From NCBI GenBank assembly GCA_020725605.1, contig DYER01000030.1, positions 83 to 64,082 of the forward strand: 64,000 nucleotides of DNA, given 5' to 3'. The notes beneath the pieces were generated by a model. That model did not search any database. It had not been told where the DNA came from and saw only the letters and a list, made by a program, of their open reading frames with translations. Every line of letters begins with the position of its first letter. Positions within the stretch are counted from its first letter, which is position 1. Positions 1 through 64,000 of the stretch are shown here, one piece after another. The stretch comes from Ammonifex sp. (GTDB lineage Bacteria > Bacillota > Desulfotomaculia > Desulfotomaculales > DYER01). The translations under genes and the position numbers were made by a program.

Positions 1-904
1 TCAGGGCCGCCGCCTGCAGCGCCTTCATCGCCGCGGTGAAGGCGTACGGCTTGGCCCCGGCGTCACAGCTCGTGGAGCCGGGTACGCGCCGCCAGTGGTA
101 CAGGATGTCCGCCACATGTCCAACGGCCCTCGTACGCTCTACGATGCGCAGCACCAGATCGTAGTCCTGGCTCCCGTCGAATTGGGGGTCAAGCCCACCC
201 ACCTCGTCGAAAACGGTGCGACGGACAACGAGAAAATGGGTAATGTAGTTCATACTCATCAACAAGTCGGGCGACAGGTCGGGCTTGAAGAACGGTTCGA
301 ACCTCTGTCCCCCAGGATCGATCTTGTCCTCGTCGGAATATATCATATCGAGGTCGGGCCTGTCGTTCAGCAACCTGGCTACGGTCCACAGGGCGTGGGG
401 AGCCAGAACGTCGTCGTGGTCCAGAAAACCGACGAACTCACCCCGGCTTAGACCGACGGCCGCATTCGTAGCGCCCGATATCCCGCGCCGAGAAGCCAGG
501 AAGGCAACCTTTACTCTCTCATCCGATGAAGCGCACTCTTCAAGCAGGCGCCTCACGTCCGCACGCCGGCTGCAATCGTCCGCTATGCAGAGCTCCCAGT
601 TCTCGTAACTCTGATTTTGTACCGACTCGATGGCCGCCGCGAGCCATCGCCGATCGGGGTTGCAGACCGGCATTACGACGCTGATCAGCGGCCTGTACCG
701 CAGATCGCCCGGGACCGGGTGGCTGGCATATCCTTTTGTCCGCTCCAACCAGAGGTGGTACCGCTGCTCTAAGTCGAATCCCGTATTCAGGTACCGCCAG
801 CCCTTCCTCCGGCAGAAGGAGTACGTCCGCCGCGCCAGGCTTGCGAAGCCGTTATCGCGGACGATGCGAAGGGCCTTCCGAACCAGGAATAGGGCTAGTG
901 CCAC
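1..904 (-). CDS. Family 2 (GT-A fold) glycosyltransferase; the 3' end runs off the left edge of the window
   Basis: Absent from the ORF track because there is no stop inside the window. Manual minus-strand translation gives ...RYRPLISVVMPVCNPDRRWLAAAIESVQNQSYENWELCIADDCS...GEFVGFLDHDDVLAPHALW...DMIYSDEDKID...NYITHFLVVRR, a typical GT2 with DxD motifs. There is an in-frame stop at 983-985. The only upstream start candidate is the GTG at 904-902. Confidence 0.8.
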   Translation of the reverse strand, partial: MALALFLVRKALRIVRDNGFASLARRTYSFCRRKGWRYLNTGFDLEQRYHLWLERTKGYASHPVPGDLRYRPLISVVMPVCNPDRRWLAAAIESVQNQSYENWELCIADDCSRRADVRRLLEECASSDERVKVAFLASRRGISGATNAAVGLSRGEFVGFLDHDDVLAPHALWTVARLLNDRPDLDMIYSDEDKIDPGGQRFEPFFKPDLSPDLLMSMNYITHFLVVRRTVFDEVGGLDPQFDGSQDYDLVLRIVERTRAVGHVADILYHWRRVPGSTSCDAGAKPYAFTAAMKALQAAAL

Positions 905-977
905 ACCGCGAATACCCCTGACCCCTTCCCGACCCTCGGGTTGCGTTGCAGAAACCGCGTCGCTCCGCGTGGGCTCC

Positions 978-2228
978 TTACATCACGTGATCCAAAAGCT
1001 GAGAGACGCACGCATCCCAGGTCCGGTCCTTCAAGAAGCGTTGCCGCTCATCGGGTGTTAAGTCACGCTTTCGTTCCAGAGCCATCTCTACCGAGCGGAC
1101 AAAGCCGTCCGCTGTTCTGGCCAGTATCAACCCACTACCGTCACCGTAATGTCTGGAAAGTAGCTCCAGCTCCTCCGTAGCCGTGGCCACCACCGGCAGC
1201 CCGAAGACGAGGTACTCGTTGAGCTTGGCGGGGTGCATGGCGCCGGCGTAGGGGTCGGGCCGGTAGGGGATGAGGCCCACGTCGGCGGCCCGGAGGACCC
1301 CGGCCAGTTCGATGTAGCGCCGCCGCGGCGGCAGGACATACAGGTTGGGCAGTTTGGGTAGCAATACTTCGCCGCGGGCCACGGGACCCATGAGGATGAC
1401 CGAGCCCTGGGGCACGGCCTCGCACAGCGCCGCTACGGCCTCCACCCACAGTTTGCGGTTGATGCCGCCTATGTACAGCAGGCGCGGCCGCGGCAGCCGC
1501 GCCACCTCGGGGGGCGTTTCCACTTCGGCGTCCAGAAGCTCGGTGTTGAAGCCGTCGCGGAACAGCACCGGGTTTTTGGTCCGGTCCCGGTATTGGTCGA
1601 GTAGCGTGGCCGAGGCGAAGAGCGTGACGTCCGCCCGGCGCAAAAGCCTTTCTTCGAAGGGTGCCAGCCGCGGCTCCACCAGTTTGGGGTCGCTCACCAC
1701 GTCGTAAACCACGCGCGCCCAGGGGAAGTCCTCGGCGAGGCGCACTGCCAGGGGCGTGGCCAGGTAGGTGAGCAGCACCACTTCCTCCGGCCGCAGTCCT
1801 TCCCCTTCCAGGAATCTCTGCACCCGCCGCCTCAAAAGGTAGTAATTCCAGGCCAGCGCCGCGGTGCTGTAGGGCCAGGGCGCGGCCAGGGGTGAGTAAA
1901 CCTGCAGGTTTTCGGGCGCCGGTTCTCCGCCGTCCGCCGGGCGGAAGAGGGCCGTGCGTAGCCGGCCGATGATCCGGGGCAGGTCCGTCGGTCGGGGCGG
2001 GCGCGCGGCGGTGTTCTCCACGAACAGGACCTTCAGGCCCGCCCGGGCCAGTCCGGTGCTCAGGTGGTGCACCCTCTGGCGCAGGAAATTCCAGTCCAAG
2101 GCGGCAAGTACGACCGCACCGCGCAGCTGCAAGGGCAACGGCCCTCCCCGGGTTCTTACCTTCGCTTCTATTCGACCAAAGGTGGCCTTTTCCTTCTCGC
2201 CCACCCGGCTACCGGCACGGCGGGCCAC
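978..2228 (-). CDS. Family 1 (GT-B, GT4-like) glycosyltransferase
   Basis: 416 aa ORF. The C-terminal half (LLYIGGINRKLW...ADVGLIPYRP...HPAKLNEYLVFGLPVVAT) matches the GT1 nucleotide-sugar binding domain. The true start may be internal, for example a TTG near 2130 after GGGGAGGG. Confidence 0.8.
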   Translation of the reverse strand: MARRAGSRVGEKEKATFGRIEAKVRTRGGPLPLQLRGAVVLAALDWNFLRQRVHHLSTGLARAGLKVLFVENTAARPPRPTDLPRIIGRLRTALFRPADGGEPAPENLQVYSPLAAPWPYSTAALAWNYYLLRRRVQRFLEGEGLRPEEVVLLTYLATPLAVRLAEDFPWARVVYDVVSDPKLVEPRLAPFEERLLRRADVTLFASATLLDQYRDRTKNPVLFRDGFNTELLDAEVETPPEVARLPRPRLLYIGGINRKLWVEAVAALCEAVPQGSVILMGPVARGEVLLPKLPNLYVLPPRRRYIELAGVLRAADVGLIPYRPDPYAGAMHPAKLNEYLVFGLPVVATATEELELLSRHYGDGSGLILARTADGFVRSVEMALERKRDLTPDERQRFLKDRTWDACVSQLLDHVM

Positions 2229-2255
2229 GTTCCGGCACTCCCGTGCCCGGTCGAA

Positions 2256-2882
2256 TCAGGAGTCCCCCTGCGGGTAGTGCTCCGGGACCTCGGCCGCCGG
2301 GAGGATCCCGTTGGCGAGCAGGGCGGTCACGGCCGCGGCCACGGGGCAGAGGCTGAGGGGCCAGGGCACCGGGGCCGGCCGGGGGGTCGCGGCGGGGAGT
2401 CCGCCGCCCGCGGCGTCCCAGAGCTCCCGCTCCCTCCGGGCCACTTCCCGGGCCTCCTGGATGCGGCGCCGTACGGTTTTGAGGTCCGCCAGGCTGTACA
2501 GCTCGGTGCCGTCGTGGAAGAGAAGCACCGTGCGGTACGGCGGGCGCTTCGCGCGGCGCACTTCCCTGAGGCGCTCCAGCGCCACGTAGCCGTTGGCCTG
2601 GGGCGAGTGGTCCGCCAGCGGCACGCAGGCCAGTACCAGCGGCCACAGGGCCACGGGCTGGTCGCGCCGCCGCTCGAGCATACGCGAGACCGCGCGGCGG
2701 CTGGCCGTTTCATCCATGCCCCGGACGCGGTAGAGGCTGCGCATCACCTGGCGCAGGGGCCGGGGCAGCACGTGTTCTCCGCCTCCCTCCAGGTAGACGA
2801 CGGTCTCCTCCGCACCCCAGCCGGTGCGCCGGGGCACCAGGGCGCAGGCCTTCCGCAGTAGTTCCCACAGATCCGCGGGCAC
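2256..2882 (-). CDS. Hypothetical protein with a C-terminal hydrophobic segment; weak ComK-like pattern only
   Basis: 208 aa ORF with balanced composition, unlike the Gly/Arg/Pro-rich overlapping alternative frames. The pattern RPLRQVMRSLYRVRG...PLVLACVPLADHS...TVLLFHDGTELYSL loosely recalls the ComK family. Not verified. Confidence 0.5.
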   Translation of the reverse strand: MPADLWELLRKACALVPRRTGWGAEETVVYLEGGGEHVLPRPLRQVMRSLYRVRGMDETASRRAVSRMLERRRDQPVALWPLVLACVPLADHSPQANGYVALERLREVRRAKRPPYRTVLLFHDGTELYSLADLKTVRRRIQEAREVARRERELWDAAGGGLPAATPRPAPVPWPLSLCPVAAAVTALLANGILPAAEVPEHYPQGDS

Positions 2883-2926
2883 GCTATTCCCCCCTCATGC
2901 GGTGCCGCGCCGGTTGCTCTCGCGGG

Positions 2927-3493
2927 TCACAGGGCCGCCTGGGCGCCGCCCAGCCAGCGCTGTACTTCCTCCAGCCCGCTCCTGGTCATGCGCCAGGTGT
3001 CGCCGTCGAGGGTGATCCATCCTTCGCTCTGGGCGCGCTTCAGGTACGTGGCCAGTGACTTCAACATGGTGCCCTCCCGCAGTTCTTCCTTGAGGAGCCG
3101 CCGCACGGAGACCGCGTCCGCCTGCTGTTTGCAGATCACGTCGAGGTAATAGACCGCAAACGTGGCCGTCTCCTTCTTACCGCGCAGCTTGATACGCCGC
3201 CGCAACTCAGCCGCCGTGGGGGGCGACCGATCGGGAGCGGGGACGGCCCGGGCTGCGGCCTCCGGCTCCCGCGACGGTAAGGGTACTGCCGGTCCCGGGA
3301 CCACCGGTACCGCCTCCGGGCCGGGCGCCACAGCCCCCAGGCTATCCTGAATTTCGCGCCGTTCCAGGTACTCCAGTAACTTCGTTTCGGCCGGGGTCAG
3401 GTGCTCCAGTAGCCTCAGCACGTCGCCGAATTCGCCCCGGAATTCCAGGCGGAAACCCACGTGGGTCATCTCGAGGAACAGTTCGCAGGCCAT
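2927..3493 (-). CDS. Hypothetical protein: small N-terminal domain, Pro/Ala-rich linker, C-terminal winged-helix-like domain
   Basis: In ORF 2927..3562 the internal ATG at 3493 is preceded by GGGAGGcaaatc. The product starts MACELFLEMTHVGF. Family not recognised. Confidence 0.55.
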   Translation of the reverse strand: MACELFLEMTHVGFRLEFRGEFGDVLRLLEHLTPAETKLLEYLERREIQDSLGAVAPGPEAVPVVPGPAVPLPSREPEAAARAVPAPDRSPPTAAELRRRIKLRGKKETATFAVYYLDVICKQQADAVSVRRLLKEELREGTMLKSLATYLKRAQSEGWITLDGDTWRMTRSGLEEVQRWLGGAQAAL

Positions 3494-3584
3494 GATTTGC
3501 CTCCCGTTTTGTTTAATTGGTTGAGTAGCCACATTATAGCAGAGACCCGCGGGGGCTGTCAATATGCTTTGTGTGATTGTCGCC

Positions 3585-3731
3585 TTAATTCGGGGACCTT
3601 TCGAGTAGCGCGCCCAGGCGGTTTATGGCGGCCGCCAGTTCGTCCAGCTTTTTCTCCATGCGCAGCAGCAGGTAAACTGCTACGACCATGGGGAAGCCGT
3701 AGTTCGAGATCGAAGTCAGCAGGGTCTCCAC
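3585..3731 (-). CDS. YvrJ-family small membrane protein (48 aa)
   Basis: Below the ORF-track size cut-off, found by manual translation: (M)ETLLTSISNYGFPMVVAVYLLLRMEKKLDELAAAINRLGALLERSPN. It matches the YvrJ pattern (..NyGFP..V..YLL.R.E.KL..L...I..L). The GTG start is 8 nt after GAGGAGG. Confidence 0.7.
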   Translation of the reverse strand: METLLTSISNYGFPMVVAVYLLLRMEKKLDELAAAINRLGALLERSPN

Positions 3732-3744
3732 CGCACGCACCTCC

Positions 3745-3990
3745 TCAATCTTCTCCTCCGGCCGTGCCGGGGACCGGCCGTCCGGAGGGCGGTCCCTCTT
3801 CCCGGACCAGGCCCGGTGTCTCCTGCGCCAGGGAGCCGAAGGCCGCGGCGCAGGTGCCGCACAGCTCCAGGTCGCCCAGCAGGGCCCGCCCGTCCATGAG
3901 CAACAGTTTGGCCGCCAGGTTGGCGGTCCGGTCGCAGCAGTCGCAGCGCCGGCGGCGGATTTCGAGATAGGGGATCATCTGCACGTGCAC
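3745..3990 (-). CDS. Small Cys-rich protein (CxCC ... CxxC, zinc-ribbon-like)
   Basis: Distal part of ORF 3745..4209. The GTG at 3990 lies 7 nt after GGGAGGTG. The product is (M)HVQMIPYLEIRRRRCDCCDRTANLAAKLLLMDGRALLGDLELCGTCAAAFG... Confidence 0.45.
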   Translation of the reverse strand: MHVQMIPYLEIRRRRCDCCDRTANLAAKLLLMDGRALLGDLELCGTCAAAFGSLAQETPGLVREEGPPSGRPVPGTAGGED

Positions 3991-4070
3991 GGGGCAACAC
4001 CTCCCTCGAATAAACGGAGTGGAGTGGGCCGCGCCAAACAAGAGCGGGCGTCCGCCCCCATCGGACTCCC

Positions 4071-4622
4071 TCAGTCTGCCAGGCCGGTGGCCCGGGCGAC
4101 GGCGCGGGCGAGGGTGTAAGCCAGCCCGGCGCGCACACACGGGTCCCTCAGCAAAGCGGCATCGGCGGCGTTGGTGATGAACAAGCACTCCAGCAGCACC
4201 GCCGGACACGCGGTGCGGCGGAGCACGTAGAAGTCGGCCCGGAGCCGGCCGCGGTCCGGCACGCCGTATTGCGCCAGATAAGAGGCCGCCGCGGCGTGAA
4301 CGGCGCTCCGGAAGGCGTGCGTGCAGGGCCGGGCCGCGGGATGGACGTAGCTCTCAAAGCCCCGGGCGTGCGGATTTTGTGCGGCGTTGCAGTGGATGCT
4401 CAGGTACAGGTCCGCGGCGCGCTCGTTGGCCAGGGCCACACGCGCGGCCAGGGGCACGTCCCGGTCATCCTCGCGGGTGAGGTACACGACCGCGCCGTAC
4501 CCGCCCAGGGCCCGGGCGGTCTCCAGGGCCAGCGCGAGGGTCAGGTCCGCCTCGCGCAGGTCCCCGCAGACCGCCCCGGGGTCGTTGCCCCCGTGTCCCG
4601 GGTCGATTACCACTCGCAGCAT
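4071..4622 (-). CDS. N-acetylmuramoyl-L-alanine amidase (Amidase_3 family)
   Basis: MLRVVIDPGHGGNDPGAV...LYLSIHCNA...GFESYVH...VLLECLFITN. The ATG at 4622 lies 8 nt after GAGGAGG. Confidence 0.85.
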   Translation of the reverse strand: MLRVVIDPGHGGNDPGAVCGDLREADLTLALALETARALGGYGAVVYLTREDDRDVPLAARVALANERAADLYLSIHCNAAQNPHARGFESYVHPAARPCTHAFRSAVHAAAASYLAQYGVPDRGRLRADFYVLRRTACPAVLLECLFITNAADAALLRDPCVRAGLAYTLARAVARATGLAD

Positions 4623-4640
4623 GGTTTCGGCCTCCTCTTC

Positions 4641-4708
4641 GACGGGGAGTTTTGCCACCCCACCGCTACCGAGAACCGGGTGGCTTTCCGAAGGTAAAAT
4701 TCCCCTTG
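4641..4708 (-). repeat. Inverted-repeat intergenic element, copy R1
   Basis: The minus strand reads CAAGGGGAATTTTACC-TTCGGAAAGCCACCCGGTTCTCGGTAGCGGTGGGGT-GGCAAAACTCCCCGTC. It ends 18 nt upstream of the amidase ATG. Confidence 0.85.
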
Positions 4709-4787
4709 GTTTGACGCCGTTTCGGCCGGCGTGGCGGGAAGCCCGCGCCGCGCCCCCGTCGGGCCGGCGCGGGCCCCGCCGCCCGGG

Positions 4788-5012
4788 CTACGTGACCTGC
4801 AGTTCGGTGACCTCGCGCGCCACGATGCGGGCCCCGGCGATGCCGGTCAGGTCCCCTCCGCTCGTGGTGAAGACGTTGCGGGCCAGAATGGTCTGCATGG
4901 CGCCCTGTACTTCGGCGGCCGTAACGTTGTCCCGCGGCTCCACCACCGCCAGCGTCACCCTCCGGCCCGCGGCGTTGGTGAACTGCATCTCCAGCCGTCT
5001 GGTGATGGCCAC
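4788..5012 (-). CDS. DUF2922-family small protein
   Basis: (M)AITRRLEMQFTNAAGRRVTLAVVEPRDNVTAAEVQGAMQTILARNVFTTSGGDLTGIAGARIVAREVTELQVT matches the DUF2922 pattern. The GTG at 5012 follows GGGGGTG. Confidence 0.75.
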   Translation of the reverse strand: MAITRRLEMQFTNAAGRRVTLAVVEPRDNVTAAEVQGAMQTILARNVFTTSGGDLTGIAGARIVAREVTELQVT

Positions 5013-5106
5013 TTCGGTCACACCCCCTTTCCTCGCGGGATGCGGGCGGCCGGCGCGCCGCCGGCTTTTACGGCCTGGTACCGGCACCGGCGGCGCGACG
5101 GCCTTC

Positions 5107-5174
5107 GACGAACAATCTTACCGACGTACCGGCACCGACGGTTGGATAGGTTTCCGAGGGAGAATTCCTTCGAC
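5107..5174 (-). repeat. Inverted-repeat intergenic element, copy R2 (decayed; tandem with R3)
   Basis: The minus strand reads GTCGAAGGAATTCTCCC-TCGGAAACCTATCCAACCGTCGGTGCCGGTACGTC-GGTAAGATTGTTCGTC. The core is conserved and the arms are degenerate. Confidence 0.65.
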
Positions 5175-5238
5175 GGAGAATTTTGCCGGCGTGCCGGTAC
5201 CCAAGGTGGGATGGCTTTCCGGGGCAAAATTCCCCGTC
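5172..5238 (-). repeat. Inverted-repeat intergenic element, copy R3
   Basis: The minus strand reads GACGGGGAATTTTGCC-CCGGAAAGCCATCCCACCTTGGGTACCGGCACGCC-GGCAAAATTCTCCGTC. It sits 1 nt downstream of the DUF1659 stop codon. Confidence 0.85.
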
Positions 5239-5239
5239 G

Positions 5240-5464
5240 TTACACCGCCGCCAGGGCCGCTTCGTTAACCCTGATGATCTGCACCGTGGGGTACCTGTGC
5301 AGGCCCGCCAGGGCCGCGGCCACGTCGAAGACCTCCTGGTCCGTCGCGGCCGGCTTCACCTGGTCGTAGTTGCGGCTCCGCAAGACCGGGTCGCCGCTGG
5401 CGTCGGTGCCGACCTGCACCCGCAGGCGGATGGTGGTTTCCAGGGGCGTCACCGCTACCGGCAC
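5240..5464 (-). CDS. DUF1659-family small protein
   Basis: ...TTIRLRVQVGTDASGDPVLRSRNYDQVKPAATDQEVFDVAAALAGLHRYPTVQIIRVNEAAL matches the DUF1659 pattern. The start is probably the GTG at 5464, 8 nt after GGGAGG. The ORF track starts at 5473. Confidence 0.75.
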   Translation of the reverse strand: MPVAVTPLETTIRLRVQVGTDASGDPVLRSRNYDQVKPAATDQEVFDVAAALAGLHRYPTVQIIRVNEAALAAV

Positions 5465-5696
5465 CGGGTTCACCTCCCTTCCACCCCGATTTTAGGCCCG
5501 GCGGCCCCGCCGCGGCAAAGGCCGTACCGCACGGGGTGCGGCACGCGCTCCCGGTCCGAACCGGGCCGCCGCCGGCCGGGCCCGGGCCTCGGACCCGCAC
5601 CGGGGGTGCGGCCGCCGGAGGGTACCGGGTGCGGCGGCCGGTCCGGGGGCGGACCGCCGGGGTCCGGACGCCGTACCCCTGTGGAAACGGAAAAAC

Positions 5697-5760
5697 GACC
5701 GGGAACTTGCCCCCGCTGGCACCGAGAACCGATGGGCCTTCCGAGGGCAAATTTTCCGTC
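5697..5760 (-). repeat. Inverted-repeat intergenic element, copy R4
   Basis: The minus strand reads GACGGAAAATTTGCCC-TCGGAAGGCCCATCGGTTCTCGGTGCCAGCGGG-GGCAAGTTCCCGGTC. Confidence 0.75.
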
Positions 5761-5793
5761 GAAAGAATCCCCGCCGGCACCCGGCACGGACAA

Positions 5794-5820
5794 ATAAAAA
5801 AGCCGGGCAAACACCCGGCA
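5794..5820 (-). terminator. Rho-independent terminator downstream of the acyl-CoA synthetase gene
   Basis: The minus strand reads GCCGGGTGTTTGCCCGGC followed by TTTTTTATTT, about 55 nt after the stop at 5877. Confidence 0.75.
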
Positions 5821-5876
5821 GGGACGATTGCTGGCTTTGCTGCTTTCTGCCACCCGACTTCTGCCGCGGGCCGCGG

Positions 5877-7469
5877 TTACCGCGACTCGGCCCGGATCTC
5901 CCCGGCCAGGGCTTTCTTGTCGATCTTGCCCAGGGGGGTCAGCGGCAGGGCCTCCCGGAAGACGTACTGCCTGGGAATTTTGTAGTCGGCCAGCCGTTCG
6001 CTTAAAAAGGCCTTCAGTTCGGCCTCGTCCACGGTCGTGCCGGGCCGGCACACGACGTAGGCCCGGCCCACCTCGCCCAGCACGGGGTCCGGCACGCCAA
6101 GGCAGGCGGCCATCAGCACCGCCGGGTGCCGTGTCAGGGCGTCCTCGATTTCCGCGGGGTAGACGTTGTAGCCGCCGGTGATGTACATTTCCTTGAGCCG
6201 GCCCACCAGTCTGAGGTAGCCCCGCCCGTCCAGCACTCCCAGGTCCCCGGTGTAGAACCAGCCTTCCGGGTCCACGGCCTGCGCCGTCTCTTCGGGGAGG
6301 CGCAGGTACTCCTTCATTACGAACTCGCCCCGCAGGGCGATCTCGCCTACCTCTCCCGGGGGCAGCTCCCGCCGGTCCGGGCCCACGATCTTGAGTTCGA
6401 ACTCGGGGGCTATTTTGCCCACCGTGGCGAAGACGGTTTCGACGTCGTCTCCCGGGGCCGTGTAGGTGGCGAACCCGGCCACTTCGGTCATGCCGTAGCC
6501 GGTGCGCACGTCCGCGCAGATGCGGAACATGCCCTCGATGACCTCCCGGGTGGGCGGGGCCCCCGAAACCACGACCAACCGGACGCTCGACAGGTCGAAT
6601 TCCCCGAAGTTCGGCAGGGAGAATTCGAGGGCGAACATGGTCGGCACCTGGCCCAGGACCGTGACACGCTCCCGGGCCACCATCTCCAGGGTTTTCACCG
6701 GGTGGAAGGAGGGCAGGGCCACCAGCGTGGCCTTGCCCATGATGGCGGCGAAGGAAAGCTCGGTGGCGCCGCCCACGTGGTTCACCGGCAGGTGAAACAT
6801 GATGCGGTCCCGCGGCCCGATGTCCCACTGGCGGGTCTCGGCCAGGATGTTGGTGATGATGTTGCGGTGGGTCAGCACCGCGCCCTTGGGCCGGCCCGTG
6901 GTGCCGGAGGTGTAGACCACCAGCACGCCGTCGTCGGTGCTCACGGTGGCCTCGGCCTCCCGCAGCGGGGCGTCCTCCGTACCGGCGCCCTTCTTCAGGG
7001 CCTCGTCGAGGCCCACCGCGCCCGGCACCGCGGCTTCCTCACCGCAGACCAGCAGGGTCTCCAGGCCGGGGCACCTGCCTGCCAGTTCGGTCCCGACCTT
7101 CTGCCAGTCCACGCCGCCCGGGGAGCCCGCCAGGGCCAGCACCCGCGGCCGGGAGTTGTCGAGGATGTACTCCAGCTCCGGCCTGGTGTAGCGGGGATTG
7201 AGGCCCACCAGCAGGGCGCCGATCCTGGCCCCGGCCATGTAGGTGTAGAGGAATTCGGGCCCGGGCGGAAAAAGGTAGGCGATGGTGTCGCCCCGGCGTA
7301 CGCCGGCCGTAAGGAAGAACTTGGCGAGGTGGGTCACCTTTTCCCAGGCTTCGCCGTAGGTGATGCGGTAGCCCTCGCCCACGATGAGTTCCCTGTGCGG
7401 AGCGGCCTCCGCCGCCTCGCGGAGGTAGTCCGAAAGCAGGCGGAGCTTTTTATCGGTGCGCGTCAGCAC
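5877..7469 (-). CDS. AMP-dependent acyl-CoA synthetase/ligase (fatty-acid-CoA ligase family)
   Basis: 530 aa. AMP-binding motif YTSGTTGRPKGAVLTHRN, plus ...GYGMTE... and a C-terminal ...PLTPLGKIDKKAL. Confidence 0.9.
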   Translation of the reverse strand: MLTRTDKKLRLLSDYLREAAEAAPHRELIVGEGYRITYGEAWEKVTHLAKFFLTAGVRRGDTIAYLFPPGPEFLYTYMAGARIGALLVGLNPRYTRPELEYILDNSRPRVLALAGSPGGVDWQKVGTELAGRCPGLETLLVCGEEAAVPGAVGLDEALKKGAGTEDAPLREAEATVSTDDGVLVVYTSGTTGRPKGAVLTHRNIITNILAETRQWDIGPRDRIMFHLPVNHVGGATELSFAAIMGKATLVALPSFHPVKTLEMVARERVTVLGQVPTMFALEFSLPNFGEFDLSSVRLVVVSGAPPTREVIEGMFRICADVRTGYGMTEVAGFATYTAPGDDVETVFATVGKIAPEFELKIVGPDRRELPPGEVGEIALRGEFVMKEYLRLPEETAQAVDPEGWFYTGDLGVLDGRGYLRLVGRLKEMYITGGYNVYPAEIEDALTRHPAVLMAACLGVPDPVLGEVGRAYVVCRPGTTVDEAELKAFLSERLADYKIPRQYVFREALPLTPLGKIDKKALAGEIRAESR

Positions 7470-7470
7470 G

Positions 7471-7926
7471 TCAGTCCCGGCCTCCCCTCTTGAGGACCAT
7501 CAGGTGGTTGACGCAGGAGAGCACTTCCTCGTCGTTCTGGTTGAAGGCCTTTGCCTCCAGCACCAGCACACCCCGGTCCGGTCTTCCGGCGTCCTGCTTT
7601 TCCAGCACCCTGATACGCGCGTATACGGAGTCCCCCACGAACACGGGCCTGCGAAACCGCACGTCGGTCATGGCCACGTGGGCCACCACCGTGTCCTCCA
7701 CCAGGCCCAGGCGGTCCCACAGGCCGAGCAGCACCGACAGGGTGAGCAGGCCGTGGGCCACGCGCCTCCCGAAGGGAGTGCGGGCGGCGAAGTGCTCGTC
7801 CACGTGGATGGGATTGAAATTGCCCGAAAGACCGGCGAAGTTGACCAGGTCCGCGTCGGTCAGGGTGCGTCCCTTGGTCACGAATTCCTCGCCCACCCGA
7901 AAGTCCTCGAAGTAGCGGCTGTGCAA
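7471..7926 (-). CDS. MaoC-like (R)-specific enoyl-CoA hydratase / dehydratase
   Basis: 151 aa. Hot-dog fold motif ...FAGLSGNFNPIHVDEHFAARTPFGRRVAHG... The TTG start lies 7 nt after GGGGGAGGAG. Confidence 0.9.
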   Translation of the reverse strand: MHSRYFEDFRVGEEFVTKGRTLTDADLVNFAGLSGNFNPIHVDEHFAARTPFGRRVAHGLLTLSVLLGLWDRLGLVEDTVVAHVAMTDVRFRRPVFVGDSVYARIRVLEKQDAGRPDRGVLVLEAKAFNQNDEEVLSCVNHLMVLKRGGRD

Positions 7927-8060
7927 GGCGTATCTCCTCCCCCTGGGTGGTATGTGATATTACGGATGTCCGCCACCGGAACCCCGGAGGCGGCCGGCAG
8001 CGCGGAAAAAGCGGTCTCGCCCGCGAGGCTGGCGTCAACGACCACGCGTTTTCCGTTCAT
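7927..8060 (-). pseudogene. Probable remnant of a PIN-domain (VapC-like) toxin, truncated after about 44 codons
   Basis: The ATG at 8060 overlaps the antitoxin stop (ATGA). The N-terminus MNGKRVVVDASLAGE... resembles the PIN start (M..k.vvlDaS). The frame then runs into the maoC start with no further PIN motifs. Confidence 0.3.
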
Positions 8061-8332
8061 AACCGAGTAAGCCGCTCCTCCCGCGCCTCCCGGATCAGGT
8101 TCACGGAGCTACCGGACAGGACCCGGTCGCCGAACACCCGCCTTCGCACCTCGTTCGGCCGTTGCACGGCGGTCCGGCTGATGCCTTTCCCCGTTTCCGC
8201 TCGGGAGTGAAGCCACTGGCGTAATGCCGATATGACTACCTCTCTTACCGTGGTTCCTTCTTCCACCGCCCGGAGCTTGATGGCCTTGTAAAGGCTTTCG
8301 TCCCGCAGGTCTACGTTGAAGCGTGTTGGCAT
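8057..8332 (-). CDS. Ribbon-helix-helix (CopG/Arc-like) antitoxin-type DNA-binding protein
   Basis: Internal ATG of ORF 8057..8749. The 91 aa product is MPTRFNVDLRDESLYKAIKLRAVEEGTTVREVVISALRQWL..., a typical RHH N-terminus. Confidence 0.65.
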   Translation of the reverse strand: MPTRFNVDLRDESLYKAIKLRAVEEGTTVREVVISALRQWLHSRAETGKGISRTAVQRPNEVRRRVFGDRVLSGSSVNLIREAREERLTRL

Positions 8333-8471
8333 TCTTCTTTGCACCCCTCTACCACATGGTGCATGCGGCTTTGCGCGGCCGAGCCGAAGACGCAGGCAGC
8401 AACAACGTCCGGCCGGGCCAGGAGGTGTTCCCGGATTGTCGCCAGAAGCTTTTCCGCTTCCATTCAAGGAA

Positions 8472-8843
8472 TCATCTCCGCGTTGGGGAGTCTTCGGATC
8501 GGCGATCGCCTTCGAGTATGGAAAGTATCCTGCTCTGCAGGAAAGGTAGGTCTTCCTGAACCGTCTTCCAGACGGCGTCGAGGTCCACGCCGAAGTATTC
8601 GTGGATGAGCTTATCCCGCATACCGGCCATGCTCCGCCACGGAATGTCCGGGTGTTGTTGCCGCAACCGGGCCGAGACGTGTTTGGCCGCCTCACCGATG
8701 ATTTCCAGTTGCCGGATGATACCGTCCTGGAGGAGCAGATTGGCGTCAAACGCGACCCGGTCCGTATCGCCGAGGTAGCTCTGGATCCTGGCTATGGCGT
8801 CCAGCATGTGGCGGAGGTAGACGCGGTCATCCCGTTTGCTCAT
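8472..8843 (-). CDS. hepT: HepT (DUF86) toxin of a HepT/MNT toxin-antitoxin system
   Basis: 123 aa. The Rx4HxY motif is present in GMRDKLIHEYFGV. It overlaps the upstream MNT gene by 17 nt. Confidence 0.85.
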   Translation of the reverse strand: MSKRDDRVYLRHMLDAIARIQSYLGDTDRVAFDANLLLQDGIIRQLEIIGEAAKHVSARLRQQHPDIPWRSMAGMRDKLIHEYFGVDLDAVWKTVQEDLPFLQSRILSILEGDRRSEDSPTRR

Positions 8844-9333
8844 ACAGCACCACCGTTTCCCTCAGGATGGCGTCCCGCAGGTAGGGGCTGAGGGCGGCCT
8901 CGGTGAGCAGGTCCACCTTCTTCCCGAACAGGGCCGCGAGTTCCTCCTCTATGGCCACCAGTTCCAGCAGGCCCTTGGGCCGGGAAAACCGCACGAGAAG
9001 GTCCACGTCGCTGTCCGGTCGGTCTTCGCCGCGGGCGAAGGAGCCGAACATGCCCAGGAAGGTCACGTCGTGGCGCGTGCAGAAGCGGCGGAGGGCCGCC
9101 CTGTTCGGGGTGCGCGGCGCGGCCTGCCTTGCGGTTTTGTCGGCGCGCCTGTTTTCGTAAAGCGGCCTGGCCCGCGCCAGCAGTTCCTGCAGGTCCGCCG
9201 TGCGGATGCGGGCCACCCTCGGGCCCAGCTTGTATATGGGGATACGGCCCTCTTTTGCCCACTTGTAGACGGTGGCCCGGGCTACCCCCAGCCGGTCTGC
9301 CGCTTCACGAACGGTTACCCATTCCTTTTCCAT
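8827..9333 (-). CDS. mntA: MNT-type nucleotidyltransferase antitoxin with an N-terminal excisionase/MerR-type HTH
   Basis: 168 aa. The N-terminus WVTVREAADRLGVARATVYKWAKEGRIPIYKLG is an HTH_17-like motif. The C-terminal part carries GSFARGEDRPDSDVDLLV, the GS..DxD minimal nucleotidyltransferase motif. Confidence 0.85.
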   Translation of the reverse strand: MEKEWVTVREAADRLGVARATVYKWAKEGRIPIYKLGPRVARIRTADLQELLARARPLYENRRADKTARQAAPRTPNRAALRRFCTRHDVTFLGMFGSFARGEDRPDSDVDLLVRFSRPKGLLELVAIEEELAALFGKKVDLLTEAALSPYLRDAILRETVVLYEQTG

Positions 9334-9469
9334 GAACGCCTGTTCCCTCCCCGGGTTCTGTCAACAGTGTACAACGACGTTATTTACATCGTCAACCGCG
9401 ACCATTCCCTCCAGGTACGGCCAGGAAAGTATCCTGATTCGAGCGTCGGCAGGGAACAGGACGACGGCT

Positions 9470-10204
9470 TCATCCGGCCCCGCCCACGAAATCGGCGTAG
9501 GCCCGGGCCACCTCGGCCGCGGGCCCCTGGAGGCGCACCTCGCCCCGGTCCAGCCAGAGGGCGTGGTCGCAGAGCTCTGCGACCTGTTTGGGGGCGTGGG
9601 TGACGAAGACGATGGTCGTGCCGCGCTCCTTGAACTCGCGGATCTTCTTGAGGCACTTCTCCTGGAAGGGGAGGTCGCCCACGGCCAGGACCTCGTCGAT
9701 GAGCAGGATGTCCGGGTCCACGTGCACGGCCACGGCGAAGCCCAGGCGCATGTACATGCCCGAGGAGTAGTTGCGCACCGGGTTGTCGATGAAGTCGCCC
9801 AGCTCGGCGAAATCGATGATTTTCTCCAGGCGGCCGTTGATCTCGCGCCGGGTGAGGCCCAGGATGGAGGCGTTGAGGTAGATGTTCTCCCGGCCGGTGA
9901 AGTCCGGGTGGAAGCCCGCGCCCAGCTCCAGGAGGGTGGAGACGCGGCCGTGCACCCGCACGCGGCCGCGGTTGGGGTAGAGGATGCGGCTGATGATTTT
10001 CAAAAGGGTGCTCTTGCCCGAGCCGTTGCGGCCGATGAGGCCCACGGTGGCGCCGCGGGGCACGCTGAGGCTCACGCCCTTCAGGGCCCAGAAGTCCTCG
10101 GCCTTCTGGCGGTACGGGAAGATGAAACGCTCCTTCAGGCTGTAAACCCGGTCGTGGTAGATGCGGAACTTCTTCCAGACGTCGACGACCTCGATGGCGT
10201 CCAC
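9470..10204 (-). CDS. Polysaccharide/teichoic-acid-type ABC exporter, ATP-binding protein (TagH/Wzt-like)
   Basis: 244 aa. Walker A GRNGSGKST, signature YSSGMYMRL, Walker B ILLIDE. Confidence 0.9.
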   Translation of the reverse strand: MDAIEVVDVWKKFRIYHDRVYSLKERFIFPYRQKAEDFWALKGVSLSVPRGATVGLIGRNGSGKSTLLKIISRILYPNRGRVRVHGRVSTLLELGAGFHPDFTGRENIYLNASILGLTRREINGRLEKIIDFAELGDFIDNPVRNYSSGMYMRLGFAVAVHVDPDILLIDEVLAVGDLPFQEKCLKKIREFKERGTTIVFVTHAPKQVAELCDHALWLDRGEVRLQGPAAEVARAYADFVGGAG

Positions 10205-10217
10205 GGCGCCACCCCCG

Positions 10218-11006
10218 CTAGATTTCCTCAGCCACGGCCCGCTGCCAGCGGGTGAACCCTGCCAGGGCCAGGAGCAGCGCCGCCAGGCCGCCCAGCCCGG
10301 TGCGCCAGAGCTGCCCCCAGTCGGGCCAGGCGCCGTAGAAGAAAAGGGCCCGGTAGGCGTCCACGATGGGGGTCATGGGGTTGAGGAGGAAGTAACCGCG
10401 CACCTCGGCCGGAATGGCCTCCAGGGGGTACAGGACCGGCGTGAGGAAAAACCAGGCCATGAGGGCGATGCCCACGATGTGCTCCAGGTCCCGGAAGTAG
10501 ACGTTGCCCACGGCCACCAGCAGGGCCAGGGCCGCCACCAGCAGGGTCTGTACAAAAAGCACCGCCGGAAAGGCCAGCAGGGCTGGGGTGAGGCGGATCT
10601 TGAAGGCCAGCAGGGCCGGGATGAGGATGCCCAGGCCGAAGAGGTAGTTGAACAGGTTGGCCAGCACCACCGAAAGGGGCAGGACCGCCCGGGGGAAGTA
10701 GATCTTTTTCACCAGGCCCGCGTTCTGCACCAGGCTGGCCGCGGCCTGCTGCACGGACTGGGCCAGGTAGTTCCAGGGCAGCAGGGCCACGAACAGGAAC
10801 ATGGCGTAGTTCTCCACCTGGACGCGCATGACGTGGGAGAAGACGGCGCTGTAGACCACGAGCATGAACAGGGGGTTGAAGAAGGTCCACAGAAAGCCCA
10901 GCACCGAGCCCTTGTAGCGGGCCCGCAGCTCCCTGGCCACCAGGTTGCGGAGCATTTCGCGGTAGAGGTAGATTTCGGCAATCTGCTGCCACAAGGCCGC
11001 CGTCAC
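10218..11006 (-). CDS. ABC-2 type exporter permease (TagG/Wzm-like)
   Basis: 262 aa multi-pass membrane protein. The N-terminus ...LRARYKGSVLGFLWTFFNP is typical of ABC-2 permeases. It sits directly upstream of the ATPase gene. Exact start uncertain. Confidence 0.85.
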   Translation of the reverse strand: MTAALWQQIAEIYLYREMLRNLVARELRARYKGSVLGFLWTFFNPLFMLVVYSAVFSHVMRVQVENYAMFLFVALLPWNYLAQSVQQAAASLVQNAGLVKKIYFPRAVLPLSVVLANLFNYLFGLGILIPALLAFKIRLTPALLAFPAVLFVQTLLVAALALLVAVGNVYFRDLEHIVGIALMAWFFLTPVLYPLEAIPAEVRGYFLLNPMTPIVDAYRALFFYGAWPDWGQLWRTGLGGLAALLLALAGFTRWQRAVAEEI

Positions 11007-11168
11007 CAGCCGGAAGAAGTCATCCCCGTGTTATTTCGGCGGGCGGCGGCCAATTCCCTTCCCCTCCCGCCGGGCCGAAACCTCCGGCCGCGGCCCCGGG
11101 GTCGGGCCTGGGGGCACCGCAGGGGGCCGCCCGGGACAGCAGAGGGGCACTGCCGTAAGGGTGGGCCG

Positions 11169-12143
11169 TCACCCACCGCCGCGGGCCCTGCGCAGTTCCT
11201 CGATGAGCAGGGGCAGCACCGCCCGCAGGTCCCCCACGATGCCCACGTCGGCCACCTCGAAGATGGGGGCGCCTGCGTTCTGGTCCACGGCGAAGATGAC
11301 CCCGGAACCCAGGAAGCCGGTGGTGAAGTGCATGGCGCCCGAGGCCCCGAGGCTCACGAAGAGCCTGGGGCTCACGGTCCTGCCGCTCTGGCCGATCATG
11401 AGTTCTTCGGGAATCCAGCCGCGGTCCACGGCCGGCCTGGTGCCGCCCACGGCCGCCCCCAGGAGGCGGGCCAGCTCCCAAACGGGTTCGAACCCGCCCG
11501 CGGCGTGGAGGCCCCACCCGCCGGCCACCACCACCTCCGCCGCCTCCAGACTGACGCCCGCGGGCTCCTCCTCCGCCATCTCCAGGGTGCGGGCGCGCAG
11601 CGATTCCTCCCGTAAGTCGCAGGGGACGCGCACCAGCTCGCCCCTGCGGCCGGAGTCCCCCTGGGGCACGGGGAAGACCCCGGGCTTGACCGTGGCCATC
11701 TGGGGGTTCCGGAGGCAGACGTATTCCCAGAGGGTACCCCGGCCCAGACCCGGCACCACCTGCACCAGGCGCCCTTCTTCGTTAACGTAAAGGTCCACGC
11801 AGTGGGCCGTGAGCCCGGTGCCCAGTCTGGCCGCCACCCGGGCCGCCAGCTCCCGGCCCAGGGTGGTGGCCCCCAGGAGAATGACTTCGGGGCCGTGTTC
11901 CCCGGCCAGCCGGGCCAGCAGGTCCGCGCAGGCGTCGCTCTGGTAAAGGCGCAGCAAAGGGTGGTCCACCAGGTAGACCTTCTCCGCCCCGTGGGCGAAG
12001 AGCTCCCCGGCCGCCTCCTCCACCCCGTGGCCCAGGAGCACCGCGGCCGGTACGGCCCCGAGGGCCGGGGCCAGTTCGCGGGCCTTGCCCAGGAGTTCCA
12101 GGGACACCGGCAGCAGCCGGCCCCGCCTCTGTTCGGCCCACAC
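11169..12143 (-). CDS. etfA: Electron transfer flavoprotein, alpha subunit
   Basis: ETF alpha FAD-binding C-terminus (...AVGGTRPAVDRGWIPEELMIGQSGRTVSPRLFVSLGASGAMHFTTG...). The start is reassigned to the GTG at 12143, 6 nt after GGAG. The ORF-track N-terminus (to 12239) translates repeat R5. Confidence 0.9.
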   Translation of the reverse strand: MWAEQRRGRLLPVSLELLGKARELAPALGAVPAAVLLGHGVEEAAGELFAHGAEKVYLVDHPLLRLYQSDACADLLARLAGEHGPEVILLGATTLGRELAARVAARLGTGLTAHCVDLYVNEEGRLVQVVPGLGRGTLWEYVCLRNPQMATVKPGVFPVPQGDSGRRGELVRVPCDLREESLRARTLEMAEEEPAGVSLEAAEVVVAGGWGLHAAGGFEPVWELARLLGAAVGGTRPAVDRGWIPEELMIGQSGRTVSPRLFVSLGASGAMHFTTGFLGSGVIFAVDQNAGAPIFEVADVGIVGDLRAVLPLLIEELRRARGGG

Positions 12144-12153
12144 CCACAGCTCC

Positions 12154-12221
12154 GACGGGGAATTTTGCCTTCGGAAGGCAATCCGGTTGCCGGCACCGGT
12201 GGGTTGGCAAAATTTCCCGTC
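12154..12221 (+). repeat. Inverted-repeat intergenic element, copy R5
   Basis: GACGGGGAATTTTGCC-TTCGGAAGGCAATCCGGTTGCCGGCACCGGTGGGTT-GGCAAAATTTCCCGTC. It fills the etfB-etfA spacer. Confidence 0.9.
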
Positions 12222-12235
12222 GTCTCGCGCCACGC

Positions 12236-12982
12236 TCACAGCACCCCCAGTTCCTTCAGCCTTGCAACGGCCTTCTTCACGGCCTCCTCCGGGGGACCGG
12301 AGAAAATCTCCTTTCGGCGGCCGAATTCTTTCGTGAGCTCGCGGACCAGGCGCGTGGGAGAACCCTCAAGGCCCACCAGGCCGGGGTCCAGGCCGAGGTC
12401 CTCCGCGTTCCAGACCGTGATCTCTTTCCCGGCGGCGGCCATGATGCCCCAGACCGTGGGCAGGCGGGGCGCGTTGATCCCCTTGACCACGGCCACGAGG
12501 GCCGGCAGCCGCACCTCGACCCTCATGTGGCCGTGCTCCAGGGCCCTTTCCGCCAGCAGCCGGTCCGGGGCCGGGGCCTCCAGCCTCCGCACGTGGGTCA
12601 CGCAGGGCACCCCCAGGAATTCGGCCAGCTGGGGCCCCACCTGCCCCGTGGCCCCGGTGGCGGACTCGTTCCCGCACAGCAGCAGGTCGAAGGGACCCAG
12701 GCGCCTGATGCCGTGGGAAAGGGTGCGGGCCGTGGCCAGGGTGTCGGCCCCGGCGAAGCGCTCGTCGCACAGGAACACGGCCCGGTCCGCGCCCGCAGCC
12801 AGGGCCTCTTCCAGGGCGCGCCCGGCCGGCGGCGAGCCCATGGTGAGGGCCGTCACCCGGCCCCCGAACCGCTCCTTGAGGCGCAGGGCCTCCTCCAGGG
12901 CGTGCCGCTCCAGGGGGCCGATGGCCGACCGCCCGGGCTCTGCCCCGTCCCTCACCCTTCTGACGCACACTATGAGCTCCAT
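12236..12982 (-). CDS. etfB: Electron transfer flavoprotein, beta subunit
   Basis: Internal ATG at 12982 of ORF 12236..13777. The 248 aa product MELIVCVRRV...LLLCGNESATGATGQVGPQLAEFLGVPCVTHV... matches ETF beta. Confidence 0.9.
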   Translation of the reverse strand: MELIVCVRRVRDGAEPGRSAIGPLERHALEEALRLKERFGGRVTALTMGSPPAGRALEEALAAGADRAVFLCDERFAGADTLATARTLSHGIRRLGPFDLLLCGNESATGATGQVGPQLAEFLGVPCVTHVRRLEAPAPDRLLAERALEHGHMRVEVRLPALVAVVKGINAPRLPTVWGIMAAAGKEITVWNAEDLGLDPGLVGLEGSPTRLVRELTKEFGRRKEIFSGPPEEAVKKAVARLKELGVL

Positions 12983-14115
12983 TACCTTACGATGCTGCCC
13001 CCGATGATGACCTTCATGACCTGCTGGGTGCCGGCCGCGGCCAGGAGCTCCAGCCCGTCCCTGAGCCTGCGGATGACGTGGTACTCGGGCGTGGTGCCGC
13101 AGGCCCCCAGAACCTCCACGGCCTTTGCGGCCACGTCGTTGGCCACATACACGGTGTAGAGCTTGGCCCTGGCGATGTCGGCCCCCGCGTCCCTGGGGCT
13201 CTTCCCCTGGTCCAGGAGCCAGGCCGCCTTGTAGGCCAGCAACCGGCCCGCCTCGATGCCCACGTTCATGTCCACCAGCATGAACTGGATGGCCTGCAGG
13301 TCCGCGACGGGCCTGCCGTACAGCCGGCGCTCCTTGGCGAACCTGAGGGCCGCCTCGTAGCTCCCCTGGGCCACGCCCAGGGCCACCCCGGCCACGCCGG
13401 TCCGGCCCACGGCGGCGATGGCCGCAAGGGCCGCGGCCAGGCCCCGGCCTTCCTGGCCCACCAGGTTCTCCTTGGGGACGCGGCACCCGGTAAAGGCCAG
13501 CTCGCTGACCGGGATGGAGCGCAGGCCCGCGTGCTTCTCCCTCCTGGGGGCCTCGAAGCCCGGGGTCCCCTTTTCCACCAGGAAGGCGTTGAACTTGTCG
13601 TCGGTTCTGGCCACCACCACGACCAGGTCCGCCACTTCGCCGATGGTGATGAAGACCTTGCGGCCGTTGAGCACCCACCCGTCCCCATCGGCCCGGGCCG
13701 TGGACTGCATGGCCGTGGGGTCCGAGCCGCCGGTGGGCTCGGTCACTGCCGTGGCGATGAACTTCTCGGCCCGGCACAGGGCGGGGAGGTATTTCCTCTT
13801 CTGGTCCTCGGTGCCCGCGGTCTCCAGGATGTAGATGCCCATGGGGGCCACCTGGAGGAAAAAGCCCAGGGGCGGGTAGACCCTGGAGACTTCCTCGATG
13901 GCGATCATGCGCGCCAGGTGGCCCATACCCGAGCCGCCGTATTCCGGCGAGGTGACGATGCCCACCAGGCCCAGCTCCGCGGTGCGCCGCGCCTGTTCCA
14001 GGGGAAACTCGCCCCTCTCGTCAAGTTCCGCGGCCCGCGGGGCCAGCTCCGCTTCGGCAAACTCCCGTACCACGTTCCTCAGCATTTCCTGCTGTTTGGT
14101 GAGACCGAAGTCCAC
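12982..14115 (-). CDS. Acyl-CoA dehydrogenase
   Basis: ACAD motifs (...TEPTGGSDP..., ...FAKERRLYGRPVADLQAIQFMLVDM...). The GTG at 14115 lies 7 nt after AAAGGAGGTG. Confidence 0.9.
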   Translation of the reverse strand: MDFGLTKQQEMLRNVVREFAEAELAPRAAELDERGEFPLEQARRTAELGLVGIVTSPEYGGSGMGHLARMIAIEEVSRVYPPLGFFLQVAPMGIYILETAGTEDQKRKYLPALCRAEKFIATAVTEPTGGSDPTAMQSTARADGDGWVLNGRKVFITIGEVADLVVVVARTDDKFNAFLVEKGTPGFEAPRREKHAGLRSIPVSELAFTGCRVPKENLVGQEGRGLAAALAAIAAVGRTGVAGVALGVAQGSYEAALRFAKERRLYGRPVADLQAIQFMLVDMNVGIEAGRLLAYKAAWLLDQGKSPRDAGADIARAKLYTVYVANDVAAKAVEVLGACGTTPEYHVIRRLRDGLELLAAAGTQQVMKVIIGGSIVR

Positions 14116-14187
14116 GCTCCCCCACCTCCTTTCAAGAATTTCTCCGCCTTCCGGCCTTTTCCTGCCGGCCCCCCACTGTGCCACGGC

Positions 14188-15390
14188 TCACAGCACCTGG
14201 AAGACGGCGCACTTCAGGTAATACGTCTCGGGGGCCGCGGGCAGGATGGGGTGGTCGCGGGCCTGGCGGCGGAGCTCCACCAGGCGCAAGACGCGTCCGG
14301 CGTCGGCGGCGGCCGCCATGACCACCGCCAGGAAGGAGGCCTCGTCCAGGTGGTAGGAGCAGGAACAGGTGACCAGAAAGCCCCCCGGCCTCAAGAGCTT
14401 CATGGCCCGCAGGTTGATCTCCTTGTAGCCCCGGACGGCCCCGGGCAGGGCCTCCCTGGACTTGGTGAAGGCCGGCGGGTCCAGGATGACGAGGTCGAAC
14501 TTTTCTTGTGCCGCGGCCAGGCGCCGCAGCTCGTCGAAGGCGTTGGCCGCGTAAAAGCGGCAGCGGTCCGCCAGTCCGTTCAGGCGCGCGTGTTCCGCGG
14601 CCAGTTCCACCGCCGCGGGCGCGATGTCCACGCCCACGACTTCCCGGGCCCCGAAGAGGGCCGCGTGGAGGGCGAAGGCCCCGGAATAGCAGAAGGCGTC
14701 CAGCACCCGGGCCCCGGGGGCCAGGTCCTTCAGGGCCAGGCGGTTTTCCCGCTGGTCCAGGAAAAACCCTGTTTTCTGGCCGCGGGCCAGGTCCGCCGCG
14801 AAGCGCAGGCCGTGTTCCACGAAGGTGACGAGGGGGTCGAAGTCGCCGTACAGGTGGCCGGTGCGGAGCTCCAGGCCCTCCAGGAGGCGCACGTTGACGT
14901 CGTTGCGCTCGTAGATGCCCCGGGGTTGCAGCAGTTCCACCAGCACCTCCACGAGGAGGTCCTTGAACCGGTCCATGCCCAGGGCCAGGGTCTGCAGGAC
15001 CAGGTAGGGGCCGAAGCGGTCCACGATCAGGGCGGGCAGGAAGTCGGCCTCGCCGAAGACGAGGCGGCAGGCCTCGGCCCTGGGGGCCACCCGGCGGCGG
15101 TACTCCAGGGCGGCCGCGATGCGCCGGCGAAAAAAGTCCCGGTCCACCCGCTCCCCCGGGTCGCGGGTGAGCAGGCGGACCAGGATCTGGGAGGCGGGGT
15201 TGGCGTAGCCGCGGCCCAGAAAGCGGCCCCGGGCGTCCACCACCCGCACCAGGTCTCCGGGCGCGAATTCCCCCTCGATCTCGGCCACCTCGGTGGCGTA
15301 AACCCAGGGGTGGCCGGCGGCCACGCGGCGGTGGCGTCCGGGGAGCAGCCGCACGGCCGGCTCGGCGCCCCTGACGAAAGCGGAGGCCAA
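14188..15390 (-). CDS. Class I SAM-dependent rRNA methyltransferase with PUA domain (RlmI/YwbD-like)
   Basis: 400 aa. The N-terminus ...GHPWVYATEV...GDLVRVVDARGRFLGRGYANP is PUA-like. The C-terminal part has the SAM motif VLDAFCYSGAF and DPPAF. Confidence 0.85.
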   Translation of the reverse strand: MASAFVRGAEPAVRLLPGRHRRVAAGHPWVYATEVAEIEGEFAPGDLVRVVDARGRFLGRGYANPASQILVRLLTRDPGERVDRDFFRRRIAAALEYRRRVAPRAEACRLVFGEADFLPALIVDRFGPYLVLQTLALGMDRFKDLLVEVLVELLQPRGIYERNDVNVRLLEGLELRTGHLYGDFDPLVTFVEHGLRFAADLARGQKTGFFLDQRENRLALKDLAPGARVLDAFCYSGAFALHAALFGAREVVGVDIAPAAVELAAEHARLNGLADRCRFYAANAFDELRRLAAAQEKFDLVILDPPAFTKSREALPGAVRGYKEINLRAMKLLRPGGFLVTCSCSYHLDEASFLAVVMAAAADAGRVLRLVELRRQARDHPILPAAPETYYLKCAVFQVL

Positions 15391-15393
15391 GCC

Positions 15394-15927
15394 TCAATCC
15401 CCCCTGGTGGGCAGGTCCGCCAGGCCCAGCAGCTCCAGGATGGCCCGGCAGAAGGCCGGGAGGTCCTCGGGCGTCCGGGAGGTGACCAGGTTGCCGTCCA
15501 CCACCGCCGCGGCGTCGATGTACTCCGCGCCGGCGTTGACCAGGTCGTCCTTGATACTGGCGAAGCACGTGGCGCGCCGGCCCCGCAGCAGCCCGGCCGA
15601 GATCAGGATCTGGGGGCCGTGGCAGATGGCCCCCACCACGCGGCCGGCCTCGTGCATGGCGCGCACGAAGTCGACCATGGCGGGCACGCGGCGCATGCGG
15701 TCCGGGGCGAAGCCGCCCGGCACGATGACGGCGTCGAAGTCCTCGGCCCGGCACTTCTGCACCGCCAGCTCTTCTTTTACGGGGTACCCCAGCTTGCTCA
15801 GGTAGACCTCCTGGCGGCCCGGGCCCACCACCGTGACCCGGCAACCCGCCTCTTTAAAACGCAAAACAGGATACCATAACTCAAGTTCCTGATAGTCGTC
15901 CTCCACCAGGACCGCCACCCTCTTCAA
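15394..15927 (-). CDS. DJ-1/PfpI family protein (intracellular protease/amidase type)
   Basis: 177 aa. ...DAVIVPGGFAPD... and the nucleophile elbow AICHGPQIL. Confidence 0.85.
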   Translation of the reverse strand: MKRVAVLVEDDYQELELWYPVLRFKEAGCRVTVVGPGRQEVYLSKLGYPVKEELAVQKCRAEDFDAVIVPGGFAPDRMRRVPAMVDFVRAMHEAGRVVGAICHGPQILISAGLLRGRRATCFASIKDDLVNAGAEYIDAAAVVDGNLVTSRTPEDLPAFCRAILELLGLADLPTRGD

Positions 15928-17237
15928 GTCGCTCCCCCCTTCCCCGTCAGGCGCTCGGCCCGTTCCGCTATTTCCGCGAACAGCCTCTCTTCGTCCACGG
16001 TCAGTACCGCGCGGTTCTCCATGACGATGCGGCCGCCGACCACCACGGTGACCACGTCCGGGCCCCGGGCCGCGTACACCAGGTGGGCCGGGACGCTGTG
16101 GCGGGGCGTGAGGTGGGCCTGGGCCGTGTCCACCAGGATGAAGTCGGCCTTCTTCCCCGGCTCCAGGCTTCCGATGCGGTCGGCCAGCCCCAGGGCCCGC
16201 GCGCCGTTGATGGTGGCCATTTCCAGCACCCGGTGGGCGGGCAGCACCGTGGGGTCCCGCCGGGCCACCTTTTGCACCAGCGCCGCGGCCCTCATTTCCT
16301 CGAACAGGTCCAGGTTGTTGTTGCTGGCCGCGCCGTCGGTGCCCAGGGCCACGTTCACCCCGGCATCCAGGAGCCGCGCCACGGGCGCGACGCCGCTGGC
16401 CAGCTTCATGTTGGACTCGGGGTTGTGGGCCACGCTCACCCCCCGCGCGGCCAGGAGAGCCACGTCGTCATCGTCCAGGTGCACGCAGTGGGCCGCCAGG
16501 ACCGGGACCCGAAACAGCCCGGTCCGCTCCATCAACCGCACCGGGCTGCACCCGTAACGGGCCCGGATGTCGGCCACCTCGCCTTCCGTCTCGGACAGGT
16601 GGATGTGCACACCCACGCCCAGGCGCGCGGCCTGGTCCCGCACCCTTTCCAGGTAGTCCGGCGGGCAGGTGTAGGGCGCGTGGGGCCCCAGCATGCAGGT
16701 GAGGCGGCCCTCCCCGGCGCCGTGGAACTCCCGCACCAGGGCCACGCCGTCTTCCAGGGCCCGGTCGGCGCCGGGCGCCACGCCGATGAGGCCCCGGGAA
16801 AGGCTGGCCCTGATCCCGGCGTCCAGCACGGCCCGGGCCGCCTCCTCCATGTGGAAGTACATGTCGGCGAAGGCCGTGGTGCCGGAGCGTATCATTTCCA
16901 CGCAGGCCAGGAGCGTGCCCCAGTAGACGTCCTCGGGCTCCAGGCGCGCCTCCACCGGCCAGATCCTGGTCTGGAGCCACTCCATCAGGGGGAGGTCGTC
17001 GGCGTAGCCCCGGAAGAGGGTCATGGCGGCGTGGGTGTGGGCGTTGACCAGTCCCGGCAGCAGCACCAGGCCCCGGCCTTCGATGACGCGGTCGGCCCGG
17101 AAATCCTCCGGCACGCTCCCCGGCGGCCCCACGTGGATTATGGCGTCGCCGCGCACGGCCACCTCGCCCGGATCGTAGATCGTACCCCGGGGGTCCATGG
17201 TGAGGACCGTGGCCCCCCTTACCAGCAGATTACCCAT
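15924..17237 (-). CDS. mtaD: 5'-methylthioadenosine/S-adenosylhomocysteine deaminase (amidohydrolase)
   Basis: 437 aa. ...LLPGLVNAHTHAAMTLFRGYADDLPLMEWL..., HLSET, ...GTDGAASNNNLD... Confidence 0.85.
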   Translation of the reverse strand: MGNLLVRGATVLTMDPRGTIYDPGEVAVRGDAIIHVGPPGSVPEDFRADRVIEGRGLVLLPGLVNAHTHAAMTLFRGYADDLPLMEWLQTRIWPVEARLEPEDVYWGTLLACVEMIRSGTTAFADMYFHMEEAARAVLDAGIRASLSRGLIGVAPGADRALEDGVALVREFHGAGEGRLTCMLGPHAPYTCPPDYLERVRDQAARLGVGVHIHLSETEGEVADIRARYGCSPVRLMERTGLFRVPVLAAHCVHLDDDDVALLAARGVSVAHNPESNMKLASGVAPVARLLDAGVNVALGTDGAASNNNLDLFEEMRAAALVQKVARRDPTVLPAHRVLEMATINGARALGLADRIGSLEPGKKADFILVDTAQAHLTPRHSVPAHLVYAARGPDVVTVVVGGRIVMENRAVLTVDEERLFAEIAERAERLTGKGGAT

Positions 17238-17255
17238 TCCGGCACCCCCGTCTTC

Positions 17256-17320
17256 GACGCGGAATTTTGCCGCGGAAGGCTATTCGGTCCTCGGCAGCGA
17301 TGTTGGCAAAATTCCCCGCC
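17256..17320 (+). repeat. Inverted-repeat intergenic element, copy R6
   Basis: GACGCGGAATTTTGCC-GCGGAAGGCTATTCGGTCCTCGGCAGCGATGTT-GGCAAAATTCCCCGCC. It lies between the aldolase stop (17328) and the mtaD start (17237). Confidence 0.85.
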
Positions 17321-17327
17321 GGTCTCG

Positions 17328-18014
17328 TCATTCGGCGTTGCCCCGGGCCTGGCGGCCGTTGCCGGCCTGGCCGTAGGAGGTCAGGTATTCCTCGCGCAGG
17401 CTCGCCACCTCGGCGGCCTCCAGGGCCACGGGCTGTCCCATCATACAGGCCAGGACGTAGATCTGGGCCGATTTTTCCAGTACCCGGGCCGCCACGAAGG
17501 CCTCGCCCAGGTTGCGGCCCAGGGCCACCGCGCCGTGGTTGGCGAGGAGCACGGCGTTGACCCGGCCCAGGGCCGCCACCGCCCTTCTGGCCAGCTCCGC
17601 GGTTCCGGGCGGGGCGTAGTCCGCCACCGCCACTCCCCCGCCCAGGATCTGCACCATGTCCTCGACGATGGGCGGAATGCCCCGCCGCACCACGGCCAGG
17701 GCGCTGCACCACAGGCTGTGGGTGTGGATCACGGCGCCCGCGTCCGGCCGGGCCCGGTAGATGGCGAGGTGCATCCGCCATTCGGTGGAGGGGCGGCGCT
17801 CTCCCTCCACCACCCGGCCCTCCAGGTTCAGCACCACCACGTCCTCGGGCTGCATGCCGTCGTAACCCATGCCGCTGGGCGTGATGCACACCACCTCGTC
17901 CCGCGGCACCAGGCAGGAGAGGTTGCCCCAGGTGCCCACGACCAGGCCGCTCGCGGCCACCTTCTGGGCCACCTTAACCAGTTGTTCCTTGGCCTTTTCG
18001 GTTGCCAGGCCCAT
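17328..18014 (-). CDS. Class II aldolase/adducin-family protein (MtnB/Ald2/FucA-like)
   Basis: 228 aa. ...GTWGNLS...ITPSGM...EWRMHLAIY...VIHTHS... is a class II aldolase pattern. Confidence 0.8.
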   Translation of the reverse strand: MGLATEKAKEQLVKVAQKVAASGLVVGTWGNLSCLVPRDEVVCITPSGMGYDGMQPEDVVVLNLEGRVVEGERRPSTEWRMHLAIYRARPDAGAVIHTHSLWCSALAVVRRGIPPIVEDMVQILGGGVAVADYAPPGTAELARRAVAALGRVNAVLLANHGAVALGRNLGEAFVAARVLEKSAQIYVLACMMGQPVALEAAEVASLREEYLTSYGQAGNGRQARGNAE

Positions 18015-18021
18015 GGCGCCT

Positions 18022-19278
18022 TTATTCTTCTCCTCCTTCTCCCGCCAGGTAGGCTTCCTGCTCCGGGGTCAGCCGGTCCAGCTCGATGCCCAGGGAGGCC
18101 AGCTTGCGGCGGGCCACCTCCCGGTCGATTTCCGGCGGCACCGGGTAGACCCCGGGTGTGAGCCGCCGGCCGTTTGCGGCGAGATACCGCACCGCCAGCA
18201 GTTGCAGGGCGAAGGAAAGATCCATGATCTCCACGGGATGCCCGTCTCCCGCCGCCAGATTGACCAGCCGGCCCTCGGCCAGGAGGTACAGCCGACGCCC
18301 GTCCCGCAGCGCGAACTCCTCCACCCTGGCCCGCACCTGCCGCCGGGCCACGCTCAGGCGCTCGAGGTCCGGGATGCTGATCTCCACGTTGAAGTGACCG
18401 GCGTTGGCCAGCAGGGCCCCGTCTTTCATGCGCGCGAAGTGCTCGGCCCGCAGCACGTCGCGGCACCCGGTGGCCGTGATGAAGAGGTCGCCTTTTTCCG
18501 CCGCCGCCAGCGAGGGCAGCACCTCGAACCCGTCCATGTGGGCCTCCAGGGCCCGGAAAGGATCCACTTCGCAAACCACGACTCTGGCTCCCAGGCCCCG
18601 GCCGCGCAGGGCGATGCCGCGTCCGCACCAGCCGTACCCGCACACCACCACGGTTTTCCCCGCCACCAGAAGGTTCGTGGTGCGCATCAGCCCGGCCCAC
18701 ACCGATTCGCCCGTGCCGTAGCGGTTGTCGAAAAGGTATTTGCTGTGGGCGTCGTTGACCGCGATCATGGGAAAGAGCAGTCTTCCGGCCCCGGCCAGGG
18801 CCCTGAGACGCCGGAGGCCCGTGGTGGTCTCCTCGCAGCCGCCTATGACCCCGGCCGCCAGGTCGCGCCGCACGGTGTGGAGCAGGTGCACGAGGTCTCC
18901 CCCGTCGTCGATGATGAGGTCGGGCCCGGTGGCCAGGGTGCGCAGCAGGTGGTCGCGGTATTCGGCTTCGGTGGCCCCGCACCAGGCGTAGACCTTCAGG
19001 CCCTCCTCCACCAGGGCCGCGGCCACGTCGTCCTGGGTGGAGAGGGGATTGGACCCGGTGACGGCCACCTCGGCCCCGGCGTCCCGCAGGGCCAGGGCCA
19101 GCACCGCGGTCTTGGCCTCCAGGTGGATGCACACGGCCACGCGCCGGCCCCGCAGCACGTCGGCGCGGGCCATTTCCTCCCGGATGCCAGCCACCACCGG
19201 CATGTGGGCCCTGGCCCAGGCGATCTTTTCCCGGCCGCCGGGTGCCAGGCCGGGGTCGCGGATGAGAAAGGGTTCCAC
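18022..19278 (-). CDS. ahcY: Adenosylhomocysteinase
   Basis: 418 aa. ...GSNPLSTQDDVAAAL..., ...VVCGYGWCGRG..., ...GHFNVEI... Confidence 0.9.
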   Translation of the reverse strand: MEPFLIRDPGLAPGGREKIAWARAHMPVVAGIREEMARADVLRGRRVAVCIHLEAKTAVLALALRDAGAEVAVTGSNPLSTQDDVAAALVEEGLKVYAWCGATEAEYRDHLLRTLATGPDLIIDDGGDLVHLLHTVRRDLAAGVIGGCEETTTGLRRLRALAGAGRLLFPMIAVNDAHSKYLFDNRYGTGESVWAGLMRTTNLLVAGKTVVVCGYGWCGRGIALRGRGLGARVVVCEVDPFRALEAHMDGFEVLPSLAAAEKGDLFITATGCRDVLRAEHFARMKDGALLANAGHFNVEISIPDLERLSVARRQVRARVEEFALRDGRRLYLLAEGRLVNLAAGDGHPVEIMDLSFALQLLAVRYLAANGRRLTPGVYPVPPEIDREVARRKLASLGIELDRLTPEQEAYLAGEGGEE

Positions 19279-19430
19279 CGCTCTGTCAAAACCTCCTCAA
19301 TGAGTGTGGCCTGGGAATTCTCTGCCGATGCCAAAACCCGCCCGCACCTCGCGCGCGGGTGCCGGCGCCCGGGTCTGCCTCACGGCTCGGGGCTCCGCGG
19401 GGGCCGCCGCGGCCCCCCGATGCCGGGTCC

Positions 19431-20477
<1,047 letters not shown>

Positions 20478-20490
20478 GGTAGTCGCCTCC

Positions 20491-21264
20491 TCAGGCCTCG
20501 GCCAGGGCGCGGTGGCAGGCGCACTCCCGCTCCACGTCAAGGGCTTCAAGCGTGGCCGTGATCAGCCGCCTCAGGTCGGCGCCGTAGCCCTCCATGGCCG
20601 CCACCACCTCGGGGTGGGAAAGCCGGGCCGGCGTGACGCCGGCCGCGTAATTGGCCACCACGGCGATGGCGGCGTAGCAGATCTCTGCCTCGCGGGCCAG
20701 CACCACCTCGGGCACGCCCGTCATGCCCACCACGTCCGCCCCCATGTGGCGGAACATGCGGATTTCCGCCGGGGTCTCGAACCGCGGCCCCTCGGTGCAC
20801 ACGTAGGTGCCCCTCGGGTGGGCGGGCAACCCCAGTTCTTGCGCCTTCTCCCAGAGTACCCGGCGCAGCTCGGGACAGTAGGGCTCGCTCATATCCAGGT
20901 GCACCACCCGGTCGTCGTAGAAGGTCTGGGGCCTGCTGCGGGTAAAGTCCAGGAACTGGTCCACGAAGACGAAGTGCCCGGGCGCCATGTTCACATTCAG
21001 CGAGCCCACGGCCGCCGTGGCCAGAATGGCCCTCACGCCGAGGGCCTTCAGGGCCGCGATGTTGGCGCGGTAGTTGACCCGGTGGGGGGGCACCGCGTGC
21101 CCGGCCCCGTGCCGGTTGAGAAAGGCCACCTTCCGGTGCCGGAACCGGCCCACCTGCACCGTCACCACTCCGTAGGGCGTGCTCACCTCTCGCGCCGTCG
21201 CTTCTTCGAAGAGGGCCGGGTCGTAGACGCCCGTGCCGCCGATAACCGCCAGACCAGGGGCCAA
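20491..21264 (-). CDS. mtnP: S-methyl-5'-thioadenosine phosphorylase
   Basis: ...AVIGGTGVY...FLNRHGAGHAVPPHRVNYRANI...MSEPYCP...GTYVCTEGPRFETPAEI...GMT... The start is probably the TTG at 21264, after GAGGAGGAG. Confidence 0.9.
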   Translation of the reverse strand: MAPGLAVIGGTGVYDPALFEEATAREVSTPYGVVTVQVGRFRHRKVAFLNRHGAGHAVPPHRVNYRANIAALKALGVRAILATAAVGSLNVNMAPGHFVFVDQFLDFTRSRPQTFYDDRVVHLDMSEPYCPELRRVLWEKAQELGLPAHPRGTYVCTEGPRFETPAEIRMFRHMGADVVGMTGVPEVVLAREAEICYAAIAVVANYAAGVTPARLSHPEVVAAMEGYGADLRRLITATLEALDVERECACHRALAEA

Positions 21265-21433
21265 TTTGCGCTCCTCCTCTTCCGTGCGATTGGTCCCCAA
21301 TTCTATTCGCGGCCCCGGCCCCAACTCCTCGCGGACCCCTCATAACTTTGTTGCCGGCGGTGCAGGCTAATGCCGGCGGGACTCCGGGGTGGGGTTCCCT
21401 GACGCCTTCGGCCCCGACGGTGGTGCAAAGCCC

Positions 21434-21643
21434 ATGGCGAAAAAGGTAACCCAGAACGAACTGCTGGCCGTGGCATTGAAGCGCGCCCTGGAAATGGAGG
21501 AGTTCCGCCGGGCCAAGTACCACTACCTGGTCGGCGCGGTGACCGACGCGCGCCTCCGGGAGCTGATGGCCCAGTTCGCGGTCGTGGCCCGCCACCACGC
21601 CGCGGCCCTGCAGCAACTGATGAAGGAGCTGAACGTCAAGTGA
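21434..21643 (+). CDS. Small helical protein, Coat-F/ferritin-like half domain (69 aa)
   Basis: Internal ATG of ORF 21389..21643. The product is MAKKVTQNELLAVALKRALEMEEFRRAKYHYLVGAVTDARLRELMAQFAVVARHHAAALQQLM... Its stop overlaps the next start (GTGA). Confidence 0.5.
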   Translation: MAKKVTQNELLAVALKRALEMEEFRRAKYHYLVGAVTDARLRELMAQFAVVARHHAAALQQLMKELNVK

Positions 21644-21885
21644 ACCTCCTGGAGATGCTCCACGACTGCCTGCGGGACAAGGTCCTGGCCCAGGCCTTCT
21701 ACAACGAGCAGGCCATCCACGTCTTCAACCCCGCGGCCCGGGGCCTGTTTCTGAAGTTTCGCGACGAGGAGATGGCCCACATCGAACTGCTGCAGCGGGA
21801 GATCGGCGCCATCGAGGCCCGCCCCTTCAGCGTGCACAAGATCCTGCCCCAGCCGCGGCCGCCGGTGGGCCGCGAGCCGGAATAG
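21640..21885 (+). CDS. Small helical protein, Coat-F-like (81 aa)
   Basis: ...LLEMLHDCLRDKVLAQAFYNEQAIHVFNPAARGLFLKFRDEEMAHIELLQREI... matches the Coat F pattern (D.L...K.....Y..a.....np..r..f.....e). Confidence 0.55.
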   Translation: MNLLEMLHDCLRDKVLAQAFYNEQAIHVFNPAARGLFLKFRDEEMAHIELLQREIGAIEARPFSVHKILPQPRPPVGREPE

Positions 21886-21975
21886 GCGAGTTGCGTTTGG
21901 CCGCGGAGCGGGACCGGGACCTGCGACCCAAAAGGCGGGCAGCATTCCCGGGCCCCGGGACACGGCGCTCTGTTG

Positions 21976-22104
21976 CTACCGCAGCTGCCGCAGGATACCC
22001 CACCACAGGACCAGGGCCATGCTCACCAGCAGGGCGCCGCCCAGGAAACGGAACAGCTCCGGAGCAGAATCCAGGAGCAGGAAGGGTGTGTTAAGGCGGA
22101 GCAC
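21976..22104 (-). CDS. Possible 42-aa membrane peptide
   Basis: Found manually. The GTG at 22104 lies 8 nt after GGGAGGA and overlaps the end of the upstream gene. The product is (M)LRLNTPFLLLDSAPELFRFLGGALLVSMALVLWWGILRQLR. Third codon positions are strongly G/C, like real genes in this window. Confidence 0.3.
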   Translation of the reverse strand: MLRLNTPFLLLDSAPELFRFLGGALLVSMALVLWWGILRQLR

Positions 22105-22540
22105 GGAGCAGGTCCTCCCGCAGGGCGGCCAGCCAGCTCAGCACGGTGAAAACCATGAGGTCTACGGCCGCGCTCCGGATCTTGCTCCAGTGCTGGTAGA
22201 CCAGGGCACCGCTCTCCACCAGGAGGCATTCCACACTGCAGAAGAGTCCAGTCCAGACCAGGACGTTGAGGACCCGGGCCGCCCCGCCCCGTGGCAGGTA
22301 CATGCCGAAGAGGGTCCCCACGACCAACCCCGGCCCCAACGTAAAGAACAGCGAGGACCCGTAGAGCGCCACCACGGGGTCGTCTACGCGATACAGGCCG
22401 CCCCGGATGCCGGTGGTATCGACCAGCAACTGGAGGACCACCGCCGCCAGCCCGGTCCACCAGATCAGGGCCAGGCGGCGGCGGTCCGCGAGCAGCGCGA
22501 AGAGCAGCCACGAGAGAAAAAACAAAATTATCCAGGGCAC
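22091..22540 (-). CDS. Integral membrane protein (4-5 TM), family not recognised with certainty
   Basis: The GTG at 22540 lies 8 nt after GGAAGGAG. The product is (M)PWIILFFLSWLLFALLADRRRLALIWWTGLAAVVLQLLVD... Confidence 0.55.
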   Translation of the reverse strand: MPWIILFFLSWLLFALLADRRRLALIWWTGLAAVVLQLLVDTTGIRGGLYRVDDPVVALYGSSLFFTLGPGLVVGTLFGMYLPRGGAARVLNVLVWTGLFCSVECLLVESGALVYQHWSKIRSAAVDLMVFTVLSWLAALREDLLRAPP

Positions 22541-22745
22541 TTTTTCTTCTCCTTCCGGAAGCCGCGTGTCTTTCGGACCGGCGTCGGTTCCCCCGGGTGC
22601 GTGGCGAAAACGGGCCTCCCCGGGCGGATGGGCGGGAACGGCCACTGGCAACCGCCCGCTGCCGTACGGTACGCTAAGGTATCACGGACATAATCTTTGT
22701 TCCGCGGGCCGAAAATATTAGTGCCGTCAAAAGGGGGCGTAATGC

Positions 22746-23846
22746 GTGCGGGTGGCCATTGTGGGCGCCGGGCCGGCCGGCCTGGCCTGCGCCATCGAGC
22801 TGGAACGTCGCGGCATCCAGCCCGACATCTTCGAGCGGCGGTACCGGGTCGGGCTGCCGCATTCCTTTCCCATGGTACTCCTCCAGCCCTTTTCCGCCGG
22901 CGGCGTCAGCGACCAGATGGTCTTTTTGCGGGATAGGCTCGGCATCCACCTGAATCCCCTTCAGCCCCTGGGCCGGATCGTGATGCACGGCCCCACCAGG
23001 AAGGCCGTGATCGGGGGGGCGCTGGGCTACATCCTGGAGCGCGGCCAGGGCCCGGACAGCGTGGAAAGCCAGCTCCTGCGGCAGCTCACCACGCCGGTGA
23101 CCTACAACCACCACGCCGACTACCGCAGCCTGGCGCGGGAGTACGACTACGTCGTGGTGGCCGACGGGCGCCCAGACGTGGCCCGCAGCCTCGGCTACTG
23201 GCAACCCCACGGCAGGGTTGCGGTGCGCGGGGCCGTCATTCTGGGCCGCTTCGAACCGCAGACCGTGCACATGTATCTGGACACCTCCTTCGCCCGGCAG
23301 GGGTTTGCCGTGGAGATCCCCTTCGGCCCGCACCACGCTTCCCTGCTGCTGATGGTGACGGGCATCAGGACCGACGAGCTCAACGACCACTGGGCCCGGT
23401 TCCTGTACCGCACCGGAAAGAGCCCCGAGATCGTGGAGACCTTCGAGTCCGAACACGAAACGGGCCTGGTCTCCCGCCGCAGCCACGGTAACCTGCTGCT
23501 GGCGGGCAACGCCGGCGGCTTCACCGAGACCTGCCTGGGCCTCGGCGTGTTCGCGGCCGTGGTGAGCGGGGTGCTGGCCGCCCGGGCCGTGGCGGAAGAC
23601 CGGGACTTCGAGGCCCTGGCGCGGCCCCTGGTCAGGCACGCGGAGCGCATGCACCTGCTGCGCGCGGCCCTGGACCGCATGGATAACGCGGATCTGGACC
23701 GGCTGGTGGGGGTCCTGGGACTTCCGGGAGTGAGGCACCTCTTCTACAACGCGCGGCTCAACCCCATGCGCCTGGTGCCCGCGGTTCTGGCCCTGGCCGC
23801 GCGCCGGCGGCGGATCGGACTGCGGGCCGCCCGCGGGGGGAAGTGA
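22746..23846 (+). CDS. FAD-dependent oxidoreductase (geranylgeranyl-reductase-like flavoprotein), paralog 1
   Basis: 366 aa. Dinucleotide-binding motif VAIVGAGPAGLACAIELERRG. The GTG start lies 8 nt after AAAGGGGG. Confidence 0.8.
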   Translation: MRVAIVGAGPAGLACAIELERRGIQPDIFERRYRVGLPHSFPMVLLQPFSAGGVSDQMVFLRDRLGIHLNPLQPLGRIVMHGPTRKAVIGGALGYILERGQGPDSVESQLLRQLTTPVTYNHHADYRSLAREYDYVVVADGRPDVARSLGYWQPHGRVAVRGAVILGRFEPQTVHMYLDTSFARQGFAVEIPFGPHHASLLLMVTGIRTDELNDHWARFLYRTGKSPEIVETFESEHETGLVSRRSHGNLLLAGNAGGFTETCLGLGVFAAVVSGVLAARAVAEDRDFEALARPLVRHAERMHLLRAALDRMDNADLDRLVGVLGLPGVRHLFYNARLNPMRLVPAVLALAARRRRIGLRAARGGK

Positions 23847-25069
23847 CCTTGCGGGTGGCGATCATAGGCGCGGGCGCGGCCGGCCTGGCCTGCGCCGTCG
23901 AGCTGCAGCGCCACGGCGTGGTCCCGGAACTCTTCGAGCAGCGGCCGCGGGTGGGTGAACTCTTCCCCCACGTGGCCGGAACCCTGCAGCTCTTCAACCG
24001 TCCGGTGGACGACCAGGTGCGGTACCTGCGCCGGGAGTTCGGCCTGGCCCTTACGCCCCTGGCGCCCATGCGGCGCATCCTCATGAAGACCCCCTACCGC
24101 ACCCGCGAGGTGCGCGGCCGGCTGGGCTACTTTTTCCTGCGCGGGCAGGACCCCGACTCGCTGGAGAATCAGCTGTGCAGCGCCGTCACCTCGCCCATCC
24201 ACTTCAACACCAGGGCCGACCACCGCTACCTGGCCCGCCGGTACGACTACGTAGTGGTGGCCACGGGCAACAACGAGGTGCCGGCGGCCCTTGGTTGCTG
24301 GCAGCCCCTGATGAAGGCCGTGGTGCGGGGGGCGGTGGTGCTGGGGGAATTCGACCCCTATACCATCGTCATGTGGGTCGACACCCAGTACACCAAGGGC
24401 GGCTACGCCTACCTGACGCCCTTCTCGGCCCGGCGGGCCTCGCTGGTGCTGAACGTGCCCGACGCCCCACCGGCGGCCGCCGACTACTACTGGTCCACCT
24501 TCTGGCGCGCGGAAAACCTGCGGTATCAGGTCGTGGAGGACTTTGTGTGGGAGCACTACTTCGGGTGGGTGTATCCCCATCGGGTGGGCAACGTGCTGCT
24601 GGCGGGAATCGCGGGCGGGTTCATGGAAACCTTCCTGGGTTTCGGGCTGCTGGGGGCTCTGAGGAGCGGGGTACTGGCGGCCCGCGCCATCGCCACCGGA
24701 CAGGACTACGAGGAACTGGTCAAGCCCCTGCGGCGCGAAATGCACCAGACCCTGGTTTTCCGCGAGTGGCTCAACCGGGCCACCAACCGCGACGTGGACC
24801 TGCTGGTGCGCGTTATTACTTCTCCCGGCCTCAGACAGCTTATCTACAACACCAACCTGGAGTGGATCAAGTGGACTGCCCGGAGCATGACCCTGTGGCG
24901 CCGGGTGGCGGACCGGCTCCGGCAATTGAGGGGGGCCGGTATTCCGGCGCGGGACCCTAAGCATCGTCCCGTACGCCCCGCAGCACCGCCACGCCCAGCA
25001 GAAAGGCCGGAAGGACCAGTTCCAGCACCAGGGCGAAGCCGGGAAAGACCCTGGCGAAGAATTCCGTGA
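23843..25069 (+). CDS. FAD-dependent oxidoreductase, paralog 2 (tandem duplicate)
   Basis: 408 aa. VAIIGAGAAGLACAVELQRHG, colinear with paralog 1. The start overlaps the upstream stop (GTGA). The last 45 or so codons are low-complexity and antisense to the convergent gene. Confidence 0.8.
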   Translation: MTLRVAIIGAGAAGLACAVELQRHGVVPELFEQRPRVGELFPHVAGTLQLFNRPVDDQVRYLRREFGLALTPLAPMRRILMKTPYRTREVRGRLGYFFLRGQDPDSLENQLCSAVTSPIHFNTRADHRYLARRYDYVVVATGNNEVPAALGCWQPLMKAVVRGAVVLGEFDPYTIVMWVDTQYTKGGYAYLTPFSARRASLVLNVPDAPPAAADYYWSTFWRAENLRYQVVEDFVWEHYFGWVYPHRVGNVLLAGIAGGFMETFLGFGLLGALRSGVLAARAIATGQDYEELVKPLRREMHQTLVFREWLNRATNRDVDLLVRVITSPGLRQLIYNTNLEWIKWTARSMTLWRRVADRLRQLRGAGIPARDPKHRPVRPAAPPRPAERPEGPVPAPGRSRERPWRRIP

Positions 25070-26063
25070 CCTCCTGGACCTCAGGAGGGAGAAGGGAAAG
25101 GGCCGCGGTCAAGATGCCGAGGGGCCAAACCAGCGGCCGGTAGTCGCGCAAACCCAGCCACTGGGCTATGGCCAGGCTGGTCATGTAGAGCAAAATGGCG
25201 TACTTCAAAAAGATGCCGCCGAACCACACCAGCATCATGAGGGCTTCCAGATGCTGAATGAAATCGCGCACGTTGATCATGCGCACCAGCTCGAGGGCCG
25301 GGTAGGGGAACCTGGCCGTCACCTCGGCGCCGAAGACGCCGATGGCCATGACGCCCACCCCGAGCATGGCCAGCAATCCTCCCAGGGTGCCGAAGCTCCA
25401 GGCGTAGATGCCCCGGACGCTCCCGACGAAGGGGAGGAACATGAGGATGATGTAGCCCTGGGCCACGTGCCCGAACAGGGGCAGGGAGCCGTCGATTACG
25501 GGCTTCCACCCCCGTTCCAGGACGGGCAGGTAGTTGCGAAGGTCCAGGTCCTTGGCCACCAGCGCGGCCACCAGCAGCACCGTGAAGGCGCCCACCGGGA
25601 GCAAAAGGTCGTTGACCCGGGTGAAGACCTCCAGCCCCCGGCGCACGGCGTGGCCGGCCAGCACCACCGTAATGGCGATGAAAACCACCTTGGGTGTGGT
25701 GGGCAGGAAGGCCGTGACCATGAGCTCCGAGACGTGCCAGACCTGGCGGCTGCTGTGGGTGACGAAGTTGTAGATGTAGAAAAGGCCCACCAGGCTCCCC
25801 AACCAGAAACCCAGGATCTGGCGGCTGAAACCGATCAGGGTCTGGCGGCGGAAACGCAGACCCAGGGGAATGATGACCAGCACGGCCAGCACGCCCTCCA
25901 GGGCCGCCAGCAACACCGCCAGCCAGCCGTCCCGCCCGGCCTTGACCGCCACGATGTGGGGCATGTAAATGTCCGTGGTGGCCAGGATGAAGGTGAAGAG
26001 CAGAAAGTAGAGCTGCTGGAGGGAAATCTGCCCCCGCTCCAGGTCCCGCAAGCGCCCGCCCAC
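24957..26063 (-). CDS. Spore germination protein, GerAB/GerKB-type amino-acid-permease-like membrane subunit
   Basis: ...GQISLQQLYFLLFTFILATTDIYMPHIVAVKAGRDGWLAVLLAAL... with about 10 TM segments. The GTG at 26063 lies 6 nt after GGAGGCG. Confidence 0.8.
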   Translation of the reverse strand: MGGRLRDLERGQISLQQLYFLLFTFILATTDIYMPHIVAVKAGRDGWLAVLLAALEGVLAVLVIIPLGLRFRRQTLIGFSRQILGFWLGSLVGLFYIYNFVTHSSRQVWHVSELMVTAFLPTTPKVVFIAITVVLAGHAVRRGLEVFTRVNDLLLPVGAFTVLLVAALVAKDLDLRNYLPVLERGWKPVIDGSLPLFGHVAQGYIILMFLPFVGSVRGIYAWSFGTLGGLLAMLGVGVMAIGVFGAEVTARFPYPALELVRMINVRDFIQHLEALMMLVWFGGIFLKYAILLYMTSLAIAQWLGLRDYRPLVWPLGILTAALSLLPPEVQEVTEFFARVFPGFALVLELVLPAFLLGVAVLRGVRDDA

Positions 26064-26228
26064 TTTTTTCGCCTCCGGGCAATAGTATCCGCCGCCCACG
26101 GACCGGCCTATGCCGGTAAGGCCCGCGGAGGGCACCGTCCCGGAGCGCGGCAGGGTGCGTCGGGTAATGGGGGGCCGCGCCGCGCCCCCCGGGAAAAAAG
26201 CGCGGCACGAAGGCCGCGCCGGCGAAAC

Positions 26229-26296
26229 GACGGGGAATTTTGCCTTCGGAAAGCCACGCGATTATCGGTACCGGTGGGTTGGCAAAATTCCCCGTC
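26229..26296 (+). repeat. Inverted-repeat intergenic element, copy R7 (best preserved)
   Basis: GACGGGGAATTTTGCC-TTCGGAAAGCCACGCGATTATCGGTACCGGTGGGTT-GGCAAAATTCCCCGTC. The two 16-nt arms are perfect reverse complements. Confidence 0.9.
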
Positions 26297-26358
26297 GAAC
26301 GGACGGACCGCCCTGCGTAGAAGGGCGGCCCGTGCCGAACGGATACCCGATTGTTAAT

Positions 26359-27264
26359 TCAGTCGAAGAGGGCCTCCACGAACCGGGCGGGGTCGAAGGG
26401 CTGGAGGTCCTCCAGGTCCTCGCCCACGCCGACGAATTTCACAGGTATGCCGAGCTGCTCCTGGATGGCCACCACGATGCCGCCCCTGGCCGTGCCGTCC
26501 AGCTTGGTCAAAACGATGCCCGTCACGCCCGCGGCCTCCAGGAAGAGGCGCGCCTGGTTGACGGCGTTCTGGCCCGTGGTGGCGTCCAGCACCAGGAGCA
26601 CCTCGTGGGGGGCCCCGGGCACCTCCCGGGCCACCACGCGCCGGATCTTGGCCAGCTCCTCCATGAGGTTCTTCTTGGTGTGGAGGCGGCCCGCCGTGTC
26701 CACGATTACCACGTCGGCCCGCCGGGCCCGGGCCGCCTGCACGGCGTCGAAGGCCACCGCGGCGGGGTCCGCCCCCTCCCGCTGCTTGACGACCTCCACG
26801 CCGGCCCGCCGGGCCCAGATCTCCAGCTGCTCTATCCCTGCGGCCCGAAAGGTGTCGGCCGCGGCCACCAGGACCCGCTTCCCGTCCTGCCTCCACAGGT
26901 GGGCCAGCTTGGCCACGGTGGTGGTCTTGCCCGTCCCGTTCACGCCCACCACCAGCACCACGGCCGGCTGCCCGTCCAGATTTACGGTCCGGCCGTCCGG
27001 GCCCAGCCGCGCCAGCAGGCGCTCGCGTAAACGCGCCTTAACCTCGGCGGGACCTGCGGCCCTGCCGCCCACGGCGCGCCGCAGTTCTTCGACCAGGGAG
27101 GCGGCCGTGGCCGCCCCCACGTCGGCCTGGACGAGCAGGGCCTCCAGTTCCTCCAGCAGTTCCTCGTCCACGCACGAGGCGCGCCCCGCCAGGGCTTCCA
27201 GGCGTCCCACCAGGCTCTGGCGGGTGCGGGCCAGGCCGTTTTTAAGCCGGCTCAAGAACCCCAT
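26359..27264 (-). CDS. ftsY: Signal recognition particle receptor FtsY
   Basis: 301 aa. GVNGTGKTTTVAKLA, DTAGRLH, TKLDGTARGG. Confidence 0.9.
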   Translation of the reverse strand: MGFLSRLKNGLARTRQSLVGRLEALAGRASCVDEELLEELEALLVQADVGAATAASLVEELRRAVGGRAAGPAEVKARLRERLLARLGPDGRTVNLDGQPAVVLVVGVNGTGKTTTVAKLAHLWRQDGKRVLVAAADTFRAAGIEQLEIWARRAGVEVVKQREGADPAAVAFDAVQAARARRADVVIVDTAGRLHTKKNLMEELAKIRRVVAREVPGAPHEVLLVLDATTGQNAVNQARLFLEAAGVTGIVLTKLDGTARGGIVVAIQEQLGIPVKFVGVGEDLEDLQPFDPARFVEALFD

Positions 27265-27970
27265 AGCCCTCGTCCTCCAGCAACTCCAGCAGCGCCCGCG
27301 CCGCCTCCTGTTCGGCCTCCTTCTTGGACCGTCCCGTCCCGCGGGTCAGCGGCCGGCCGCGCCAGGTGGTGGCCGCGGTGAAGGTTTTGGCGTGGTCCGG
27401 GCCCTCCTCGCCCACGATCGCGTACTCCACGGGTTCCAGGCCGCGGGCTTGCAGCGCTTCCTGCAGCCGGGTCTTGTAATCCCGCTCCGCGCCACCGGCG
27501 GCGACCTCGGCCAGCACCGGGGCCAGCCAGGTCAGGGCCACCCGGCGCGCCGCATCCAGCCCCCGGTCCAGGTAGACGGCTCCCAGCAGGGCCTCGAAGG
27601 CGTCGGCCAGTATGGAGGGTCTCTCACGTCCCCCGCCCTTTTCCTCCCCGCGGCCCAGCCGCAGGGCGCTCCCCAGGTCCAGGGCCCGGGCCGCCCGCAC
27701 CAGGGAGGGCTCGCAGACCACGGCGGCCCGCATTCTGGTCAGGTCTCCTTCCTCGCGGTCCGGGTACTCACGGAAGAGGTACTCGCTTATCACCAGCTCC
27801 AGCACCGCGTCGCCCAGGAACTCCAGCCGCTGGTTGTTCCGTACCGGGGGCAGCTGCCGCTCCGCCGCGAAGGAGCCGTGGGTGAGGGCGCGGATCAGCA
27901 GATCCCGGTTCTGAAAAGAGAAGCCCAGGGCGCGTTCCAGGCGCGCCAGGTCCCCGTCATGCCCCGCCAT
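27242..27970 (-). CDS. rnc: Ribonuclease III
   Basis: RNase III signature [15 protein letters not shown], plus a C-terminal dsRBD (...GPDHAKTF...[12 protein letters not shown]). The start is probably the ATG at 27970. Confidence 0.9.
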
Positions 27971-29219
27971 CGGCGCCGTCCTCCACGTACCGGCCGAAAA
28001 CAAGCGTGACGTTGTGCCCGCCGAAACCCAGGGAATTGGACAGGGCCCTGTCGACCCTGGCCGGCCGCGCCACGTTGGGCACGTAGTCCAGGTCGCACTC
28101 GGGGTCCGGTTCCTCGTAGTTGATGGTGGGGGGGATGACGCCGCGGACCATGGTCAGGATGGTGGCCACGGCCTCGATGGCCCCCGCGGCCCCCAGGAGA
28201 TGCCCGATCATGGACTTGGTCGAGCTGACGGGAATCCGGTAGGCCCGGGAGCCGAAGACCTGTTTGATGGCCAGACTCTCCAGCCGGTCGTTGAGGGGCG
28301 TGGAGGTGCCGTGGGCGTTGATGTAGTCGATGTCCTGGGGACCGAGGCCCGCATCGGCCAGGGCCGCGGCCATGGCCAGGGCCGCACCCGCCCCCTCGGG
28401 ATCGGGCGCCGTGATGTGGTAGGCGTCGCAACTGCTCCCGTAGCCCAGCACCTCGGCGTAGATCCTGGCCCCCCGCCGGCGCGCATGGGATAGGCCCTCC
28501 AGGACGAGGACCGCGGCCCCCTCGGACATCACGAAGCCGTCTCGGCCCGCGTCGAAGGGCCGGCAGGCCCGTTCCGGCTCCCCGTTGCGGGTGGAGAGGG
28601 CCTTCATGGCGCAGAAACCGGCCACCGAAAGGGGCGTGATGGGCGCCTCCGTGCCGCCCGTGACGGCCACGTCCACCTGTCCCCGCTGGATCATTTTGAA
28701 GGCGTCGCCGATGGCGTTGGCGCCGGAGGCGCAGGCCGTAACGGTGGTGACGTTGGGCCCGCGGAAGCCGAAGGTGATGGCGATCTGGCCCGCCGCCATG
28801 TTGGGGATCATCATGGGCACGAAGAAGGGGCTGATGCGCCCCGGCCCCCGGTTCACCAGGACCCGCGCCTGGTCCTCCAGCGTCTCGATGCCGCCGATGC
28901 CGCAGCCCAGAATGACCGCCACCCGGTCGCGGTCGAGGCCGCCGGTGCCCAGGCCCGCGTCCTCCAGGGCCATCCCGGCGGCGGCCACTGCGAACTGGGT
29001 GAAGCGGTCCATGCGCCGCGCCTCTTTTTTGTCCAGGTAACGGGTGGGGTCGAAGTCGCGCACCTCTCCCGCGATCCTGGTGGCGAACTCCGAGGCGTCG
29101 AAGCGCGTTATGGGCCCGATCCCGGAGCGGCCGGCCACCAGCGCCGACCAGAAGGCCTCCAGGCCGGTGCCGACCGGGGAGACGACCCCCATCCCCGTGA
29201 CCACTACGCGTTCCCGCAA
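27957..29219 (-). CDS. fabF: 3-oxoacyl-[ACP] synthase II
   Basis: 420 aa. ...[15 protein letters not shown]..., ...[12 protein letters not shown]..., ...GHLLGAAG... Confidence 0.95.
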
Positions 29220-29271
29220 ACCGCAACCTCCTTGACCGGGAAAAGCCCCGGGTCCTCGCCCCGGGACCTTC

Positions 29272-29505
29272 CTACTGCCGCTCCTGGATGTATTTCACCG
29301 CGTCCCCCACGGTCCGGATTTTCTCGGCGTCCTCGTCGGGTATCTCCATGTCGAATTCCTCTTCGAAGGCCATCACCAGCTCTACGATGTCCAGGGAATC
29401 GGCCCCCAGGTCCTCCACGAAGGAGGCTTCGGGGGTCACCTCGTCTTCGTCCACGCCCAGCTGCTCTACAATGATGTTCTTCACCCGCTCGAAAATCGAC
29501 GCCAT
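29272..29505 (-). CDS. acpP: Acyl carrier protein
   Basis: 77 aa, with the phosphopantetheine attachment motif LGADSLD. Confidence 0.95.
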
Positions 29506-29524
29506 CTCCGTTATCCCCCCGTTC

Positions 29525-30265
29525 TCATGTCATGCCGCCGTCCACCGCAATAACCTGGCCGGTGATGTAGCCCGCGCCCTCGCCGGCCAGGAATACCACC
29601 AGTGCCGCCACCTCCTCCGGCCTGCCGAAACGGCCCAGGGCCACGCCGGCCAGCAGACGGTCCTTCGTTTCCTGCGGCAGGCCCTCGGTCATGGAGGTGA
29701 GGATGAAGCCGGGCGCCACGGCGTTGACGGTGATGTTGCGCGACCCCAGCTCCCTGGCCAGGGCGCGCGTGAAGCCGATCAACCCCGCCTTGGCGGCCGC
29801 GTAATTGGCCTGCCCGGCGTTGCCCAGGATGCCGATTACCGAACTGATGTTGATGATGCGGCCCCAGCGCTGGCGCAGCATGGCCCGGGCCGCGGCCCGG
29901 GTCACCAGGAAGGCCCCTTTGAGGTCCACGTCGAGTACCGTGTCCCAGTCCTCCTCCTTCATGCGCACCAGGAGCGTGTCCCGGGTCACCCCGGCGTTGT
30001 TGACCAGCACGTCCAGCCGGCCCCACTCGGCGAGCACCCGGTCCACCATGGCCTGGGCGTCGGCGGCGCTGGCCACGTTCCCGGGCAGGACCAGGCACCG
30101 GCGGCCGGCTTTTCGTATCTCGGCCGCCACCTCTTCGGCCGCCGCCCTCTGGGTCAGATAGTTGACGGCCACGTCCGCGCCCGCCGCGGCCAGGCCCAGG
30201 GCCACCGCCCGTCCGATACCCCGCGAGGCCCCGGTTACCAGGGCCGTCCTGCCATCAAGCATCAT
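29525..30265 (-). CDS. fabG: 3-oxoacyl-[ACP] reductase
   Basis: SDR motifs TGASRGIG and YAAAKAG. The ATG at 30265 is just after the fabD stop. Confidence 0.9.
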
Positions 30266-30266
30266 T

Positions 30267-31205
30267 TTAGCCAACCCCCCCGACGACCGCAAGAACTTTT
30301 TCCAGGGAGGAGGGGTCCTCAACGTTGAGGGTCGTAACGTCCCTGGCGATTTGGCGGAGCAGCCCGGTCAGCGCCCGGCCCGGGCCCACCTCGACGAAGG
30401 TCGAGGCACCGTCGGCGAGCAGGCGTCGCACGCTCTCCTCCCAGCGCACGGGCCCGGCCGCCTGAAGGCCCAGGGCCCTGCGCACCTCGCCGGCGGTGCG
30501 CACGTAGTCCGCGTGGACGTTGGCCACCACAGGTATTTGCGGGTCGCGGATTTCCGTGCGGTCCAGGTCGGCCCGCAACCGTTCCGCGGCCGGGGCCATC
30601 AGGCGGGAGTGGAAGGGGGCGCTCACGTTGAGGCGCACGCACTTCCTGGCCCCGGCGGCCAGGGCCAGGCGGGAGGCTTCCTCCAGGGCCGCGTTCTCTC
30701 CGGCGATGACGATCTGCCCCGGAGAGTTGTAGTTCACGGGCTCCACCACGCCGCGGGCCGCGGCCGCGCGGCAGACCTCCTCCACCTTCTCCCTTGCCAG
30801 GCCCAGCACCGCCACCATGCCGCCCCTTCCCAGGGGCACGGCCTCCTGCATGTAGCGGCCCCGCCTGTGCACCAGGACCACCGCGTCGCGGAATGCCAGG
30901 GCCCCGGCCGCCACCAGGGCCGCGTACTCGCCCAGGCTGTGGCCCGCCGCGGCGTCGGGCTCCAGGCCGTGCCGGCGCAGGACCGCCAGGCAGGCAACGC
31001 TGACCGTCAGGACCGCCGGCTGGCAACACTCGGTCTCGGCCAGGCGCTCGGCGGGGCCCTCGAAGCACAGCCCGGTCACGCTCCACCCCAGGGCCGCGTC
31101 GGCCTCCTCGAACACGGCCCGCGCCTCGGGATAAATCTCGTAGAATTCCCGGCCCATACCGACGTACTGGGAACCCTGGCCGGGGAAGAGAAAGACCGTT
31201 TTCAT
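30267..31205 (-). CDS. fabD: Malonyl CoA-ACP transacylase
   Basis: MKTVFLFPGQGSQYVGMG...GHSLGEYAAL... The ATG at 31205 overlaps the fabK stop (ATGA). The longer ORF-track call (to 32003) is an off-frame extension. Confidence 0.9.
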   Translation of the reverse strand: MKTVFLFPGQGSQYVGMGREFYEIYPEARAVFEEADAALGWSVTGLCFEGPAERLAETECCQPAVLTVSVACLAVLRRHGLEPDAAAGHSLGEYAALVAAGALAFRDAVVLVHRRGRYMQEAVPLGRGGMVAVLGLAREKVEEVCRAAAARGVVEPVNYNSPGQIVIAGENAALEEASRLALAAGARKCVRLNVSAPFHSRLMAPAAERLRADLDRTEIRDPQIPVVANVHADYVRTAGEVRRALGLQAAGPVRWEESVRRLLADGASTFVEVGPGRALTGLLRQIARDVTTLNVEDPSSLEKVLAVVGGVG

Positions 31206-32152
31206 CTGGCCTCCACCAGCCCCGGCAGGCGGCGCAGGATGGCGGCGGCCTCGCCCACGACCTCCTGTATGATTTCCCGGGCCGGCTGGATCTTCCTGAC
31301 CATGGCGGCCACCTGTCCGGCCATCACGGACCCGTACTCCACGTCGCCTTCTACCATGGCGGCCCTGAGGCGGCCCGCGCCCAGGGCCTCCAGTTCCTCC
31401 ACGGACGCGCCCCTGCTCTCCAGGAGTTCGAACTCCCGGGCCAGCTTGTTGCGCAAGACCCGCACCGGGTGCCCGGTGGAGCGGCCGGTGACCACGGTGT
31501 CGCGGTCGCGGGCCCTGATCAGGAACTCCTTTACGCGGGGGTGGATCTGACACTCCTCGGCCGACATGAAGCGCGTGCCCATCTGCACGCCCGCGGCCCC
31601 CAGGGCCAGGGCCGCCACCAGCCCCCGCCCGTCGAAGATGCCGCCGGCCGCCACCACCGGAATCCTCACCGCGTCCACGACCTGCGGAACCAGGGCCATG
31701 GTGGTGATCTCCCCTATGTGCCCCCCGGACTCCAGGCCCTCGGCGATCACGGCGTCCACCCCGGCCCGCTCCAGGCGCTGGGCCAGGGCCACCGAGGAAA
31801 CCACCGGCAGGACTTTGGTGCCGCGGCGCCGGAATTCCTCCACGTACTTGCCGGGGTTCCCGGCGCCCGTGGTCACCACCGGCACCCGCTCCTCCAGGAG
31901 CACACCGATCACTTCCTCGGCAAAGGGCGAGCGCAGCATGACGTTGACCCCGAAGGGCCGGTCCGTAAGCTCCCTCACCAGCCGCACCTGCTCCCGCACC
32001 CAATCGGGCGGCGCGTTGCCGGTCCCGATGATGCCCAGGCCCCCGGCCTCGGAAACCGCCGCCGCCAGCCGGGCCTCCGACACCCAGGCCATGCCGCCCT
32101 GCATGATGGGATAACGAACGCCCAGCAGGTCACACAGTACCGTCCTCAGCAA
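31202..32152 (-). CDS. fabK: Enoyl-[ACP] reductase II (FMN-dependent, nitronate monooxygenase fold)
   Basis: 316 aa. ...YPIMQGGMAWVS...AGGIFDGRG... Position within the fab cluster supports the call. Confidence 0.85.
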   Translation of the reverse strand: MLRTVLCDLLGVRYPIMQGGMAWVSEARLAAAVSEAGGLGIIGTGNAPPDWVREQVRLVRELTDRPFGVNVMLRSPFAEEVIGVLLEERVPVVTTGAGNPGKYVEEFRRRGTKVLPVVSSVALAQRLERAGVDAVIAEGLESGGHIGEITTMALVPQVVDAVRIPVVAAGGIFDGRGLVAALALGAAGVQMGTRFMSAEECQIHPRVKEFLIRARDRDTVVTGRSTGHPVRVLRNKLAREFELLESRGASVEELEALGAGRLRAAMVEGDVEYGSVMAGQVAAMVRKIQPAREIIQEVVGEAAAILRRLPGLVEAR

Positions 32153-32164
32153 CGGCTCTCCTCC

Positions 32165-33238
32165 TTACGGCGGGGAATCTTGTCCCGGTAATTCGTTTTG
32201 GCCCCCGGCCGGCGCCACGCCGGCGGCGCGCCCCCGGGCTTCCGGCAGCCAGCGCACCAGCGCGCCGCCCCAGGTCAGCCCGGTGCCGAAGGCCACCATC
32301 ACCACGTAGTCCCCCGGCCGGATGTAGCCCCCGTCCAGGGCTTCCTTCAGGGCCACCGGAATGGAGGCCGCAGACGTGTTGCCGTACCGGTCCAGATTGA
32401 CGAAAACCCGGTCCATACCCAGTCCCAGGCGTTTGGCGGCGGCCTCGATGATGCGCAGGTTGGCCTGGTGCGGTATCAGGCAGCCGACCCGGTCCGGGCC
32501 GACGCCCGCTTTCCTGAGCACCTCCAGGGCCACCTCCCCCATGACCCGCACGGCAAACTTGAAGATTTCGCGTCCCTGCATGTGAATGGTGTGCAGCCTG
32601 CGGTCCACGGTCTCGTGGCTGGCCGGGAGCCTGGACCCGCCCGCAGGAAGGGTGAGCAGGGGCCCGCCGGAGCCGTCGGCCCGCAGGGAGAAGGACAGCA
32701 CCCCGTAGCCCTCCGGCACCGGCTCCAGAACCACGGCCCCGGCGGCGTCGCCGAAAAGAATGCAGGTGCCCCGGTCCTCCCAGTTGACCATTTTGGAAAG
32801 GCTGTCCGCCCCCGCCACCAGTACCTTTTCTGCGGCGCCGGTCATGATGAACTGGCTGCCGATGGACAGGGCGTAAATGAACCCCGTGCAGCCCGCGGAA
32901 ACGTCGAAGGCCCCGGCCCGGCGGGCCCCCAGGGCGTCCTGCACCAGGCAGGCGGTGGCGGGAAAAAACATGTCCGGGCTGTTGGTGGCCACGATCACCA
33001 GGTCCAGATCCTCGGGAGCCACCCCGGCCTGCGCCAGGGCCTCCCGGGCCGCGGCCAGGGCCAGGTCCGAACTCGCCTGTTCCGGGGCCGCGATGCGCCG
33101 CTCCCGGATCCCCGTGCGTTCGACGATCCACTCGTTGCTCGTCTCAACCATCCGCTCCAGGTCCTCGTTGGTCAGAACGCGCTGCGGAGCGTAAGCGCCC
33201 ACGCCCACAATGCCCGCGTAACGCAAGGTCTCAGGCAT
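32165..33238 (-). CDS. fabH: 3-oxoacyl-[ACP] synthase III
   Basis: ...GIVGVGAYAPQRVLTNEDL...SAGCTGFIYAL...HQANLRI...GNTSAASIP... Confidence 0.9.
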   Translation of the reverse strand: MPETLRYAGIVGVGAYAPQRVLTNEDLERMVETSNEWIVERTGIRERRIAAPEQASSDLALAAAREALAQAGVAPEDLDLVIVATNSPDMFFPATACLVQDALGARRAGAFDVSAGCTGFIYALSIGSQFIMTGAAEKVLVAGADSLSKMVNWEDRGTCILFGDAAGAVVLEPVPEGYGVLSFSLRADGSGGPLLTLPAGGSRLPASHETVDRRLHTIHMQGREIFKFAVRVMGEVALEVLRKAGVGPDRVGCLIPHQANLRIIEAAAKRLGLGMDRVFVNLDRYGNTSAASIPVALKEALDGGYIRPGDYVVMVAFGTGLTWGGALVRWLPEARGRAAGVAPAGGQNELPGQDSPP

Positions 33239-34241
33239 CCACCCCGGCCTCCCTGAGGGTCGCATTCTCCACGCGCATGCGAATGCCGGCCACCAGTTCC
33301 TGGATACTGGCCTCGCCCGCGGCCCGCACGGCGTTTTTGATGGCCCGGGCCCTGGAGCGCCCGTGGGCCACGATGACCACTCCGTTCACGCCCAGCAAGG
33401 GCGCGCCCCCGTACTCGGCGTAGTCCAGCCGCCGCCTCAGGCCGCGTACGGCGGTCCAGGCCAGGGCCACCCCCAGCCGGGCCGTAACCCTTTTTCCGAC
33501 TTCCTCCCCCAGCAGGCTTTCCAGGGTTTTAATGAGCCCCTCGCTGGCCTTCAGCACTACGTTGCCCACGAACCCGTCACAAACCACCACGTCGGCGGTA
33601 CCGGCAAAAACGTCGTGCCCCTCCACGTTGCCCACGAAGTTGAGACCGGCCTGCCGCAGGAGCGGCAGCGTGGCCAGGGTCAGTTCGTTGCCCTTGCAAT
33701 CCTCGCCGCCCACGCTCAAAAGTCCCACGCGCGGCCGCGGCACGCCCAATACCTTTTCGGCATACACGGCGCCCATTACGGCGAACTGGACCAGGTTGTG
33801 GGGTTTGCAGTCCACGTTGGCGCCCACGTCCAGGAGCACGGTGCGGCCCGTGGCATTGGGTATCACGCTGGCGATGGCCGGGCGGTCGATGTTCCCGACG
33901 CGGCCCAGAACGAGCAGGGCCGCGGCCATGGTGGCGCCGGTGTGGCCGGCGGATACCGCCGCGTCCGCCAGACCCTCCTTGACCAGGCTGACGGCGCGCA
34001 CGATGGAAGACTGTTTTTTACGCCGCACCGCCCCCGCCGGCGCCTCGTGCATGGCCACGACCTCGGGCGCGTGCACGATTTCCACCCGCCGGCGTCGCGA
34101 GTAGCGCACGTGCTTCTTGATGGCCTCTTCCTGCCCCACCAGAATCACGGTGTGCCCCAGTTCTTCGGCGGCGGCCAGAGCTCCGGCCACAACCTCGCCG
34201 GGAGCGTAGTCGCCGCCCATGGCGTCCACCGCCACCCGCAT
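33231..34241 (-). CDS. plsX: Phosphate acyltransferase PlsX
   Basis: MRVAVDAMGGDYAP...GFVGNVVLK... The ATG at 34241 is just after the fapR stop. Confidence 0.9.
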   Translation of the reverse strand: MRVAVDAMGGDYAPGEVVAGALAAAEELGHTVILVGQEEAIKKHVRYSRRRRVEIVHAPEVVAMHEAPAGAVRRKKQSSIVRAVSLVKEGLADAAVSAGHTGATMAAALLVLGRVGNIDRPAIASVIPNATGRTVLLDVGANVDCKPHNLVQFAVMGAVYAEKVLGVPRPRVGLLSVGGEDCKGNELTLATLPLLRQAGLNFVGNVEGHDVFAGTADVVVCDGFVGNVVLKASEGLIKTLESLLGEEVGKRVTARLGVALAWTAVRGLRRRLDYAEYGGAPLLGVNGVVIVAHGRSRARAIKNAVRAAGEASIQELVAGIRMRVENATLREAGVDA

Positions 34242-34245
34242 GGCG

Positions 34246-34824
34246 TCATGCCTCCCCCCCCATGGCAACCACCAGAAAGCGCCCCTCCATTACCACGTCG
34301 TTCTGCACGGTGGAGGTTACTTTTACCACGTATTTATTTCCCTTTTTCATCCCGATAGTCGCCCGCGCCAGCACCTTCTCGCCGTAATAGACCGGCCGCC
34401 GGAAGCGCACGCGGGCCGACCCCGTCACCACCACCTCGCTGTCGATGAGGGCCACGGCCAGGGAATTGGCCTGGGCGAAGAGATAGTGGCCACGCGCCAT
34501 CCTGGTCCTGCGCAACACCATGTCCCTGGTCACGGTCAGAATGGAGGTGGCCCTGAGCCCCGCCACCAGTTCGACCAGCTCACCGATGAGTTCGCCCTCC
34601 GCGAGGGAACGGGGCAGTTCCGCCCCGCCGCGGGCCAGCTGCTTTAGCCGCTCCCGCAATTCCGGGATCTGCAGCCGCAGGCGGTCGAGACGGACGGTCT
34701 GTACGCTGACCCCCAGCACCTGGGCCAGGTCCTCGTCGGTAAGGAAGGGGTTCGTGCGCAGGTAACCGGCCAGCAGTTCCTGGCGCTGCGTTCTCCTTCT
34801 GCCCCGGCCAGCCAACATTACCAC
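34246..34824 (-). CDS. fapR: Fatty acid/phospholipid synthesis transcription factor FapR
   Basis: 192 aa. N-terminal HTH (...NPFLTDEDLAQVLGVSVQTVRLDR...) plus a C-terminal hot-dog domain, located upstream of plsX. Confidence 0.85.
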   Translation of the reverse strand: MVMLAGRGRRRTQRQELLAGYLRTNPFLTDEDLAQVLGVSVQTVRLDRLRLQIPELRERLKQLARGGAELPRSLAEGELIGELVELVAGLRATSILTVTRDMVLRRTRMARGHYLFAQANSLAVALIDSEVVVTGSARVRFRRPVYYGEKVLARATIGMKKGNKYVVKVTSTVQNDVVMEGRFLVVAMGGEA

Positions 34825-34879
34825 CCTTGTTTAGTACCAGGTGCTAAAGTAAGTATAATGAAAGGGTTGCCCCAATGCA

Positions 34880-34908
34880 ATAAAAAATTGGCGGGGAATC
34901 CCGCCAAA
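34880..34908 (-). terminator. Rho-independent terminator after rpmF
   Basis: The minus strand reads TTGGCGGGattcCCCGCCAA followed by TTTTTTATT, about 10 nt after the rpmF stop. Confidence 0.75.
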
Positions 34909-34917
34909 TTCCTCCCT

Positions 34918-35097
34918 TTATTCTTTTGCACCGATTACCTGCCGCCTGCGGTAGTGGCCGCATTCCGGACAGGCCCGGTGGGAGATCACCGGCGTGTGAC
35001 ACTGGGGGCACGGTACCAGATGCACCGGGTCCAGCTTATAGTGGGCCCGCCGCATGCGCCCCCTCCTCTTCGATACCCTGCGCTTGGGAACGCCCAT
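34918..35097 (-). CDS. rpmF: 50S ribosomal protein L32
   Basis: Below the ORF-track cut-off. Manual translation gives MGVPKRRVSKRRGRMRRAHYKLDPVHLVPCPQCHTPVISHRACPECGHYRRRQVIGAKE. Confidence 0.9.
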   Translation of the reverse strand: MGVPKRRVSKRRGRMRRAHYKLDPVHLVPCPQCHTPVISHRACPECGHYRRRQVIGAKE

Positions 35098-35172
35098 TTC
35101 CTGCTACCTCCCCGGTGTAACGGTCTCCGTAAAACTTCCGGCCGCGACGGCCCGCACCCCCGTGTCCGTACC

Positions 35173-35718
35173 TCAACGGGACCCGTCTTCCCGGTCCCGC
35201 AACAGTTCCCGCAGGGCCGCCAGCCGCGGGTCTACTTCCTCCCTCCGGCACCCACAGGCGCCGGCCTCGAGCGGGCGCCCGCAAACGGGACACAGACCGG
35301 GACAGTCTGGCCGGCACAGGGGCTTCATGGGCAGGGCCGCAAAAAATTCCCTGGCCAGTTCCGGCCGCAGGTCAAGTACCTCGCCCCGCACGGGCAGCCA
35401 GTCCCCGCCTCCGGCCCCTTCCTGGGCCACCATTTTACACGTCTCGGCCAGCGTCACCTCTATGGGGTGGGCAAAACGCTCGAGGCAGCGGCTGCAGGTC
35501 AGTACGAGGCTTCCCCTGGCCCGGCCTTCCAACCAGAAGGAGCCCGGCCCGGTGGCGGTGACCTCGACCGCTACCTCCACCGGACCCGCGAAGGGTATTT
35601 CCTCGCCGCCGGCCTCCAGCGGCGGTAACTCGCCGGACCAGGCCCAGCGGCGGGTTTCTCCGATCTCGCCCTTGAAGGCCCCGAAATCTATGAGCACGGC
35701 CACCACCCCGGGCAACAA
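35173..35718 (-). CDS. yceD: YceD/DUF177 family protein (23S rRNA accumulation protein)
   Basis: 181 aa with a C-terminal CRPDCPGLCPVCG...CGC motif, located upstream of rpmF as in most bacteria. Confidence 0.85.
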   Translation of the reverse strand: MLPGVVAVLIDFGAFKGEIGETRRWAWSGELPPLEAGGEEIPFAGPVEVAVEVTATGPGSFWLEGRARGSLVLTCSRCLERFAHPIEVTLAETCKMVAQEGAGGGDWLPVRGEVLDLRPELAREFFAALPMKPLCRPDCPGLCPVCGRPLEAGACGCRREEVDPRLAALRELLRDREDGSR

Positions 35719-35769
35719 AACACAGAGTAAATTATAACCGGGCCCGCGGGAGCCGTCAACGCCCGCCGT

Positions 35770-35994
35770 CTATTTCAGGTCCACGTACTTTAACCGTACC
35801 AGCCGGTGGCCGACCGGGTCCACGGCGAGGCGCGACTGTCGAGCAGGGGCTCGTACCGGCCGTCTGCTGGTTCCATGGGGATGAAGGTCACTTCGTTGAA
35901 GACGGGTTCGAAGTCGACCAGGGCATCGCACCTGATCTGATAAGGAGGGCTCCAGAACGTTGGAGATCATAACCTGAACGACTATCCTGCCCAT
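35770..35994 (-). pseudogene. Possible frameshifted remnant of a small retropepsin-like (clan AA) aspartic protease gene
   Basis: The frames stitch to MGRIVVQVMISNVLEP.. / ..IRCDALVDFEP...MEPADGRYEPLLD.. / ..RLAVDPVGHRLVRLKYVDLK. The local sequence is less GC-rich than the flanks. The catalytic DTG is absent. Confidence 0.25.
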
Positions 35995-36059
35995 TTCCGA
36001 GGCCCCCCTGGCGAAGTTCTAACCGGCCCGCCCGTCCGCATATTAAGGGGTCGGGAGGG

Positions 36060-37211
36060 TTGGCGGTGGCGCCACGGATACTCTGGGCCGCGGGTACGCT
36101 CATACTGGTGGCCGGCATGATACTCCGGCCCAAGTCCGTTTACGAAGGCGCCTCCATGGGGCTTTCCCTCTGGTGGCAGGTGGTTTTGCCCTCCCTGCTT
36201 CCCTTTTTCATCGTCTCGGAACTCTTGCTCAACCTCGGCTTCGTGCACTTCCTGGGCCTGCTGCTCGAACCGGTTATGCGCCCCGTGTTCCGCCTCCCGG
36301 GCGCGGCCTCCTTCGGGCTCGCCATCGGGTATACCAGCGGTTATCCCATCGGCGCGATGATCGGCGCGCGCCTGCGCCAGGAGGGTCTCTGTACCAGGGA
36401 AGAGGCGGAACACCTCGTGGCCTTTACCAACAACGCCAGCCCGCTGTTCCTGCTCGTGGCCGTGGCGGTGGGTTTCTTCGGCCAACCCGCCCTGGGGCCG
36501 CTCCTCGCCGCGGCCCATTACACCGCCAACCTCACCCTGGGCCTGCTCTGGGGATGGTCACGGGCCTTCTTGGGGTCGGATTCCCGGAGCCTTTCCGTGC
36601 GGCCCGCCGGCCCCCGGGTGCCACAAAAGCCCGCCCCGCCTGGTCAGCTACTGGTAGAGGCGGTGCGCCGCGCCCTGGACGGATTGCTGGCCATCGGCGG
36701 CTTCATGGCCCTGTGCGGGGTGGCAATCCGCCTTCTCACCGTTGCCGGGGCCCTGGACCTTCTGGAGGGCGCCCTGGGGTGGCTCTTCCTGCCCCTGGGG
36801 GTGGACCGGGCCTTACTGCCGGCCCTCGCCGCCGGACTGCTGGAACTCAGTATCGGTACGCGCCTGGTCACCCAGACCCCCGTGCCCCTCGAGCAGCAAT
36901 TGACCGCCGTGGCCTTCATTACGGGCTGGGGCGGGCTCTCCGTACACCTGCAGGCCGCGGCGTTTTTGCATCCCGCGGGCCTGCGTCTCTGGCCCTTCAC
37001 CCTGGCCCGCCTCCTGCACGGCTACCTGGCCGCCCTCTATACCGGGCTGCTGCAGGCGTGGTGGCCCCTGCCCGCCGCGGGTCCGCCGCCCGCCGCGTTT
37101 CCCGGCCTCTGGGCCGCGGCCGCCGCGGACCTGGCCCGTGGCCTGGCGGTGCTGGGGTTGCTTGCCCTGCTGGGGCTCCTGCTCCTGCCCTTCCGGCGGC
37201 AAAAAAACTGA
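36060..37211 (+). CDS. ylbJ: Sporulation integral membrane protein YlbJ
   Basis: 383 aa. ...GLSLWWQVVLPSLLPFFIVSELLLNLGFVHFLGLLLEPVMRPVFRLPGAASF...FTNNASPLFL... The start may be the GTG at 36066. Confidence 0.85.
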   Translation: MAVAPRILWAAGTLILVAGMILRPKSVYEGASMGLSLWWQVVLPSLLPFFIVSELLLNLGFVHFLGLLLEPVMRPVFRLPGAASFGLAIGYTSGYPIGAMIGARLRQEGLCTREEAEHLVAFTNNASPLFLLVAVAVGFFGQPALGPLLAAAHYTANLTLGLLWGWSRAFLGSDSRSLSVRPAGPRVPQKPAPPGQLLVEAVRRALDGLLAIGGFMALCGVAIRLLTVAGALDLLEGALGWLFLPLGVDRALLPALAAGLLELSIGTRLVTQTPVPLEQQLTAVAFITGWGGLSVHLQAAAFLHPAGLRLWPFTLARLLHGYLAALYTGLLQAWWPLPAAGPPPAAFPGLWAAAAADLARGLAVLGLLALLGLLLLPFRRQKN

Positions 37212-37215
37212 GCCG

Positions 37216-37662
37216 CTACTTTCCGCCCCTGAGCTCCGCGCGCCCCTCCTGAATCTGGGCCATTACCTTCTGGAGGTTGTTTTCCAGCTGCTGAAGGATC
37301 TCGTCGGCGTATTCCCGCGCCCCCTGGCGGATTTCCCTGGCCACGGCCTCGGCCCGCTGCACGATCTCCTGGGCCAGGGCCTGCGCCTGGCGCACGACCT
37401 CGCTTTCCTCGGCCCACCGCTCCGCCTGCCGGCGTGCCTCGCTGAGGATGCGCTCCGCCTCCCGCTGGGACTCGCTCAGAAACTTTTCCTTTTCCTGCAG
37501 CAACTGCCGCGCCCTCCGGAGTTCCTCGGGAAAAGCGGCCCGCACCCGGTCCAGGAAATCCAGCAACCTTTCCTCGTCGACGATCAGTTTGCGGGTCATG
37601 GGAATGCGGGGGCTTTCCTCGACGAACTCCTCGAACTCGTTTAAGAGTTGCGCCAGCTCCAA
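37216..37662 (-). CDS. Coiled-coil protein (ATP synthase b / V-ATPase subunit H-like repeat region)
   Basis: The TTG at 37662 lies 6 nt after GGGGAGGG and directly after the coaD stop. The product is (M)ELAQLLNEFEEFVEESPRIPMTRKLIVDEERLLDFLDRVRAAFPEELRRARQ... Confidence 0.55.
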   Translation of the reverse strand: MELAQLLNEFEEFVEESPRIPMTRKLIVDEERLLDFLDRVRAAFPEELRRARQLLQEKEKFLSESQREAERILSEARRQAERWAEESEVVRQAQALAQEIVQRAEAVAREIRQGAREYADEILQQLENNLQKVMAQIQEGRAELRGGK

Positions 37663-37664
37663 AC

Positions 37665-38168
37665 CTAGCCCTCCCCGGCCGCCGTCCAACGCTGGCGGAA
37701 TTTGTGACGTAGCATCTCGGCCACCACCGGCGGCACCAGATCTGCAAGGCAACCGCCGAAGTAGGCGATTTCCCGCACCGCCCGTGAACTCATAAAGGAG
37801 CACTCCGCCCGGGTCATCAAGAACATGGTCTCCACCTCGGGCGCCAGCTTTTTGTTGGTCAGCGCCATCATGAATTCGTTTTCGAAGTCGGAAATGGCCC
37901 GCAGGCCGCGCACGATGACCCTCGCCCCCCGCCGGCGCGCGTAATCTACGGTGAGGCCCTCGAAGGCGTCCACCTCCACGTTGCGGTAGGGTGTCACGAC
38001 CTGCTTCAGCATGTACACCCGCTCGGCCGCGGTAAAGAGGGGCCGTTTAACCATGTTCTCTGCCACCGCAACGATCAGGTGATCGAACAGGTTGGCGGCG
38101 CGTTCTACGATGTCCAGATGGCCGTAGGTGACGGGATCAAAACTCCCCGGGTAGATTGCCGTGGTCAT
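37665..38168 (-). CDS. coaD: Phosphopantetheine adenylyltransferase
   Basis: 167 aa. AIYPGSFDPVTYGHLDIVERA. Confidence 0.95.
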   Translation of the reverse strand: MTTAIYPGSFDPVTYGHLDIVERAANLFDHLIVAVAENMVKRPLFTAAERVYMLKQVVTPYRNVEVDAFEGLTVDYARRRGARVIVRGLRAISDFENEFMMALTNKKLAPEVETMFLMTRAECSFMSSRAVREIAYFGGCLADLVPPVVAEMLRHKFRQRWTAAGEG

Positions 38169-38727
38169 CGCCTACCTCCTTCTCGGCATAAAAGGCCAGT
38201 ACACTGTCTCCGTAGCGCCGGTGGCGCACGAGACGCAAGATGCCCTCGGTTTCGGGCAGGGGGTTGCGCTTGCAGGTCTCCAGGATTACGAGACCTGCGG
38301 AGGCCAGGAGGCCGTGCCGGACCACCAGGTCCAGCAGCGGGCCGGGGAAACCGGTCCCGTAGGGCGGGTCCGCGAAGACCAGCTCGAAGCGGCGGCCCTG
38401 ACGGCCGAGCAGGCGCAGGGCCGCTCCGGCATCCAGGGCCAGCACCTCGGCCCGGGTTTCCAGATGCGTGCGGGCCAGGTTTTCCTTCAGCACCCGCACG
38501 GCGCGGGGGTCGCGCTCGACGAAGACGGCCAGCGCCGCTCCCCGGCTGAGGGCCTCGATGCCCACCGCTCCGGAGCCGGCGAAGAGGTCCAGAAACCGGC
38601 TGCCCCGGACCAGGCCGCCCAGGATGTTGAAAAGGGCCTCCCGCGTACGCGCCGCCGTGGGCCTGGTGGCCCGGCCGCGGGGTACCTTCAGGGGATGTCC
38701 TCTGGCCGAACCCGCGATTACGCGCAA
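38137..38727 (-). CDS. rsmD: 16S rRNA (guanine966-N2)-methyltransferase
   Basis: 196 aa. MRVIAGSARG...TRPTAARTREALFNIL...DLFAGSGAVGIEALSRGA...ADPPY. Confidence 0.9.
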   Translation of the reverse strand: MRVIAGSARGHPLKVPRGRATRPTAARTREALFNILGGLVRGSRFLDLFAGSGAVGIEALSRGAALAVFVERDPRAVRVLKENLARTHLETRAEVLALDAGAALRLLGRQGRRFELVFADPPYGTGFPGPLLDLVVRHGLLASAGLVILETCKRNPLPETEGILRLVRHRRYGDSVLAFYAEKEVGDDHGNLPGEF

Positions 38728-38834
38728 AAGCTTTCCCTCCGCCAGGATTATACCATAGTATTGCGGAAAAGAAACAGTATTTTGGTATAATATCGCGCCG
38801 GCCGGATAACCTAAGGTTCGGGGGCAAGAGGATC

Positions 38835-39785
38835 GTGAGTGTGGACCTGGCGCTGGAAGCCCACGAACTGGCCCGCGGGCGCACGGGGCGCGAGATTCCC
38901 GGCGTGGCGGTGCACCGGGAGACTTATCCCCACGCCACCGTTACCACCGTGCGGGTGCTGGACGAACGGGCGGAGACCATCATGGGGAAGCCGCGCGGCA
39001 CGTATGTGACCATAGAGGCGCCCGCGATGCGCGAGAACAACCGGCAGGCCCACAGGGAGATCGTGAGGACCGTCGGCGCGCAACTGGCCTCCCTGCTCCG
39101 CATAGGCGAGGACGCCCAGGTGCTGCTGGTGGGACTGGGCAACTGGCACGCCACGCCCGACAGCCTGGGTCCCAAAGTGGTGGATTATTCCCTCGTCACC
39201 CGCCACCTCTACCGTTACGCGCCGCAGGAACTGAAAGGGGGCATGCGGCCGGTCTGTGCCATCGCCCCCGGCGTGCTGGGGACCACCGGCATCGAAACGT
39301 CGGAAATCATCCGCGGACTGGTGGAAAAAATTCAACCTGACCTGATTATCGCCATCGACGCCCTGGCGGCCCAGAACGTGAACCGCATCGCAACCACGAT
39401 CCAGATGGCCGACACCGGTATTCAGCCGGGTTCCGGGGTAGGCACCATGCCCCGCGTCGGCATTACCCGCGAGACCATGGGCACCGAGGTCATAGCCGTA
39501 GGGGTGCCCACCGTGGTGCGCGCGGATACCATAGCGCGCGAGGCCCTCCAGCACTACCTGATGCGTCAGGCCACGATTGCCAACAGGCCCTACCAGCCCC
39601 CCAACCGGGAATTCGTGGACGAGGTCGTCGAGGGCGTGCTGGCGCCCTTCGGGGGGCATCTGATGGTGACGCCGAAGGAGATCGACGAACTCATTGAGAA
39701 TACGGCCCGCATCCTGGCGGGCGGCATTGCCGCGGCCCTGCACCGTTCCCTGACGGCCGAGGAATACTGCCTGTACCTGCAGTAA
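38835..39785 (+). CDS. gpr: Germination protease (GPR endopeptidase)
   Basis: 316 aa. ...VLLVGLGNWHATPDSLGPKVV...IIAIDALAA...GIQPGSGVG... Confidence 0.9.
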   Translation: MSVDLALEAHELARGRTGREIPGVAVHRETYPHATVTTVRVLDERAETIMGKPRGTYVTIEAPAMRENNRQAHREIVRTVGAQLASLLRIGEDAQVLLVGLGNWHATPDSLGPKVVDYSLVTRHLYRYAPQELKGGMRPVCAIAPGVLGTTGIETSEIIRGLVEKIQPDLIIAIDALAAQNVNRIATTIQMADTGIQPGSGVGTMPRVGITRETMGTEVIAVGVPTVVRADTIAREALQHYLMRQATIANRPYQPPNREFVDEVVEGVLAPFGGHLMVTPKEIDELIENTARILAGGIAAALHRSLTAEEYCLYLQ

Positions 39786-39792
39786 AAACTAA

Positions 39793-39822
39793 GAGCAAGC
39801 GGATCCGGTCATCCGCTTGCTC
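39793..39822 (-). terminator. Terminator hairpin between the convergent gpr and SASP genes
   Basis: GAGCAAGCGGAT-ccggtc-ATCCGCTTGCTC, a 12-bp stem. The T-run (TTAGTTTTTAC) is on the minus-strand side only, so it clearly serves the SASP gene. Confidence 0.7.
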
Positions 39823-39829
39823 CTTCAGG

Positions 39830-40078
39830 TTAGCGTAGCGTCGGGGTCACGGTGGCGGTGAGACCCTGGTTATTGACCATGTTCTGCTCGTAGGCCAGGA
39901 TCATGCGCCTTACCATGTGCCCCCCGATCGCACCGTTCTGCCGGGACGGGACGTCTCCCAGGTAGCTGCCGGGCGGGAGCGTGATCCCGACTTCCCGCGC
40001 GATTTCCCACTTCATCTGGTCCAGGGCCGCCCGGGCCTCGGGAACCAGAACGCGGTTGGTGCGCTGGCCTTGCGCCAT
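39830..40078 (-). CDS. Alpha/beta-type small acid-soluble spore protein
   Basis: 82 aa. ...LVPEARAALDQMKWEIAREVGI...YLGDVPSRQNGAIGGHMVRRMI... Confidence 0.9.
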   Translation of the reverse strand: MAQGQRTNRVLVPEARAALDQMKWEIAREVGITLPPGSYLGDVPSRQNGAIGGHMVRRMILAYEQNMVNNQGLTATVTPTLR

Positions 40079-40102
40079 CGTTTTTCACCTCCTTGCGTTT
40101 CT

Positions 40103-40131
40103 TATTATGGCCCGGCGGCCCGCGCTTATGC
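40103..40131 (-). promoter_or_regulatory. Candidate forespore (sigma-G/F type) promoter of the SASP gene
   Basis: The minus strand reads GCATA-17 nt-CATAATA about 25 nt upstream of the AAGGAGGTG RBS, resembling the sigma-G consensus (GnATA N17-18 CATnnTA). Confidence 0.4.
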
Positions 40132-40194
40132 CCGGAACTTTCTGAGCCAATTAACAAGACAGGTTTTTACTGCTGCCGGTAATGGAAAAATTTT

Positions 40195-40947
40195 CTATTC
40201 CATACCCTCAAGTAGGGCGCAGGCGGCCTCGGCCAGGGCCGCGCGGTCGTAGCCCCCTTCCAGGACCGCGAAAAGCCTGCCGGAGGCCCTGGCCGCGGCG
40301 AAGTCCGCCACCATGCGGCCGATGAGCTCGTAGTCCTCGGTGTAGAGGGTGCCGCCCCAGTCCGCCACGTGGCGGTCGAAGCCCGCGGAGAGGGCCACGA
40401 GGTCGTAGGATCCCTGGGTGCCGAGGAACTCCTCGAGTTCGCTCAGGAACTCCCGCCGGCTCTGGGCGGACACGTGGTAGTAGGCGACTTCCGGCACGCG
40501 GCCGAAAACGGCGGCCGTGCCGTCCCCGAAGTGCAGGTCGATGTCCACGATCAGGGCCGTCCTTATGTCCCCGCGGTACCTCAGCTTTTCCACGGCCACG
40601 GCCACGTTGTTGAACCAGCAGAATCCCCAGCTGGAACTGGGACTGGCGTGGTGTCCGGGCGGCCGGATGAGGCCGAAGGCCTTTTCGCCCGCCAGCGCGA
40701 GTTCGGCGGCCGCGATGGCGCCCCCCGCGGCCAGCAGGGCCATCTCGTAGGTCAACCCGCGGCGCTTCACGGCCTCGATGTGGGCCGTGGTGTGCACGCG
40801 GGCCACGTCTCCTACCGCGGCCGGTGCCGGCTCCACGAAGGAAAAGTGTCGCCGCAGTTCTTCCACCGCCAGGTCCAGGCGTCCGGGGGCCGCCGCGGCG
40901 TCCCGGGCGTAAACCTCGCGAAAGCGCTCGTGAAAGACGACCTTCAC
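40195..40947 (-). CDS. Histone deacetylase-family (arginase fold) deacetylase
   Basis: 250 aa. ...RPPGHHA...GFCWFNNVAVA...IVDIDLHFGDGT... Confidence 0.85.
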   Translation of the reverse strand: MKVVFHERFREVYARDAAAAPGRLDLAVEELRRHFSFVEPAPAAVGDVARVHTTAHIEAVKRRGLTYEMALLAAGGAIAAAELALAGEKAFGLIRPPGHHASPSSSWGFCWFNNVAVAVEKLRYRGDIRTALIVDIDLHFGDGTAAVFGRVPEVAYYHVSAQSRREFLSELEEFLGTQGSYDLVALSAGFDRHVADWGGTLYTEDYELIGRMVADFAAARASGRLFAVLEGGYDRAALAEAACALLEGME

Positions 40948-41137
40948 CGTCCCCTCCCCTTTCCCGGTTTGTACATGCCTCCCAGAGCCGCGTTTCTACG
41001 TGATGCCTCCCGCCGCCACGCGGGGATCTTCGGGTCATGCGGGTGGACCCGCACCCCGTCCGGCAGGCGCCCCGGCGGGCCGGCGCCGGGATACCCGGGT
41101 GGGTGGGGCCGGAGGCTCCCAATACCGTGCACGCCGG

Positions 41138-43195
41138 TCAGCTGACGCCGAGGTAGCCGCTACCCCGCCCGAAGCGCCGCCGGGCCTCCTCCTTCAGGCC
41201 CCGGTGTTCCGGCCTCGCCATTCCCGGGTCCTGCCGCAACAGCTCCGCCGCCTCTTGCCTGGCGAGCTGTAGTATCTCGTAATCCTGGATCGGGTCCGCG
41301 ACCTTGAAGTCTGGCAGGCCCCACTGCCGGGTGCCGAAGAATTCGCCGGGTCCCCGCAGGCGCAAATCCTCCTCGGCCAGGGCGAAGCCGTCGGAGGTGC
41401 GGGCCACGGCCGCCAGCCTGGCCCGGGCCTCTTCACCCCTGGCGCCGGCCACCAGGATGCAGAAGGCCCGGTGGCCGCCGCGGCCCACCCGGCCCCGCAA
41501 CTGGTGGAGCTGGGCCAGACCGAAGCGTTCGGCGTCGTGGATGACCATGACCGTGGCGTTGGGCACGTCCACGCCCACTTCTATGACCGTGGTGGCCACC
41601 AGGACCTGGATTTCGCCACGGCGAAAGGCGGCCATGACCTCTTCCCGCTCCTGGGGCCGCATGCGCCCGTGGATGAGACCGACGCGGAAGTCGGGAAAGA
41701 CCTCCTCGGCCAGGTGCGCCGCCAGTTCCACGGCAGCCTGGCTCTGCAGCTGCTCGGACTCCTCCACCAGGGGGCAGACCACGTAGGCCTGGCGGCCCGC
41801 CGCGACCTGCTCCCGCACCAGGGCGTAAACGCGGTCCAGGGCCTGCGGCGAGACCACGTGGGTCTGCACGGGCTGGCGCCCCGGGGGCAGTTCCCTGATG
41901 GTCGATATCTCCAGATCGCCGTACAGGGTGAGCGCCAGGGTGCGGGGTATGGGGGTCGCCGTCATGACCAGGGTGTCGGGGTGGTAGCCCTTGGCCTGCA
42001 GCGAGGCCCGCTGCCGCACGCCGAAGCGGTGCTGCTCGTCCACCACCACCAGGGCCAGCCTTCCGAAGGTTACCCCCTCCTGAATCAGGGCGTGGGTGCC
42101 CACCACCACCGGAATGCTGCCGTCCGCCAGCCCGGAAAGTACCAGCTCCCTTTCGTCGCCCCGCACGCTGCCGGTCAGCAGGGCCACCTCCACTCCTGCG
42201 GCGCCCAGCAGGTCCCGCAATACGCCGTAGTGCTGTTCGGCCAGGATTTCCGTCGGCGCCATGAGGGCACCCTGCAGCCCGCTTGCGGCCGCTCTGGCCA
42301 GGGCCAGGGCCGCGATGACCGTCTTGCCGGAGCCCACGTCTCCCTGCAGCAGCCGCTGCATGGGCACCGGACGGTCCATGTCGGCGCTTATTTCGGCCCA
42401 CACCCGCTCCTGGTCCCGGGTGAGGCTGAAGGGCAGCCCGGCCAGCAGGCGCCCCACCAGTTCGCAATTGCGCCGGTAGGCGAAGGGTTTCTTCCGGCGC
42501 TCCACCGCCAGGCGCCGGCGCAGGACCAGCAACTGAAACAGGAAAAATTCCTCAAAGACGAAGCGCCGCCGGGCGCGTGCCGCCTCCTCAGGAGAGGCGG
42601 GAAAGTGGACCTGCCTGATGGCCTCCGGCCGCGCGGGGAGTTGCAGGCGGTCGAGCACGGCGGGGGGCAGGAACTCGGTGCACTCGTCGGCCCAGCGGTC
42701 CAGGGCCTCCCGCACGAGCTGGCGCACCAGCTTGGGATGCAGCTTTTCGGTCAGGGGGTACACGGGCACCAGGCGCCCGAAGTGCAGGTCCTCGCCCTCG
42801 GGCTCGCAGTCCGTGACGTGGATTTCCGTGCGGCCGAAAAAGCGGTGCACCTTGCCGGTAACCAGGAGCCTGCTGCCGGGCGGGAAGGCCTTCAGGACGT
42901 GGCTCTGATTGAACCATACGGCGTAGAAGGGGCCGCTGGCGTCCTCCATGGCCAGCTTGACCACGGTCAGGCCGGGGCGGGGCTTGATTTCTTCGCCGGC
43001 CACCACCCGCCCCCGCAGGACCGCTACGCTCCCCGGCACCGCGGCCGCCGCGGACACCACCTCCCGCCGGTCCTCGTAGCGGCGGGGAAAGTGGTAGAGG
43101 AGGTCGTATACGGTGTTGATGCCCAGCCGCGCCAGCAGGCTGGCCCGGCGCGGCCCCACGCCCTTCAGGTACTGGATCGGGAAGTCCAGCGGCAC
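41138..43195 (-). CDS. recG: ATP-dependent DNA helicase RecG
   Basis: ...[11 protein letters not shown]..., DEQHRFGV, ...QLRGRVGRG... and an N-terminal wedge domain. The start is reassigned to the GTG at 43195, 9 nt after AAGGAGG. Confidence 0.9.
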
Positions 43196-43329
43196 ACTTA
43201 GGAGCCTCCTTAGTACCGGACCCGGGCCCCCGGCGTACGGTGCGGATGCCGGCAGCCCCGGTATTCCCGAAGGCGGGTGTACCTTTGGCGGTGGATATTC
43301 CATATAATGGTCGAAAGGGAGGAAAGCAC

Positions 43330-44373
43330 GTGTTCAGGCGCTTTGAAAACAACTGGTTTTACGTACCGGACCCGCCGGGTCGCTCCAGCCTGGAGGCCCA
43401 CGGCAGGGAACTCAATTACGTCCTTCCCTTTTGGTTCGGGGTACGCGAAGACGGCACGCTCCAGGACATGTCAGATGCGGAAGGGACGGCCCTCATTCGC
43501 GCCTACAACCTTTCGGTACTGGCCATCGTGCACAACTATTCGAGCCCCGAGTTCGGCCCCTTGATCCATCGCCTCCTGACCGCCGAGCGGCTGCGGCAGA
43601 CCCTGGTGGTCAGTATCGTGGAAATGTTGCAGGCCAGGGGTTTTGCAGGAGTCAATATCGATTTTGAGTTCGTCCCGCCCGAAGATCGGCCTTATCTCAC
43701 GCTCTTCATGGCCGAACTCTACGCGGCACTCCATCCCCTGAGGTTTCTGGCAACCATTTCGGTGCCGGCCGAACTGGAAGACAACCCCCGCCATCCTTTC
43801 TCCGGGGCCTTCAGTTACCCGGACCTGGCCCGTGTGAGCGATCAGATGTACGTTCTGGCCTACGATGAACATTTCACGCAACCGGGGCCCATCGCCTCCA
43901 TCGGGTTCGTACGCCGGGTGCTGGACTACACCCTGTCTGTCGTCCCCCGCCACAAAATACGCCTGGGGATACCGGTTTACGGGTACGACTGGATCCCGGG
44001 AGCGTTGCCCACGACGCTCAGCCATGCCCAGGCCTTGGCCCGCGCGGAGCGCGTCGGGGCGGTAATCCGGTACGACGAGGCGGCACAGGAATCGACGTAC
44101 GACTATATGGAGAACGCCGTGGCCCACGTAGTCTGGTTCGAGGACGTGCGCAGCTTCGACGCCAAACTGGCCCTGGTCCGCCGGCTGCGCCTGCCCGGCA
44201 TCGGCGTCTGGCGCCTGGGACTCGAAGACCCGCGGGTGTGGACCCGTCTCCTCAGGGCGCGCAGCGGCCGCGGGGGGCGGCGCCCCGTAATTTATCAGCG
44301 GGCGGCTTCCGTAGGATTGCGGGGTAGGATATTCCGTATTTTCCCCGCGGGCCGTACGCGGCACCCCCGTTGA
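43330..44373 (+). CDS. Glycoside hydrolase family 18 protein (YaaH/YdhD-like spore peptidoglycan hydrolase type), no LysM seen
   Basis: GH18 catalytic motif GVNIDFEFV. The GTG at 43330 lies 5 nt after GAAAGGGAGGAA. Confidence 0.75.
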
Positions 44374-44426
44374 CGGCAGGACCCTTGCCCGCCCGCGTCC
44401 GGGGTACCGGCATGCCCCTCACACCC

Positions 44427-44455
44427 TTGCGCCGTCCGGCCTTTTCTGCTAGAAT
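44427..44455 (+). promoter_or_regulatory. Candidate sigma-A promoter of rpmB
   Basis: TTGCGC-17 nt-TAGAAT, about 75 nt upstream of the rpmB ATG. Confidence 0.35.
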
Positions 44456-44528
44456 CGAAGGGTGGTCAAAAAGGGTGGCGGACAGGGAACCGCCGGCGTC
44501 GGCCACCCCGATGGGGAGCGTGAGAGCC

Positions 44529-44720
44529 ATGGCACGGCGTTGCGCCATTTGCGGCAAGGGCGTGGGGGTGGGCATGAAGGTCAGCCACTCCAACCGCCGC
44601 ACCAAACGCATCTGGGCCCCCAACCTTCAGCGCGTCAAGGTGAAGGTGGAGGGTCGCAGCATGAGGTTGCGCGTGTGCGCCCGCTGCCTGCGCAGCGGCA
44701 GGGTGCAACGCGCGGTGTAG
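44529..44720 (+). CDS. rpmB: 50S ribosomal protein L28
   Basis: Internal ATG of ORF 44370..44720. The product is MARRCAICGKGVGVGMKVSHSNRRTKRIWAPNLQRVKVKVEGRSMRLRVCARCLRSGRVQRAV. Confidence 0.9.
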   Translation: MARRCAICGKGVGVGMKVSHSNRRTKRIWAPNLQRVKVKVEGRSMRLRVCARCLRSGRVQRAV

Positions 44721-44784
44721 CGGCCGGAGGGCCTCCTGCCCCGCGTGGCACCTTCGCCCCCCGACAACGGCCGCCCGGGACGGC

Positions 44785-45363
44785 CTAGGGCAGCCGCACC
44801 CGCAACTCCCGGTAGACCCGCCCGTCGCGCGCGTCGATAATGCGCACGCCTTCCGGGTCCACGAGGGCCACGGTGGGCGTGCCGTCTCCTTTGGGCAGGG
44901 CCGGGCTGCCCGGGTTGAGGAGTACGGTAGCGCCCCGCTGCTCCAGGAAGGGTTCGTGGGTGTGGCCGAAGACGAAGATCCGCACCCGGTAGCGGCGGGC
45001 GAGTTCCCACTTCTGCTCGGTGGTGGTCGTGTCCCCGTGGTTGACCAGCAGCCGCAGGCCCTCCACGTTCAGGTATACGTAGGGGCTCTGGATGGGCAGC
45101 TCCACCAGCAACTGGTCCACGTCGGCGTCGCAGTTGCCCCGGGCCACGAACACGGGTACGGGGCAGGCGTTGATACGCGCCGCCAGTTTCTCGGGGTCGT
45201 ACCCCGCCGGAAAGGGGTTGCGGGGCCCGTGGTAGAGCAGGTCCCCCGCGTGGCATATGGCATCCACGCCGGCGAAGGGCCCGGCCAGCAATTCGTCCCA
45301 TACGCGTGCGTCACCGTGGGTGTCGCTGATAATGCCCAGACGCAAAACTGCGGCCCCCTTCAC
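44785..45363 (-). CDS. Metallophosphoesterase (YfcE/MJ0936-like phosphodiesterase)
   Basis: 192 aa. ...IISDTHGD...HAGD...GNCD...GHTH... Confidence 0.8.
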   Translation of the reverse strand: MKGAAVLRLGIISDTHGDARVWDELLAGPFAGVDAICHAGDLLYHGPRNPFPAGYDPEKLAARINACPVPVFVARGNCDADVDQLLVELPIQSPYVYLNVEGLRLLVNHGDTTTTEQKWELARRYRVRIFVFGHTHEPFLEQRGATVLLNPGSPALPKGDGTPTVALVDPEGVRIIDARDGRVYRELRVRLP

Positions 45364-46397
45364 ATCATGCGCTCAAGGCGCGGATTGGGAATGCACCCCG
45401 GGATGCGGCCCCGTTTCGCCACCGGACGACCGGCGACTTCCTTGAGGTCCATGGTCATGTCGATGGGCGGAGCCGCCGAAATGTAGCTTCCCACGCCGAA
45501 GGCGTCGGCTCCCGCCGCCCCCAGGCTCCGGATGCGCTCCGGCGTGATGCCCCCGGAAACGAAAATGCGGACGTGGGGGAACCCCGCGCGGTCCAGCCGC
45601 GCCCGGACCTCCTGCACCAGTTCCGGGGTCACCCCCCCGCGTTCGGAGGGCGTATCCAGGCGCACACCGTGGAGGTCCTCCCGCAGGGCCTCGGCCACGC
45701 GCACGGCCTCTTCGGCCTCGTCCTTAAAGGTGTCCACCAGTACGATGACGGGCGCGCTACCGCCCATAAGGTCACGGTAGGCCAGGGCCACCCGCAGCGT
45801 GTCCCCGGCCACCAGGATGGCGGCGTGGGGCATGGTGCCCGTGGGGTCCCGACCCGCCAGTTTGGCGCCCAGAATGCAACTGGCGCCGTCCACGCCCCCC
45901 ACCAGGGCCGCCCGCTCCATGACGGGAGCCACCGCCGGGTGGACGTGCCGGGCGCCGAAGCATATCACGCGCTTGTCCCCGGCCGCCTCCCTGCACGCCC
46001 GGGCCGCCGTGGCCCAGCCGCTGGAGCTGGCCAGGATCCCCAGCAGGGCCGTCTCGTATACGCCGAACTCACTGTACGGCCCGTGGATGCGCATCACCAC
46101 TTCCCTGGCCCGGAAGGGCTCACCCTCGGGGAGGGCCCACACCTCCACCGGCAGCCCGGCCAGGAGGTTCATGACCTCCACGGTGCCGGCGAACACGCCG
46201 TCCCGGCCCCCGAAGATTTCGGCCACCACCGGGGTGTCCGCCAGGCCCAGGTGGCGCAGGATCTCCTGGGTGCGCACGAAGTAGATGTCCGTGGTCCACC
46301 CGTAACGGATCTCGTGGTGCTCCGCCGAGAAGAGGCGGCCCGGCTCCGGGCGCAGCGCGGCCACCTCCGCGAGCTGCCGGATTCTCTCCCGGCCCAC
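45360..46397 (-). CDS. Nicotinate phosphoribosyltransferase family protein
   Basis: 345 aa. ...TDIYFVRT...LGILASSSGWATAA...VRLDTPSERGG... is a type II PRTase pattern. Confidence 0.8.
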   Translation of the reverse strand: MGRERIRQLAEVAALRPEPGRLFSAEHHEIRYGWTTDIYFVRTQEILRHLGLADTPVVAEIFGGRDGVFAGTVEVMNLLAGLPVEVWALPEGEPFRAREVVMRIHGPYSEFGVYETALLGILASSSGWATAARACREAAGDKRVICFGARHVHPAVAPVMERAALVGGVDGASCILGAKLAGRDPTGTMPHAAILVAGDTLRVALAYRDLMGGSAPVIVLVDTFKDEAEEAVRVAEALREDLHGVRLDTPSERGGVTPELVQEVRARLDRAGFPHVRIFVSGGITPERIRSLGAAGADAFGVGSYISAAPPIDMTMDLKEVAGRPVAKRGRIPGCIPNPRLERMM

Positions 46398-46410
46398 GCT
46401 CCCCTCCCCC

Positions 46411-46884
46411 TTACTTTTCCGGCAACCGCCTCATGAGATTGGCCATCTCGATGGCGCTCACCGCCGCTTGCCAGCCCTTGTTGCCGGCCTTGGTGCCCGC
46501 GCGTTCGATGGCCTGCGCCAGGGTGTCGGCCGTGATGACCCCGAAGATGACGGGCACGCCGGTCTCCAGGCCCACCCGGGCCACGCCCTTGGCCACCTCC
46601 GCGGCGACGTATTCGAAGTGGGGGGTGCTGCCCCGGATTACGGCCCCCAGGCAGACCACGGCGTCGTACCGGCCGCGGAGGGCCAGTTTGCGGGCCACCA
46701 GGGGGATCTCGAAGCCGCCCGGCACCCAGGCCACATCCACGTCCTCCTCCGCCACCCCGTGGCGCGTCAGGGCGTCCATGGCCCCGGCCAGCAGGCGGTT
46801 GGTGATGAACTCGTTGAAGCGGCCGACCACGATGCCGAAGCGCAGTCCCTGGCCTACGAGATGGCCTTCGAAGACTTCGCCCAT
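46411..46884 (-). CDS. ribH: 6,7-dimethyl-8-ribityllumazine synthase
   Basis: Internal ATG at 46884. The 157 aa product is ...[13 protein letters not shown]...[10 protein letters not shown]...[14 protein letters not shown]... Confidence 0.95.
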
Positions 46885-46889
46885 GTTCC

Positions 46890-48101
46890 TCACTCCACCA
46901 CGCTCAGGAGATGGCCGAGCTTTCTCTTTTTGGTGGACAGGTAAAAGCTGTTGTACTTGCCGGGCCGGCACTCGATGGGCACCCGGCGCACGACCTCCAG
47001 CCCGTAGCCCTGGAGGCCGCGGATCTTGCGCGGGTTGTTGGTCATCAGGGACATCTTGCGGATGCCCAGGTCCACCAGAATCTGGGCCCCCAGTCCGTAG
47101 TCCCGCAGGTCCGGCGGGAACCCCAGGGCCTCGTTGGCCTCCACGGTGTCCTTGCCCTGGTCCTGGAGTTCGTAGGCCCGGATCTTGTTGAGCAGGCCTA
47201 TGCCGCGGCCCTCCTGCCGCATGTAGACCAGCACTCCCACCCCGGCCTCTTCGATCATCTCCAGGGCCCGCCGTACCTGCTCGCCGCAGTCGCAGCGCAG
47301 GGACCCGAACACGTCCCCGGTGAGGCACTCCGAGTGCACCCGCACCAGGGGCGCCTCCACGCTGCTCAGGTCACCCTTTACCAGCGCCAGGTGGCCCCGG
47401 TGGTCCAGGATGCTCTCGTAGGCGATGACCGTGAACTCACCGTAGCACGACGGCAGCTTCGCCTCTCCCACCCGGCGGATGAGCTTCTCGGTACGCCGGC
47501 GGTACTGGATGAGGTCCGCGATGGTGACGATCTTCAAACCGTGCCTGGCCACGAACTCCATGAGTTCGGGCACCCGGGCCATGGTGCCGTCTTCCTTCAT
47601 GATCTCGCAGATGACGCCCGCGGGATACAGGCCGGCCAGCCGAGCCAGGTCCACGGCCGCTTCGGTGTGCCCGGCCCGGCGCAAAACGCCGCCGTCCTTG
47701 TACCGCAGGGGAAAGACGTGGCCCGGCCGCCGCAGGTCCTCGGGCCGGGTACGCGGATCGAGGATGGCCTTGATGGTGGCGGCCCGCTCGTGGGCCGAGA
47801 TGCCCGTGGTGGTCCACCGGGCGTCCACCGAAACCGTGAAGGCCGTGCCGTGGGGGTCCGTGTTCTGGGTCACCATGAGGGGCAGGTCCAGCTCGTCCAG
47901 ACGCTGTCCGACGATGGCCAGGCACACCAGGCCCCGGCCGTACATGGTCATAAAATTGACGGCCTCGGGCGTGACCTTTTCGGCCGCCATTACCAGGTCG
48001 CCCTCGTTTTCCCGGTCCTCGTCGTCGACCACCACCACCATCTTGCCGGCCCGGAGGTCCTCGATGGCCTCTTCGATGGTGTTGAACCTGAAGTTTTCCA
48101 C
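46890..48101 (-). CDS. ribBA: Bifunctional 3,4-dihydroxy-2-butanone-4-phosphate synthase / GTP cyclohydrolase II
   Basis: 403 aa. ...[12 protein letters not shown]..., ...[20 protein letters not shown]... Confidence 0.95.
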
Positions 48102-48141
48102 CGGTGCTCCTCCCCCGACGCCAGGTCGCGTGCCGCCCGCC

Positions 48142-48783
48142 CTACAGGAAGCCGTGCTCGGCCAGAAAGTCCTCGTCCAGTTTCCCGGTGTGGGTGTGCG
48201 GGGCCAGCAGTTTCGCGACGTACTTGCCTATCAGGTCCGCCTCCAGGTTGACCTTCGCCCCCGGTCGTTTAAAGCCCAGAGTGGTGTGCCGGGCCGTGTG
48301 GGGCACGATGGCCACCCGGAAGCTACCGGTATCATAGTCTACCACGGTCAAGCTGACACCGTCAACCGCAACGGCGCCCTTGGGCACCAGGTAACGCAGC
48401 ACCTCGGGCGGGGCCTGAATGGTGATCAGTTCGGAAATGTCCTGCCGCCGGCGGTCCAGGAGCACCCCCACCCCGTCCACGTGCCCGGTCACCAGGTGGC
48501 CCCCAAGGCGGTCCCCCAGGCGCAGGGCCCGCTCCAGGTTGACCCGGTCCCCGGGCCTGAGTTCCCCCAGGTTGGTCCTGGCCAGGGTTTCGGCCATTAC
48601 GTCGGCCGTGAAGGCGCCCCGTTCCAGGCCGGTTACGGTCAGGCACGCGCCGTTGACCGCGATGCTGTCGCCGACCCCCGTGCCCTCCAGCGCCTTTTGC
48701 GCCGCCACGGTGAGACGCGCCGAGGCGGGGCCCCGCACCAGGGCCCGGACCGTACCGAGTTCCTCCACGATGCCCGTGAACAA
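48142..48783 (-). CDS. ribE: Riboflavin synthase
   Basis: 213 aa. [10 protein letters not shown]...[13 protein letters not shown]...[10 protein letters not shown]... Confidence 0.9.
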
Positions 48784-48890
48784 CCGCAGTTCCCCCCGTT
48801 ACGCCTGGCACCGAGATGTGGGGCCCCCCTGCCCGGAGGCGGCTCCGGAATCCCGTGCGGCCCCCCGCCTGCGGCACCGGAGGGGCACCC

Positions 48891-50051
48891 CTAGACCGGC
48901 AGCCGGCCCCGCACGTACCCCTCGATACATATGTCGGGTCCGTACCTGGTCACCTCGACGTCCTCCACGGCCAGGGCCGCGGCCGGATCCGTCACGCCCG
49001 GCCCCCCCACCGGCCCGGGGGCCTCGCGCCCCCCAAAGATCCTGGGCGCCACGAACCACACCACTTTGTCCACCACTCCCGCGGCCAGGGCCGCGGCGTG
49101 CACGGTGGCCCCGCCCTCCACCAGCACGCTCGTGATTTCGCGGCGTCCCAGTTCCTCCAGGAGCGCCGGCAGGCTCACCCGGCCGTCCTGTTCCGGAAGT
49201 ACCACCACCTGCGCCCCGGCCTCCTCCAGGCGCCTGACACGTCCGGCGGGGGCACTCCCCGTGACGGCCACGATGGTGGGGGCCGGCGAGCCCCCGGTGA
49301 GCACCCGGGCCGTCTCCGGCAGGCGGGCGCGGCTGTCCAGCACCACCCGCACCGGGTCCCGTCCCCCTTCGGGCAACCTCACGGTGAGGGCCGGGTCGTC
49401 GGCCAGGACCGTACCTATGCCCACCAGTACCGCGTCGCAGGTGTCGCGCAGGACGTGGACGTACGCCCGGGCCTCGGGTCCGGTGATCCACCGGGAGGCC
49501 CCGGTCCTCGTGGCTATCTTGCCGTCCAGGGTCATGGCCACCTTCATAACCACGAAGGGAAGGCGCGTCGTGATGTACTTGCAGAAGGCCTCGTTCAGCC
49601 GGGCGGCCTCCTTCTCCAGCACCCCCACGGCGACCTCCAGGCCGGCCCGCCGCAGGCGCTCAAGCCCGCGGCCGGCCACCAGGGGATTGGGGTCCTTCAT
49701 GGCCGCCACCACCCGGGCCACGCCCGCCTCCAGGATGGCCTCGGTGCAGGGCCCGGTGCGGCCCGTGTGACAGCAGGGCTCGAGGGAAACGTAAAGGGTG
49801 GCACCGCGGGCCGCCTCACCGGCCTCGCGCAGCGCCACCACCTCGGCGTGCGGGCCACCCGCCCTCTCGTGAAACCCCCGTCCTACGATGCGGCCGTCCC
49901 TGACCACCACCGCCCCCACCATGGGGTTGGGGCTGGTGCGCCCCCGGCCGCGACGGGCCAGGTCCAGGGCCAGCCGCATATAGGTTTCGTCGTTCCCAAC
50001 CGAGGTATCCAGGGCAATTTGGGCCGCGGAATCATTACCGCAGGGGTGCAA
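48891..50051 (-). CDS. ribD: Bifunctional riboflavin biosynthesis deaminase/reductase
   Basis: ...YMRLALDLARRGRGRTSPNPMVGAVVV...HAEV...LEPCCHTGRTGPC... The TTG at 50051 follows GAGGGAG. An ATG at 49978 is an alternative start. Confidence 0.9.
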   Translation of the reverse strand: MHPCGNDSAAQIALDTSVGNDETYMRLALDLARRGRGRTSPNPMVGAVVVRDGRIVGRGFHERAGGPHAEVVALREAGEAARGATLYVSLEPCCHTGRTGPCTEAILEAGVARVVAAMKDPNPLVAGRGLERLRRAGLEVAVGVLEKEAARLNEAFCKYITTRLPFVVMKVAMTLDGKIATRTGASRWITGPEARAYVHVLRDTCDAVLVGIGTVLADDPALTVRLPEGGRDPVRVVLDSRARLPETARVLTGGSPAPTIVAVTGSAPAGRVRRLEEAGAQVVVLPEQDGRVSLPALLEELGRREITSVLVEGGATVHAAALAAGVVDKVVWFVAPRIFGGREAPGPVGGPGVTDPAAALAVEDVEVTRYGPDICIEGYVRGRLPV

Positions 50052-50090
50052 AGGTCTCCCTCGCCTCCACCCTTGATTATAACACGCGGC

Positions 50091-53000
50091 TTAAAACTCG
50101 AACAACTGAAGCTGCTCGTGGCCCGGGCGGCCTTCGGAGCCACCCTTTTTCTTGCCGCCAGGACCGGCCCAACCTTTCCTCTGCAGGCAGTCCGGAGGCA
50201 GGTACCGGAGAAAGGCCGAAGGTCCGGTCCGTACCCTGGTGCCGCGCAGGGTGCGAGTACGGGCCGAGGTGAGGATGAGAAGGTCTCGGGCCCGGGTGAG
50301 GCCAACATAAAACAGGCGGCGCTCCTCGTCGGGGTCCTCGGCGTCCCTCAAAGGCAGCAGCCCGTCTTCCACCCCCGTGATGAAAACCACGGGAAATTCC
50401 AGCCCCTTGGCGGCGTGGAGGGTCATGAGGCTGACGGCTTCGGGCGTGGGACCTCCGGCGCCCGGCCGCTCCCAGTCGGCCTCCTGGGCCAGCACCAGGC
50501 CGCGCAGGAAGGAAGCGAGGTTACCGAAGCGCGCCGCCAGCCGCAGCAGGCGGCGCATGGACTCCGCCGCCCCGCTCTCCCCTTGTTCGACCACGCGGGC
50601 CAGAAGCCTTTCGGGCGGTTCGGCCGCGGCCAGCCGGCGATACGCTTCCACCTCAGCCACGAAGGCCGCCAGTTTTTCCCGGTCCGCGGGATCCAGCGCC
50701 GCCGAGGAAGCCAGGGCCGAGGCCGCGCGCCAGACGCCGCCGCGCCGGCCCGCCTCCTCCCGCACCAGGGCCAGGCCGCGGGGCCCGAGGCGGAAGCGAT
50801 CGCCGCCGAGACAGAGCAGGGCGTGCCAGTCGTCCTCCGGGTCGGCCACGCAGCGCAAAAAGTTCAGGACCTCCCGTACGGGCCGCTCCTCCAGAAAACC
50901 CTCCCTGCCCACCACCCGGTAGGGGATCCCCTCCTTCAGGAGGCACTCCTCGAGGAGCGCGGCCTGCCTCCCGGTGCGGAACAGCACCGCGATGTCGGCG
51001 AAGCCCCACCTCCCTCCGTCCTGCCCGGCGGTCAGCATGCTGGTCCCGCCCACCAGCCCGGAGATCTCCCGCGCCACAGCAATGCCCTCGGCCGTTTCCC
51101 CCGGGGCCTCGAGGTGGACGACCTGCGCCCCGTCCTCCCTGACGGCCGTCAGGTCCCCCGGGTCGGCCGCGAGGGCCCGCGCCGCGCGCAGGATGGTGGG
51201 GGTGGAGCGGTAGTTCACCCGCAAGCGGCAAACCTTGGCCTGCGGAAAGTCCTCCTTAAGCCGGCGGAAAAGCCGGTGGTCCGCCCCGCGGAAACCGTAG
51301 ATGGCCTGGTCCGGGTCCCCGATGACGAAGAGGTTTTCGGGCCTCCTGGCCCAGAGGCGCACCAGGCGGTACTGCACCGGGTTCACGTCCTGAAACTCGT
51401 CCACCAGGAGGTGGGTGCACCGGCAGAGAAATTCCCGGACGGGACCCGAGGCGGGGTCCGCCTCCACCAGGGCCGCGGCCTCCAGGAGCAGGTCGTCGTA
51501 GTCCAGGGCGCGGTAGGAGGCCAGTTTCTCCAGGTAGGCCAGGTAGAGGGGCCGGAGGTCCGGGGGCACGCCGGGGTCCTCGGGTCCCAGGCCGCGGCTC
51601 TTGTAGAGGGAAAGGACCTGCTGCCACCGGGCCGCCTCGCGCGGCGGCCTGCCGGCCTCCCGCAGGGCCTCGGCCAGCACCTCCCGGGCGTCCACCTCGT
51701 CCAGCACGGTGAGGCGTTCGGGCGACCGCGCCCTGCGCAGCAGGTCCAGGCAGAGGCCGTGGAAGGTGCCCACCGTGAGGTCCCCCGGGTCCGCCGCACC
51801 CGCCAGGATCTCGCCTGCGCGCCGGCGGACCTCCTCCGCGGCCCTGTTGGTAAAGGTGACGGCGGTGATTTCCCGGGGCGGCACCCCCCGTTCGCCCACC
51901 AGGTGGGCGATGCGGTACACCAGGGTGCGGGTCTTGCCCGTGCCCGGCCCGGCGATTACGATCACCGGGCCCTCCGTGGCCCGCACCGCGGCCCATTGTT
52001 CCCGGTTCAGGGGCTCGGAAAACGGAGCCGGGGCCTCCGGCCGGGCCGGCATACCCACGGGCCTCACCCTGCCCCCCGCGGGCCCTACCTCCCCGGCGGA
52101 TTCTTTTTCCCCCGGCACCGGGCCGGTTACGGCGAAGAAGCGGGTCTGCTCCCCGAAGAGGCTTCTCTCTTCCGGCCGGATCAGGACGATCTTCCCGTAC
52201 TCGCCGTCGAAGCCCGGTAGCAGCTCTATTTCGCCCGCCCGCATGCGGCGCAGGGCCTCGGCCACTAAAGATCCGGCCAGGCGCGCTACCTCCTCCAGGG
52301 GGGCACTGCGCAGCACGAAGAGTTCGGGGCCCAGACGCTGCAGAAGGGAGAAATAGGTCCGGAGGACCTGCCGGGAGTTGGGTCCCACGCCCAGGGCGTC
52401 GGCGATGACCTCGGGTAGCGGCACCAGGCTCTCGAAGGGGCGGGCCCCGGCGGGCCGCGCGCCGGGCGCCCGGTCCGCCAGTTCCTCCACCCGGTGTAGC
52501 ACCCCCACGGTCACCCGGCGACCGCAAACGGGACAGAGGCCGCCGTTCTTCAGGGTTTCGGCCGGACGCCAGCGTACCCGGCAGGCGCGGTGGCCGTCGT
52601 AGTGGTACTTGCCCTCCTCCGGAAAGAATTCCAGGGTCCCCACGAGGCCGCCCGAGGCGCCCCGCAGGGCCAGGTAGAGGTCCGGGTAGGTAAGGGGGGT
52701 GTCCAGGAGATTGGCCTCCCGGGCCAGGTTCCGGGGCGAGTGGGCGTCGGAATTGGAGACGAGCAGGAAGCGGTCCAGGGCCGAAAGCCGCCAGTTCATG
52801 GGCGGGTCCGAGGAGAGGCCCGTCTCCAGGGCCGTTACGTGGGCCGTGAGGTCTTCGAAGCATTCTTCGGCCGCGTCGAAGCCGGAATTCGCCCCGAACA
52901 GGGAGAAGTGCGGGGTCCAGACGTGGGCCGGTACGAGCAGGGCTTCGGGCGCGGTTTCCAGCACCAGGGCCAAAAGGTCACGGCTGTCGAGGCCCAGCAC

Positions 53001-53435
53001 GGGGCGGCCGTCGGCTTCCATGTTGCCGTACCTGCCGAGGCTCCGGCCCAGGCGCTCGGCGGCCGCGAGGTCCGGCAACAGCACGAGGTGGTGGACCTTG
53101 CGCACCCGTCCGCCTTTCTTGTAGATGGTGCTGACCTCGCCGGTGACCACGAAGCGCACCAGCGGCCGGCCGTCGGGCTCCACGGGGCCGGGCCAGTGGG
53201 CCACCGGAGGCCGGCGCAGGTCTTCGGGCTCCTTCTTGAGGCGGTATAGCCCCCCTTCCGCCTCGGCAAGCCCGTCCCGCAGTTCTTCCCGCCAGGCCGG
53301 GTGGGTGCAGTCGCCCGTGCCCACCAGGCTCACGCCCTTGTACACGGCCCAGCGGTAGTAATTTTCCGGCGTGGCGTCCCGGCTGGTGGCCCGGGAGTAG
53401 CGGGAATGGACGTGCAGGTCCGCGACGTACTCCAT
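50091..53435 (-). CDS. Fusion protein: N-terminal endonuclease Q-like PHP domain with zinc finger, plus C-terminal UvrD/PcrA-type superfamily 1 helicase
   Basis: 1114 aa. The N-terminus ADLHVHSRYSRATS...GTGDCTHPAW...FFPEEGKYHYDGHRAC...CPVCGRRVTVGVLHRVEELAD is an EndoQ/TIGR00375-like pattern. From about aa 480: LNREQWAAV...VIAGPGTGKTRTLVYRIAHL...TFTNRAAEE...DEFQD...TLHAAKGLEF...LFYVGLTRA. Confidence 0.85.
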   Translation of the reverse strand: MEYVADLHVHSRYSRATSRDATPENYYRWAVYKGVSLVGTGDCTHPAWREELRDGLAEAEGGLYRLKKEPEDLRRPPVAHWPGPVEPDGRPLVRFVVTGEVSTIYKKGGRVRKVHHLVLLPDLAAAERLGRSLGRYGNMEADGRPVLGLDSRDLLALVLETAPEALLVPAHVWTPHFSLFGANSGFDAAEECFEDLTAHVTALETGLSSDPPMNWRLSALDRFLLVSNSDAHSPRNLAREANLLDTPLTYPDLYLALRGASGGLVGTLEFFPEEGKYHYDGHRACRVRWRPAETLKNGGLCPVCGRRVTVGVLHRVEELADRAPGARPAGARPFESLVPLPEVIADALGVGPNSRQVLRTYFSLLQRLGPELFVLRSAPLEEVARLAGSLVAEALRRMRAGEIELLPGFDGEYGKIVLIRPEERSLFGEQTRFFAVTGPVPGEKESAGEVGPAGGRVRPVGMPARPEAPAPFSEPLNREQWAAVRATEGPVIVIAGPGTGKTRTLVYRIAHLVGERGVPPREITAVTFTNRAAEEVRRRAGEILAGAADPGDLTVGTFHGLCLDLLRRARSPERLTVLDEVDAREVLAEALREAGRPPREAARWQQVLSLYKSRGLGPEDPGVPPDLRPLYLAYLEKLASYRALDYDDLLLEAAALVEADPASGPVREFLCRCTHLLVDEFQDVNPVQYRLVRLWARRPENLFVIGDPDQAIYGFRGADHRLFRRLKEDFPQAKVCRLRVNYRSTPTILRAARALAADPGDLTAVREDGAQVVHLEAPGETAEGIAVAREISGLVGGTSMLTAGQDGGRWGFADIAVLFRTGRQAALLEECLLKEGIPYRVVGREGFLEERPVREVLNFLRCVADPEDDWHALLCLGGDRFRLGPRGLALVREEAGRRGGVWRAASALASSAALDPADREKLAAFVAEVEAYRRLAAAEPPERLLARVVEQGESGAAESMRRLLRLAARFGNLASFLRGLVLAQEADWERPGAGGPTPEAVSLMTLHAAKGLEFPVVFITGVEDGLLPLRDAEDPDEERRLFYVGLTRARDLLILTSARTRTLRGTRVRTGPSAFLRYLPPDCLQRKGWAGPGGKKKGGSEGRPGHEQLQLFEF

Positions 53436-53511
53436 GACTTTTCCCCCGCGCCTTTCTCCTCTTAAATTCTACCGCACCGGCGGACTCCCCTGCATTTTCA
53501 CCGTGCACCTA

Positions 53512-53520
53512 TGGTATAAT
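53512..53520 (+). promoter_or_regulatory. Candidate extended -10 promoter element for the radical SAM gene
   Basis: TGgTATAAT at 53512-53520. The -35 is weak (TGCATT, 18 nt upstream). Confidence 0.35.
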
Positions 53521-53586
53521 CTTGGTGGGCGCGGGGCCGGCAGGTCGGTCGCCCCGCGTAAGGGCCGCCGCCAAGGGGGGAGCAAC

Positions 53587-54570
53587 GTGGGCTTCAACGG
53601 GGAATTTCGCCTTCGGAAAGCTACCCGGTCCCCGGCATCGGGGGGTGGGCACAATGCCCCGCCGTTCGTACCCGCCTACCGCCGCCTGGCCCGGGAAGAG
53701 CTGGCGCGCCGTGCGCAGGAAGCCCTGACGGGCCTGAAGGAGTGCCGCGTGTGCCCCCACCGCTGCGGCGTGGACCGCACCGCCGGGGAGAAGGGATTCT
53801 GCAAGGCCGGGGCCCGGGCCCTGGTGAGCAGCTACGGCCCCCACTTCGGGGAGGAGGCGCCCCTGGTCGGCCTGCACGGCTCGGGCACCATCTTCTTCGG
53901 CCTCTGCAACATGCGCTGCATCTACTGCCAGAACTACCAGCTGAGCTGGGGCGGCGAGGGGGATCCCGTGACGGCCGAGGAACTGGCCCGCATGATGCTC
54001 TGGCTGCAGAAAATCGGCTGTCACAACATCAATTTCGTTTCCCCCACTCACTTCGTACCCCAGATCCTTGAAGGCCTCGTCGTGGCCGCGGAACGGGGTC
54101 TGGAGCTACCCCTGGTGTACAACTGCGGCGGCTACGAGGCCCCGGAAACCCTGGCCCTGCTGGACGGCATCATCGACATCTACATGCCGGACCTGAAGTA
54201 CGCGGATGCCGAGACCGCCCGCAGGTACTCGGGCGTGCGCGACTACCCGGCGGTGGCCAAGGCCGCCATCAAGGAAATGCAGCGCCAGGTGGGGGACCTG
54301 ACCTTCGACGAAAACGGCATCGCCCTCAGGGGCCTGCTGGTCCGACACCTGGTGCTTCCGGGGGGCCTGGCAGGTACGGACGAACTCATGGAGTTCCTGG
54401 CCCGCGAAGTGTCCCCGGATTGCTTCGTGAACGTGATGGCCCAGTACCACCCCTGCCTGCACGCCTGGGAGAACCCGCCCCTGGACCGCCGCCCCACCCC
54501 GGCCGAATACCGCGCCGCCGTGGCCGCGGCCCGGGACCGGGGCCTGAGGGTGTACCGCAACGGGCTTTAG
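53587..54570 (+). CDS. Radical SAM protein (COG1313/PflX-like putative activating enzyme)
   Basis: CNMRCIYCQN (CxxxCxxC). The conserved family N-terminus begins at FVPAYRRLAREEL...CRVCPHRCGVDR. The only in-frame canonical start upstream of it is the GTG at 53587, after GGGGGGAG, so repeat R8 would be translated. Confidence 0.8.
   Translation: MGFNGEFRLRKATRSPASGGGHNAPPFVPAYRRLAREELARRAQEALTGLKECRVCPHRCGVDRTAGEKGFCKAGARALVSSYGPHFGEEAPLVGLHGSGTIFFGLCNMRCIYCQNYQLSWGGEGDPVTAEELARMMLWLQKIGCHNINFVSPTHFVPQILEGLVVAAERGLELPLVYNCGGYEAPETLALLDGIIDIYMPDLKYADAETARRYSGVRDYPAVAKAAIKEMQRQVGDLTFDENGIALRGLLVRHLVLPGGLAGTDELMEFLAREVSPDCFVNVMAQYHPCLHAWENPPLDRRPTPAEYRAAVAAARDRGLRVYRNGL
53596..53666 (+). repeat. 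Inverted-repeat element, copy R8 (diverged), inside the predicted 5' end of the radical SAM CDS
   Basis: AACGGGGAATTTCGCC-TTCGGAAAGCTACCCGGTCCCCGGCATCGGGGGGTG-GGCACAATGCCCCGCCGTT. Confidence 0.7.
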
Positions 54571-54707
54571 GTCCAGCCCCGGAACCACAGGAACCGCGGC
54601 GCACCGTCCGCTCCGCCGCCGGCCAAAAGGGCGCCGCGGGCGGCGCCGGCCCGCCGCGGTGGGCGCGGCCGGGCAACCTGAAGAGCCCGCGGCCCGCCAC
54701 GGCGGAC

Positions 54708-54746
54708 GAAAAAGCGGCCGGCCCCGCAATGGGGTGCCGGCCGGCG
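54708..54746 (-). terminator. Rho-independent terminator after the MCP gene
   Basis: The minus strand has a GC-rich hairpin (CCGGCCGGCACCCC-attg-CGGGGCCGGCCG) followed by CTTTTTCG, about 20 nt after the stop at 54767. Confidence 0.6.
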
Positions 54747-54766
54747 CCAGGCAAGGCGGCCCGGCA

Positions 54767-56320
54767 TCAGGCCAGCCGGAACCTGGCCACCAATTTTTCC
54801 AGATCGCCGGCCAGTCCGGCCAGATCCCGAGCCGTGGCGGAAACCTTTTCTACAGTTGCCGTCTGCTCTTCGGCCGTCGCGGTCACATTTTGCACCGCCG
54901 CGGATATCTCCTCGGCCGAGGCGGCCACGGACTGGATATTGTCCGCCAGACTCTGAACAGAGCCAATGATTTCCGCAAAGGTGGCCCCGGCTTCCTTTAC
55001 CAGGCGTGCCCCGGCTTCCACCTGGGCCGCGTTCTGCTCGACACCCCGGAGGGCCTTCTGAGACTCCGCCTGGACGGCCGCGATGAGGGCCTGGATCTCT
55101 TTACCCGCTTGCGCCGACTGCTCGGCCAGCTTTCTGACCTCTTCGGCCACGACGGCAAAGCCCTTGCCGTGCTCTCCCGCCCGGGCGGCCTCGATGGCGG
55201 CGTTCAGGGCCAGCAGGTTCGTCTGGTCCGCAATGTGGGTAATGAGATCGACAATCTGGGTGATCTTCCCGCTGGCCTCGAGGAGCCCGTTGACGATCTG
55301 GCCCGCCGCCACGGCCACCTGTTGTATCTGGTCCATCTGTGCCAGGACATCCTGCAGGGCCTGGCTCCCTTTTCTGGCCAGCTGACCCGCCCTTTCGGAT
55401 TCGCCGGCGATGTGCTGGGTATTTGAAGCGACCTGTTCCACCGTGGCGGCCACTTCCCCGATGGTGGAGGCCGTCTCGTTGGCCCCGATGCTGACGTTTT
55501 CGGCGCTGGATGAGAGTTCGGCGGCACTGGAGGTTAGGAACCGGGACTTTTCCGCCAGCTGTCCGATAATCTCTTTCAGGTTGCGCACCATGGTATTAAA
55601 GGCCGCTCCCAACTGGCCGATCTCGTTTTTCGCCGTGACGGAAATCTGGCCGGTGAGGTCCCCGGAAGCGATCCGCGAGGCTTCCGCGGCGAGGGCCCTT
55701 ACCGGCCCGACGATTCCCCGCAGCAAGAGCAAGCAGATGGCCAGGCACGCGAGGACCGTCACGACGCCCGCAACCACCAGGAAATTCCGTAGCCTTACGG
55801 CATGAGCCGCGTCCTCTAAAGTCTCCCGGTGGACCCCCTCCGTCTTTCCTTCCACGTAATTGGTTACAATGGTCTGAAGCTGATTCCTCAGATCGGAGTA
55901 CTCACCCTTGTAAATGGCCACCGCTTCCTCGGGATTGGTACCGGCCTTCTCCATTATTTGGGCTTCCAGCTCGCAAAGGCGCACATTCAGCCTGTCGACG
56001 CGATCGAAGGTTTCCTTGCCGGCCGGGTCCAGCTCCTTCATCCTTTTGATGGTCCTGTCGATTTTGTCGGCGTATTCATTGTACCTCTGCCGCTCGTTTT
56101 GGTCTGAGGGGTCGATAATTATCCCCCGCACGGCATCGGTGAGGGTCAAATCCTGGAACTTAATCTCCTTCGCCGTAGCCAGTATTTCGATGTCTCTGGC
56201 CGCTATTTCAGAAAGCCTCTTACTCACGTGCGCCAGCTCCAGAACGGAAAGCCCCACGGCGAAGGCCAGCAACAGTACGACCAGCCCCATGCCAAGCTGC
56301 AGCCCGTAACGTTTCAGCAT
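54767..56320 (-). CDS. Methyl-accepting chemotaxis protein (4HB sensor, HAMP, MA domain)
   Basis: 517 aa with an N-terminal TM segment, a HAMP region and the conserved signalling hairpin ...[31 protein letters not shown]... Confidence 0.9.
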
Positions 56321-56382
56321 GGTTACCCTCCTTCGATTTTCCTACCCGCGAAGCCCGCCGCCAAAGGCGCCTTCCGGCGCGC

Positions 56383-56409
56383 AGAAAAGACGGGCACGGT
56401 CTCCCGTCC
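56383..56409 (-). terminator. Terminator-like hairpin about 65 nt upstream of the MCP start
   Basis: The minus strand reads GGACGGG-agaccgtg-CCCGTCT followed by TTTC. Confidence 0.4.
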
Positions 56410-56819
56410 TTACCCCGAGGCCCTGCCCATGCGCCGCCCGCATGTTCTTCTCCGGCCCGGTCATCTTCGCCCCGCGCGCGTGTTACGCCTGGAAACCATG
56501 GTAATATGCGGGGATGAAGGCCACAAATCTCTTTTTGAGGCGAACCTTATATTTTTACCTTCGTTTCTCCAGAACTGCTTGCATTTCCAATACCTTATGC
56601 AGCTCCAAAGAACGACATATGTCACAAACCCGCGGCGGACCGCCGTGGGCTCCGGCAACGTGCGTTGAACTCCTTCAAGCCCGTGATATTAGGACGCACG
56701 CCAACTCCACACGACGGGTGAAGCGACCGGCAGCGGCGCTCACCCTAACCCCACCCGGTCCGGCTTCACCGGAACGCGCATATTTATACAGTTTGCTGCA
56801 TAAAAAGACAGGAGTGTTT

Positions 56820-56847
56820 CAAAAAATAAGGGTCCCCGGCGGAACCC
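56820..56847 (-). terminator. Candidate terminator downstream of yjbQ
   Basis: The minus strand reads GGGTTCCgccGGGGACCC followed by TTATTTTTTG. The stem is imperfect. Confidence 0.4.
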
Positions 56848-56962
56848 TGCGCGGATTGAAGGCGTGCCCCCCCACGTTTAATTCACTTCTCCCCGGGAAA
56901 ACCCGGCCACAGCCCGAGGCGCCGCCGGATGCCCACCGGCGACGGCCGCTATTCCCCGAAAA

Positions 56963-57376
56963 CTACTCCCCCATTACCTTCACGATCACCCTTTTTCTCC
57001 GCCGCCCGTCGAATTCCGCGTAAAAGATCTGCTGCCACGGCCCCAGGTCCAGCCTGCCCTCCGTGACCGGCACCACCACCTGGTGGTGCACCAGGATGCT
57101 CTTCAGGTGGGCGTCGCCGTTGTCCTCGCCGGTGCGGTGGTGGCGGTAATCCCTCCCGAAAGGGGCGAGCCTCTCCAGCAACTCGTCCAGGTCCTCGCGG
57201 AAACCGGGCTCGTCGTCGTTCACGTACACGCCGGCGGTGATGTGCATGGCCGAAACCAGCACCATGCCCTCACGGATGCCGCTCTCCGCGACCGCCTTCT
57301 CCACCTCGGCCGTGATGTTCACGTACTCGCGGCGCCCTTCGGTGTTGAACCAGAGGTATTTGGTGTGGGACTTCAT
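56963..57376 (-). CDS. yjbQ: YjbQ/UPF0047 family protein (secondary thiamine-phosphate synthase-type)
   Basis: The ATG at 57376 lies 3-4 nt after GAGGAGGGAG. The product is ...[12 protein letters not shown]...[22 protein letters not shown]...[11 protein letters not shown]... Confidence 0.85.
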
Positions 57377-57507
57377 CTGCTCCCTCCTCAACCGGGTCCG
57401 ATCCATGTTTCGTCATTTCTTGTATCCTTCCTGCCGAGAGGGCAGGCGCGTCCCCCGGGAATCGGAGCCTTCGTTCGGCACCCGCGAGACACCGGCGTGT
57501 CCTCTCG

Positions 57508-57675
57508 TCCCACCGTCCCGGCGGGCGAGGCGGCCCTCGGGTTCAGGCCCGACTCCACGCGGGCCACACCCTCTACCAGACCCGGAGGCAAGGCAAAGCG
57601 CGCCTCCGCTTCCCGGAAAAGGACCGCGAGGGATTGGCCTTTGACGGCGGGACAACCCTCCCGGTACGCGGGCCG
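57508..57675 (-). pseudogene. Fragment of a lytic transglycosylase (SLT domain) gene
   Basis: The open frame reads ...AVLFREAEARFALPPGLVEGVARVESGLNPRAASPAGTVG..., matching the SLT catalytic-Glu region (..yglpp.Ll.ai..vESgFnP.A.S.aGA.G). The downstream GLMQ motif and the rest of the domain are missing. Confidence 0.3.
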
Positions 57676-57761
57676 TTAACCACGGCGCCTGCATCGATGC
57701 GCATTCCCTTATCCCCCGTTCTTGCACGTACCTCCACGGGGGACCTTGCTGCCCCGTGGAC

Positions 57762-57959
57762 CTATTCTTGCCGACCCTCCAGCCGCCTGATCCGCTCTTT
57801 CACGCGCTCGAGCTCCTCTTCCAGGCGGCGCTGGTACTCCCGCAGCAGGCCCAGCTCTTCCTCGACGCTCATGGTTCCCCACCAGCCGAAGGGGAGCCCG
57901 AAGGAGAATCCGAAGCAGAAGGGTCCGCTGAAACCAAACCAGCAACCGTGATGCCTCAA
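57762..57959 (-). CDS. Small Gly/Phe/Trp-rich protein with C-terminal coiled coil (DUF5320-like tail)
   Basis: The TTG at 57959 lies 7 nt after GGGAGGG. The product is (M)RHHGCWFGFSGPFCFGFSFGLPFGWWGTMSVEEELGLLREYQRRLEEELERVKERIRRLEGRQE. The same frame is open upstream into the ARH fragment, so the real start is uncertain. Confidence 0.4.
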   Translation of the reverse strand: MRHHGCWFGFSGPFCFGFSFGLPFGWWGTMSVEEELGLLREYQRRLEEELERVKERIRRLEGRQE

Positions 57960-58046
57960 CGGCGGTCCCTCCCGGAAAAGATGCTCTAAAAAAGGGCCCG
58001 GGCCCCTTTCCCCGGGGCCGTGGCTCCCAACAAGGGAGCGTATGCC

Positions 58047-58439
58047 CGGGGCCGCCCGCATGGCCGCACCGTTGCCAAAGGAACCCCCGGGGTAGATGTC
58101 TTCTGCGGCCCGGTCCCAGGGCGCCCCGAGCTTTATCCGGCGAAAGATCCGCGGCGGGCCGGGACCGTAGCCCCGCCACGGCTCCCGCTCGAAATTCCGC
58201 ACGAAGGTTTCGGCCATGTGGCGGCCGTCAAAGCCGCCGCAGGCCGCCAGGGATTCGGCCACGCCGAGCGCCATGTGCGTGTCGTCGGGGTAGCGCAGAA
58301 TCCGCCTTCTTCTTGCTGCGGCGTAGACCTCGGAACCGGAGACCGACCGCCGGCCCTCGAAGGGAGCGCCAAGGGCGTCCCCGACGGCAAGCCCCAGCAG
58401 GCAGCCGCAAAATTTCCGCTCCAAAACCTTCGGATCCAT
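58047..58439 (-). pseudogene. Truncated ADP-ribosylglycohydrolase family gene (N-terminal ~130 aa only)
   Basis: MDPKVLERKFCGCLLGLAVGDALGAPFEGR...YPDDTHMALGVAESL...PWRGYGPG...GGSFGNGAAMRAAP matches the ARH family up to the GNGAAMR motif. Family similarity then ends, and the frame continues without a stop into the DUF5320-like tail. Confidence 0.5.
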
Positions 58440-58663
58440 CGAGAGCCACCTGCGTTGCACGCCCGGCACCCACCGGTTCGAACGGCTCCCCGCGGGCCCT
58501 TCCTCAGGGTCACAAGGCGGGCCGCCTTCCGGCGGGCTCCCGGGCCTTGCCGGGAGGCTCTGGCCTGCCCGATACGGCATGCACCACGGGGCCGCCGCCC
58601 TCCGGCCGCACCGGGTCCCCACCGAAGGCCCGGAGGCCCGAAACGGGCCGTCGGGACCCGGGC

Positions 58664-59617
58664 TCATCCCGGCCCCAGCACCCTCAGCACCAGGCGCGCC
58701 AGCCACCTCCAGCCCAGCACCTTCAGGGAAAAGAAAAGCGACAACCGCACGGCCCTGACCAGGCCTCCCGCCGGCAGCGTGAAGGCACCGATACCGTCCT
58801 CCGCCGGGACGTAGCGCAAGCCGCGGACCAGCACCGCGGGCACGCCCTCGGCGCACTGTCCCATCAGGAGCGCCGCCGCGGCGGCCAGCTCGTCCGCGAT
58901 CAGGTCCGCGCCGCCGAACTTGGGCTTCCCGAACCGGTCCGGTTCCCCGAAGCGCCGCGCCACGGGGAGAAGTCCCGACGCGCCGCGGGCCACGTCCACC
59001 GTCCCGAACCCCGGGCCGTACTCGGTGTCCGTAACGACGACCGGGACCTCGAATCCCACAAGCTTCCCGATCTCCTCCCTGAGCTTCCTGGCCGCGGCGT
59101 CGGGGTCGGCCGGAACCAGGCTCACCACCCCCGGAGGATGGTTGGAGGAGTCTACGCCCGCGCTGCTGGAAACCGCGCCTCCGCGGCGCACGAAAACCTC
59201 GCAGGGGAACCGTTCGAGTAGCAGCCGGGCCCTTCCCGGGTCCGCCGAGAGCTTCTCCAGGTCGATGATACCTTCGTCCGCAAGGCGCTTAAGGGGTACC
59301 AGGAAGAGGACCTCGTCGGCGTTCCGCAGCACCACCTCCAGAAACCGGGCGTCGAGCCCGGTCTTCCTTGCCAGCCGCCGCGCCTCCTTCGAGGGGGTAA
59401 CCTCCTCCAGCTTCACGAGCAGCCCTTCCGCCTTGGAAATGACCTTGCTGGCCACCACCAGCACGTCACCCGGCCGCAAGCCTCCGCATTTCCCGGCGGC
59501 CTCCACGAGCATGCGCGCCGGGGAATCCTCCGGGTTCACTTCTGGAAGGGCGAGCGCGAAAAGCTCGAGCTTTTCCGCGTGGTTCTCTTGAACTCGGCCG
59601 GTAAAAGGTAAATCCAT
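58664..59617 (-). CDS. Coenzyme F420-0:L-glutamate ligase (CofE)-like family protein
   Basis: ...LRPGDVLVVASKVISKAEGLLVKLEEVTPSKEARRLA...VVVTDTEYGPGFG...DELAAAAALLMGQ... The ATG at 59617 lies 9 nt after GGAGGTG. There is a hydrophobic or amphipathic C-terminal tail. Confidence 0.7.
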   Translation of the reverse strand: MDLPFTGRVQENHAEKLELFALALPEVNPEDSPARMLVEAAGKCGGLRPGDVLVVASKVISKAEGLLVKLEEVTPSKEARRLARKTGLDARFLEVVLRNADEVLFLVPLKRLADEGIIDLEKLSADPGRARLLLERFPCEVFVRRGGAVSSSAGVDSSNHPPGVVSLVPADPDAAARKLREEIGKLVGFEVPVVVTDTEYGPGFGTVDVARGASGLLPVARRFGEPDRFGKPKFGGADLIADELAAAAALLMGQCAEGVPAVLVRGLRYVPAEDGIGAFTLPAGGLVRAVRLSLFFSLKVLGWRWLARLVLRVLGPG

Positions 59618-59756
59618 CCCGCCAGCCACCTCCGCCTTCTGCCCTGATTCCACTCAGAAAAAGCCATTGCGTTTGGCGTACACCCATATGGCGGCCCTAA
59701 ACCTATTTGGGATTCCGTTCGGCCAATATTCTTATTCTCGGCGCGGTAACCGTCCT

Positions 59757-59972
59757 GGGATACTGATCACCCGGCTCCGGAAACTACGTCGCAGCTTAAC
59801 CCAGCGCCAGGGACTCTCCCCGGCCCGCTGGCCCGCAGGATCGGCACTGGGCAGGCCGCCATCGCAAGGCTCGAAAGCGCCCGGGCCAATCCGACGCTCG
59901 GGCTTTCTCAGGAAAGTGGTCGAGGCTCTGGACGCCGAACTGGAAGTCGCGCTACGACCCCGCCGTAAAAAT
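59757..59972 (+). pseudogene. Frameshifted XRE-family HTH (antitoxin-like) gene
   Basis: The HTH is split over two frames: LRKLRRSLTQRQ (frame of ORF 59667..), then LARRIGTGQAAIARLESARANPTLG (alternate frame), then back to LRKVVEALDAELEVALRP. Confidence 0.35.
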
Positions 59973-59974
59973 AG

Positions 59975-60190
59975 CTACTTCAGCAACCCCTCGAAGCCTG
60001 CCCGCTCGAAGTGGTGGTCGGTAGTAAGGGCCCGGTAAATCCTACGTTGTTGCATGAGGACGAAGCTGATGCAGTCGGTGAGACTCCGGTCCTTGTCTTT
60101 TCTCTTCCTGAACAGTACAGGCCCCCGGCGAATAAGTTCGGGGGAGACGTGAACGATTTCCGGGTGTCCCCTTGCGTTCTGCCTTGTGGA
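59975..60190 (-). pseudogene. C-terminal fragment of a PIN-domain (VapC-like) toxin gene
   Basis: Manual translation gives ...HPEIVHVSPELIRRGPVLFRKRKDKDRSLTDCISFVLMQQRRIYRALTTDHHFERAGFEGLLK*, a typical PIN C-terminus (..lS..D..s...m......a.T.D.hF..aGf). There is an in-frame TAA at 60191-60193 and no intact N-terminal half in any frame. Confidence 0.45.
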
Positions 60191-60398
60191 TTATCCGTAC
60201 CCAACGCAACGATGGTGCTCTCGAGCAAGGTCGGGACCGCGGTGGCCGATTTGCACCGCCCGGAAGGAGAATTCCGGAAGCCGTAGAAATGACGAGACGG
60301 GTTGTGATTCCCCTTACGGCGGCCGTTAACGCAGACGCCTTTCGGGGGGTGGGGGCGGTGGGGCCGGCACTTCGGGCGGAACCCGGGGGTGATCGCGC

Positions 60399-61571
60399 GT
60401 GCTGATGCAGGCCGAACTGTACGGAAACGACCGCGCCTTCACGGCCTTCCATACGGTGGGCCCGGAGACCGACCTTCAGGCCCTCAACCTTAACTGGCGG
60501 GAGTCGGACCTCCCCCAGCGGGAGCGCACCAAGCACGTCCACGGGCTGCACCCCTACCTGGGCAAGTTCATCCCGCAGCTGGTGGAGATTTTCCTGAGGA
60601 AGTACGCCCGGCGGGCGGTCGTGGACCCCTTCGCGGGCTCGGGCACCACCCTGGTGGAGGCCAACGCCCTGGGCCTCGCGGCCTGCGGGTGCGACATCTC
60701 CTACTTCAACTGCCTCCTGACCAGGGTCAAGACCGGCGAGCACGACCTGGACCTGCTGGAGCGCGAGCTGAAGGACATCCTGGTGCGCGCCGAACTGAGG
60801 GCCTTCGCGGCGCGCGCCCGGCGGGCCGAACCCGGGGTCACGGGCTACCTGGCCGAGTGGTACGCCCCCGAGGCCCTGATCGAACTCCTGGCCTACCGGG
60901 AACTGATTCCCGGGTACCGGCACCGCGAAGTGCTCCAGGTGGTGCTGTCGCGGGCGGCCCGGTCGGCGCGGCTGACCACGCATTTCGAGCTGGACTTCCC
61001 GAAGGAGCCCCAGCGGGAGCCCTACTACTGCCGCAAGCACCACCGCGTCTGCCGGCCCACCACCAGGGCCCTGCCCTTCCTGAGGCGCTACACGTACGAC
61101 ACCCTGGCCCGGCTGCGGGAATTCGCGGCCGTGCGCACCGGCGCGCCGGTGGAGGTCTTCTGGGGCGACGCCCGGGAGGTGCGCTTCCCGGCCCACGACA
61201 CGGTGGTGACCTCACCGCCGTACCTGGGCCTCATCGACTACCACGAGCAGCACCGCTACGCCTACGAACTGCTGGGCCTGCCGGAACTGCGGGACAAGGA
61301 GATCGGGCGCCCCGAAAAGGGGAACGGCGCCCGGGCCGCCCGGGAGTACTACGAGGGCATAAAGGCGGTCTTCGCCAACGTGGCCCGCAGCCTGGAACCC
61401 GGCGGCCACGTGGTCATCGTGGTGCACGACCGCGGCGAGATGTACTTCGAGATGGCGCGGGAGCTGGGCTTTGCGGTGGAGGCGGTGCTCGAGCGGCACG
61501 TGAACCGGCGCACCGGAAGGCGCAGCGGCGAGTTTTTCGAGCGGGTGTACGTTTGGAAGAAGGAACGGTAG
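60399..61571 (+). CDS. DNA methyltransferase (N4-cytosine/N6-adenine type), no adjacent restriction enzyme
   Basis: 390 aa. SAM motif I VVDPFAGSGTT near aa 75-85 and catalytic motif IV TSPPY near aa 268, with a long variable region between them. Confidence 0.8.
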   Translation: MLMQAELYGNDRAFTAFHTVGPETDLQALNLNWRESDLPQRERTKHVHGLHPYLGKFIPQLVEIFLRKYARRAVVDPFAGSGTTLVEANALGLAACGCDISYFNCLLTRVKTGEHDLDLLERELKDILVRAELRAFAARARRAEPGVTGYLAEWYAPEALIELLAYRELIPGYRHREVLQVVLSRAARSARLTTHFELDFPKEPQREPYYCRKHHRVCRPTTRALPFLRRYTYDTLARLREFAAVRTGAPVEVFWGDAREVRFPAHDTVVTSPPYLGLIDYHEQHRYAYELLGLPELRDKEIGRPEKGNGARAAREYYEGIKAVFANVARSLEPGGHVVIVVHDRGEMYFEMARELGFAVEAVLERHVNRRTGRRSGEFFERVYVWKKER

Positions 61572-61790
61572 GAGGGGCGGCGTGTCACCGCCACCGGCGG
61601 AAGCCAGAATCCGGATTATCCGGTTTCGTTCTTCCGTTTGAGGCCGGCTCCGGCGGTCGGACGGGTTTTACGGCACGGAGCCGGGACCCGAGAAAGCGAC
61701 GCGGAGGGGTGGAAGCGACTTTACGGAGCGATATGGATTAAGGTTTTGCGGGCGAGGGGATCCCGGGCAACGGCCCGGTTTTGTTTTTAG

Positions 61791-62465
61791 AGGGAGTTCA
61801 ACTTCACCGAACTCAACGCCACCTTCTACACCATGCCCGGCCGGGACCTCTTCTACCGCCTGGCCAGAAAAACGCCGCCCGAATTCCGGTTCGCGGTCAA
61901 GCTCCACCAGTCCGTGACCCACACGCGGGAAAGGCCCCTTGCGGAAAGCGCCGGGCGTTTCCGCGCGGCCCTGGAGCCCCTCGTGAGGGAACAAAAACTG
62001 GGCTGCCTGCTGGCCCAGTTCCCCTACTCCTTCAAGAACGCCCCGGAAAACCTGGCCTACCTGGGGGCCCTGCGGCGGGAGTTGCCGGACCTGCCCCTGG
62101 CCGTGGAGTTCCGGCACCGCAGCTGGATCACGCAAGGCACCATGGACTTCCTGAAAAACGAGGGCCTGGCCTACGTGTGCGTGGACGAACCCGGCCTCCC
62201 CAACCTGGTGCGGCCCGTGGCGGCGACCACGGCCGAAATCGCCTACGTCCGGTTCCACGGCCGCAACGCCGCCAAATGGTGGCATCACGCCGAGGCCCGG
62301 GAGCGGTACGACTACGAGTATTCGGAAGAGGAACTGTCCGAGTGGGTCCCCCGCATCCGGCGCCTCGCCGAGCAGGCCCGCACCGTGTACGTGGTGTTCA
62401 ACAACCACCCCCGCGGCCAGGCGGTCACCAACGCCCGCGTTCTGCGACGGTTGCTGGGATTGTGA
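61791..62465 (+). CDS. DUF72 (YecE-like) family protein, 5'-truncated or disrupted
   Basis: Family similarity (..EFNFTELNATFYTMP....F..W...TPPEFRFAVKLHQ...) begins before the first ATG (61833). It is cut by an in-frame TAG at 61788-61790 with no start codon in between. The product from 61833 is 210 aa. Confidence 0.7.
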   Translation, partial: REFNFTELNATFYTMPGRDLFYRLARKTPPEFRFAVKLHQSVTHTRERPLAESAGRFRAALEPLVREQKLGCLLAQFPYSFKNAPENLAYLGALRRELPDLPLAVEFRHRSWITQGTMDFLKNEGLAYVCVDEPGLPNLVRPVAATTAEIAYVRFHGRNAAKWWHHAEARERYDYEYSEEELSEWVPRIRRLAEQARTVYVVFNNHPRGQAVTNARVLRRLLGL

Positions 62466-62518
62466 CCCTTCCTGGGCCGAGATAAGCCGTCGTGCGACCC
62501 CGCCATAGAAACGCCACT

Positions 62519-63865
62519 TCAGATTACGCCGGCCTGCCTGAGTTCCCGCAGTCTGGTTGAGCCGTAACCCAGGTACTTGCCGTAAACGTGTTCGTTGTCG
62601 GCTCCCACCGGCCGGCAGACCCACTTCACCCGCGGCGGGGTATGGGCCATCTTCCAGGGTGGCATCTGCACCAGGCACTCGCCGTAATGGGGGTCCCGTA
62701 TCTTGCGAAAAAGACCCCGCACCCACCAGTTCTCCTGCGCCAGGGTCTCGCGGGCGTTGTTGACCCGGCCCGTAACCACCGCGGCCGCCGGCCCGCTTTT
62801 GTGGCGAATATGCTCCTGAATGCGGGTCACGATTTCCTCCGCGGTGTGCCGGGCGGTCCACTGCTCGATAATTTCCAGCAACGGGCCTTCGTTCTCCAGT
62901 TTGGTGCGCTCCAAAAAGGAGTTGAAGCGCGGATCCTCCAGCAAATCGGGCCGCCCGATGATCTCCGTGAGGGTACGGAAGGCCTGGTCGTTGTAGGCGG
63001 CAATTAACACGTACCCGTCCCGACAGCGGGCGAAGGTATAGGGGTAGACGGCGGTGTCGAAGTTGCCGATCCTTTGCTTTACCTGGCCCTGGGTATGGTA
63101 CCAGACGATGTTGTAGTCAATGAGGCGCATAACGGCCTCGACGCCGGAAACGTCAATAAACTGACCCTCCCCCGACACGGCCCGGTAATTAAGGGCCGCC
63201 AGCACCCCGAAGGCTCCGAACAGGCCGGCGGCGTACCAGCCCAGCCAGCTGCCCACCCTGGTGGGTACGGCGCATTCGGGCGGCGCCAGGTCGTCCGGCT
63301 CGCCGGTGATGTAGGCGATCCCCGAGGCGGCCTGGCTCACGATCTCCGCGTCGGGCTGCCCGCACCGGGCCCGGGGTCCGAACTGGCCGAAGTTGTAAAT
63401 GGACAGGTAAATAAGGCGGGGGTTGACCCGGCTCAGCTGGCGGTAACCCAAACCCCAGGCGTCCATGACCCCCGGGCGGAAGGTTTCAATGACCACGTCG
63501 GCCCGGCCCGCCAGGTGGCGGAAAATACGCCGCCCCTCCTCGCGGTGGAGGTCCAGGGTAACGTGCCACTTGTTCCGGCCCTCCACCAGGTAGCCCAATC
63601 CCGCATCACCCATCATCAGCCCCTCGGGGGTGAACTTACGGGCCACATCGCCATCGGGCGGCTCGACCCGGATTACCTCGGCCCCGAACTCGGCCAGCAC
63701 CGAGGAGCACACCAGGCCCCCCAGGTGGCCGTGGCTGGCGTCCAGCACCACCAGCCCTTCCAGGGCTTCCGGCTTTCCAAACGCGGCGGTCGGATCGGTC
63801 TGGTCTTTGGCCCAGGTGAACCAGTCCTTCTCCTGCACGGGAGCCCTCCTCTCGTAAGATTCCAT
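62519..63865 (-). CDS. Family III CoA-transferase (CaiB/BaiF type)
   Basis: ...LEGLVVLDASHGHLGGLVCSSVLAEFGAEVIRVEPP...DVVIETFRPGVMDAWGLGY... The start is probably the ATG at 63865. Confidence 0.85.
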   Translation of the reverse strand: MESYERRAPVQEKDWFTWAKDQTDPTAAFGKPEALEGLVVLDASHGHLGGLVCSSVLAEFGAEVIRVEPPDGDVARKFTPEGLMMGDAGLGYLVEGRNKWHVTLDLHREEGRRIFRHLAGRADVVIETFRPGVMDAWGLGYRQLSRVNPRLIYLSIYNFGQFGPRARCGQPDAEIVSQAASGIAYITGEPDDLAPPECAVPTRVGSWLGWYAAGLFGAFGVLAALNYRAVSGEGQFIDVSGVEAVMRLIDYNIVWYHTQGQVKQRIGNFDTAVYPYTFARCRDGYVLIAAYNDQAFRTLTEIIGRPDLLEDPRFNSFLERTKLENEGPLLEIIEQWTARHTAEEIVTRIQEHIRHKSGPAAAVVTGRVNNARETLAQENWWVRGLFRKIRDPHYGECLVQMPPWKMAHTPPRVKWVCRPVGADNEHVYGKYLGYGSTRLRELRQAGVI

Positions 63866-63867
63866 GG

Positions 63868-64000
63868 TTACCAGGCGGCTCCGGCCCGTCCGTCCCAGTC
63901 CGCGGGCGGACGCGCCCCCGGCCGGTCGGCCCACTTGCCGATGACGCCCTTGGCGGTTAGTTCCGCCAGTTCTTCGTCGCCCAGACCCAGGATTTTCTTG
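63868..64000 (-). CDS. C-terminal end of another CoA-transferase-like gene; the 5' part lies beyond the right edge
   Basis: Manual translation gives ...KKILGLGDEELAELTAKGVIGKWADRPGARPPADWDGRAGAAW*, with the stop at 63868-63870. The ..LG..deeI.eL...GVI tail is typical of family III CoA-transferases. Confidence 0.45.
   Translation of the reverse strand, partial: KKILGLGDEELAELTAKGVIGKWADRPGARPPADWDGRAGAAW

Follow-up and report, generated by a model that had tools for sequence, protein, structure and literature searches.

A 68-bp repeat with inverted ends, clustered at a DUF1659-DUF2922-amidase locus, is probably a non-autonomous DNA transposon

Known systems and the repeats of the locus

Non-autonomous DNA transposons (MITEs) of bacteria, exemplified by Correia/NEMIS of Neisseria, ERIC/IRU of enterobacteria and RUP of Streptococcus pneumoniae, are short and non-coding, end in inverted repeats, are framed by a target duplication, lie scattered in intergenic DNA, often within operons where a long transcript hairpin is possible, and show insertion polymorphism between strains. 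The repeats described here, hosted by an uncultured high-GC relative of Desulfovirgula/Ammonifex, share these traits, but differ in their size of 66-70 bp (versus about 100-300 bp for most), in a duplication which can be any dinucleotide and not TA, in the systematic formation of head-to-tail arrays and in a sequence without a match in Rfam or in GTDB representative genomes. The insertion sequence IS30 duplicates 2 bp of its target and brings its left and right inverted-repeat ends together at a 2-bp spacing, and the junctions that result from its end-targeted insertions are exclusively of the left-end-to-right-end (head-to-tail) kind (PMC9333248); the 2-bp duplication is typical of members of the IS30 family (PMC5821093). 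The repeats resemble IS30 in a 2-bp duplication without fixed sequence, within the 2-3 bp of that family, in ends abutted head to tail with exactly 2 bp between them and with a strong orientation specificity, and in insertion adjoining resident ends. They differ from it in that they are 68 bp long without a transposase gene and possess perfect inverted repeats of 17 bp; moreover, whereas the junctions of IS30 are described as reactive intermediates (PMC9333248), about 20 persist here in genomes.

In the window, the whole stretch of 64,000 nucleotides (64 kb) that was analysed, a covariance model (CM) trained on seven copies detects strong matches to the element at exactly eight places, four of them within 4636-5765 and all of these on the minus strand, like the genes; five occurrences of a 22-nt core motif compare with 0.03 expected. 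The original prediction, made from the same DNA, had placed four of eight copies at this locus; this count is confirmed and the copies are where it put them, although its boundaries were off by 1-6 nt. A ninth, weak CM match (55643-55713) was discarded, as it is situated inside a chemotaxis-receptor gene and is unlike the element. The genes and copies of the locus are as follows.

5761..5696, minus strand: copy A of the putative MITE, 66 nt; flanks tt/tt; CM 64.6 bits, E 4.5e-17
5473..5240, minus strand: DUF1659 gene (Pfam PF07872, E 4e-22), likely start GTG 5464
5239..5171, minus strand: copy B of the putative MITE, 69 nt, intact; flanks aa/aa; CM 81.5 bits, E 3.9e-22
5168..5106, minus strand: copy C of the putative MITE, 63 nt, decayed, 5'-truncated tandem partner of B; flanks aa/aa; CM 40.0 bits, E 1.1e-9
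5077..5103, minus strand: candidate third tandem unit, a fragment (ccgtcg...ggtgccggtacc), window-specific relative to the close relative L004
5021..4788, minus strand: DUF2922 gene (Pfam PF11148, E 1e-25), start GTG 5021 or 5012
4709..4640, minus strand: copy D of the putative MITE, 70 nt; flanks aa/aa; CM 85.2 bits, E 2.9e-23
4622..4071, minus strand: N-acetylmuramoyl-L-alanine amidase gene (Amidase_3; Pfam PF01520, E 2e-44)

Ends, target duplication and mobility

The element is non-coding, 63-70 bp (about 68 bp) in size and present in about 100 copies across 51 metagenome loci. Its terminal inverted repeats are perfect over 17 bp (CGACGGGGAATTTTGCC ... GGCAAAATTCCCCGTCG), with 93.7% of the 1407 cells of these arms paired in 83 copies, and the asymmetric interior between them, about 34 nt long, shows neither coding capacity nor conserved pairing; RNAalifold, applied to 7 and to 83 copies, recovered the terminal stem alone, with no covarying interior helix. 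The element makes a 2-bp target-site duplication of no fixed sequence: of 67 non-redundant sites, 35 have identical 2-nt flanks, compared with 7.4 on average and at most 17 in 5000 permutations, covariation in the 83-copy alignment is strongest for the flanking dinucleotide columns, and the flanks match in all four copies of the locus (tt in A; aa in B, C and D). Identical 3-nt flanks, in contrast, were found at just 6 of the 67 sites, with other registers at background level, and the alternative of 3 bp, in which the element would begin at GACGG, was dropped in favour of 2 bp with a start at CGACGG. At about half of the sites a perfect duplication is missing; these imperfect flanks are probably due to decay.

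In the relative L052, at a sequence identity of 96-98%, three copies are present that are absent from the window, and two are common to both. The copies of the window outside the focal locus, a remnant and the empty sites are listed below.

12153..12222, plus strand: copy E of the putative MITE, antisense in the 92-nt etfB-etfA spacer (ETF domains); CM 90.1 bits; orthologue at L052 11678-11747
17254..17322, plus strand: copy of the putative MITE, antisense, filling the 90-nt spacer between two minus-strand genes; CM 54.4 bits; common to the window and L052
26228..26297, plus strand: copy F of the putative MITE, antisense to the flanking genes and closest to the consensus; flanks aa/aa; CM 93.4 bits
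53595..53664, plus strand: copy G of the putative MITE, in a divergent intergenic region; flanks tt/tt; CM 81.4 bits
32183..32240, minus strand: decayed remnant with right arm gggacaagattccccgccg; a perfect dimer occupies the same site in the 97% identical relative L042
19299..19300: empty site, filled in L052 by a copy (L052 4382-4451) with flanks 96-98% identical
about 18030 and about 15938: further empty sites in comparison with L052

Taken together, the 17-bp inverted repeats, the 2-bp duplication and the presence or absence of copies between relatives of 96-98% identity make it highly probable that the repeats represent a MITE about 68 bp in size, from a family not described before whose behaviour is that of ordinary selfish DNA. 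A transposase provided in trans would make a 2-bp staggered cut and thereby leave a duplicated dinucleotide around each copy, while insertion or local duplication of the element beside an existing end would give rise to dimers, trimers and tetramers arranged head to tail, their tips exactly 2 nt apart. At the focal locus, B would have inserted right after the stop codon of DUF1659, where C would have joined it later, D beside the ribosome-binding site of the amidase gene and A between the terminator of the upstream gene and the promoter region of DUF1659.

An outward promoter contributed by the conserved TTGGCA of the right arm was also considered and rejected, as inspection by eye revealed no suitably spaced -10 box.

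Operon spacers as landing zone or as hairpin carriers

The DUF1659-DUF2922 spacer of the window measures 218 nt if DUF2922 starts at GTG 5021 and 227 nt if it starts at GTG 5012, of which about 55-82 nt are left after subtraction of MITE-derived DNA. In L004/L054, a close relative with a 95% identical DUF1659, the spacer is 134 nt long and B is the sole copy, its orthologue in L004 (2994-3062) differing at 3 of 69 positions, and in the distant relative L006/L007, the sole clean outgroup compared, the spacer is 65 nt long, in support of the original claim that insertion has produced the long spacer. The 161-185-nt spacers of L005/L019, seemingly element-free at first, hold an antisense half-copy remnant adjoining the DUF2922 ribosome-binding site. 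A tblastn search with DUF1659 against plasmids for typical spacers gave no match, and an exact look-up of the DUF1659 protein of the window gave no record.

Independent insertions in the same operon spacers, at other positions or in other orientation, have occurred in L054, L005 and L019. In L004/L054 extra copies follow the DUF2922 stop and the amidase gene, copies C, X and Y being polymorphic between the window and this relative, and in L019 the spacer between DUF2922 and the amidase gene holds a tandem array of four copies, all antisense. Within the window, three of seven independent insertion events fall into 5.9% of the non-MITE intergenic DNA (binomial P about 0.006, with B and C counted as one event), gene calls for clustering and orientation having been made with a self-trained codon log-odds caller. 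That the DUF1659-DUF2922-amidase spacers are an insertion hotspot, a recurrent landing zone in which the dimer is a standard product of the family, is therefore supported. The pile-up, we infer, results from target preference, local hopping and insertion tolerance and not from a selected function.

The original prediction had offered a second explanation, selection for strong intercistronic hairpins, according to which the copies were kept or recruited as RNA structures that uncouple the expression of DUF1659, DUF2922 and the amidase by stabilising the upstream mRNA, blocking 3' exonucleases or attenuating read-through. The placement of the copies is suggestive in this respect, as B begins right after the TAA stop of DUF1659, the final two bases of which provide its left flank 'aa', and D ends 2 nt 5' of the Shine-Dalgarno sequence GAGGAGG of the amidase gene and 18 nt 5' of its ATG; the same spacers gained copies independently in three lineages, which is readable as convergent selection, and some changes in the arms are compensatory. 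Compared with shuffled sequence, A (-32.2 kcal/mol, z -3.1) and B (-39.5 kcal/mol, z -5.4) fold strongly, but C, with no stable fold (z +0.96), and D, with 4 stem mismatches (-24.3 kcal/mol, z -0.13), fold no better. An orientation identical to transcription, as originally noted, is true for the four local copies, which are all sense, but does not extend to the family, in which 20 copies are antisense and 13 sense, and the stem mismatches on the mRNA strand are without a bias of G-U (12) over A-C (12). Furthermore, the copies turn over between genomes of 96-98% identity and vary in these spacers among relatives, being antisense in L005/L019 and extra or missing in L054. Copy A is positioned outside the likely DUF1659 transcript, 3' of the terminator of an AMP-ligase gene (5819-5802) and 5' of the best promoter-like site of DUF1659 (5518-5489), and a T-run (TTTTT) follows A only, B, C and D being succeeded by aa and G-rich sequence. 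Selection for such hairpins has therefore not stood up and is an unlikely cause of the pile-up; the copies might nevertheless affect the expression of neighbouring genes.

Intrinsic terminators, recognized as a G+C-rich hairpin with a direct T-run, were likewise considered and rejected for these copies on the distribution of the TTTTT. Double (compensatory) changes in the arms exceed those in shuffles (16 cells versus 4.0 +/- 1.9), an excess which is not expected under a plain double-stranded-DNA transposon model and which could mean that the hairpin itself is of importance.

Tandem junctions and the mode of mobilisation

Among 17 adjacent pairs, 12 show a head-to-tail arrangement in which exactly 2 nt separate the tips; only one is head-to-head, with a gap of 12 nt. 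Head-to-tail dimers with a 2-nt gap are thus a trait of the family, and B-C is one of them, old and decayed: originally described as sharing 3 nt, the two copies are instead separated by the dinucleotide 'aa' (5170-5169). Copy C lacks 6 nt at the start of its left arm, shows 5 mismatches in its right arm and is covered by the covariance model as a partial match from model position 13 to 64 only. It is absent from L004/L054 and, among the 83 copies, closest to B (interior identity 0.75), of which it is probably a local duplicate, since decayed. The fragment at 5077..5103 tentatively resembles, as judged by eye, the interior of copy C, and 5166-5077 of the window is skipped in the BLAST alignment to L004.

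Alternatively, B-C and the other dimers could have originated from replication slippage or unequal recombination, with no end targeting by a transposase involved. Seven of 15 dimers, B-C included, consist indeed of sister copies, and the arrangement aa-B-aa-C-aa, with one dinucleotide at all three junctions, fits the tandem duplication of a unit together with its spacer. The other eight dimers, however, join clearly unrelated members of the family and cannot therefore be the product of local duplication, the 2-nt spacing is exact in the 12 of 17 junctions regardless of the copies joined, and slippage requires a prior direct repeat of more than 2 nt, all of which renders this origin improbable.

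For a MITE mobilised in trans, the reading preferred here, analogy points to an enzyme of the IS30 type, an HTH + DDE transposase, working by copy-out-paste-in and targeting inverted-repeat ends, an assignment to which we give slightly less than an even chance. In a further difference to IS30, the searches revealed neither a gene of the IS30 family nor a full-length parent that carries these inverted repeats: a transposase gene bounded by them was found neither in the window nor in about 400 kb of related contigs or in viral contigs, which were scanned for the inverted repeats, tblastn with E. coli IS30 InsI against all DNA of the window and related contigs gave a best E of 1.3, non-syntenic multicopy ORFs are lacking in the related contigs, and in a solo-repeat scan of the loci every 'solo' arm belongs to a short or decayed copy. 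An exact-pattern scan of GTDB representative genomes yielded three chance matches only, in unrelated phyla, which indicates that the source lineage is absent from those genomes.

More speculatively, the repeats may constitute an undescribed, very small MITE family so far confined to an uncultured high-GC Desulfovirgula/Ammonifex-like lineage, with fixed head-to-tail arrays, spaced by 2 bp, that would preserve as fossils the end-to-end junctions made by a copy-out-paste-in pathway of the IS30 type, with a hairpin form (DNA or RNA) that is perhaps constrained, as hinted by the excess of compensatory arm changes, and with arrays in the sporulation-gene spacers that are perhaps functional and not neutral. 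If so, such fossil junctions would be natural, genome-scale evidence of the targeting of inverted-repeat ends. Knowledge of how such systems work is unchanged. The family is a clean natural data set, comprising about 100 copies with about 20 head-to-tail junctions as well as several pairs of filled and empty sites, on an element with a 2-bp duplication that seeds tandem arrays beside its own ends. Annotation should mask the 68-bp hairpins as mobile DNA and not record them as terminators, small RNAs or regulatory leaders of DUF1659/DUF2922 genes. For genome evolution, the family illustrates how operon spacers are enlarged, and rearrangement breakpoints marked, by MITEs in an uncultured thermophile-like Firmicute.

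An identity as REP-type palindromes (CGTC-tagged), moved in single-stranded form by a RAYT or another HUH tyrosine transposase, is very improbable and has been largely refuted. The elements are, as REP/BIME, intergenic palindromes, sometimes clustered, with tips (CGAC.../...GTCG) that contain CGTC and with compensatory changes in the arms, but they show a 2-bp target duplication, which HUH-type single-strand transposition is not known to leave. CGTC-tagged REPs consist of a 20-40-bp unit with a stem of 8-9 bp, a loop of 4-5 nt and an unpaired tag at one end, and form mainly head-to-head dimers, head-to-tail ones being negligible (PMC3733652), whereas here a 17-bp stem encloses an interior of about 34 nt, CGTC is found inside the paired arms at both ends and the dimers are nearly all head-to-tail. 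Finally, a structured cis-regulatory RNA, riboswitch- or leader-like and specific to the DUF1659/DUF2922/YvrJ sporulation cluster, although suggested by four copies concentrated in the cluster and all sense, is contradicted by the distribution of the element, which is also found antisense in the etfB-etfA spacer and beside unrelated housekeeping genes, and is by far too improbable to be retained, with 0 matches in the window to Rfam 15 covariance models at the gathering score, no covarying interior pairing and copies polymorphic between near-identical genomes.

With respect to the insertion sites themselves, two of three filled/empty comparisons display indels of 1-2 nt at the junction. Shine-Dalgarno motifs are found at 17 of 104 insertion flanks, compared with a background of about 13, which is not significant, and, with regard to the preference of IS30-family elements for palindromic hot spots or for sequences like their own inverted-repeat ends, the outward flanks are shifted only slightly towards similarity with the repeat tips, being G-rich at positions 8-9.

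Anatomy and mobility of the element

Seven copies collected by hand were used to build a covariance model of the repeat, which has eight strong matches in the window and no other convincing one: four inside 4636-5765, all minus-strand, and four plus-strand ones at 12150, 17252, 26225 and 53592; the repeat's 22-nt core occurs five times in the window versus 0.03 expected. The four copies in one common orientation at the DUF1659, DUF2922 and amidase genes, as originally noted, are thus real by model and by sequence, and the proposed abutting pair B-C exists too, although its members do not overlap, 'aa' separating B from C.

Gene row and element copies around the DUF1659 gene
7469..5877, minus strand, AMP-dependent ligase gene (Pfam)
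5761..5696, minus strand, MITE copy A (boundaries from sequence)
5473..5240, minus strand, DUF1659 gene (Pfam)
5239..5171, minus strand, MITE copy B (boundaries from sequence)
5168..5106, minus strand, MITE copy C (boundaries from sequence)
5021..4788, minus strand, DUF2922 gene (Pfam)
4709..4640, minus strand, MITE copy D (boundaries from sequence)
4622..4071, minus strand, Amidase_3 cell-wall hydrolase gene (Pfam)
between amidase and YvrJ, minus strand, 82-aa ORF
3740..3585, minus strand, YvrJ gene (Pfam)

By anatomy and behaviour the element is a MITE which makes a 2-bp target duplication. Related loci came from a DUF1659 homology search (3) and one metagenome pattern scan (51), and an nhmmer census of the 51 metagenome loci gave about 100 non-redundant copies. 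The aligned unit consists of CGACGGGGAATTTTGCC, about 34 nt and GGCAAAATTCCCCGTCG, the 17-bp arms being perfect inverted repeats. At 35 of 67 independent sites the two bases flanking the arms are identical (permutation mean 7.4, maximum 17 in 5000), no such identity being seen at other registers or lengths among these sites, and the flanking dinucleotide columns show the top mutual information of the element alignment. The four focal copies all fit this pattern (tt|A|tt; aa|B|aa|C|aa; aa|D|aa), including C, whose left arm is without its first 6 nt and whose right arm has five mismatches. The copies at 12153 and 17254 recur in L052 and L042, two contigs with 96-98% identity to the window, which have three further copies at sites empty in the window (~19299, ~18030 and ~15938); a decayed remnant at window 32183-32240 corresponds to a perfect dimer in these contigs.

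An antisense copy shared with a 97% identical relative nearly fills the etfB-etfA spacer (window 12144-12235), so that this housekeeping operon has a strong hairpin within it. Copy G, in a divergent region beside a UvrD-like helicase gene (window 53434-53670), falls within the longest ORF of its plus-strand neighbour (ATG 53434), the true start of which is therefore probably downstream of the element.

The MITE family is new, while the kind of element is well known; in GTDB representative genomes only three chance matches were found. As the window's own proteins are absent from these genomes and from the exact-protein index, and contigs 96-99% identical to the window come from metagenomes (Ga0080004, among others, and SRR5247122), the lineage is apparently known from metagenomes alone. 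The window's RibBA, with a 99% match from a JGI metagenome, is 84% identical to Desulfovirgula and ~80% to proteins of Desulfallas, Ammonifex and Peptococcaceae, and the G+C content of the window is 68%. The host is thus an uncultured relative, high in G+C, of these spore-forming Firmicutes.

Repeated insertion at the DUF1659-DUF2922 locus

That the long DUF1659-DUF2922 spacer is an insertion product, as first proposed, is supported by what remains without MITE sequence: 82 nt in the window after removal of B, C and their flanks, or 55 nt if a window-specific 27-nt stretch 3' of C (5103..5077), tentatively a scrap of a third unit, is also removed, and 63 nt in the relative L004 without its counterpart of B. 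In a distant relative (L006/L007, 51%) the spacer lacks the element and measures 65 nt. The 185- and 161-nt spacers of L005 (~84%) and L019 (~80%), element-free at first look, hold an antisense left-half remnant that adjoins the ribosome-binding site of DUF2922 (small search, E 4e-4 and 2e-5).

The operon has been struck several times independently, at various positions and in both orientations. In L004/L054, with a DUF1659 95% identical to that of the window, counterparts of A and D lie upstream of DUF1659 and the amidase, and the 134-nt DUF1659-DUF2922 spacer contains the counterpart of B alone. Two extra copies occupy sites empty in the window, one (X) exactly behind the DUF2922 stop (tag-ccc-gggcgg in the window vs tag-cc|X|cc-gggcgg) and one (Y) 3' of the amidase, and the DUF2922-amidase spacers of L005 and L019 carry antisense copies. 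In the window, three of seven independent insertion events fall within 5.9% of the intergenic DNA (P ~0.006), and the suggested insertion hotspot is supported.

In the lower-GC distant relative, a near-perfect palindrome of ~90 nt (L006 9650-9750, core GGGAAAATTTTCC / GGAAAAAATTCCC), different from the MITE family, lies between amidase and DUF1659 and could be either a terminator or another hairpin element in a comparable position.

Head-to-tail dimers and a proposed driver

Head-to-tail dimers are the rule of the family: among 17 adjacent pairs whose arms can be recognised, 12 are head-to-tail at a tip gap of exactly 2 nt and three more at a gap of 1 or 3 nt (both 3-nt gaps reflect 1-nt arm indels), while only one is head-to-head, with a 12-nt gap. 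Trimers occur in L029, and the longest array seen has four antisense copies head-to-tail in the 413-nt DUF2922-amidase spacer of L019 (2415-2675). Sister copies, that is mutual nearest relatives, make up 7 of 15 dimers, including B-C (interior identity 0.75), and the others join unrelated family members, so the family shows both local duplication and the insertion, beside a resident end, of a further copy. The B-C dimer is old, because B differs from its L004 ortholog at 3 of 69 positions yet C differs from B at ~25%; the L004 lineage, with B alone, has probably lost C. The pile-up is typical transposon behaviour, mainly of interest as a clean natural case of end-targeted tandem insertion.

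An IS30-type transposase acting in trans might drive the MITE; judged by behaviour only, it is the likeliest driver, at slightly less than an even chance, because the family's arbitrary-sequence 2-bp duplication and head-to-tail junctions at 2-bp spacing match published IS30. A 2-bp duplication is called typical of the IS30 family (PMC5821093), and IS30 itself makes 2-bp duplications, forms a copied-out intermediate with left and right ends abutted at 2-bp spacing and inserts beside resident ends to give left-end-to-right-end junctions exclusively (PMC9333248). Searches found no IS30-like gene (tblastn, best E 1.3) and no multicopy non-syntenic ORF in the window and about 400 kb of related contigs, and no longer element with the MITE's inverted repeats there or in viral contigs. 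CGTC-tagged REPs, weighed because the MITE tips contain CGTC, are defined by stems of 8-9 bp, an unpaired tag and dimers in head-to-head arrangement (PMC3733652), none of which characterizes the MITE, and the MITE has a target duplication.

Proposed hairpin function and a probably rearranged block

The further suggestion that strong intercistronic hairpins are selected finds little support. Against shuffled sequence, copies A (z -3.1) and B (-5.4) fold well, C (+0.96) and D (-0.13) no better than the shuffles; family-wide, copies between co-directional genes are antisense in 20 cases and sense in 13, and stem mismatches on the mRNA-sense strand are G-U as often as A-C (12 vs 12), so that no protection of pairing at the RNA level is seen. 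Among A-D a T-run follows only A, which lies between the ligase terminator (5819-5802, with T-run) and the DUF1659 site that most resembles a promoter (5518-5489). There was no Rfam match to the element and no covarying helix in its interior. In the 83-copy alignment, double pair-preserving arm changes (columns 4-20 with 61-78; for example CGACCGGG/CCCGGTCG, CAACGGGG/CCCCGTTG and CGATGGGG/CCCCATCG) fill 16 cells versus 4.0 +/- 1.9 in shuffles (0 of 500), which a simple double-stranded-DNA transposon model fails to explain; they may stem from sub-families that follow variant transposases, from conversion between the ends or from a genuine constraint on the hairpin.

The 2.65-kb block from DUF1659 to a 211-aa gene (window 2905-5550) is absent from this position in a near-identical relative, where the ligase gene precedes a MITE dimer and part of the DUF1659 leader, with a 208-aa gene directly behind these (L050 2400-3000). 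It is located elsewhere, behind a HicAB pair and preceded again by a MITE and the same ~200-nt leader (L004 2430-2760; L054), its identity to the window dropping along its length from 95% to 80%. A rearrangement or recombination seems to have taken place, the MITE and leader repeat lying at the left breakpoint. Where the longest ORF of the 211-aa gene (2927..3562) begins, there is a perfect match to a sigma-70-type promoter (window 3533-3562, minus strand; TTGACA, 18 nt, TATAAT, with TG), so that the real start of this gene is probably further downstream.

Follow-up and report, generated by a model that had tools for sequence, protein, structure and literature searches.

A probable 70-bp MITE family with 2-bp target duplications in a high-GC spore-forming Bacillota lineage

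The window analysed here, meaning the whole stretch of DNA at its full length of 64,000 nucleotides, contains eight copies of a 70-bp element that we interpret, with a probability of about 0.9, as a non-autonomous DNA transposon (MITE) with a separate supply of transposase. The element is short and non-coding, is bounded by terminal inverted repeats, is flanked by a duplication with a fixed length of 2 bp and is found as dispersed copies that are polymorphic among relatives. An initial annotation had favored a MITE- or REPIN-like mobile element over a riboswitch. The MITE part of that proposal is supported by the polymorphism in relatives and by the target duplication, and the dismissal of a riboswitch by the lack of covariation, but the comparison to REPINs does not stand, as there is no GTAG/CGTC tag and adjacent copies form head-to-tail pairs. 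The family is a previously undescribed MITE, belonging to a well-known kind of selfish DNA, and does not represent a new kind of system. Somewhat notable are its very small size, its IS30-like footprints and the way in which it has settled, more than once and in frame, at the ends of conserved enzyme genes.

Copies were located with a covariance model (R1) built from 28 copies of the window and of metagenome contigs. Run over the whole 64 kb with filters off, the model recovered exactly the eight sites that had been listed from the sequence, seven of them at full length (50–96 bits, E ≤ 4e-11) and one as a partial match, and gave no further match at E < 0.1. The highest score, 96 bits (96.4), was obtained at 26226-26300 on the plus strand. 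The other full-length matches are located at 12151-12225, 17253-17324 and 53593-53667 on the plus strand and at 4637-4711, 5168-5241 and 5693-5763 (50 bits) on the minus strand, while the partial match at 5114-5166, also on the minus strand, scored 25 bits with E = 2e-4. Sense scores (50–96 bits) exceeded antisense scores (16–45 bits) at every site, from which it follows that the core is asymmetric and that each copy has a definite orientation; the asymmetric core between the arms and the strands assigned in the initial annotation are both confirmed by these scores. The arm GACGGGGAATTTTGCC is found 13 times in the window with three or fewer mismatches, compared with a mean of 0.79 and a maximum of 4 in dinucleotide-preserving shuffles of the window. 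For six listed sites the arm matches form pairs with a distance of about 52 nt, and the two decayed sites align with the others. A general repeat search of the window revealed no other genuine interspersed repeat family, the remaining groupings being GC-rich codon-bias matches within genes.

The element proper measures 70 bp (range 66–71) and consists of 17-bp terminal inverted repeats, CGACGGGGAATTTTGCC and GGCAAAATTCCCCGTCG, which are perfect in the best copies and surround an asymmetric core of about 36 nt without coding content (consensus TTCGGAAAGCCATCCGGTTnTCGGnACCGGTGGGTT). The arms had been described as perfect reverse complements of 16 nt; the complementarity is correct, but the length is 17 nt (CGACGGGGAATTTTGCC), so that the best copy spans 26228-26297 (70 nt). 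An extension of the arms to CTTCG...CGAAG had also been suggested, yet this extension is not inverted, and the two bases outside the arms are direct repeats. Identity to the consensus is approximately 0.93 in the arms versus 0.78 in the core when calculated from the copies of the window and of the metagenome contig L173, which were not picked by a search pattern; the other metagenome copies were retrieved with a pattern demanding exact inner arms, and arm conservation is therefore biased in that set. Across 32 copies, 93.6% of the stem cells are paired. Copies at non-orthologous sites on different contigs are up to 96–97% identical, as seen for the window copy at 26228 with those at position 2211 of L143 and position 1573 of L114, which points to shared, recently active subfamilies.

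Intact copies have predicted hairpins of -30 to -40 kcal/mol (z = -2.7 to -5.7), whereas decayed copies fold no better than shuffled sequence (z = -0.1 for 4640, +1.1 for 5107 and -0.6 for 53595). The long imperfect hairpin attributed earlier to the whole element is consequently a property of the intact copies and not of these three. The copy originally delimited as 26229-26296 is the best preserved, as had been stated: its arms are perfect, its R1 score is the highest of all, and its RNA hairpin is predicted at -38 kcal/mol (z = -4.9). The copies at 5107 and 53596 are decayed, again in agreement with the initial description, the former being the 25-bit partial copy and the latter having two and three arm mismatches together with a loss of the fold.

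Comparison with relatives that are 85–98% identical revealed that copies are reciprocally present or missing at no fewer than nine sites, indicating that the family has been mobile recently. Orthologous sites without the element, of the kind that the initial annotation had recommended looking for in spacers, were found, and four of these polymorphisms are clean filled/empty pairs. L173, a 13.8-kb ENA metagenome contig that is 95.4–98.6% identical to window positions 9466-21472, carries five copies. Over these 12 kb, two copies are held in common with the window (in etfA and in the aldolase/amidohydrolase spacer) and three are extra in L173. An empty target site TT at 19299-19300 of the window corresponds to a 70-bp copy located just upstream of the AdoHcyase ribosome-binding site in L173. 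Within the last AdoHcyase codons, the empty site at 18029-18031 corresponds to an in-frame copy in L173, and within the last amidohydrolase codons the empty site at 15938-15939 corresponds to an in-frame copy in both L042 and L173. Finally, the empty site TC at 22116-22117 is filled as TC-(70 bp)-TC in L114 and L172, which are about 88–90% identical to the window; here the window reads ...GGTCCTC/CCGCAG... (the slash marking the site), as compared with ...TC(70 bp)TC... in L114.

Two further contigs, L098 and L148, are 85–90% identical to each other and differ at three sites, with five copies involved. L140 is 68–80% identical to window positions 3856-5505 and has the same DUF2922/amidase spacer filled, but in the opposite orientation, and these are therefore independent insertions. 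The copy at 17255 has an intact ortholog in L173. In L043 (87% identical) a short relic is found at the 17256 site with the same arm variant, CGGCGGGGAA, as the window copy, which indicates that this insertion predates the split of the lineages. At the 17256 site L042 was at first considered to be empty, but this reading was downgraded, because an N-gap with duplicated flanks lies adjacent and the sister contig L173 is filled.

The initial annotation saw no clear target-site duplication, a statement that is refuted by the larger set of copies. From a catalogue of 33 independent copies, with orthologous duplicates removed, 19 have the same flanking dinucleotide as a direct repeat on both sides, compared with 7.3% in controls with shifted flanks (binomial P of about 7e-14). 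In addition, each of the four clean filled/empty pairs shows a net gain of 72 bp. The duplicated dinucleotides are variable (TT, AA, CC, TC, GG and CA), and there is accordingly no fixed target such as TA. A perfect duplication is absent in 14 of the 33 copies, several of which are off by a single base; this is explicable as decay.

At seven or more junctions, adjacent copies are separated by a spacer of exactly 2 nt (two in L098, two in L140, and one each in L051, L144 and L079), and the window pair 5171/5107 is an additional case. All tandem junctions are head-to-tail and no adjacent inverted pairs were seen, based on about eight junctions, some of which come from the same contigs. Core identity between tandem partners is 0.67–0.72 in three of the four fully alignable pairs, while the mean of random pairs is 0.68. 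Since the partners in these pairs resemble each other no more than randomly chosen copies do, they are separate insertions beside an existing end and not local duplications.

These footprints bear on the type of enzyme that moves the element. Ends of IS30-family elements are 20–30 bp long, and other copy-out-paste-in families typically make longer duplications. IS30 produces 2-bp duplications and inserts beside its own inverted repeats, with exclusively left-end-to-right-end junctions and tandem dimers (PMC9333248). The element described here resembles the IS30 family in its 2-bp duplication and in its head-to-tail tandems with ends 2 bp apart; it is unlike that family in having shorter arms, of 17 bp, and the proposed link is drawn from footprints. 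From the 2-bp duplication, together with the very frequent placement of new copies 2 bp from existing ends and always head-to-tail, we infer by analogy that the mobilising transposase may be IS30-like, at slightly less than even odds. Under the proposed mechanism a transposase encoded elsewhere in the genome would bind both ends, and insertion at a 2-bp staggered cut would create the 2-bp duplication of variable sequence. Such an enzyme, from the IS30 family or a similar copy-out-paste-in family, would target existing element ends. When tandem pairs were excluded, a target preference resembling the element's own ends was not significant (P = 0.09–0.15). A search for a full-length parent found no distant arm pairs, and no autonomous element with these ends is present in the window or in the retrieved loci. 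Pfam assigned none of the 20 ORFs examined for this purpose, drawn from the window and from repeat-rich loci, to a transposase. The initial annotation had also suggested a search for a transposase or RAYT gene bounded by the element ends, and none was found in the window or the retrieved loci.

All copies had been placed in intergenic spacers, which is accurate for six of the eight, while the etfA and radical-SAM copies are located within coding sequence. Both orientations relative to transcription are represented, as had been noted, with five copies sense and three antisense to the flanking genes. The intact copy at 26228-26297 (plus strand) has perfect 17-bp arms and a duplication of AA at 26226-26227 and 26298-26299. 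It lies antisense in the 3' UTR of ftsY, a minus-strand gene, between the ftsY stop at 26359 and a terminator at 26220-26199. The 67-nt copy at 17255-17321 (plus strand) has one mismatch per arm and occupies the spacer between the class II aldolase and MtaD-like amidohydrolase genes, antisense to both. At 4640-4709 (minus strand) a copy with an AA/AA duplication, read in the orientation of the element, is found in sense between the DUF2922 stop and the cell-wall amidase gene; the ribosome-binding site of the latter, GAGGAGG, starts 2 nt past the arm and is followed by the ATG at 4621. The copy at 5171-5239 (minus strand) interrupts the TAA stop of the DUF1659 gene at its AA, and the AA duplication regenerates that stop. 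In a head-to-tail pair it stands upstream, the other member being a decayed, 5'-truncated copy at 5107-5168 (minus strand) that abuts it with an AA spacer. An old and decayed 66-nt copy at 5696-5761 (minus strand), with four mismatches in each arm and a TT/TT duplication, is situated between the terminator of an AMP-binding enzyme gene and the DUF1659 gene. It is plausibly orthologous to a decayed copy at 1403-1476 of L140, and old.

A single insertion adds 70 + 2 = 72 bp, equal to 24 codons. Stops are absent from five of the six frames of the consensus, for which a base-composition estimate gives a chance of about 0.055; as an unusual property the five open frames are only suggestive. Together, the 72-bp gain and the stop-free frames mean that insertions at gene ends lengthen the product by 24 residues and do not destroy the gene. 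All coding insertions observed lie only a few codons away from the start or the stop of the gene. The etfA copy (12153-12222, plus strand, duplication TC/TC) is in frame after codon 5 of a gene whose GTG start at 12239 overlaps the etfB stop. The ORF reads MSVAR-DDGKFCQPTGAGNRIAFRRQNSPS-ELWVWAEQRRGRL, in which DDGKFCQPTGAGNRIAFRRQNSPS is the 24-aa insert, and the EtfA protein is 356 aa long with the insert included. An ortholog that is 81% identical (P0123) starts MAREVWVWAERRRGRL and is without the 24-aa insert; other EtfA relatives start MSMAKEVWVWSEQ, and relatives begin MAREVWVWAE. The same etfA copy is also present in the close relative L173/L174.

The second coding copy in the window is an old, decayed one at 53595-53664 (plus strand), with two and three arm mismatches and a TT/TT duplication, which follows codon 3 of a radical-SAM gene (GTG start at 53587) and keeps the reading frame. 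In a search of 1.8 billion representative proteins, homologs aligned their own residues 3–7 with residue ~22–30 of the query. These homologs begin about 24 residues later with MxxF.P.Y, for example MFKFPSY. The 24-residue insert is probably translated, judging from the gene sequence, because no alternative start is available downstream. In L173 the AdoHcyase is 442 aa instead of 418 aa, and in L173 and L042 the amidohydrolase is 461 aa instead of 437 aa, each with an in-frame copy a few codons before the stop.

Three other origins were weighed against the MITE reading, the first being a REP or REPIN. Such elements are single-stranded DNA palindromes that are spread by a RAYT (Y1/HUH tyrosine transposase) without target duplication. 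The family is like REP/BIME/REPIN systems with RAYT in that it consists of abundant, clustered, extragenic hairpins (PMC3733652, PMC2817692), and its stable hairpin, mostly extragenic and often clustered copies, and occurrence in both orientations would all be compatible with this origin. REPs are 20–40 nt long, have an unpaired GTAG or CGTC tag and stems of 5–13 bp, are mostly arranged as inverted dimers and cause no duplication (PMC3733652). The present element is 70 nt long, has a 2-bp duplication, and shows neither an unpaired GTAG or CGTC head nor a CCA tail, its terminal CGAC/GTCG being paired within the 17-bp stem. That stem and its loop of about 36 nt are outside the published 5–13 bp stems and 2–20 nt loops (PMC3733652), adjacent copies form head-to-tail doublets instead of inverted pairs, and neither the window nor the retrieved loci showed a gene for a Y1 transposase. 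A REP or REPIN origin is thus very improbable. The CGTC-tagged REP superfamily was considered separately because of the terminal CGTC and was rejected on structure. A derivative of an IS200/IS605 element would likewise be a palindrome moved in single-stranded form and inserting 3' of a short, invariant target that is not duplicated, and a small hairpin-forming repeat without coding capacity would be in keeping with it. Elements of the IS200/IS605 type have no inverted repeats or duplications and use a fixed target motif on one side. Here the two ends form a genuine inverted repeat, 2 bp of the target are duplicated, and the flanks contain no fixed tetra- or pentanucleotide, the duplicated bases being AA, TT, CC, GG, TC or CA, which renders this origin extremely improbable.

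The third possibility, that the copies form a structured RNA family (cis-regulatory, small RNA, terminator or processing site) kept for its fold, derives its appeal from intact copies that fold far better than shuffled sequence (z of -4 to -5.7), from the location of copies in UTRs and between operon genes, and from the one copy that adjoins a ribosome-binding site. However, with five copies sense and three antisense the orientation to flanking genes is mixed, and the decayed copies have no fold (z = -0.1, -0.6 and +1.1). Mismatches in the arms are mostly uncompensated, and nine of the 17 stem pairs depart only via unpaired cells. Three hand-drawn core helices are each 80–86% paired, which is attributable to repeated CCGG motifs, and have one to two pairs each that are changed on both sides; they are mutually exclusive, score alike, and none is above shuffle and slide controls. 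The RNAalifold consensus structure was poor. The initial annotation had proposed folding all copies and examining covariation; intact copies do fold, but no helix with convincing covariation was obtained. Given that there is also no Rfam match, that close relatives differ in the presence of copies and that some copies are within coding sequence, selection for the RNA fold is a highly improbable explanation of the family. Intact copies in operon transcripts would nevertheless form hairpins of a predicted -30 to -40 kcal/mol and could alter mRNA stability or the translation of a neighbor. The evidence suggests that such RNA effects are by-products and not the reason for the existence of the element.

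Two additions to the MITE reading were also considered. Some copies could have been co-opted, being kept because the RNA hairpin or the 24-residue peptide is of use. The old decayed copies in the radical-SAM gene and in etfA remain in frame with their frames open, and copies recur in the same spacers of a sporulation-linked DUF1659/DUF2922/amidase cluster in the window and in L140, as co-option would predict. Persistence at protein termini is equally a prediction of neutral tolerance, however, the copies in the shared spacer are in opposite orientation, the hairpins decay, and five stop-free frames out of six are only marginally unusual (~0.055). Co-option is on these grounds unlikely, whether it acted, for example, by stabilising mRNA, by uncoupling the genes of an operon or by tagging a protein. 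In the second reading, which is speculative and which we consider rather doubtful, the element would be a coding-compatible MITE. The 72-bp size and the five stop-free frames would then be selected properties, the family would be an independent Bacillota counterpart of the Rickettsia palindromic elements, and its arrays would be the first natural record of IS30-style end-targeting by a miniature element. If true, a 24-residue module colonises the ends of genes for essential enzymes, namely EtfA, AdoHcyase, an MtaD-like deaminase and a radical-SAM enzyme.

Among known MITEs, the Correia element of Neisseria and RUP of Streptococcus pneumoniae are roughly 100–155 bp in length and have a 2-bp target duplication, which for Correia and IS630-type elements is a fixed TA. 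The present family shares with both a small size, the lack of coding content, terminal inverted repeats, the 2-bp duplication and many dispersed, mostly intergenic copies in either orientation, as well as long transcript hairpins (predicted here) and presence/absence from strain to strain. It differs in its size of 70 bp, its variable duplication, its unrelated sequence, its high-GC spore-forming Bacillota host and its frequent head-to-tail pairs spaced by 2 bp. Rickettsia palindromic elements were reportedly found inserted in frame in coding genes by Ogata et al. in 2000. Like those, the element described here is a palindromic selfish repeat that is tolerated in frame and adds a short peptide, but sequence and host are unrelated, the Rickettsia elements are longer and not known to show a 2-bp duplication, and all coding insertions observed in the present family are close to the start or stop, at a distance of a few codons. 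Some of the Rickettsia palindromic elements have been catalogued as CGTC-1 and CGTC-4 (PMC3733652). Bacterial MITEs in general have been reviewed (PMC3184786).

The window is 68% G+C and its genes are those of an ordinary spore-former chromosome, including FtsY, a spore germination permease, the germination protease Gpr, DUF1659, DUF2922 and a cell-wall amidase, along with EtfAB, enzymes of methionine salvage and an acyl-CoA dehydrogenase. Among public proteins the best matches, at 96% and 89% identity, belong to MAGs labelled Desulfotomaculales and Firmicutes, whereas proteins of named genera such as Desulfofundulus are only ~63% identical. A protein of the window that was looked up by its exact sequence had no identical entry. 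A pattern of the arm and the start of the core was searched against 185,579 species-representative genomes, a set in which the host genome is not included, giving 41 single chance matches, none of which (0/41) had the second arm. In a metagenome scan, true copies were identified only in a dozen contigs of 61–70% GC from a handful of samples, with more than 25 copies beyond the window. Viral contigs yielded seven chance arm matches and no element, and plasmid BLAST searches returned short chance matches only. A protein search with the concatenated six-frame pseudo-peptides retrieved one protein, from the already known L114 site, which indicates that the family is rare in public data. With Rfam, no family reached its gathering threshold anywhere in the window, and relaxed thresholds, applied around the best copy, gave weak sub-threshold matches only; a literature search on the arm sequence found no paper. 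The view that the element is not a named repeat or Rfam family, which the initial annotation had offered from the sequence, has accordingly held up against Rfam, plasmid, phage and literature searches. Taken together, the genome, metagenome, viral, plasmid, literature and pseudo-peptide searches show that the family is undescribed and restricted to a narrow, poorly sampled lineage.

With its ends, size, duplication and covariance model defined, the element is a searchable repeat family for the annotation of a poorly sampled high-GC lineage near Desulfotomaculales. It explains 24-residue insertions in conserved proteins that are spread by gene callers, for example in P0001 (461 aa) and P0122 (360 aa). 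The arrays of adjacent copies would provide a natural data set on end-targeted insertion, should the IS30-like attribution be true. For strain typing the element is a sensitive marker, as its insertions differ even between genomes of 97% identity. The element is also a likely cause of breaks in assemblies, an example being the N-gap in L042.

In contig L042 (NCBI MAG contig JBRAIK010000133), at 1957-2117, a 60-nt stretch is duplicated on the two sides of an N-gap, and the gap lies exactly where its sister contig from an ENA metagenome, L173, carries a MITE. The repeat has probably broken the assembly at this point. Uma2-family putative restriction endonuclease genes are found close to MITE copies in L173 (12377-13045) and in an unrelated contig, L079 (890-1570), which contains a head-to-tail MITE junction; this proximity is probably coincidental.

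Hairpins sharing the inner arm GGAATTTTGCC...GGCAAAATTCC with the MITE, yet having unrelated cores, are located in four loci outside the window (L047 1934-2002, L072 1375-1451, L062 10925-10995 and L152 4979-5031), L072 being a contig of 44% GC. These may be distant relatives of the MITE or artefacts of the palindromic search pattern.

Within the window, other hairpins neighbor the MITE copies. In the ftsY 3' region an intrinsic terminator on the (-) strand, GGCGCGGCCTTCGTGCCGCGC followed by a T-run, is located at 26199-26220 directly downstream of the MITE, and a second, GC-rich hairpin (26300-26335) lies between the MITE and the ftsY stop. A terminator-like hairpin, GCCGGGTGTTTGCCCGGC then TTTTTTATTT, occupies 5795-5830 (-), after the gene for the AMP-binding enzyme and immediately upstream of the decayed MITE copy (5696-5761).

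Gene starts near two copies were also considered. For the amidase gene, the start assigned by mechanical ORF calling (GTG 4658) falls within the MITE, and the true start is likely ATG 4621, which is preceded by GAGGAGG. The radical-SAM gene appears to begin at GTG 53587, with GGGGGAG as ribosome-binding site, instead of at ATG 53434 as placed in the mechanical ORF list; an extended -10-like sequence, TGGTATAAT, is found upstream of this gene at 53511-53521 (+).

Two adjacent paralogous genes on the (+) strand, 22746-23846 and 23843-25069, have a 1100-nt period, with 72-76% nucleotide identity across several stretches. The corresponding region of syntenic contig L044 contains FAD-oxidoreductase-like genes (DAO, a faint match).

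Follow-up and report, generated by a model that had tools for sequence, protein, structure and literature searches.

An in-frame MITE-like insertion in codon 3 of a PflX-type radical SAM gene, probably translated as a tolerated passenger peptide

Comparison of related loci places a diverged copy of a roughly 70-nt inverted-repeat element inside codon 3 of a PflX-type radical SAM gene in the window, by which we mean the whole 64-kb stretch of DNA analysed here. On this comparison the element is an in-frame insertion that lies downstream of an intact ancestral GTG start codon and Shine-Dalgarno (SD) sequence, and not on the start codon, where one explanation in the original prediction had put it. 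We consider it very probable that this MITE-like insertion is translated as a 24-residue passenger that the enzyme tolerates. In-frame intragenic insertion of MITEs, REPs and RPEs is already established, and the present case is a further example that raises no new biological question. It offers a clean case of selfish DNA turned coding in a Gram-positive lineage. One can reconstruct precisely where the element went in, what it duplicated and how the ancestral protein began, and three descendant lineages display the aftermath as apparently neutral peptide drift, in-frame deletion and hairpin loss.

A family of short inverted-repeat elements in the window

Repeat finding, blastn and nhmmer recovered eight copies of one family within the 64-kb window:

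4640-4709, minus strand: family copy, intergenic, between the stop of a DUF2922 gene and the SD and start (4622) of an amidase gene
5106-5168, minus strand: degenerate family copy (nhmmer E = 1.4e-6 / 2.6e-8), in tandem with the 5171-5239 copy, with TT between them
5171-5239, minus strand: family copy, intergenic, adjoining the stop codon of a small gene (5240-5473, minus strand)
5696-5761, minus strand: family copy, intergenic
12153-12222, plus strand: family copy, 9 nt upstream of the likely etfA GTG start (12143, minus strand)
17255-17321, plus strand: family copy occupying the space between the stop of an aldolase gene (17328) and the start of an amidohydrolase gene (17237)
26228-26297, plus strand: the best preserved of the family (arms 17/17), with the ftsY stop on one side and the start of a spore-germination permease gene on the other
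53595-53664, plus strand: diverged 70-nt MITE-like copy, with arms at 53595-53611 and 53648-53664, forming part of residues 3-26

Family elements are 66-70 nt long and carry 17-bp terminal inverted repeats (CGACGGGGAATTTTGCC ... GGCAAAATTCCCCGTCG) around a conserved centre of ~36 nt. The seven copies other than 53595-53664 are all intergenic and sit tight against gene ends; the final base of the 12153-12222 copy belongs to the GGAG of etfA, and in the longest ORF of that gene the ETF Pfam domain begins at residue 32. Copies are oriented both ways relative to the neighbouring genes, which counts against a strand-specific RNA function. Intact copies fold into one long stem-loop (about -37 kcal/mol, z about -4). 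In the intergenic copies the arms are complementary at 13 to 17 of 17 positions, and the MFE fold contains 15-17 arm pairs. An Rfam scan of the window gave no match in any region, which places the repeat outside the described RNA families; the tRNA scan was also empty.

The family is below 300 bp and without coding capacity, has terminal inverted repeats, occurs in multiple dispersed copies and is flanked by an apparent target-site duplication, as is characteristic of MITEs. No parent IS or transposase bearing matching inverted repeats was seen in the window, and the arm sequence CGACGGGGAATTTTGCC was absent from the searchable literature. Identical arms are also present in Desulfovirgula thermocuniculi DSM 16036. 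When a genome collection was scanned with the pattern GAATTTTGCC N25-50 GGCAAAATTC, the hits were mainly chance hairpins in unrelated taxa, and the family itself appeared in only two contigs of D. thermocuniculi.

The host gene encodes a PFL-activase-like radical SAM protein

The features at the 5' end of the host gene, and the gene itself, are as follows:

53512-53520, plus strand: putative extended -10 element TGgTATAAT (TATAAT at 53515-53520), invariant in six related loci
53575-53582, plus strand: Shine-Dalgarno sequence GGGGGGAG, separated from the downstream GTG by 4 nt; all six loci share AGGGGGGA unchanged
53587-53589, plus strand: probable ancestral GTG start codon, invariant in six loci
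53587-54570, plus strand: radical SAM gene with the insertion, assigned as PflX / PFL-activase-like by PF04055, homologues and fold, and made up of 327 codons and a stop
53593-53594, plus strand: left copy of the apparent TT duplication, which supplies positions 1 and 2 of codon 3 (TTC)
53665-53666, plus strand: right copy of the apparent TT duplication, at positions 1 and 2 of the codon for F27, where the conserved FVPAYRRL begins

On the plus strand, an open frame extends from 53434 as far as the stop at 54570, and the radical SAM gene shares its frame with the GTG at 53587-53589. On the minus strand, a divergent PHP/UvrD-type helicase gene begins at 53435, leaving 151 nt of intergenic DNA up to this GTG, in a window whose G+C content is 68%. 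The product of 53587-54570 contains both a Radical_SAM domain (PF04055, Pfam domain match, E = 1e-12) and the CxxxCxxC cluster motif (CNMRCIYC, residue 107, DNA 53905), the two features that place it in the PflX/PFL-activase-like group; a first Cys cluster, CRVCPHRC, lies at 53743. It has more than 8000 homologues of ~300 aa, many of them named 'putative pyruvate formate lyase activating enzyme'. A sequence search of the PDB with the product returned zero hits, and a fold search was used instead: the closest match of the AlphaFold2 (AF2) model, which has a mean pLDDT of 90, was the PFL-activating enzyme (PFL-AE) 3c8f, with a TM of 0.73 on the target. The 327-aa product read from GTG 53587 is already recorded publicly as P0121, whose 90% cluster has 15 members with N-termini of three kinds.

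Relatives share the insertion in three N-terminal lineages

We aligned the DNA of six loci from different samples and independent assemblies (NCBI, ENA, JGI and Logan), which fall into three N-terminal lineages:

Lineage A (window, L004, L006): N-terminus MGFNGEFRLRKATRSPASGGGHNAPPF
Lineage B (L001, L002): N-terminus MGFE----MRKASRPSASGGGQDSPSF
Lineage C (L003, L005): N-terminus VSFDGEFRLRKATRSSTSVGGPNSPSF

Across the six loci TGGTATAAT, AGGGGGGA and the GTG are invariant, and the element is in frame in all of them. The sole indel within the element is an in-frame loss of 12 nt in lineage B, which removes 4 codons and most of the left arm; indels in the 5' UTR are of 1-2 nt. Downstream of the element, FVPAYRRL changes at third codon positions only (TTC/TTT, CCC/CCG/CCT), all synonymously. 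In the L003/L005 copy the arms are complementary at 16 of 17 positions, and each is 1 mismatch from the consensus.

Among the matches listed, the copy was present in all relatives of at least 88% identity and missing from all those of 70% or less, with none at 70-88%. No empty site was found among these matches in relatives closer than about 70% protein identity (metagenome relatives are at 69% or less), so the insertion event is reconstructed and not observed. One named relative belongs to a clade labelled Desulfotomaculales.

The element lies within codon 3 and is flanked by an apparent TT duplication

A profile built from six intergenic copies only scored 53596-53664 at 44.7 bits (E = 2e-12), and since the 53595-53664 copy was excluded from the profile, its assignment to the family is not circular. 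Its arms, CAACGGGGAATTTCGCC / GGCACAATGCCCCGCCG against the consensus CGACGGGGAATTTTGCC / GGCAAAATTCCCCGTCG, are complementary at just 12 of 17 positions. The frame from GTG 53587 reads VGFNGEFRLRKATRSPASGGGHNAPP and then FVPAYRRL from 53665, without a stop, and continues in frame to 54570, as the original prediction had stated. We do not attach significance to the open frame itself, a reading we considered and rejected: across the nine copies, 48 of 54 frame-by-orientation readings contain no stop, so that nearly every frame through the element is open.

The flanks of the insertion read GTG GGC TT / element / TT C GTA CCC. The same dinucleotide was found on both sides of 7 of the nine copies (6 with TT/TT or AA/AA and 1 with TC/TC) and was missing at two, the copy at 17255 and the Desulfovirgula copy L039. 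A flank match is expected by chance at 0.082 per copy, giving P about 8e-7 for at least 7 of 9, although a duplication of only 2 bp makes each single case weak. The tandem pair is arranged TT-copy-TT-copy-TT. Strand-specific insertion of the IS200/IS605 type beside TT, without duplication, was also considered; the occurrence of TT and AA flanks in both orientations fits a symmetric duplication better. The 70-nt copy and the 2-nt duplication add up to 72 nt, so that any frame is kept.

Excising the element with one TT (72 nt, 24 codons) yields GTG GGC TTC GTA CCC GCC TAC, or MGFVPAYRRL. The original prediction had proposed alignment with orthologous radical SAM proteins, and this alignment gives the same answer: homologues begin M-x-F-x-x-A-Y (MDFIPAYKKL, MAFTAAYRRL and, in P0036, MGFTAAYRRL), in the register of the excised GTG GGC TTC. 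After excision, the first Cys of CxxCxxxCG falls at index 28, the modal position, shared by 14 of 49 motif-anchored homologues including the nearest outgroups. Likewise, the best 80 metagenome relatives listed (52-69% identity) mostly align from query residue 27-30, the start of the conserved protein. Because excision restores the outgroup register, GTG 53587 and its SD would be the ancestral start signals. The placement of a repeat copy at the ancestral N-terminus thus holds. FVPAYRRL does follow from 53665, as first described; instead of about 26 residues added in front, 24 are inserted after residue 2/3.

Inserted codons appear near-neutral, which argues against exaptation

Selection on the insert (codons 3-26) was compared with that on the rest of the gene by dN/dS (Nei-Gojobori), the insert estimates resting on 60-72 nt:

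Window vs L001: insert 0.82, rest of gene 0.11
L001 vs L003: insert 0.59, rest of gene 0.12
Window vs L003: insert above 1 (few sites), rest of gene 0.12

Overall, the insert gave values of 0.59-0.82, exceeding 1 in two pairs with few sites, against 0.06-0.12 for the remaining gene, and its amino acids diverged about 7-8 times faster. In the AF2 model, residues 1-21 have a pLDDT below 50 and the remainder about 90 or higher; low values in the tail are partly due to sparse alignment coverage, as only 3 of the 36 aligned sequences extend over it. The best reading of these results is that the inserted codons are near-neutral and that the tail is a probably disordered, tolerated passenger, with selection acting only against frameshifts and stops.

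The original prediction had suggested that the element was exapted as coding sequence. One form of this idea is that the basic, Gly-rich 24-residue tail serves the activase-like enzyme in partner recognition or targeting; another is that the element was co-opted in cis, its hairpin acting as a translational regulator or thermosensor in a thermophile-related lineage. In the regulatory version, L003/L005 keep a ~16-bp hairpin that starts 9 nt beyond the GTG and that might control the loading of ribosomes, depending on temperature or on a helicase, and the window lineage would have escaped such control through arm decay. Such a role would be in keeping with retention of the insertion in frame across a divergence of dS about 0.33, with changes common to all lineages that replace hydrophobic residues of the consensus (C to R, W to G, LSVPV to small or polar residues), and with the stem that persists in lineage C. 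The insert dN/dS could also reflect selection on RNA structure. However, at about 0.6-0.8 or more it is far from the roughly 0.1 of the host gene, lineage B lost its 4 codons without any compensating change, the hairpin is gone in the window lineage, and the tail is modelled as disordered. Exaptation is therefore not supported by the comparison or the model, and we regard it as unlikely in either form.

The 53595-53664 copy is the only one with 0 arm pairs in its MFE fold (z = -0.6), and in lineage C a long stem (16/17) starts at +9 from the GTG. Because lineage C retains this near-perfect hairpin after the start codon, arm decay is not required for function. Loss of the hairpin in two lineages would fit relief of an initiation block, and also plain decay.

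GTG 53587 is very probably the start codon and the element is almost certainly translated

The sequence TGgTATAAT stands out in the intergenic region because the bases neighbouring it vary among the six loci. A sigma-70 consensus scan did not find a full -35/-10 pair, and conservation is the sole basis on which we call this a putative promoter. From its position, transcription would begin near 53527, giving a 5' UTR of about 60 nt. In the window this UTR also folds into a hairpin at 53529-53559, whose conservation is not clear in the six-locus alignment.

From the -10 box to the first Cys cluster, GTG 53587 is the sole in-frame ATG, GTG or TTG, and none occurs in the window at 53590-53748, element included. 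The original prediction had extended this absence of alternative starts to the CxxxCxxC motif; it holds as far as CRVCPHRC at 53743, but in-frame GTGs occur at 53749, 53770 and 53824, ahead of CNMRCIYC, and starting at any of these would lose invariant residues. Since FVPAYRRL changes only synonymously and there is no other start, initiation would take place at GTG 53587 with read-through of the element, and from this comparison we infer that the element is almost certainly translated, as originally proposed.

If the element were instead 5' UTR, with the repeat untranslated, initiation would have to use a non-canonical codon further downstream, namely CTG 53686, the only near-cognate codon at 53590-53748, or one of the later GTGs. 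Two points favour this reading: GTAG/CGTC REPs include copies at predicted ORF N-termini, many of which are probably extragenic with mis-called starts (PMC3733652), and P0123 (GCA_052743895.1) is recorded as starting MGREEL, at the CTG 53686 codon. Yet this CTG follows FVPAYRR and has no purine-rich SD, its upstream sequence being ACCCGCCTACCGCCGC. The FVPAYRR upstream of it is under synonymous-only change in the clade and includes Y31, which is invariant in the family alignment (A4, 36 sequences); the GTGs from 53749 onwards would delete the invariant C53; and the conserved SD and GTG at 53575-53589 would be left unexplained. Non-canonical initiation, which the original prediction had entertained, is on these grounds very unlikely.

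Near-identical genes in public records carry five different starts (MGF/VGF/VSF, MRKAS, VGGPN/MGGPN, MGREEL and MCPHRC), of which the correct annotated start is GTG 53587.

The gene is intact

An insertion 6 nt into a coding sequence is often disruptive, and together with the disagreement of gene callers on the start this might suggest a decaying pseudogene inactivated by the element. Against this, the remaining gene has a dN/dS of 0.06-0.12 over three lineages, the invariant family residues are all present with both Cys motifs intact (A4), and the AF2 model is confident, so that we judge pseudogenization highly improbable.

A frameshift or sequencing error within 53640-53670, such that a 1-nt indel would bring an ATG in the right arm into frame as the true start, is scarcely credible despite the G-rich stretch GGGGGGTGGG immediately 5' of that ATG. 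Six assemblies from different samples and pipelines agree on the frame, the element contains no indel other than the 12-nt one, and the start would fall inside the repeat and away from the homologue start position. The ATG, which is indeed out of frame (+1) as first described but at 53654-53656 and not 53653, is a T-to-G change confined to the window and L006, with AATTCC or GGATTCC in the remaining four loci.

Proposed history of the insertion

We propose that a miniature inverted-repeat element of ~70 nt transposed into codon 3 of the PflX-type radical SAM gene and duplicated the TT at its target, in an ancestor of the clade labelled Desulfotomaculales in one named relative. The added 72 nt (70 + 2), in a G+C-rich element that happened to be stop-free in that frame, would have left the gene intact, and the original promoter, SD and GTG 53587 would still drive its expression. 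The element would then be read as 24 extra residues, MG-FNGEFRLRKATRSPASGGGHNAPP-FVPAYRRL, forming a presumably disordered tail that the enzyme tolerates, with selection on the reading frame and not on the peptide sequence. Later, the arms would have decayed in the window or been partly deleted in another lineage, removing a strong hairpin that would otherwise lie from 9 nt past the GTG.

Comparison with known repeat insertions

The closest parallel is with the Rickettsia palindromic elements (RPEs; Ogata et al. 2000), which passages in two sources describe as in-frame, translated palindromic repeats in conserved genes, with N-termini decorated by RPE-1 reported as expressed and insertions tolerated at termini or loops (PMC10969869, PMC3733652). 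Like RPEs, the 53595-53664 copy is a short palindromic mobile repeat lying in frame in a functional conserved gene, to which it would add an extra peptide; its frame is kept in six loci and its host gene is under purifying selection. We liken it to RPEs by its mode of insertion, and do not claim it as a member of RPE-1 to RPE-10. RPEs differ in belonging to an unrelated phylum and sequence, in being typically ~100-150 bp and in occurring in many genes, whereas here one of eight copies in 64 kb is intragenic; the present family has, in addition, clear 17-bp terminal inverted repeats and the apparent TT duplication. By analogy, the 53595-53664 insertion may work like an RPE insertion, made by a MITE-like family unrelated to RPEs in a Desulfotomaculales-related lineage.

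In-frame intragenic repeats are also known for ERIC, Coxiella QMITE1 and Anabaena MITEs (PMC10969869). These bacterial MITEs resemble the present family in having terminal inverted repeats, in being non-coding and dispersed beside gene starts and stops, and, as for the element of about 70 nt described here, in their occasional in-frame fusion with a host ORF. The present family differs from them in a sequence not found in the searchable literature and a duplication of merely 2 bp.

REPs and CGTC-tagged REPs share with the family a palindromic structure, abundance in short intergenic gaps and the occasional occurrence as dimers or at ORF N-termini, and the arms of the present family end in CGTCG, resembling the REP tag. 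A CGTC-tagged REP is defined by an 8-9-bp stem, a 4-5-nt loop and a 3-nt tail, with the CGTC tag at one end (PMC3733652); with arms of 17 bp around a centre of ~36 nt, the present family falls outside this class.

The peptides predicted from a translated element include GFNGEFR and ATRSPASGGGHNAPPFVPAYR.

Start annotation in the radical SAM gene and etfA

Different pipelines have assigned five different starts to near-identical radical SAM genes (the P0001 cluster, proteins P0121-P0134), and two of these, MGREEL and MCPHRC, lose conserved residues.

Starts on record in the P0001 cluster
MGF/VGF/VSF: the GTG start
MRKAS
VGGPN/MGGPN
MGREEL: at a CTG
MCPHRC

The start-annotation hazard at etfA is of the same kind.

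Feature at etfA
Window 12141-12239, minus strand: etfA start region and repeat copy

Here, the longest etfA ORF, which runs from GTG 12239 on the minus strand, reads through the repeat copy at 12153-12222, and its ETF domain begins at residue 32. A second candidate start, GTG 12143, is preceded 6 nt upstream by GGAG, the first G of which is the last base of the repeat copy. We found GTG 12143 to be the likelier start of etfA; with that start, the repeat element contributes part of the ribosome-binding site.

Rearrangement and possible recombination at the radical SAM gene

Close relatives vary in how the radical SAM gene ends at its 3' side and in the genes that follow it (window 54550-54770; relatives' loci L001 and L003-L006). 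The protein ends in RVYRNGL in the window and in RVYRDWVPPFLG(YQ) in the relatives. A methyl-accepting chemotaxis gene lies directly 3' of the gene in the window, in L003 and L005 a PIN-domain pair lies between it and the chemotaxis gene, adenine deaminase is found downstream in L004 and L006, and other genes occupy this position in L001. A rearrangement breakpoint is located at this end of the gene.

Divergence within the gene is mosaic when L004 (970-1968) is compared with the window (53587-54570). The 72-nt insert (the repeat copy plus its TT duplication within codon 3) shows a single base difference between the two, and the region upstream shows few, yet dS across the gene body is 0.33 for L004 versus the window, compared with just 0.20 for L004 versus L001. 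This pattern suggests that these lineages have recombined inside the gene.

Within the window, part of the presumed radical SAM 5' UTR (53529-53559) folds into a G+C-rich stem (GCGCGGGGCC...GGTCGCCCCGCG); we did not find clear conservation of this stem in the relatives, which carry 1-2-nt indels there.

Other repeat copies

A 1.1-kb stretch of the window (4640-5761) holds four repeat copies, which bracket two small genes (DUF2922, 4788-5087, and a 77-aa ORF, 5240-5473) upstream of an N-acetylmuramoyl-L-alanine amidase gene. Two of the copies, 5106-5168 and 5171-5239, form a tandem pair with TT between them, as though one copy had landed at the other's edge.

The repeat family is also present in a cultured species, Desulfovirgula thermocuniculi DSM 16036 (L039 207-275 and L049 3593-3661), where the arms (CGACGGAGAATTTTGCC) are complementary at 17/17 positions; the central part differs from that of the window copies. 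These two occurrences look like one sequence on overlapping contig ends.

Elsewhere in the window, two neighboring units of ~1.1 kb at 22747-24730 (repeat families D5, D11, and D20; spacing 1100-1103) share 72-76% identity and are probably tandem paralogous genes.
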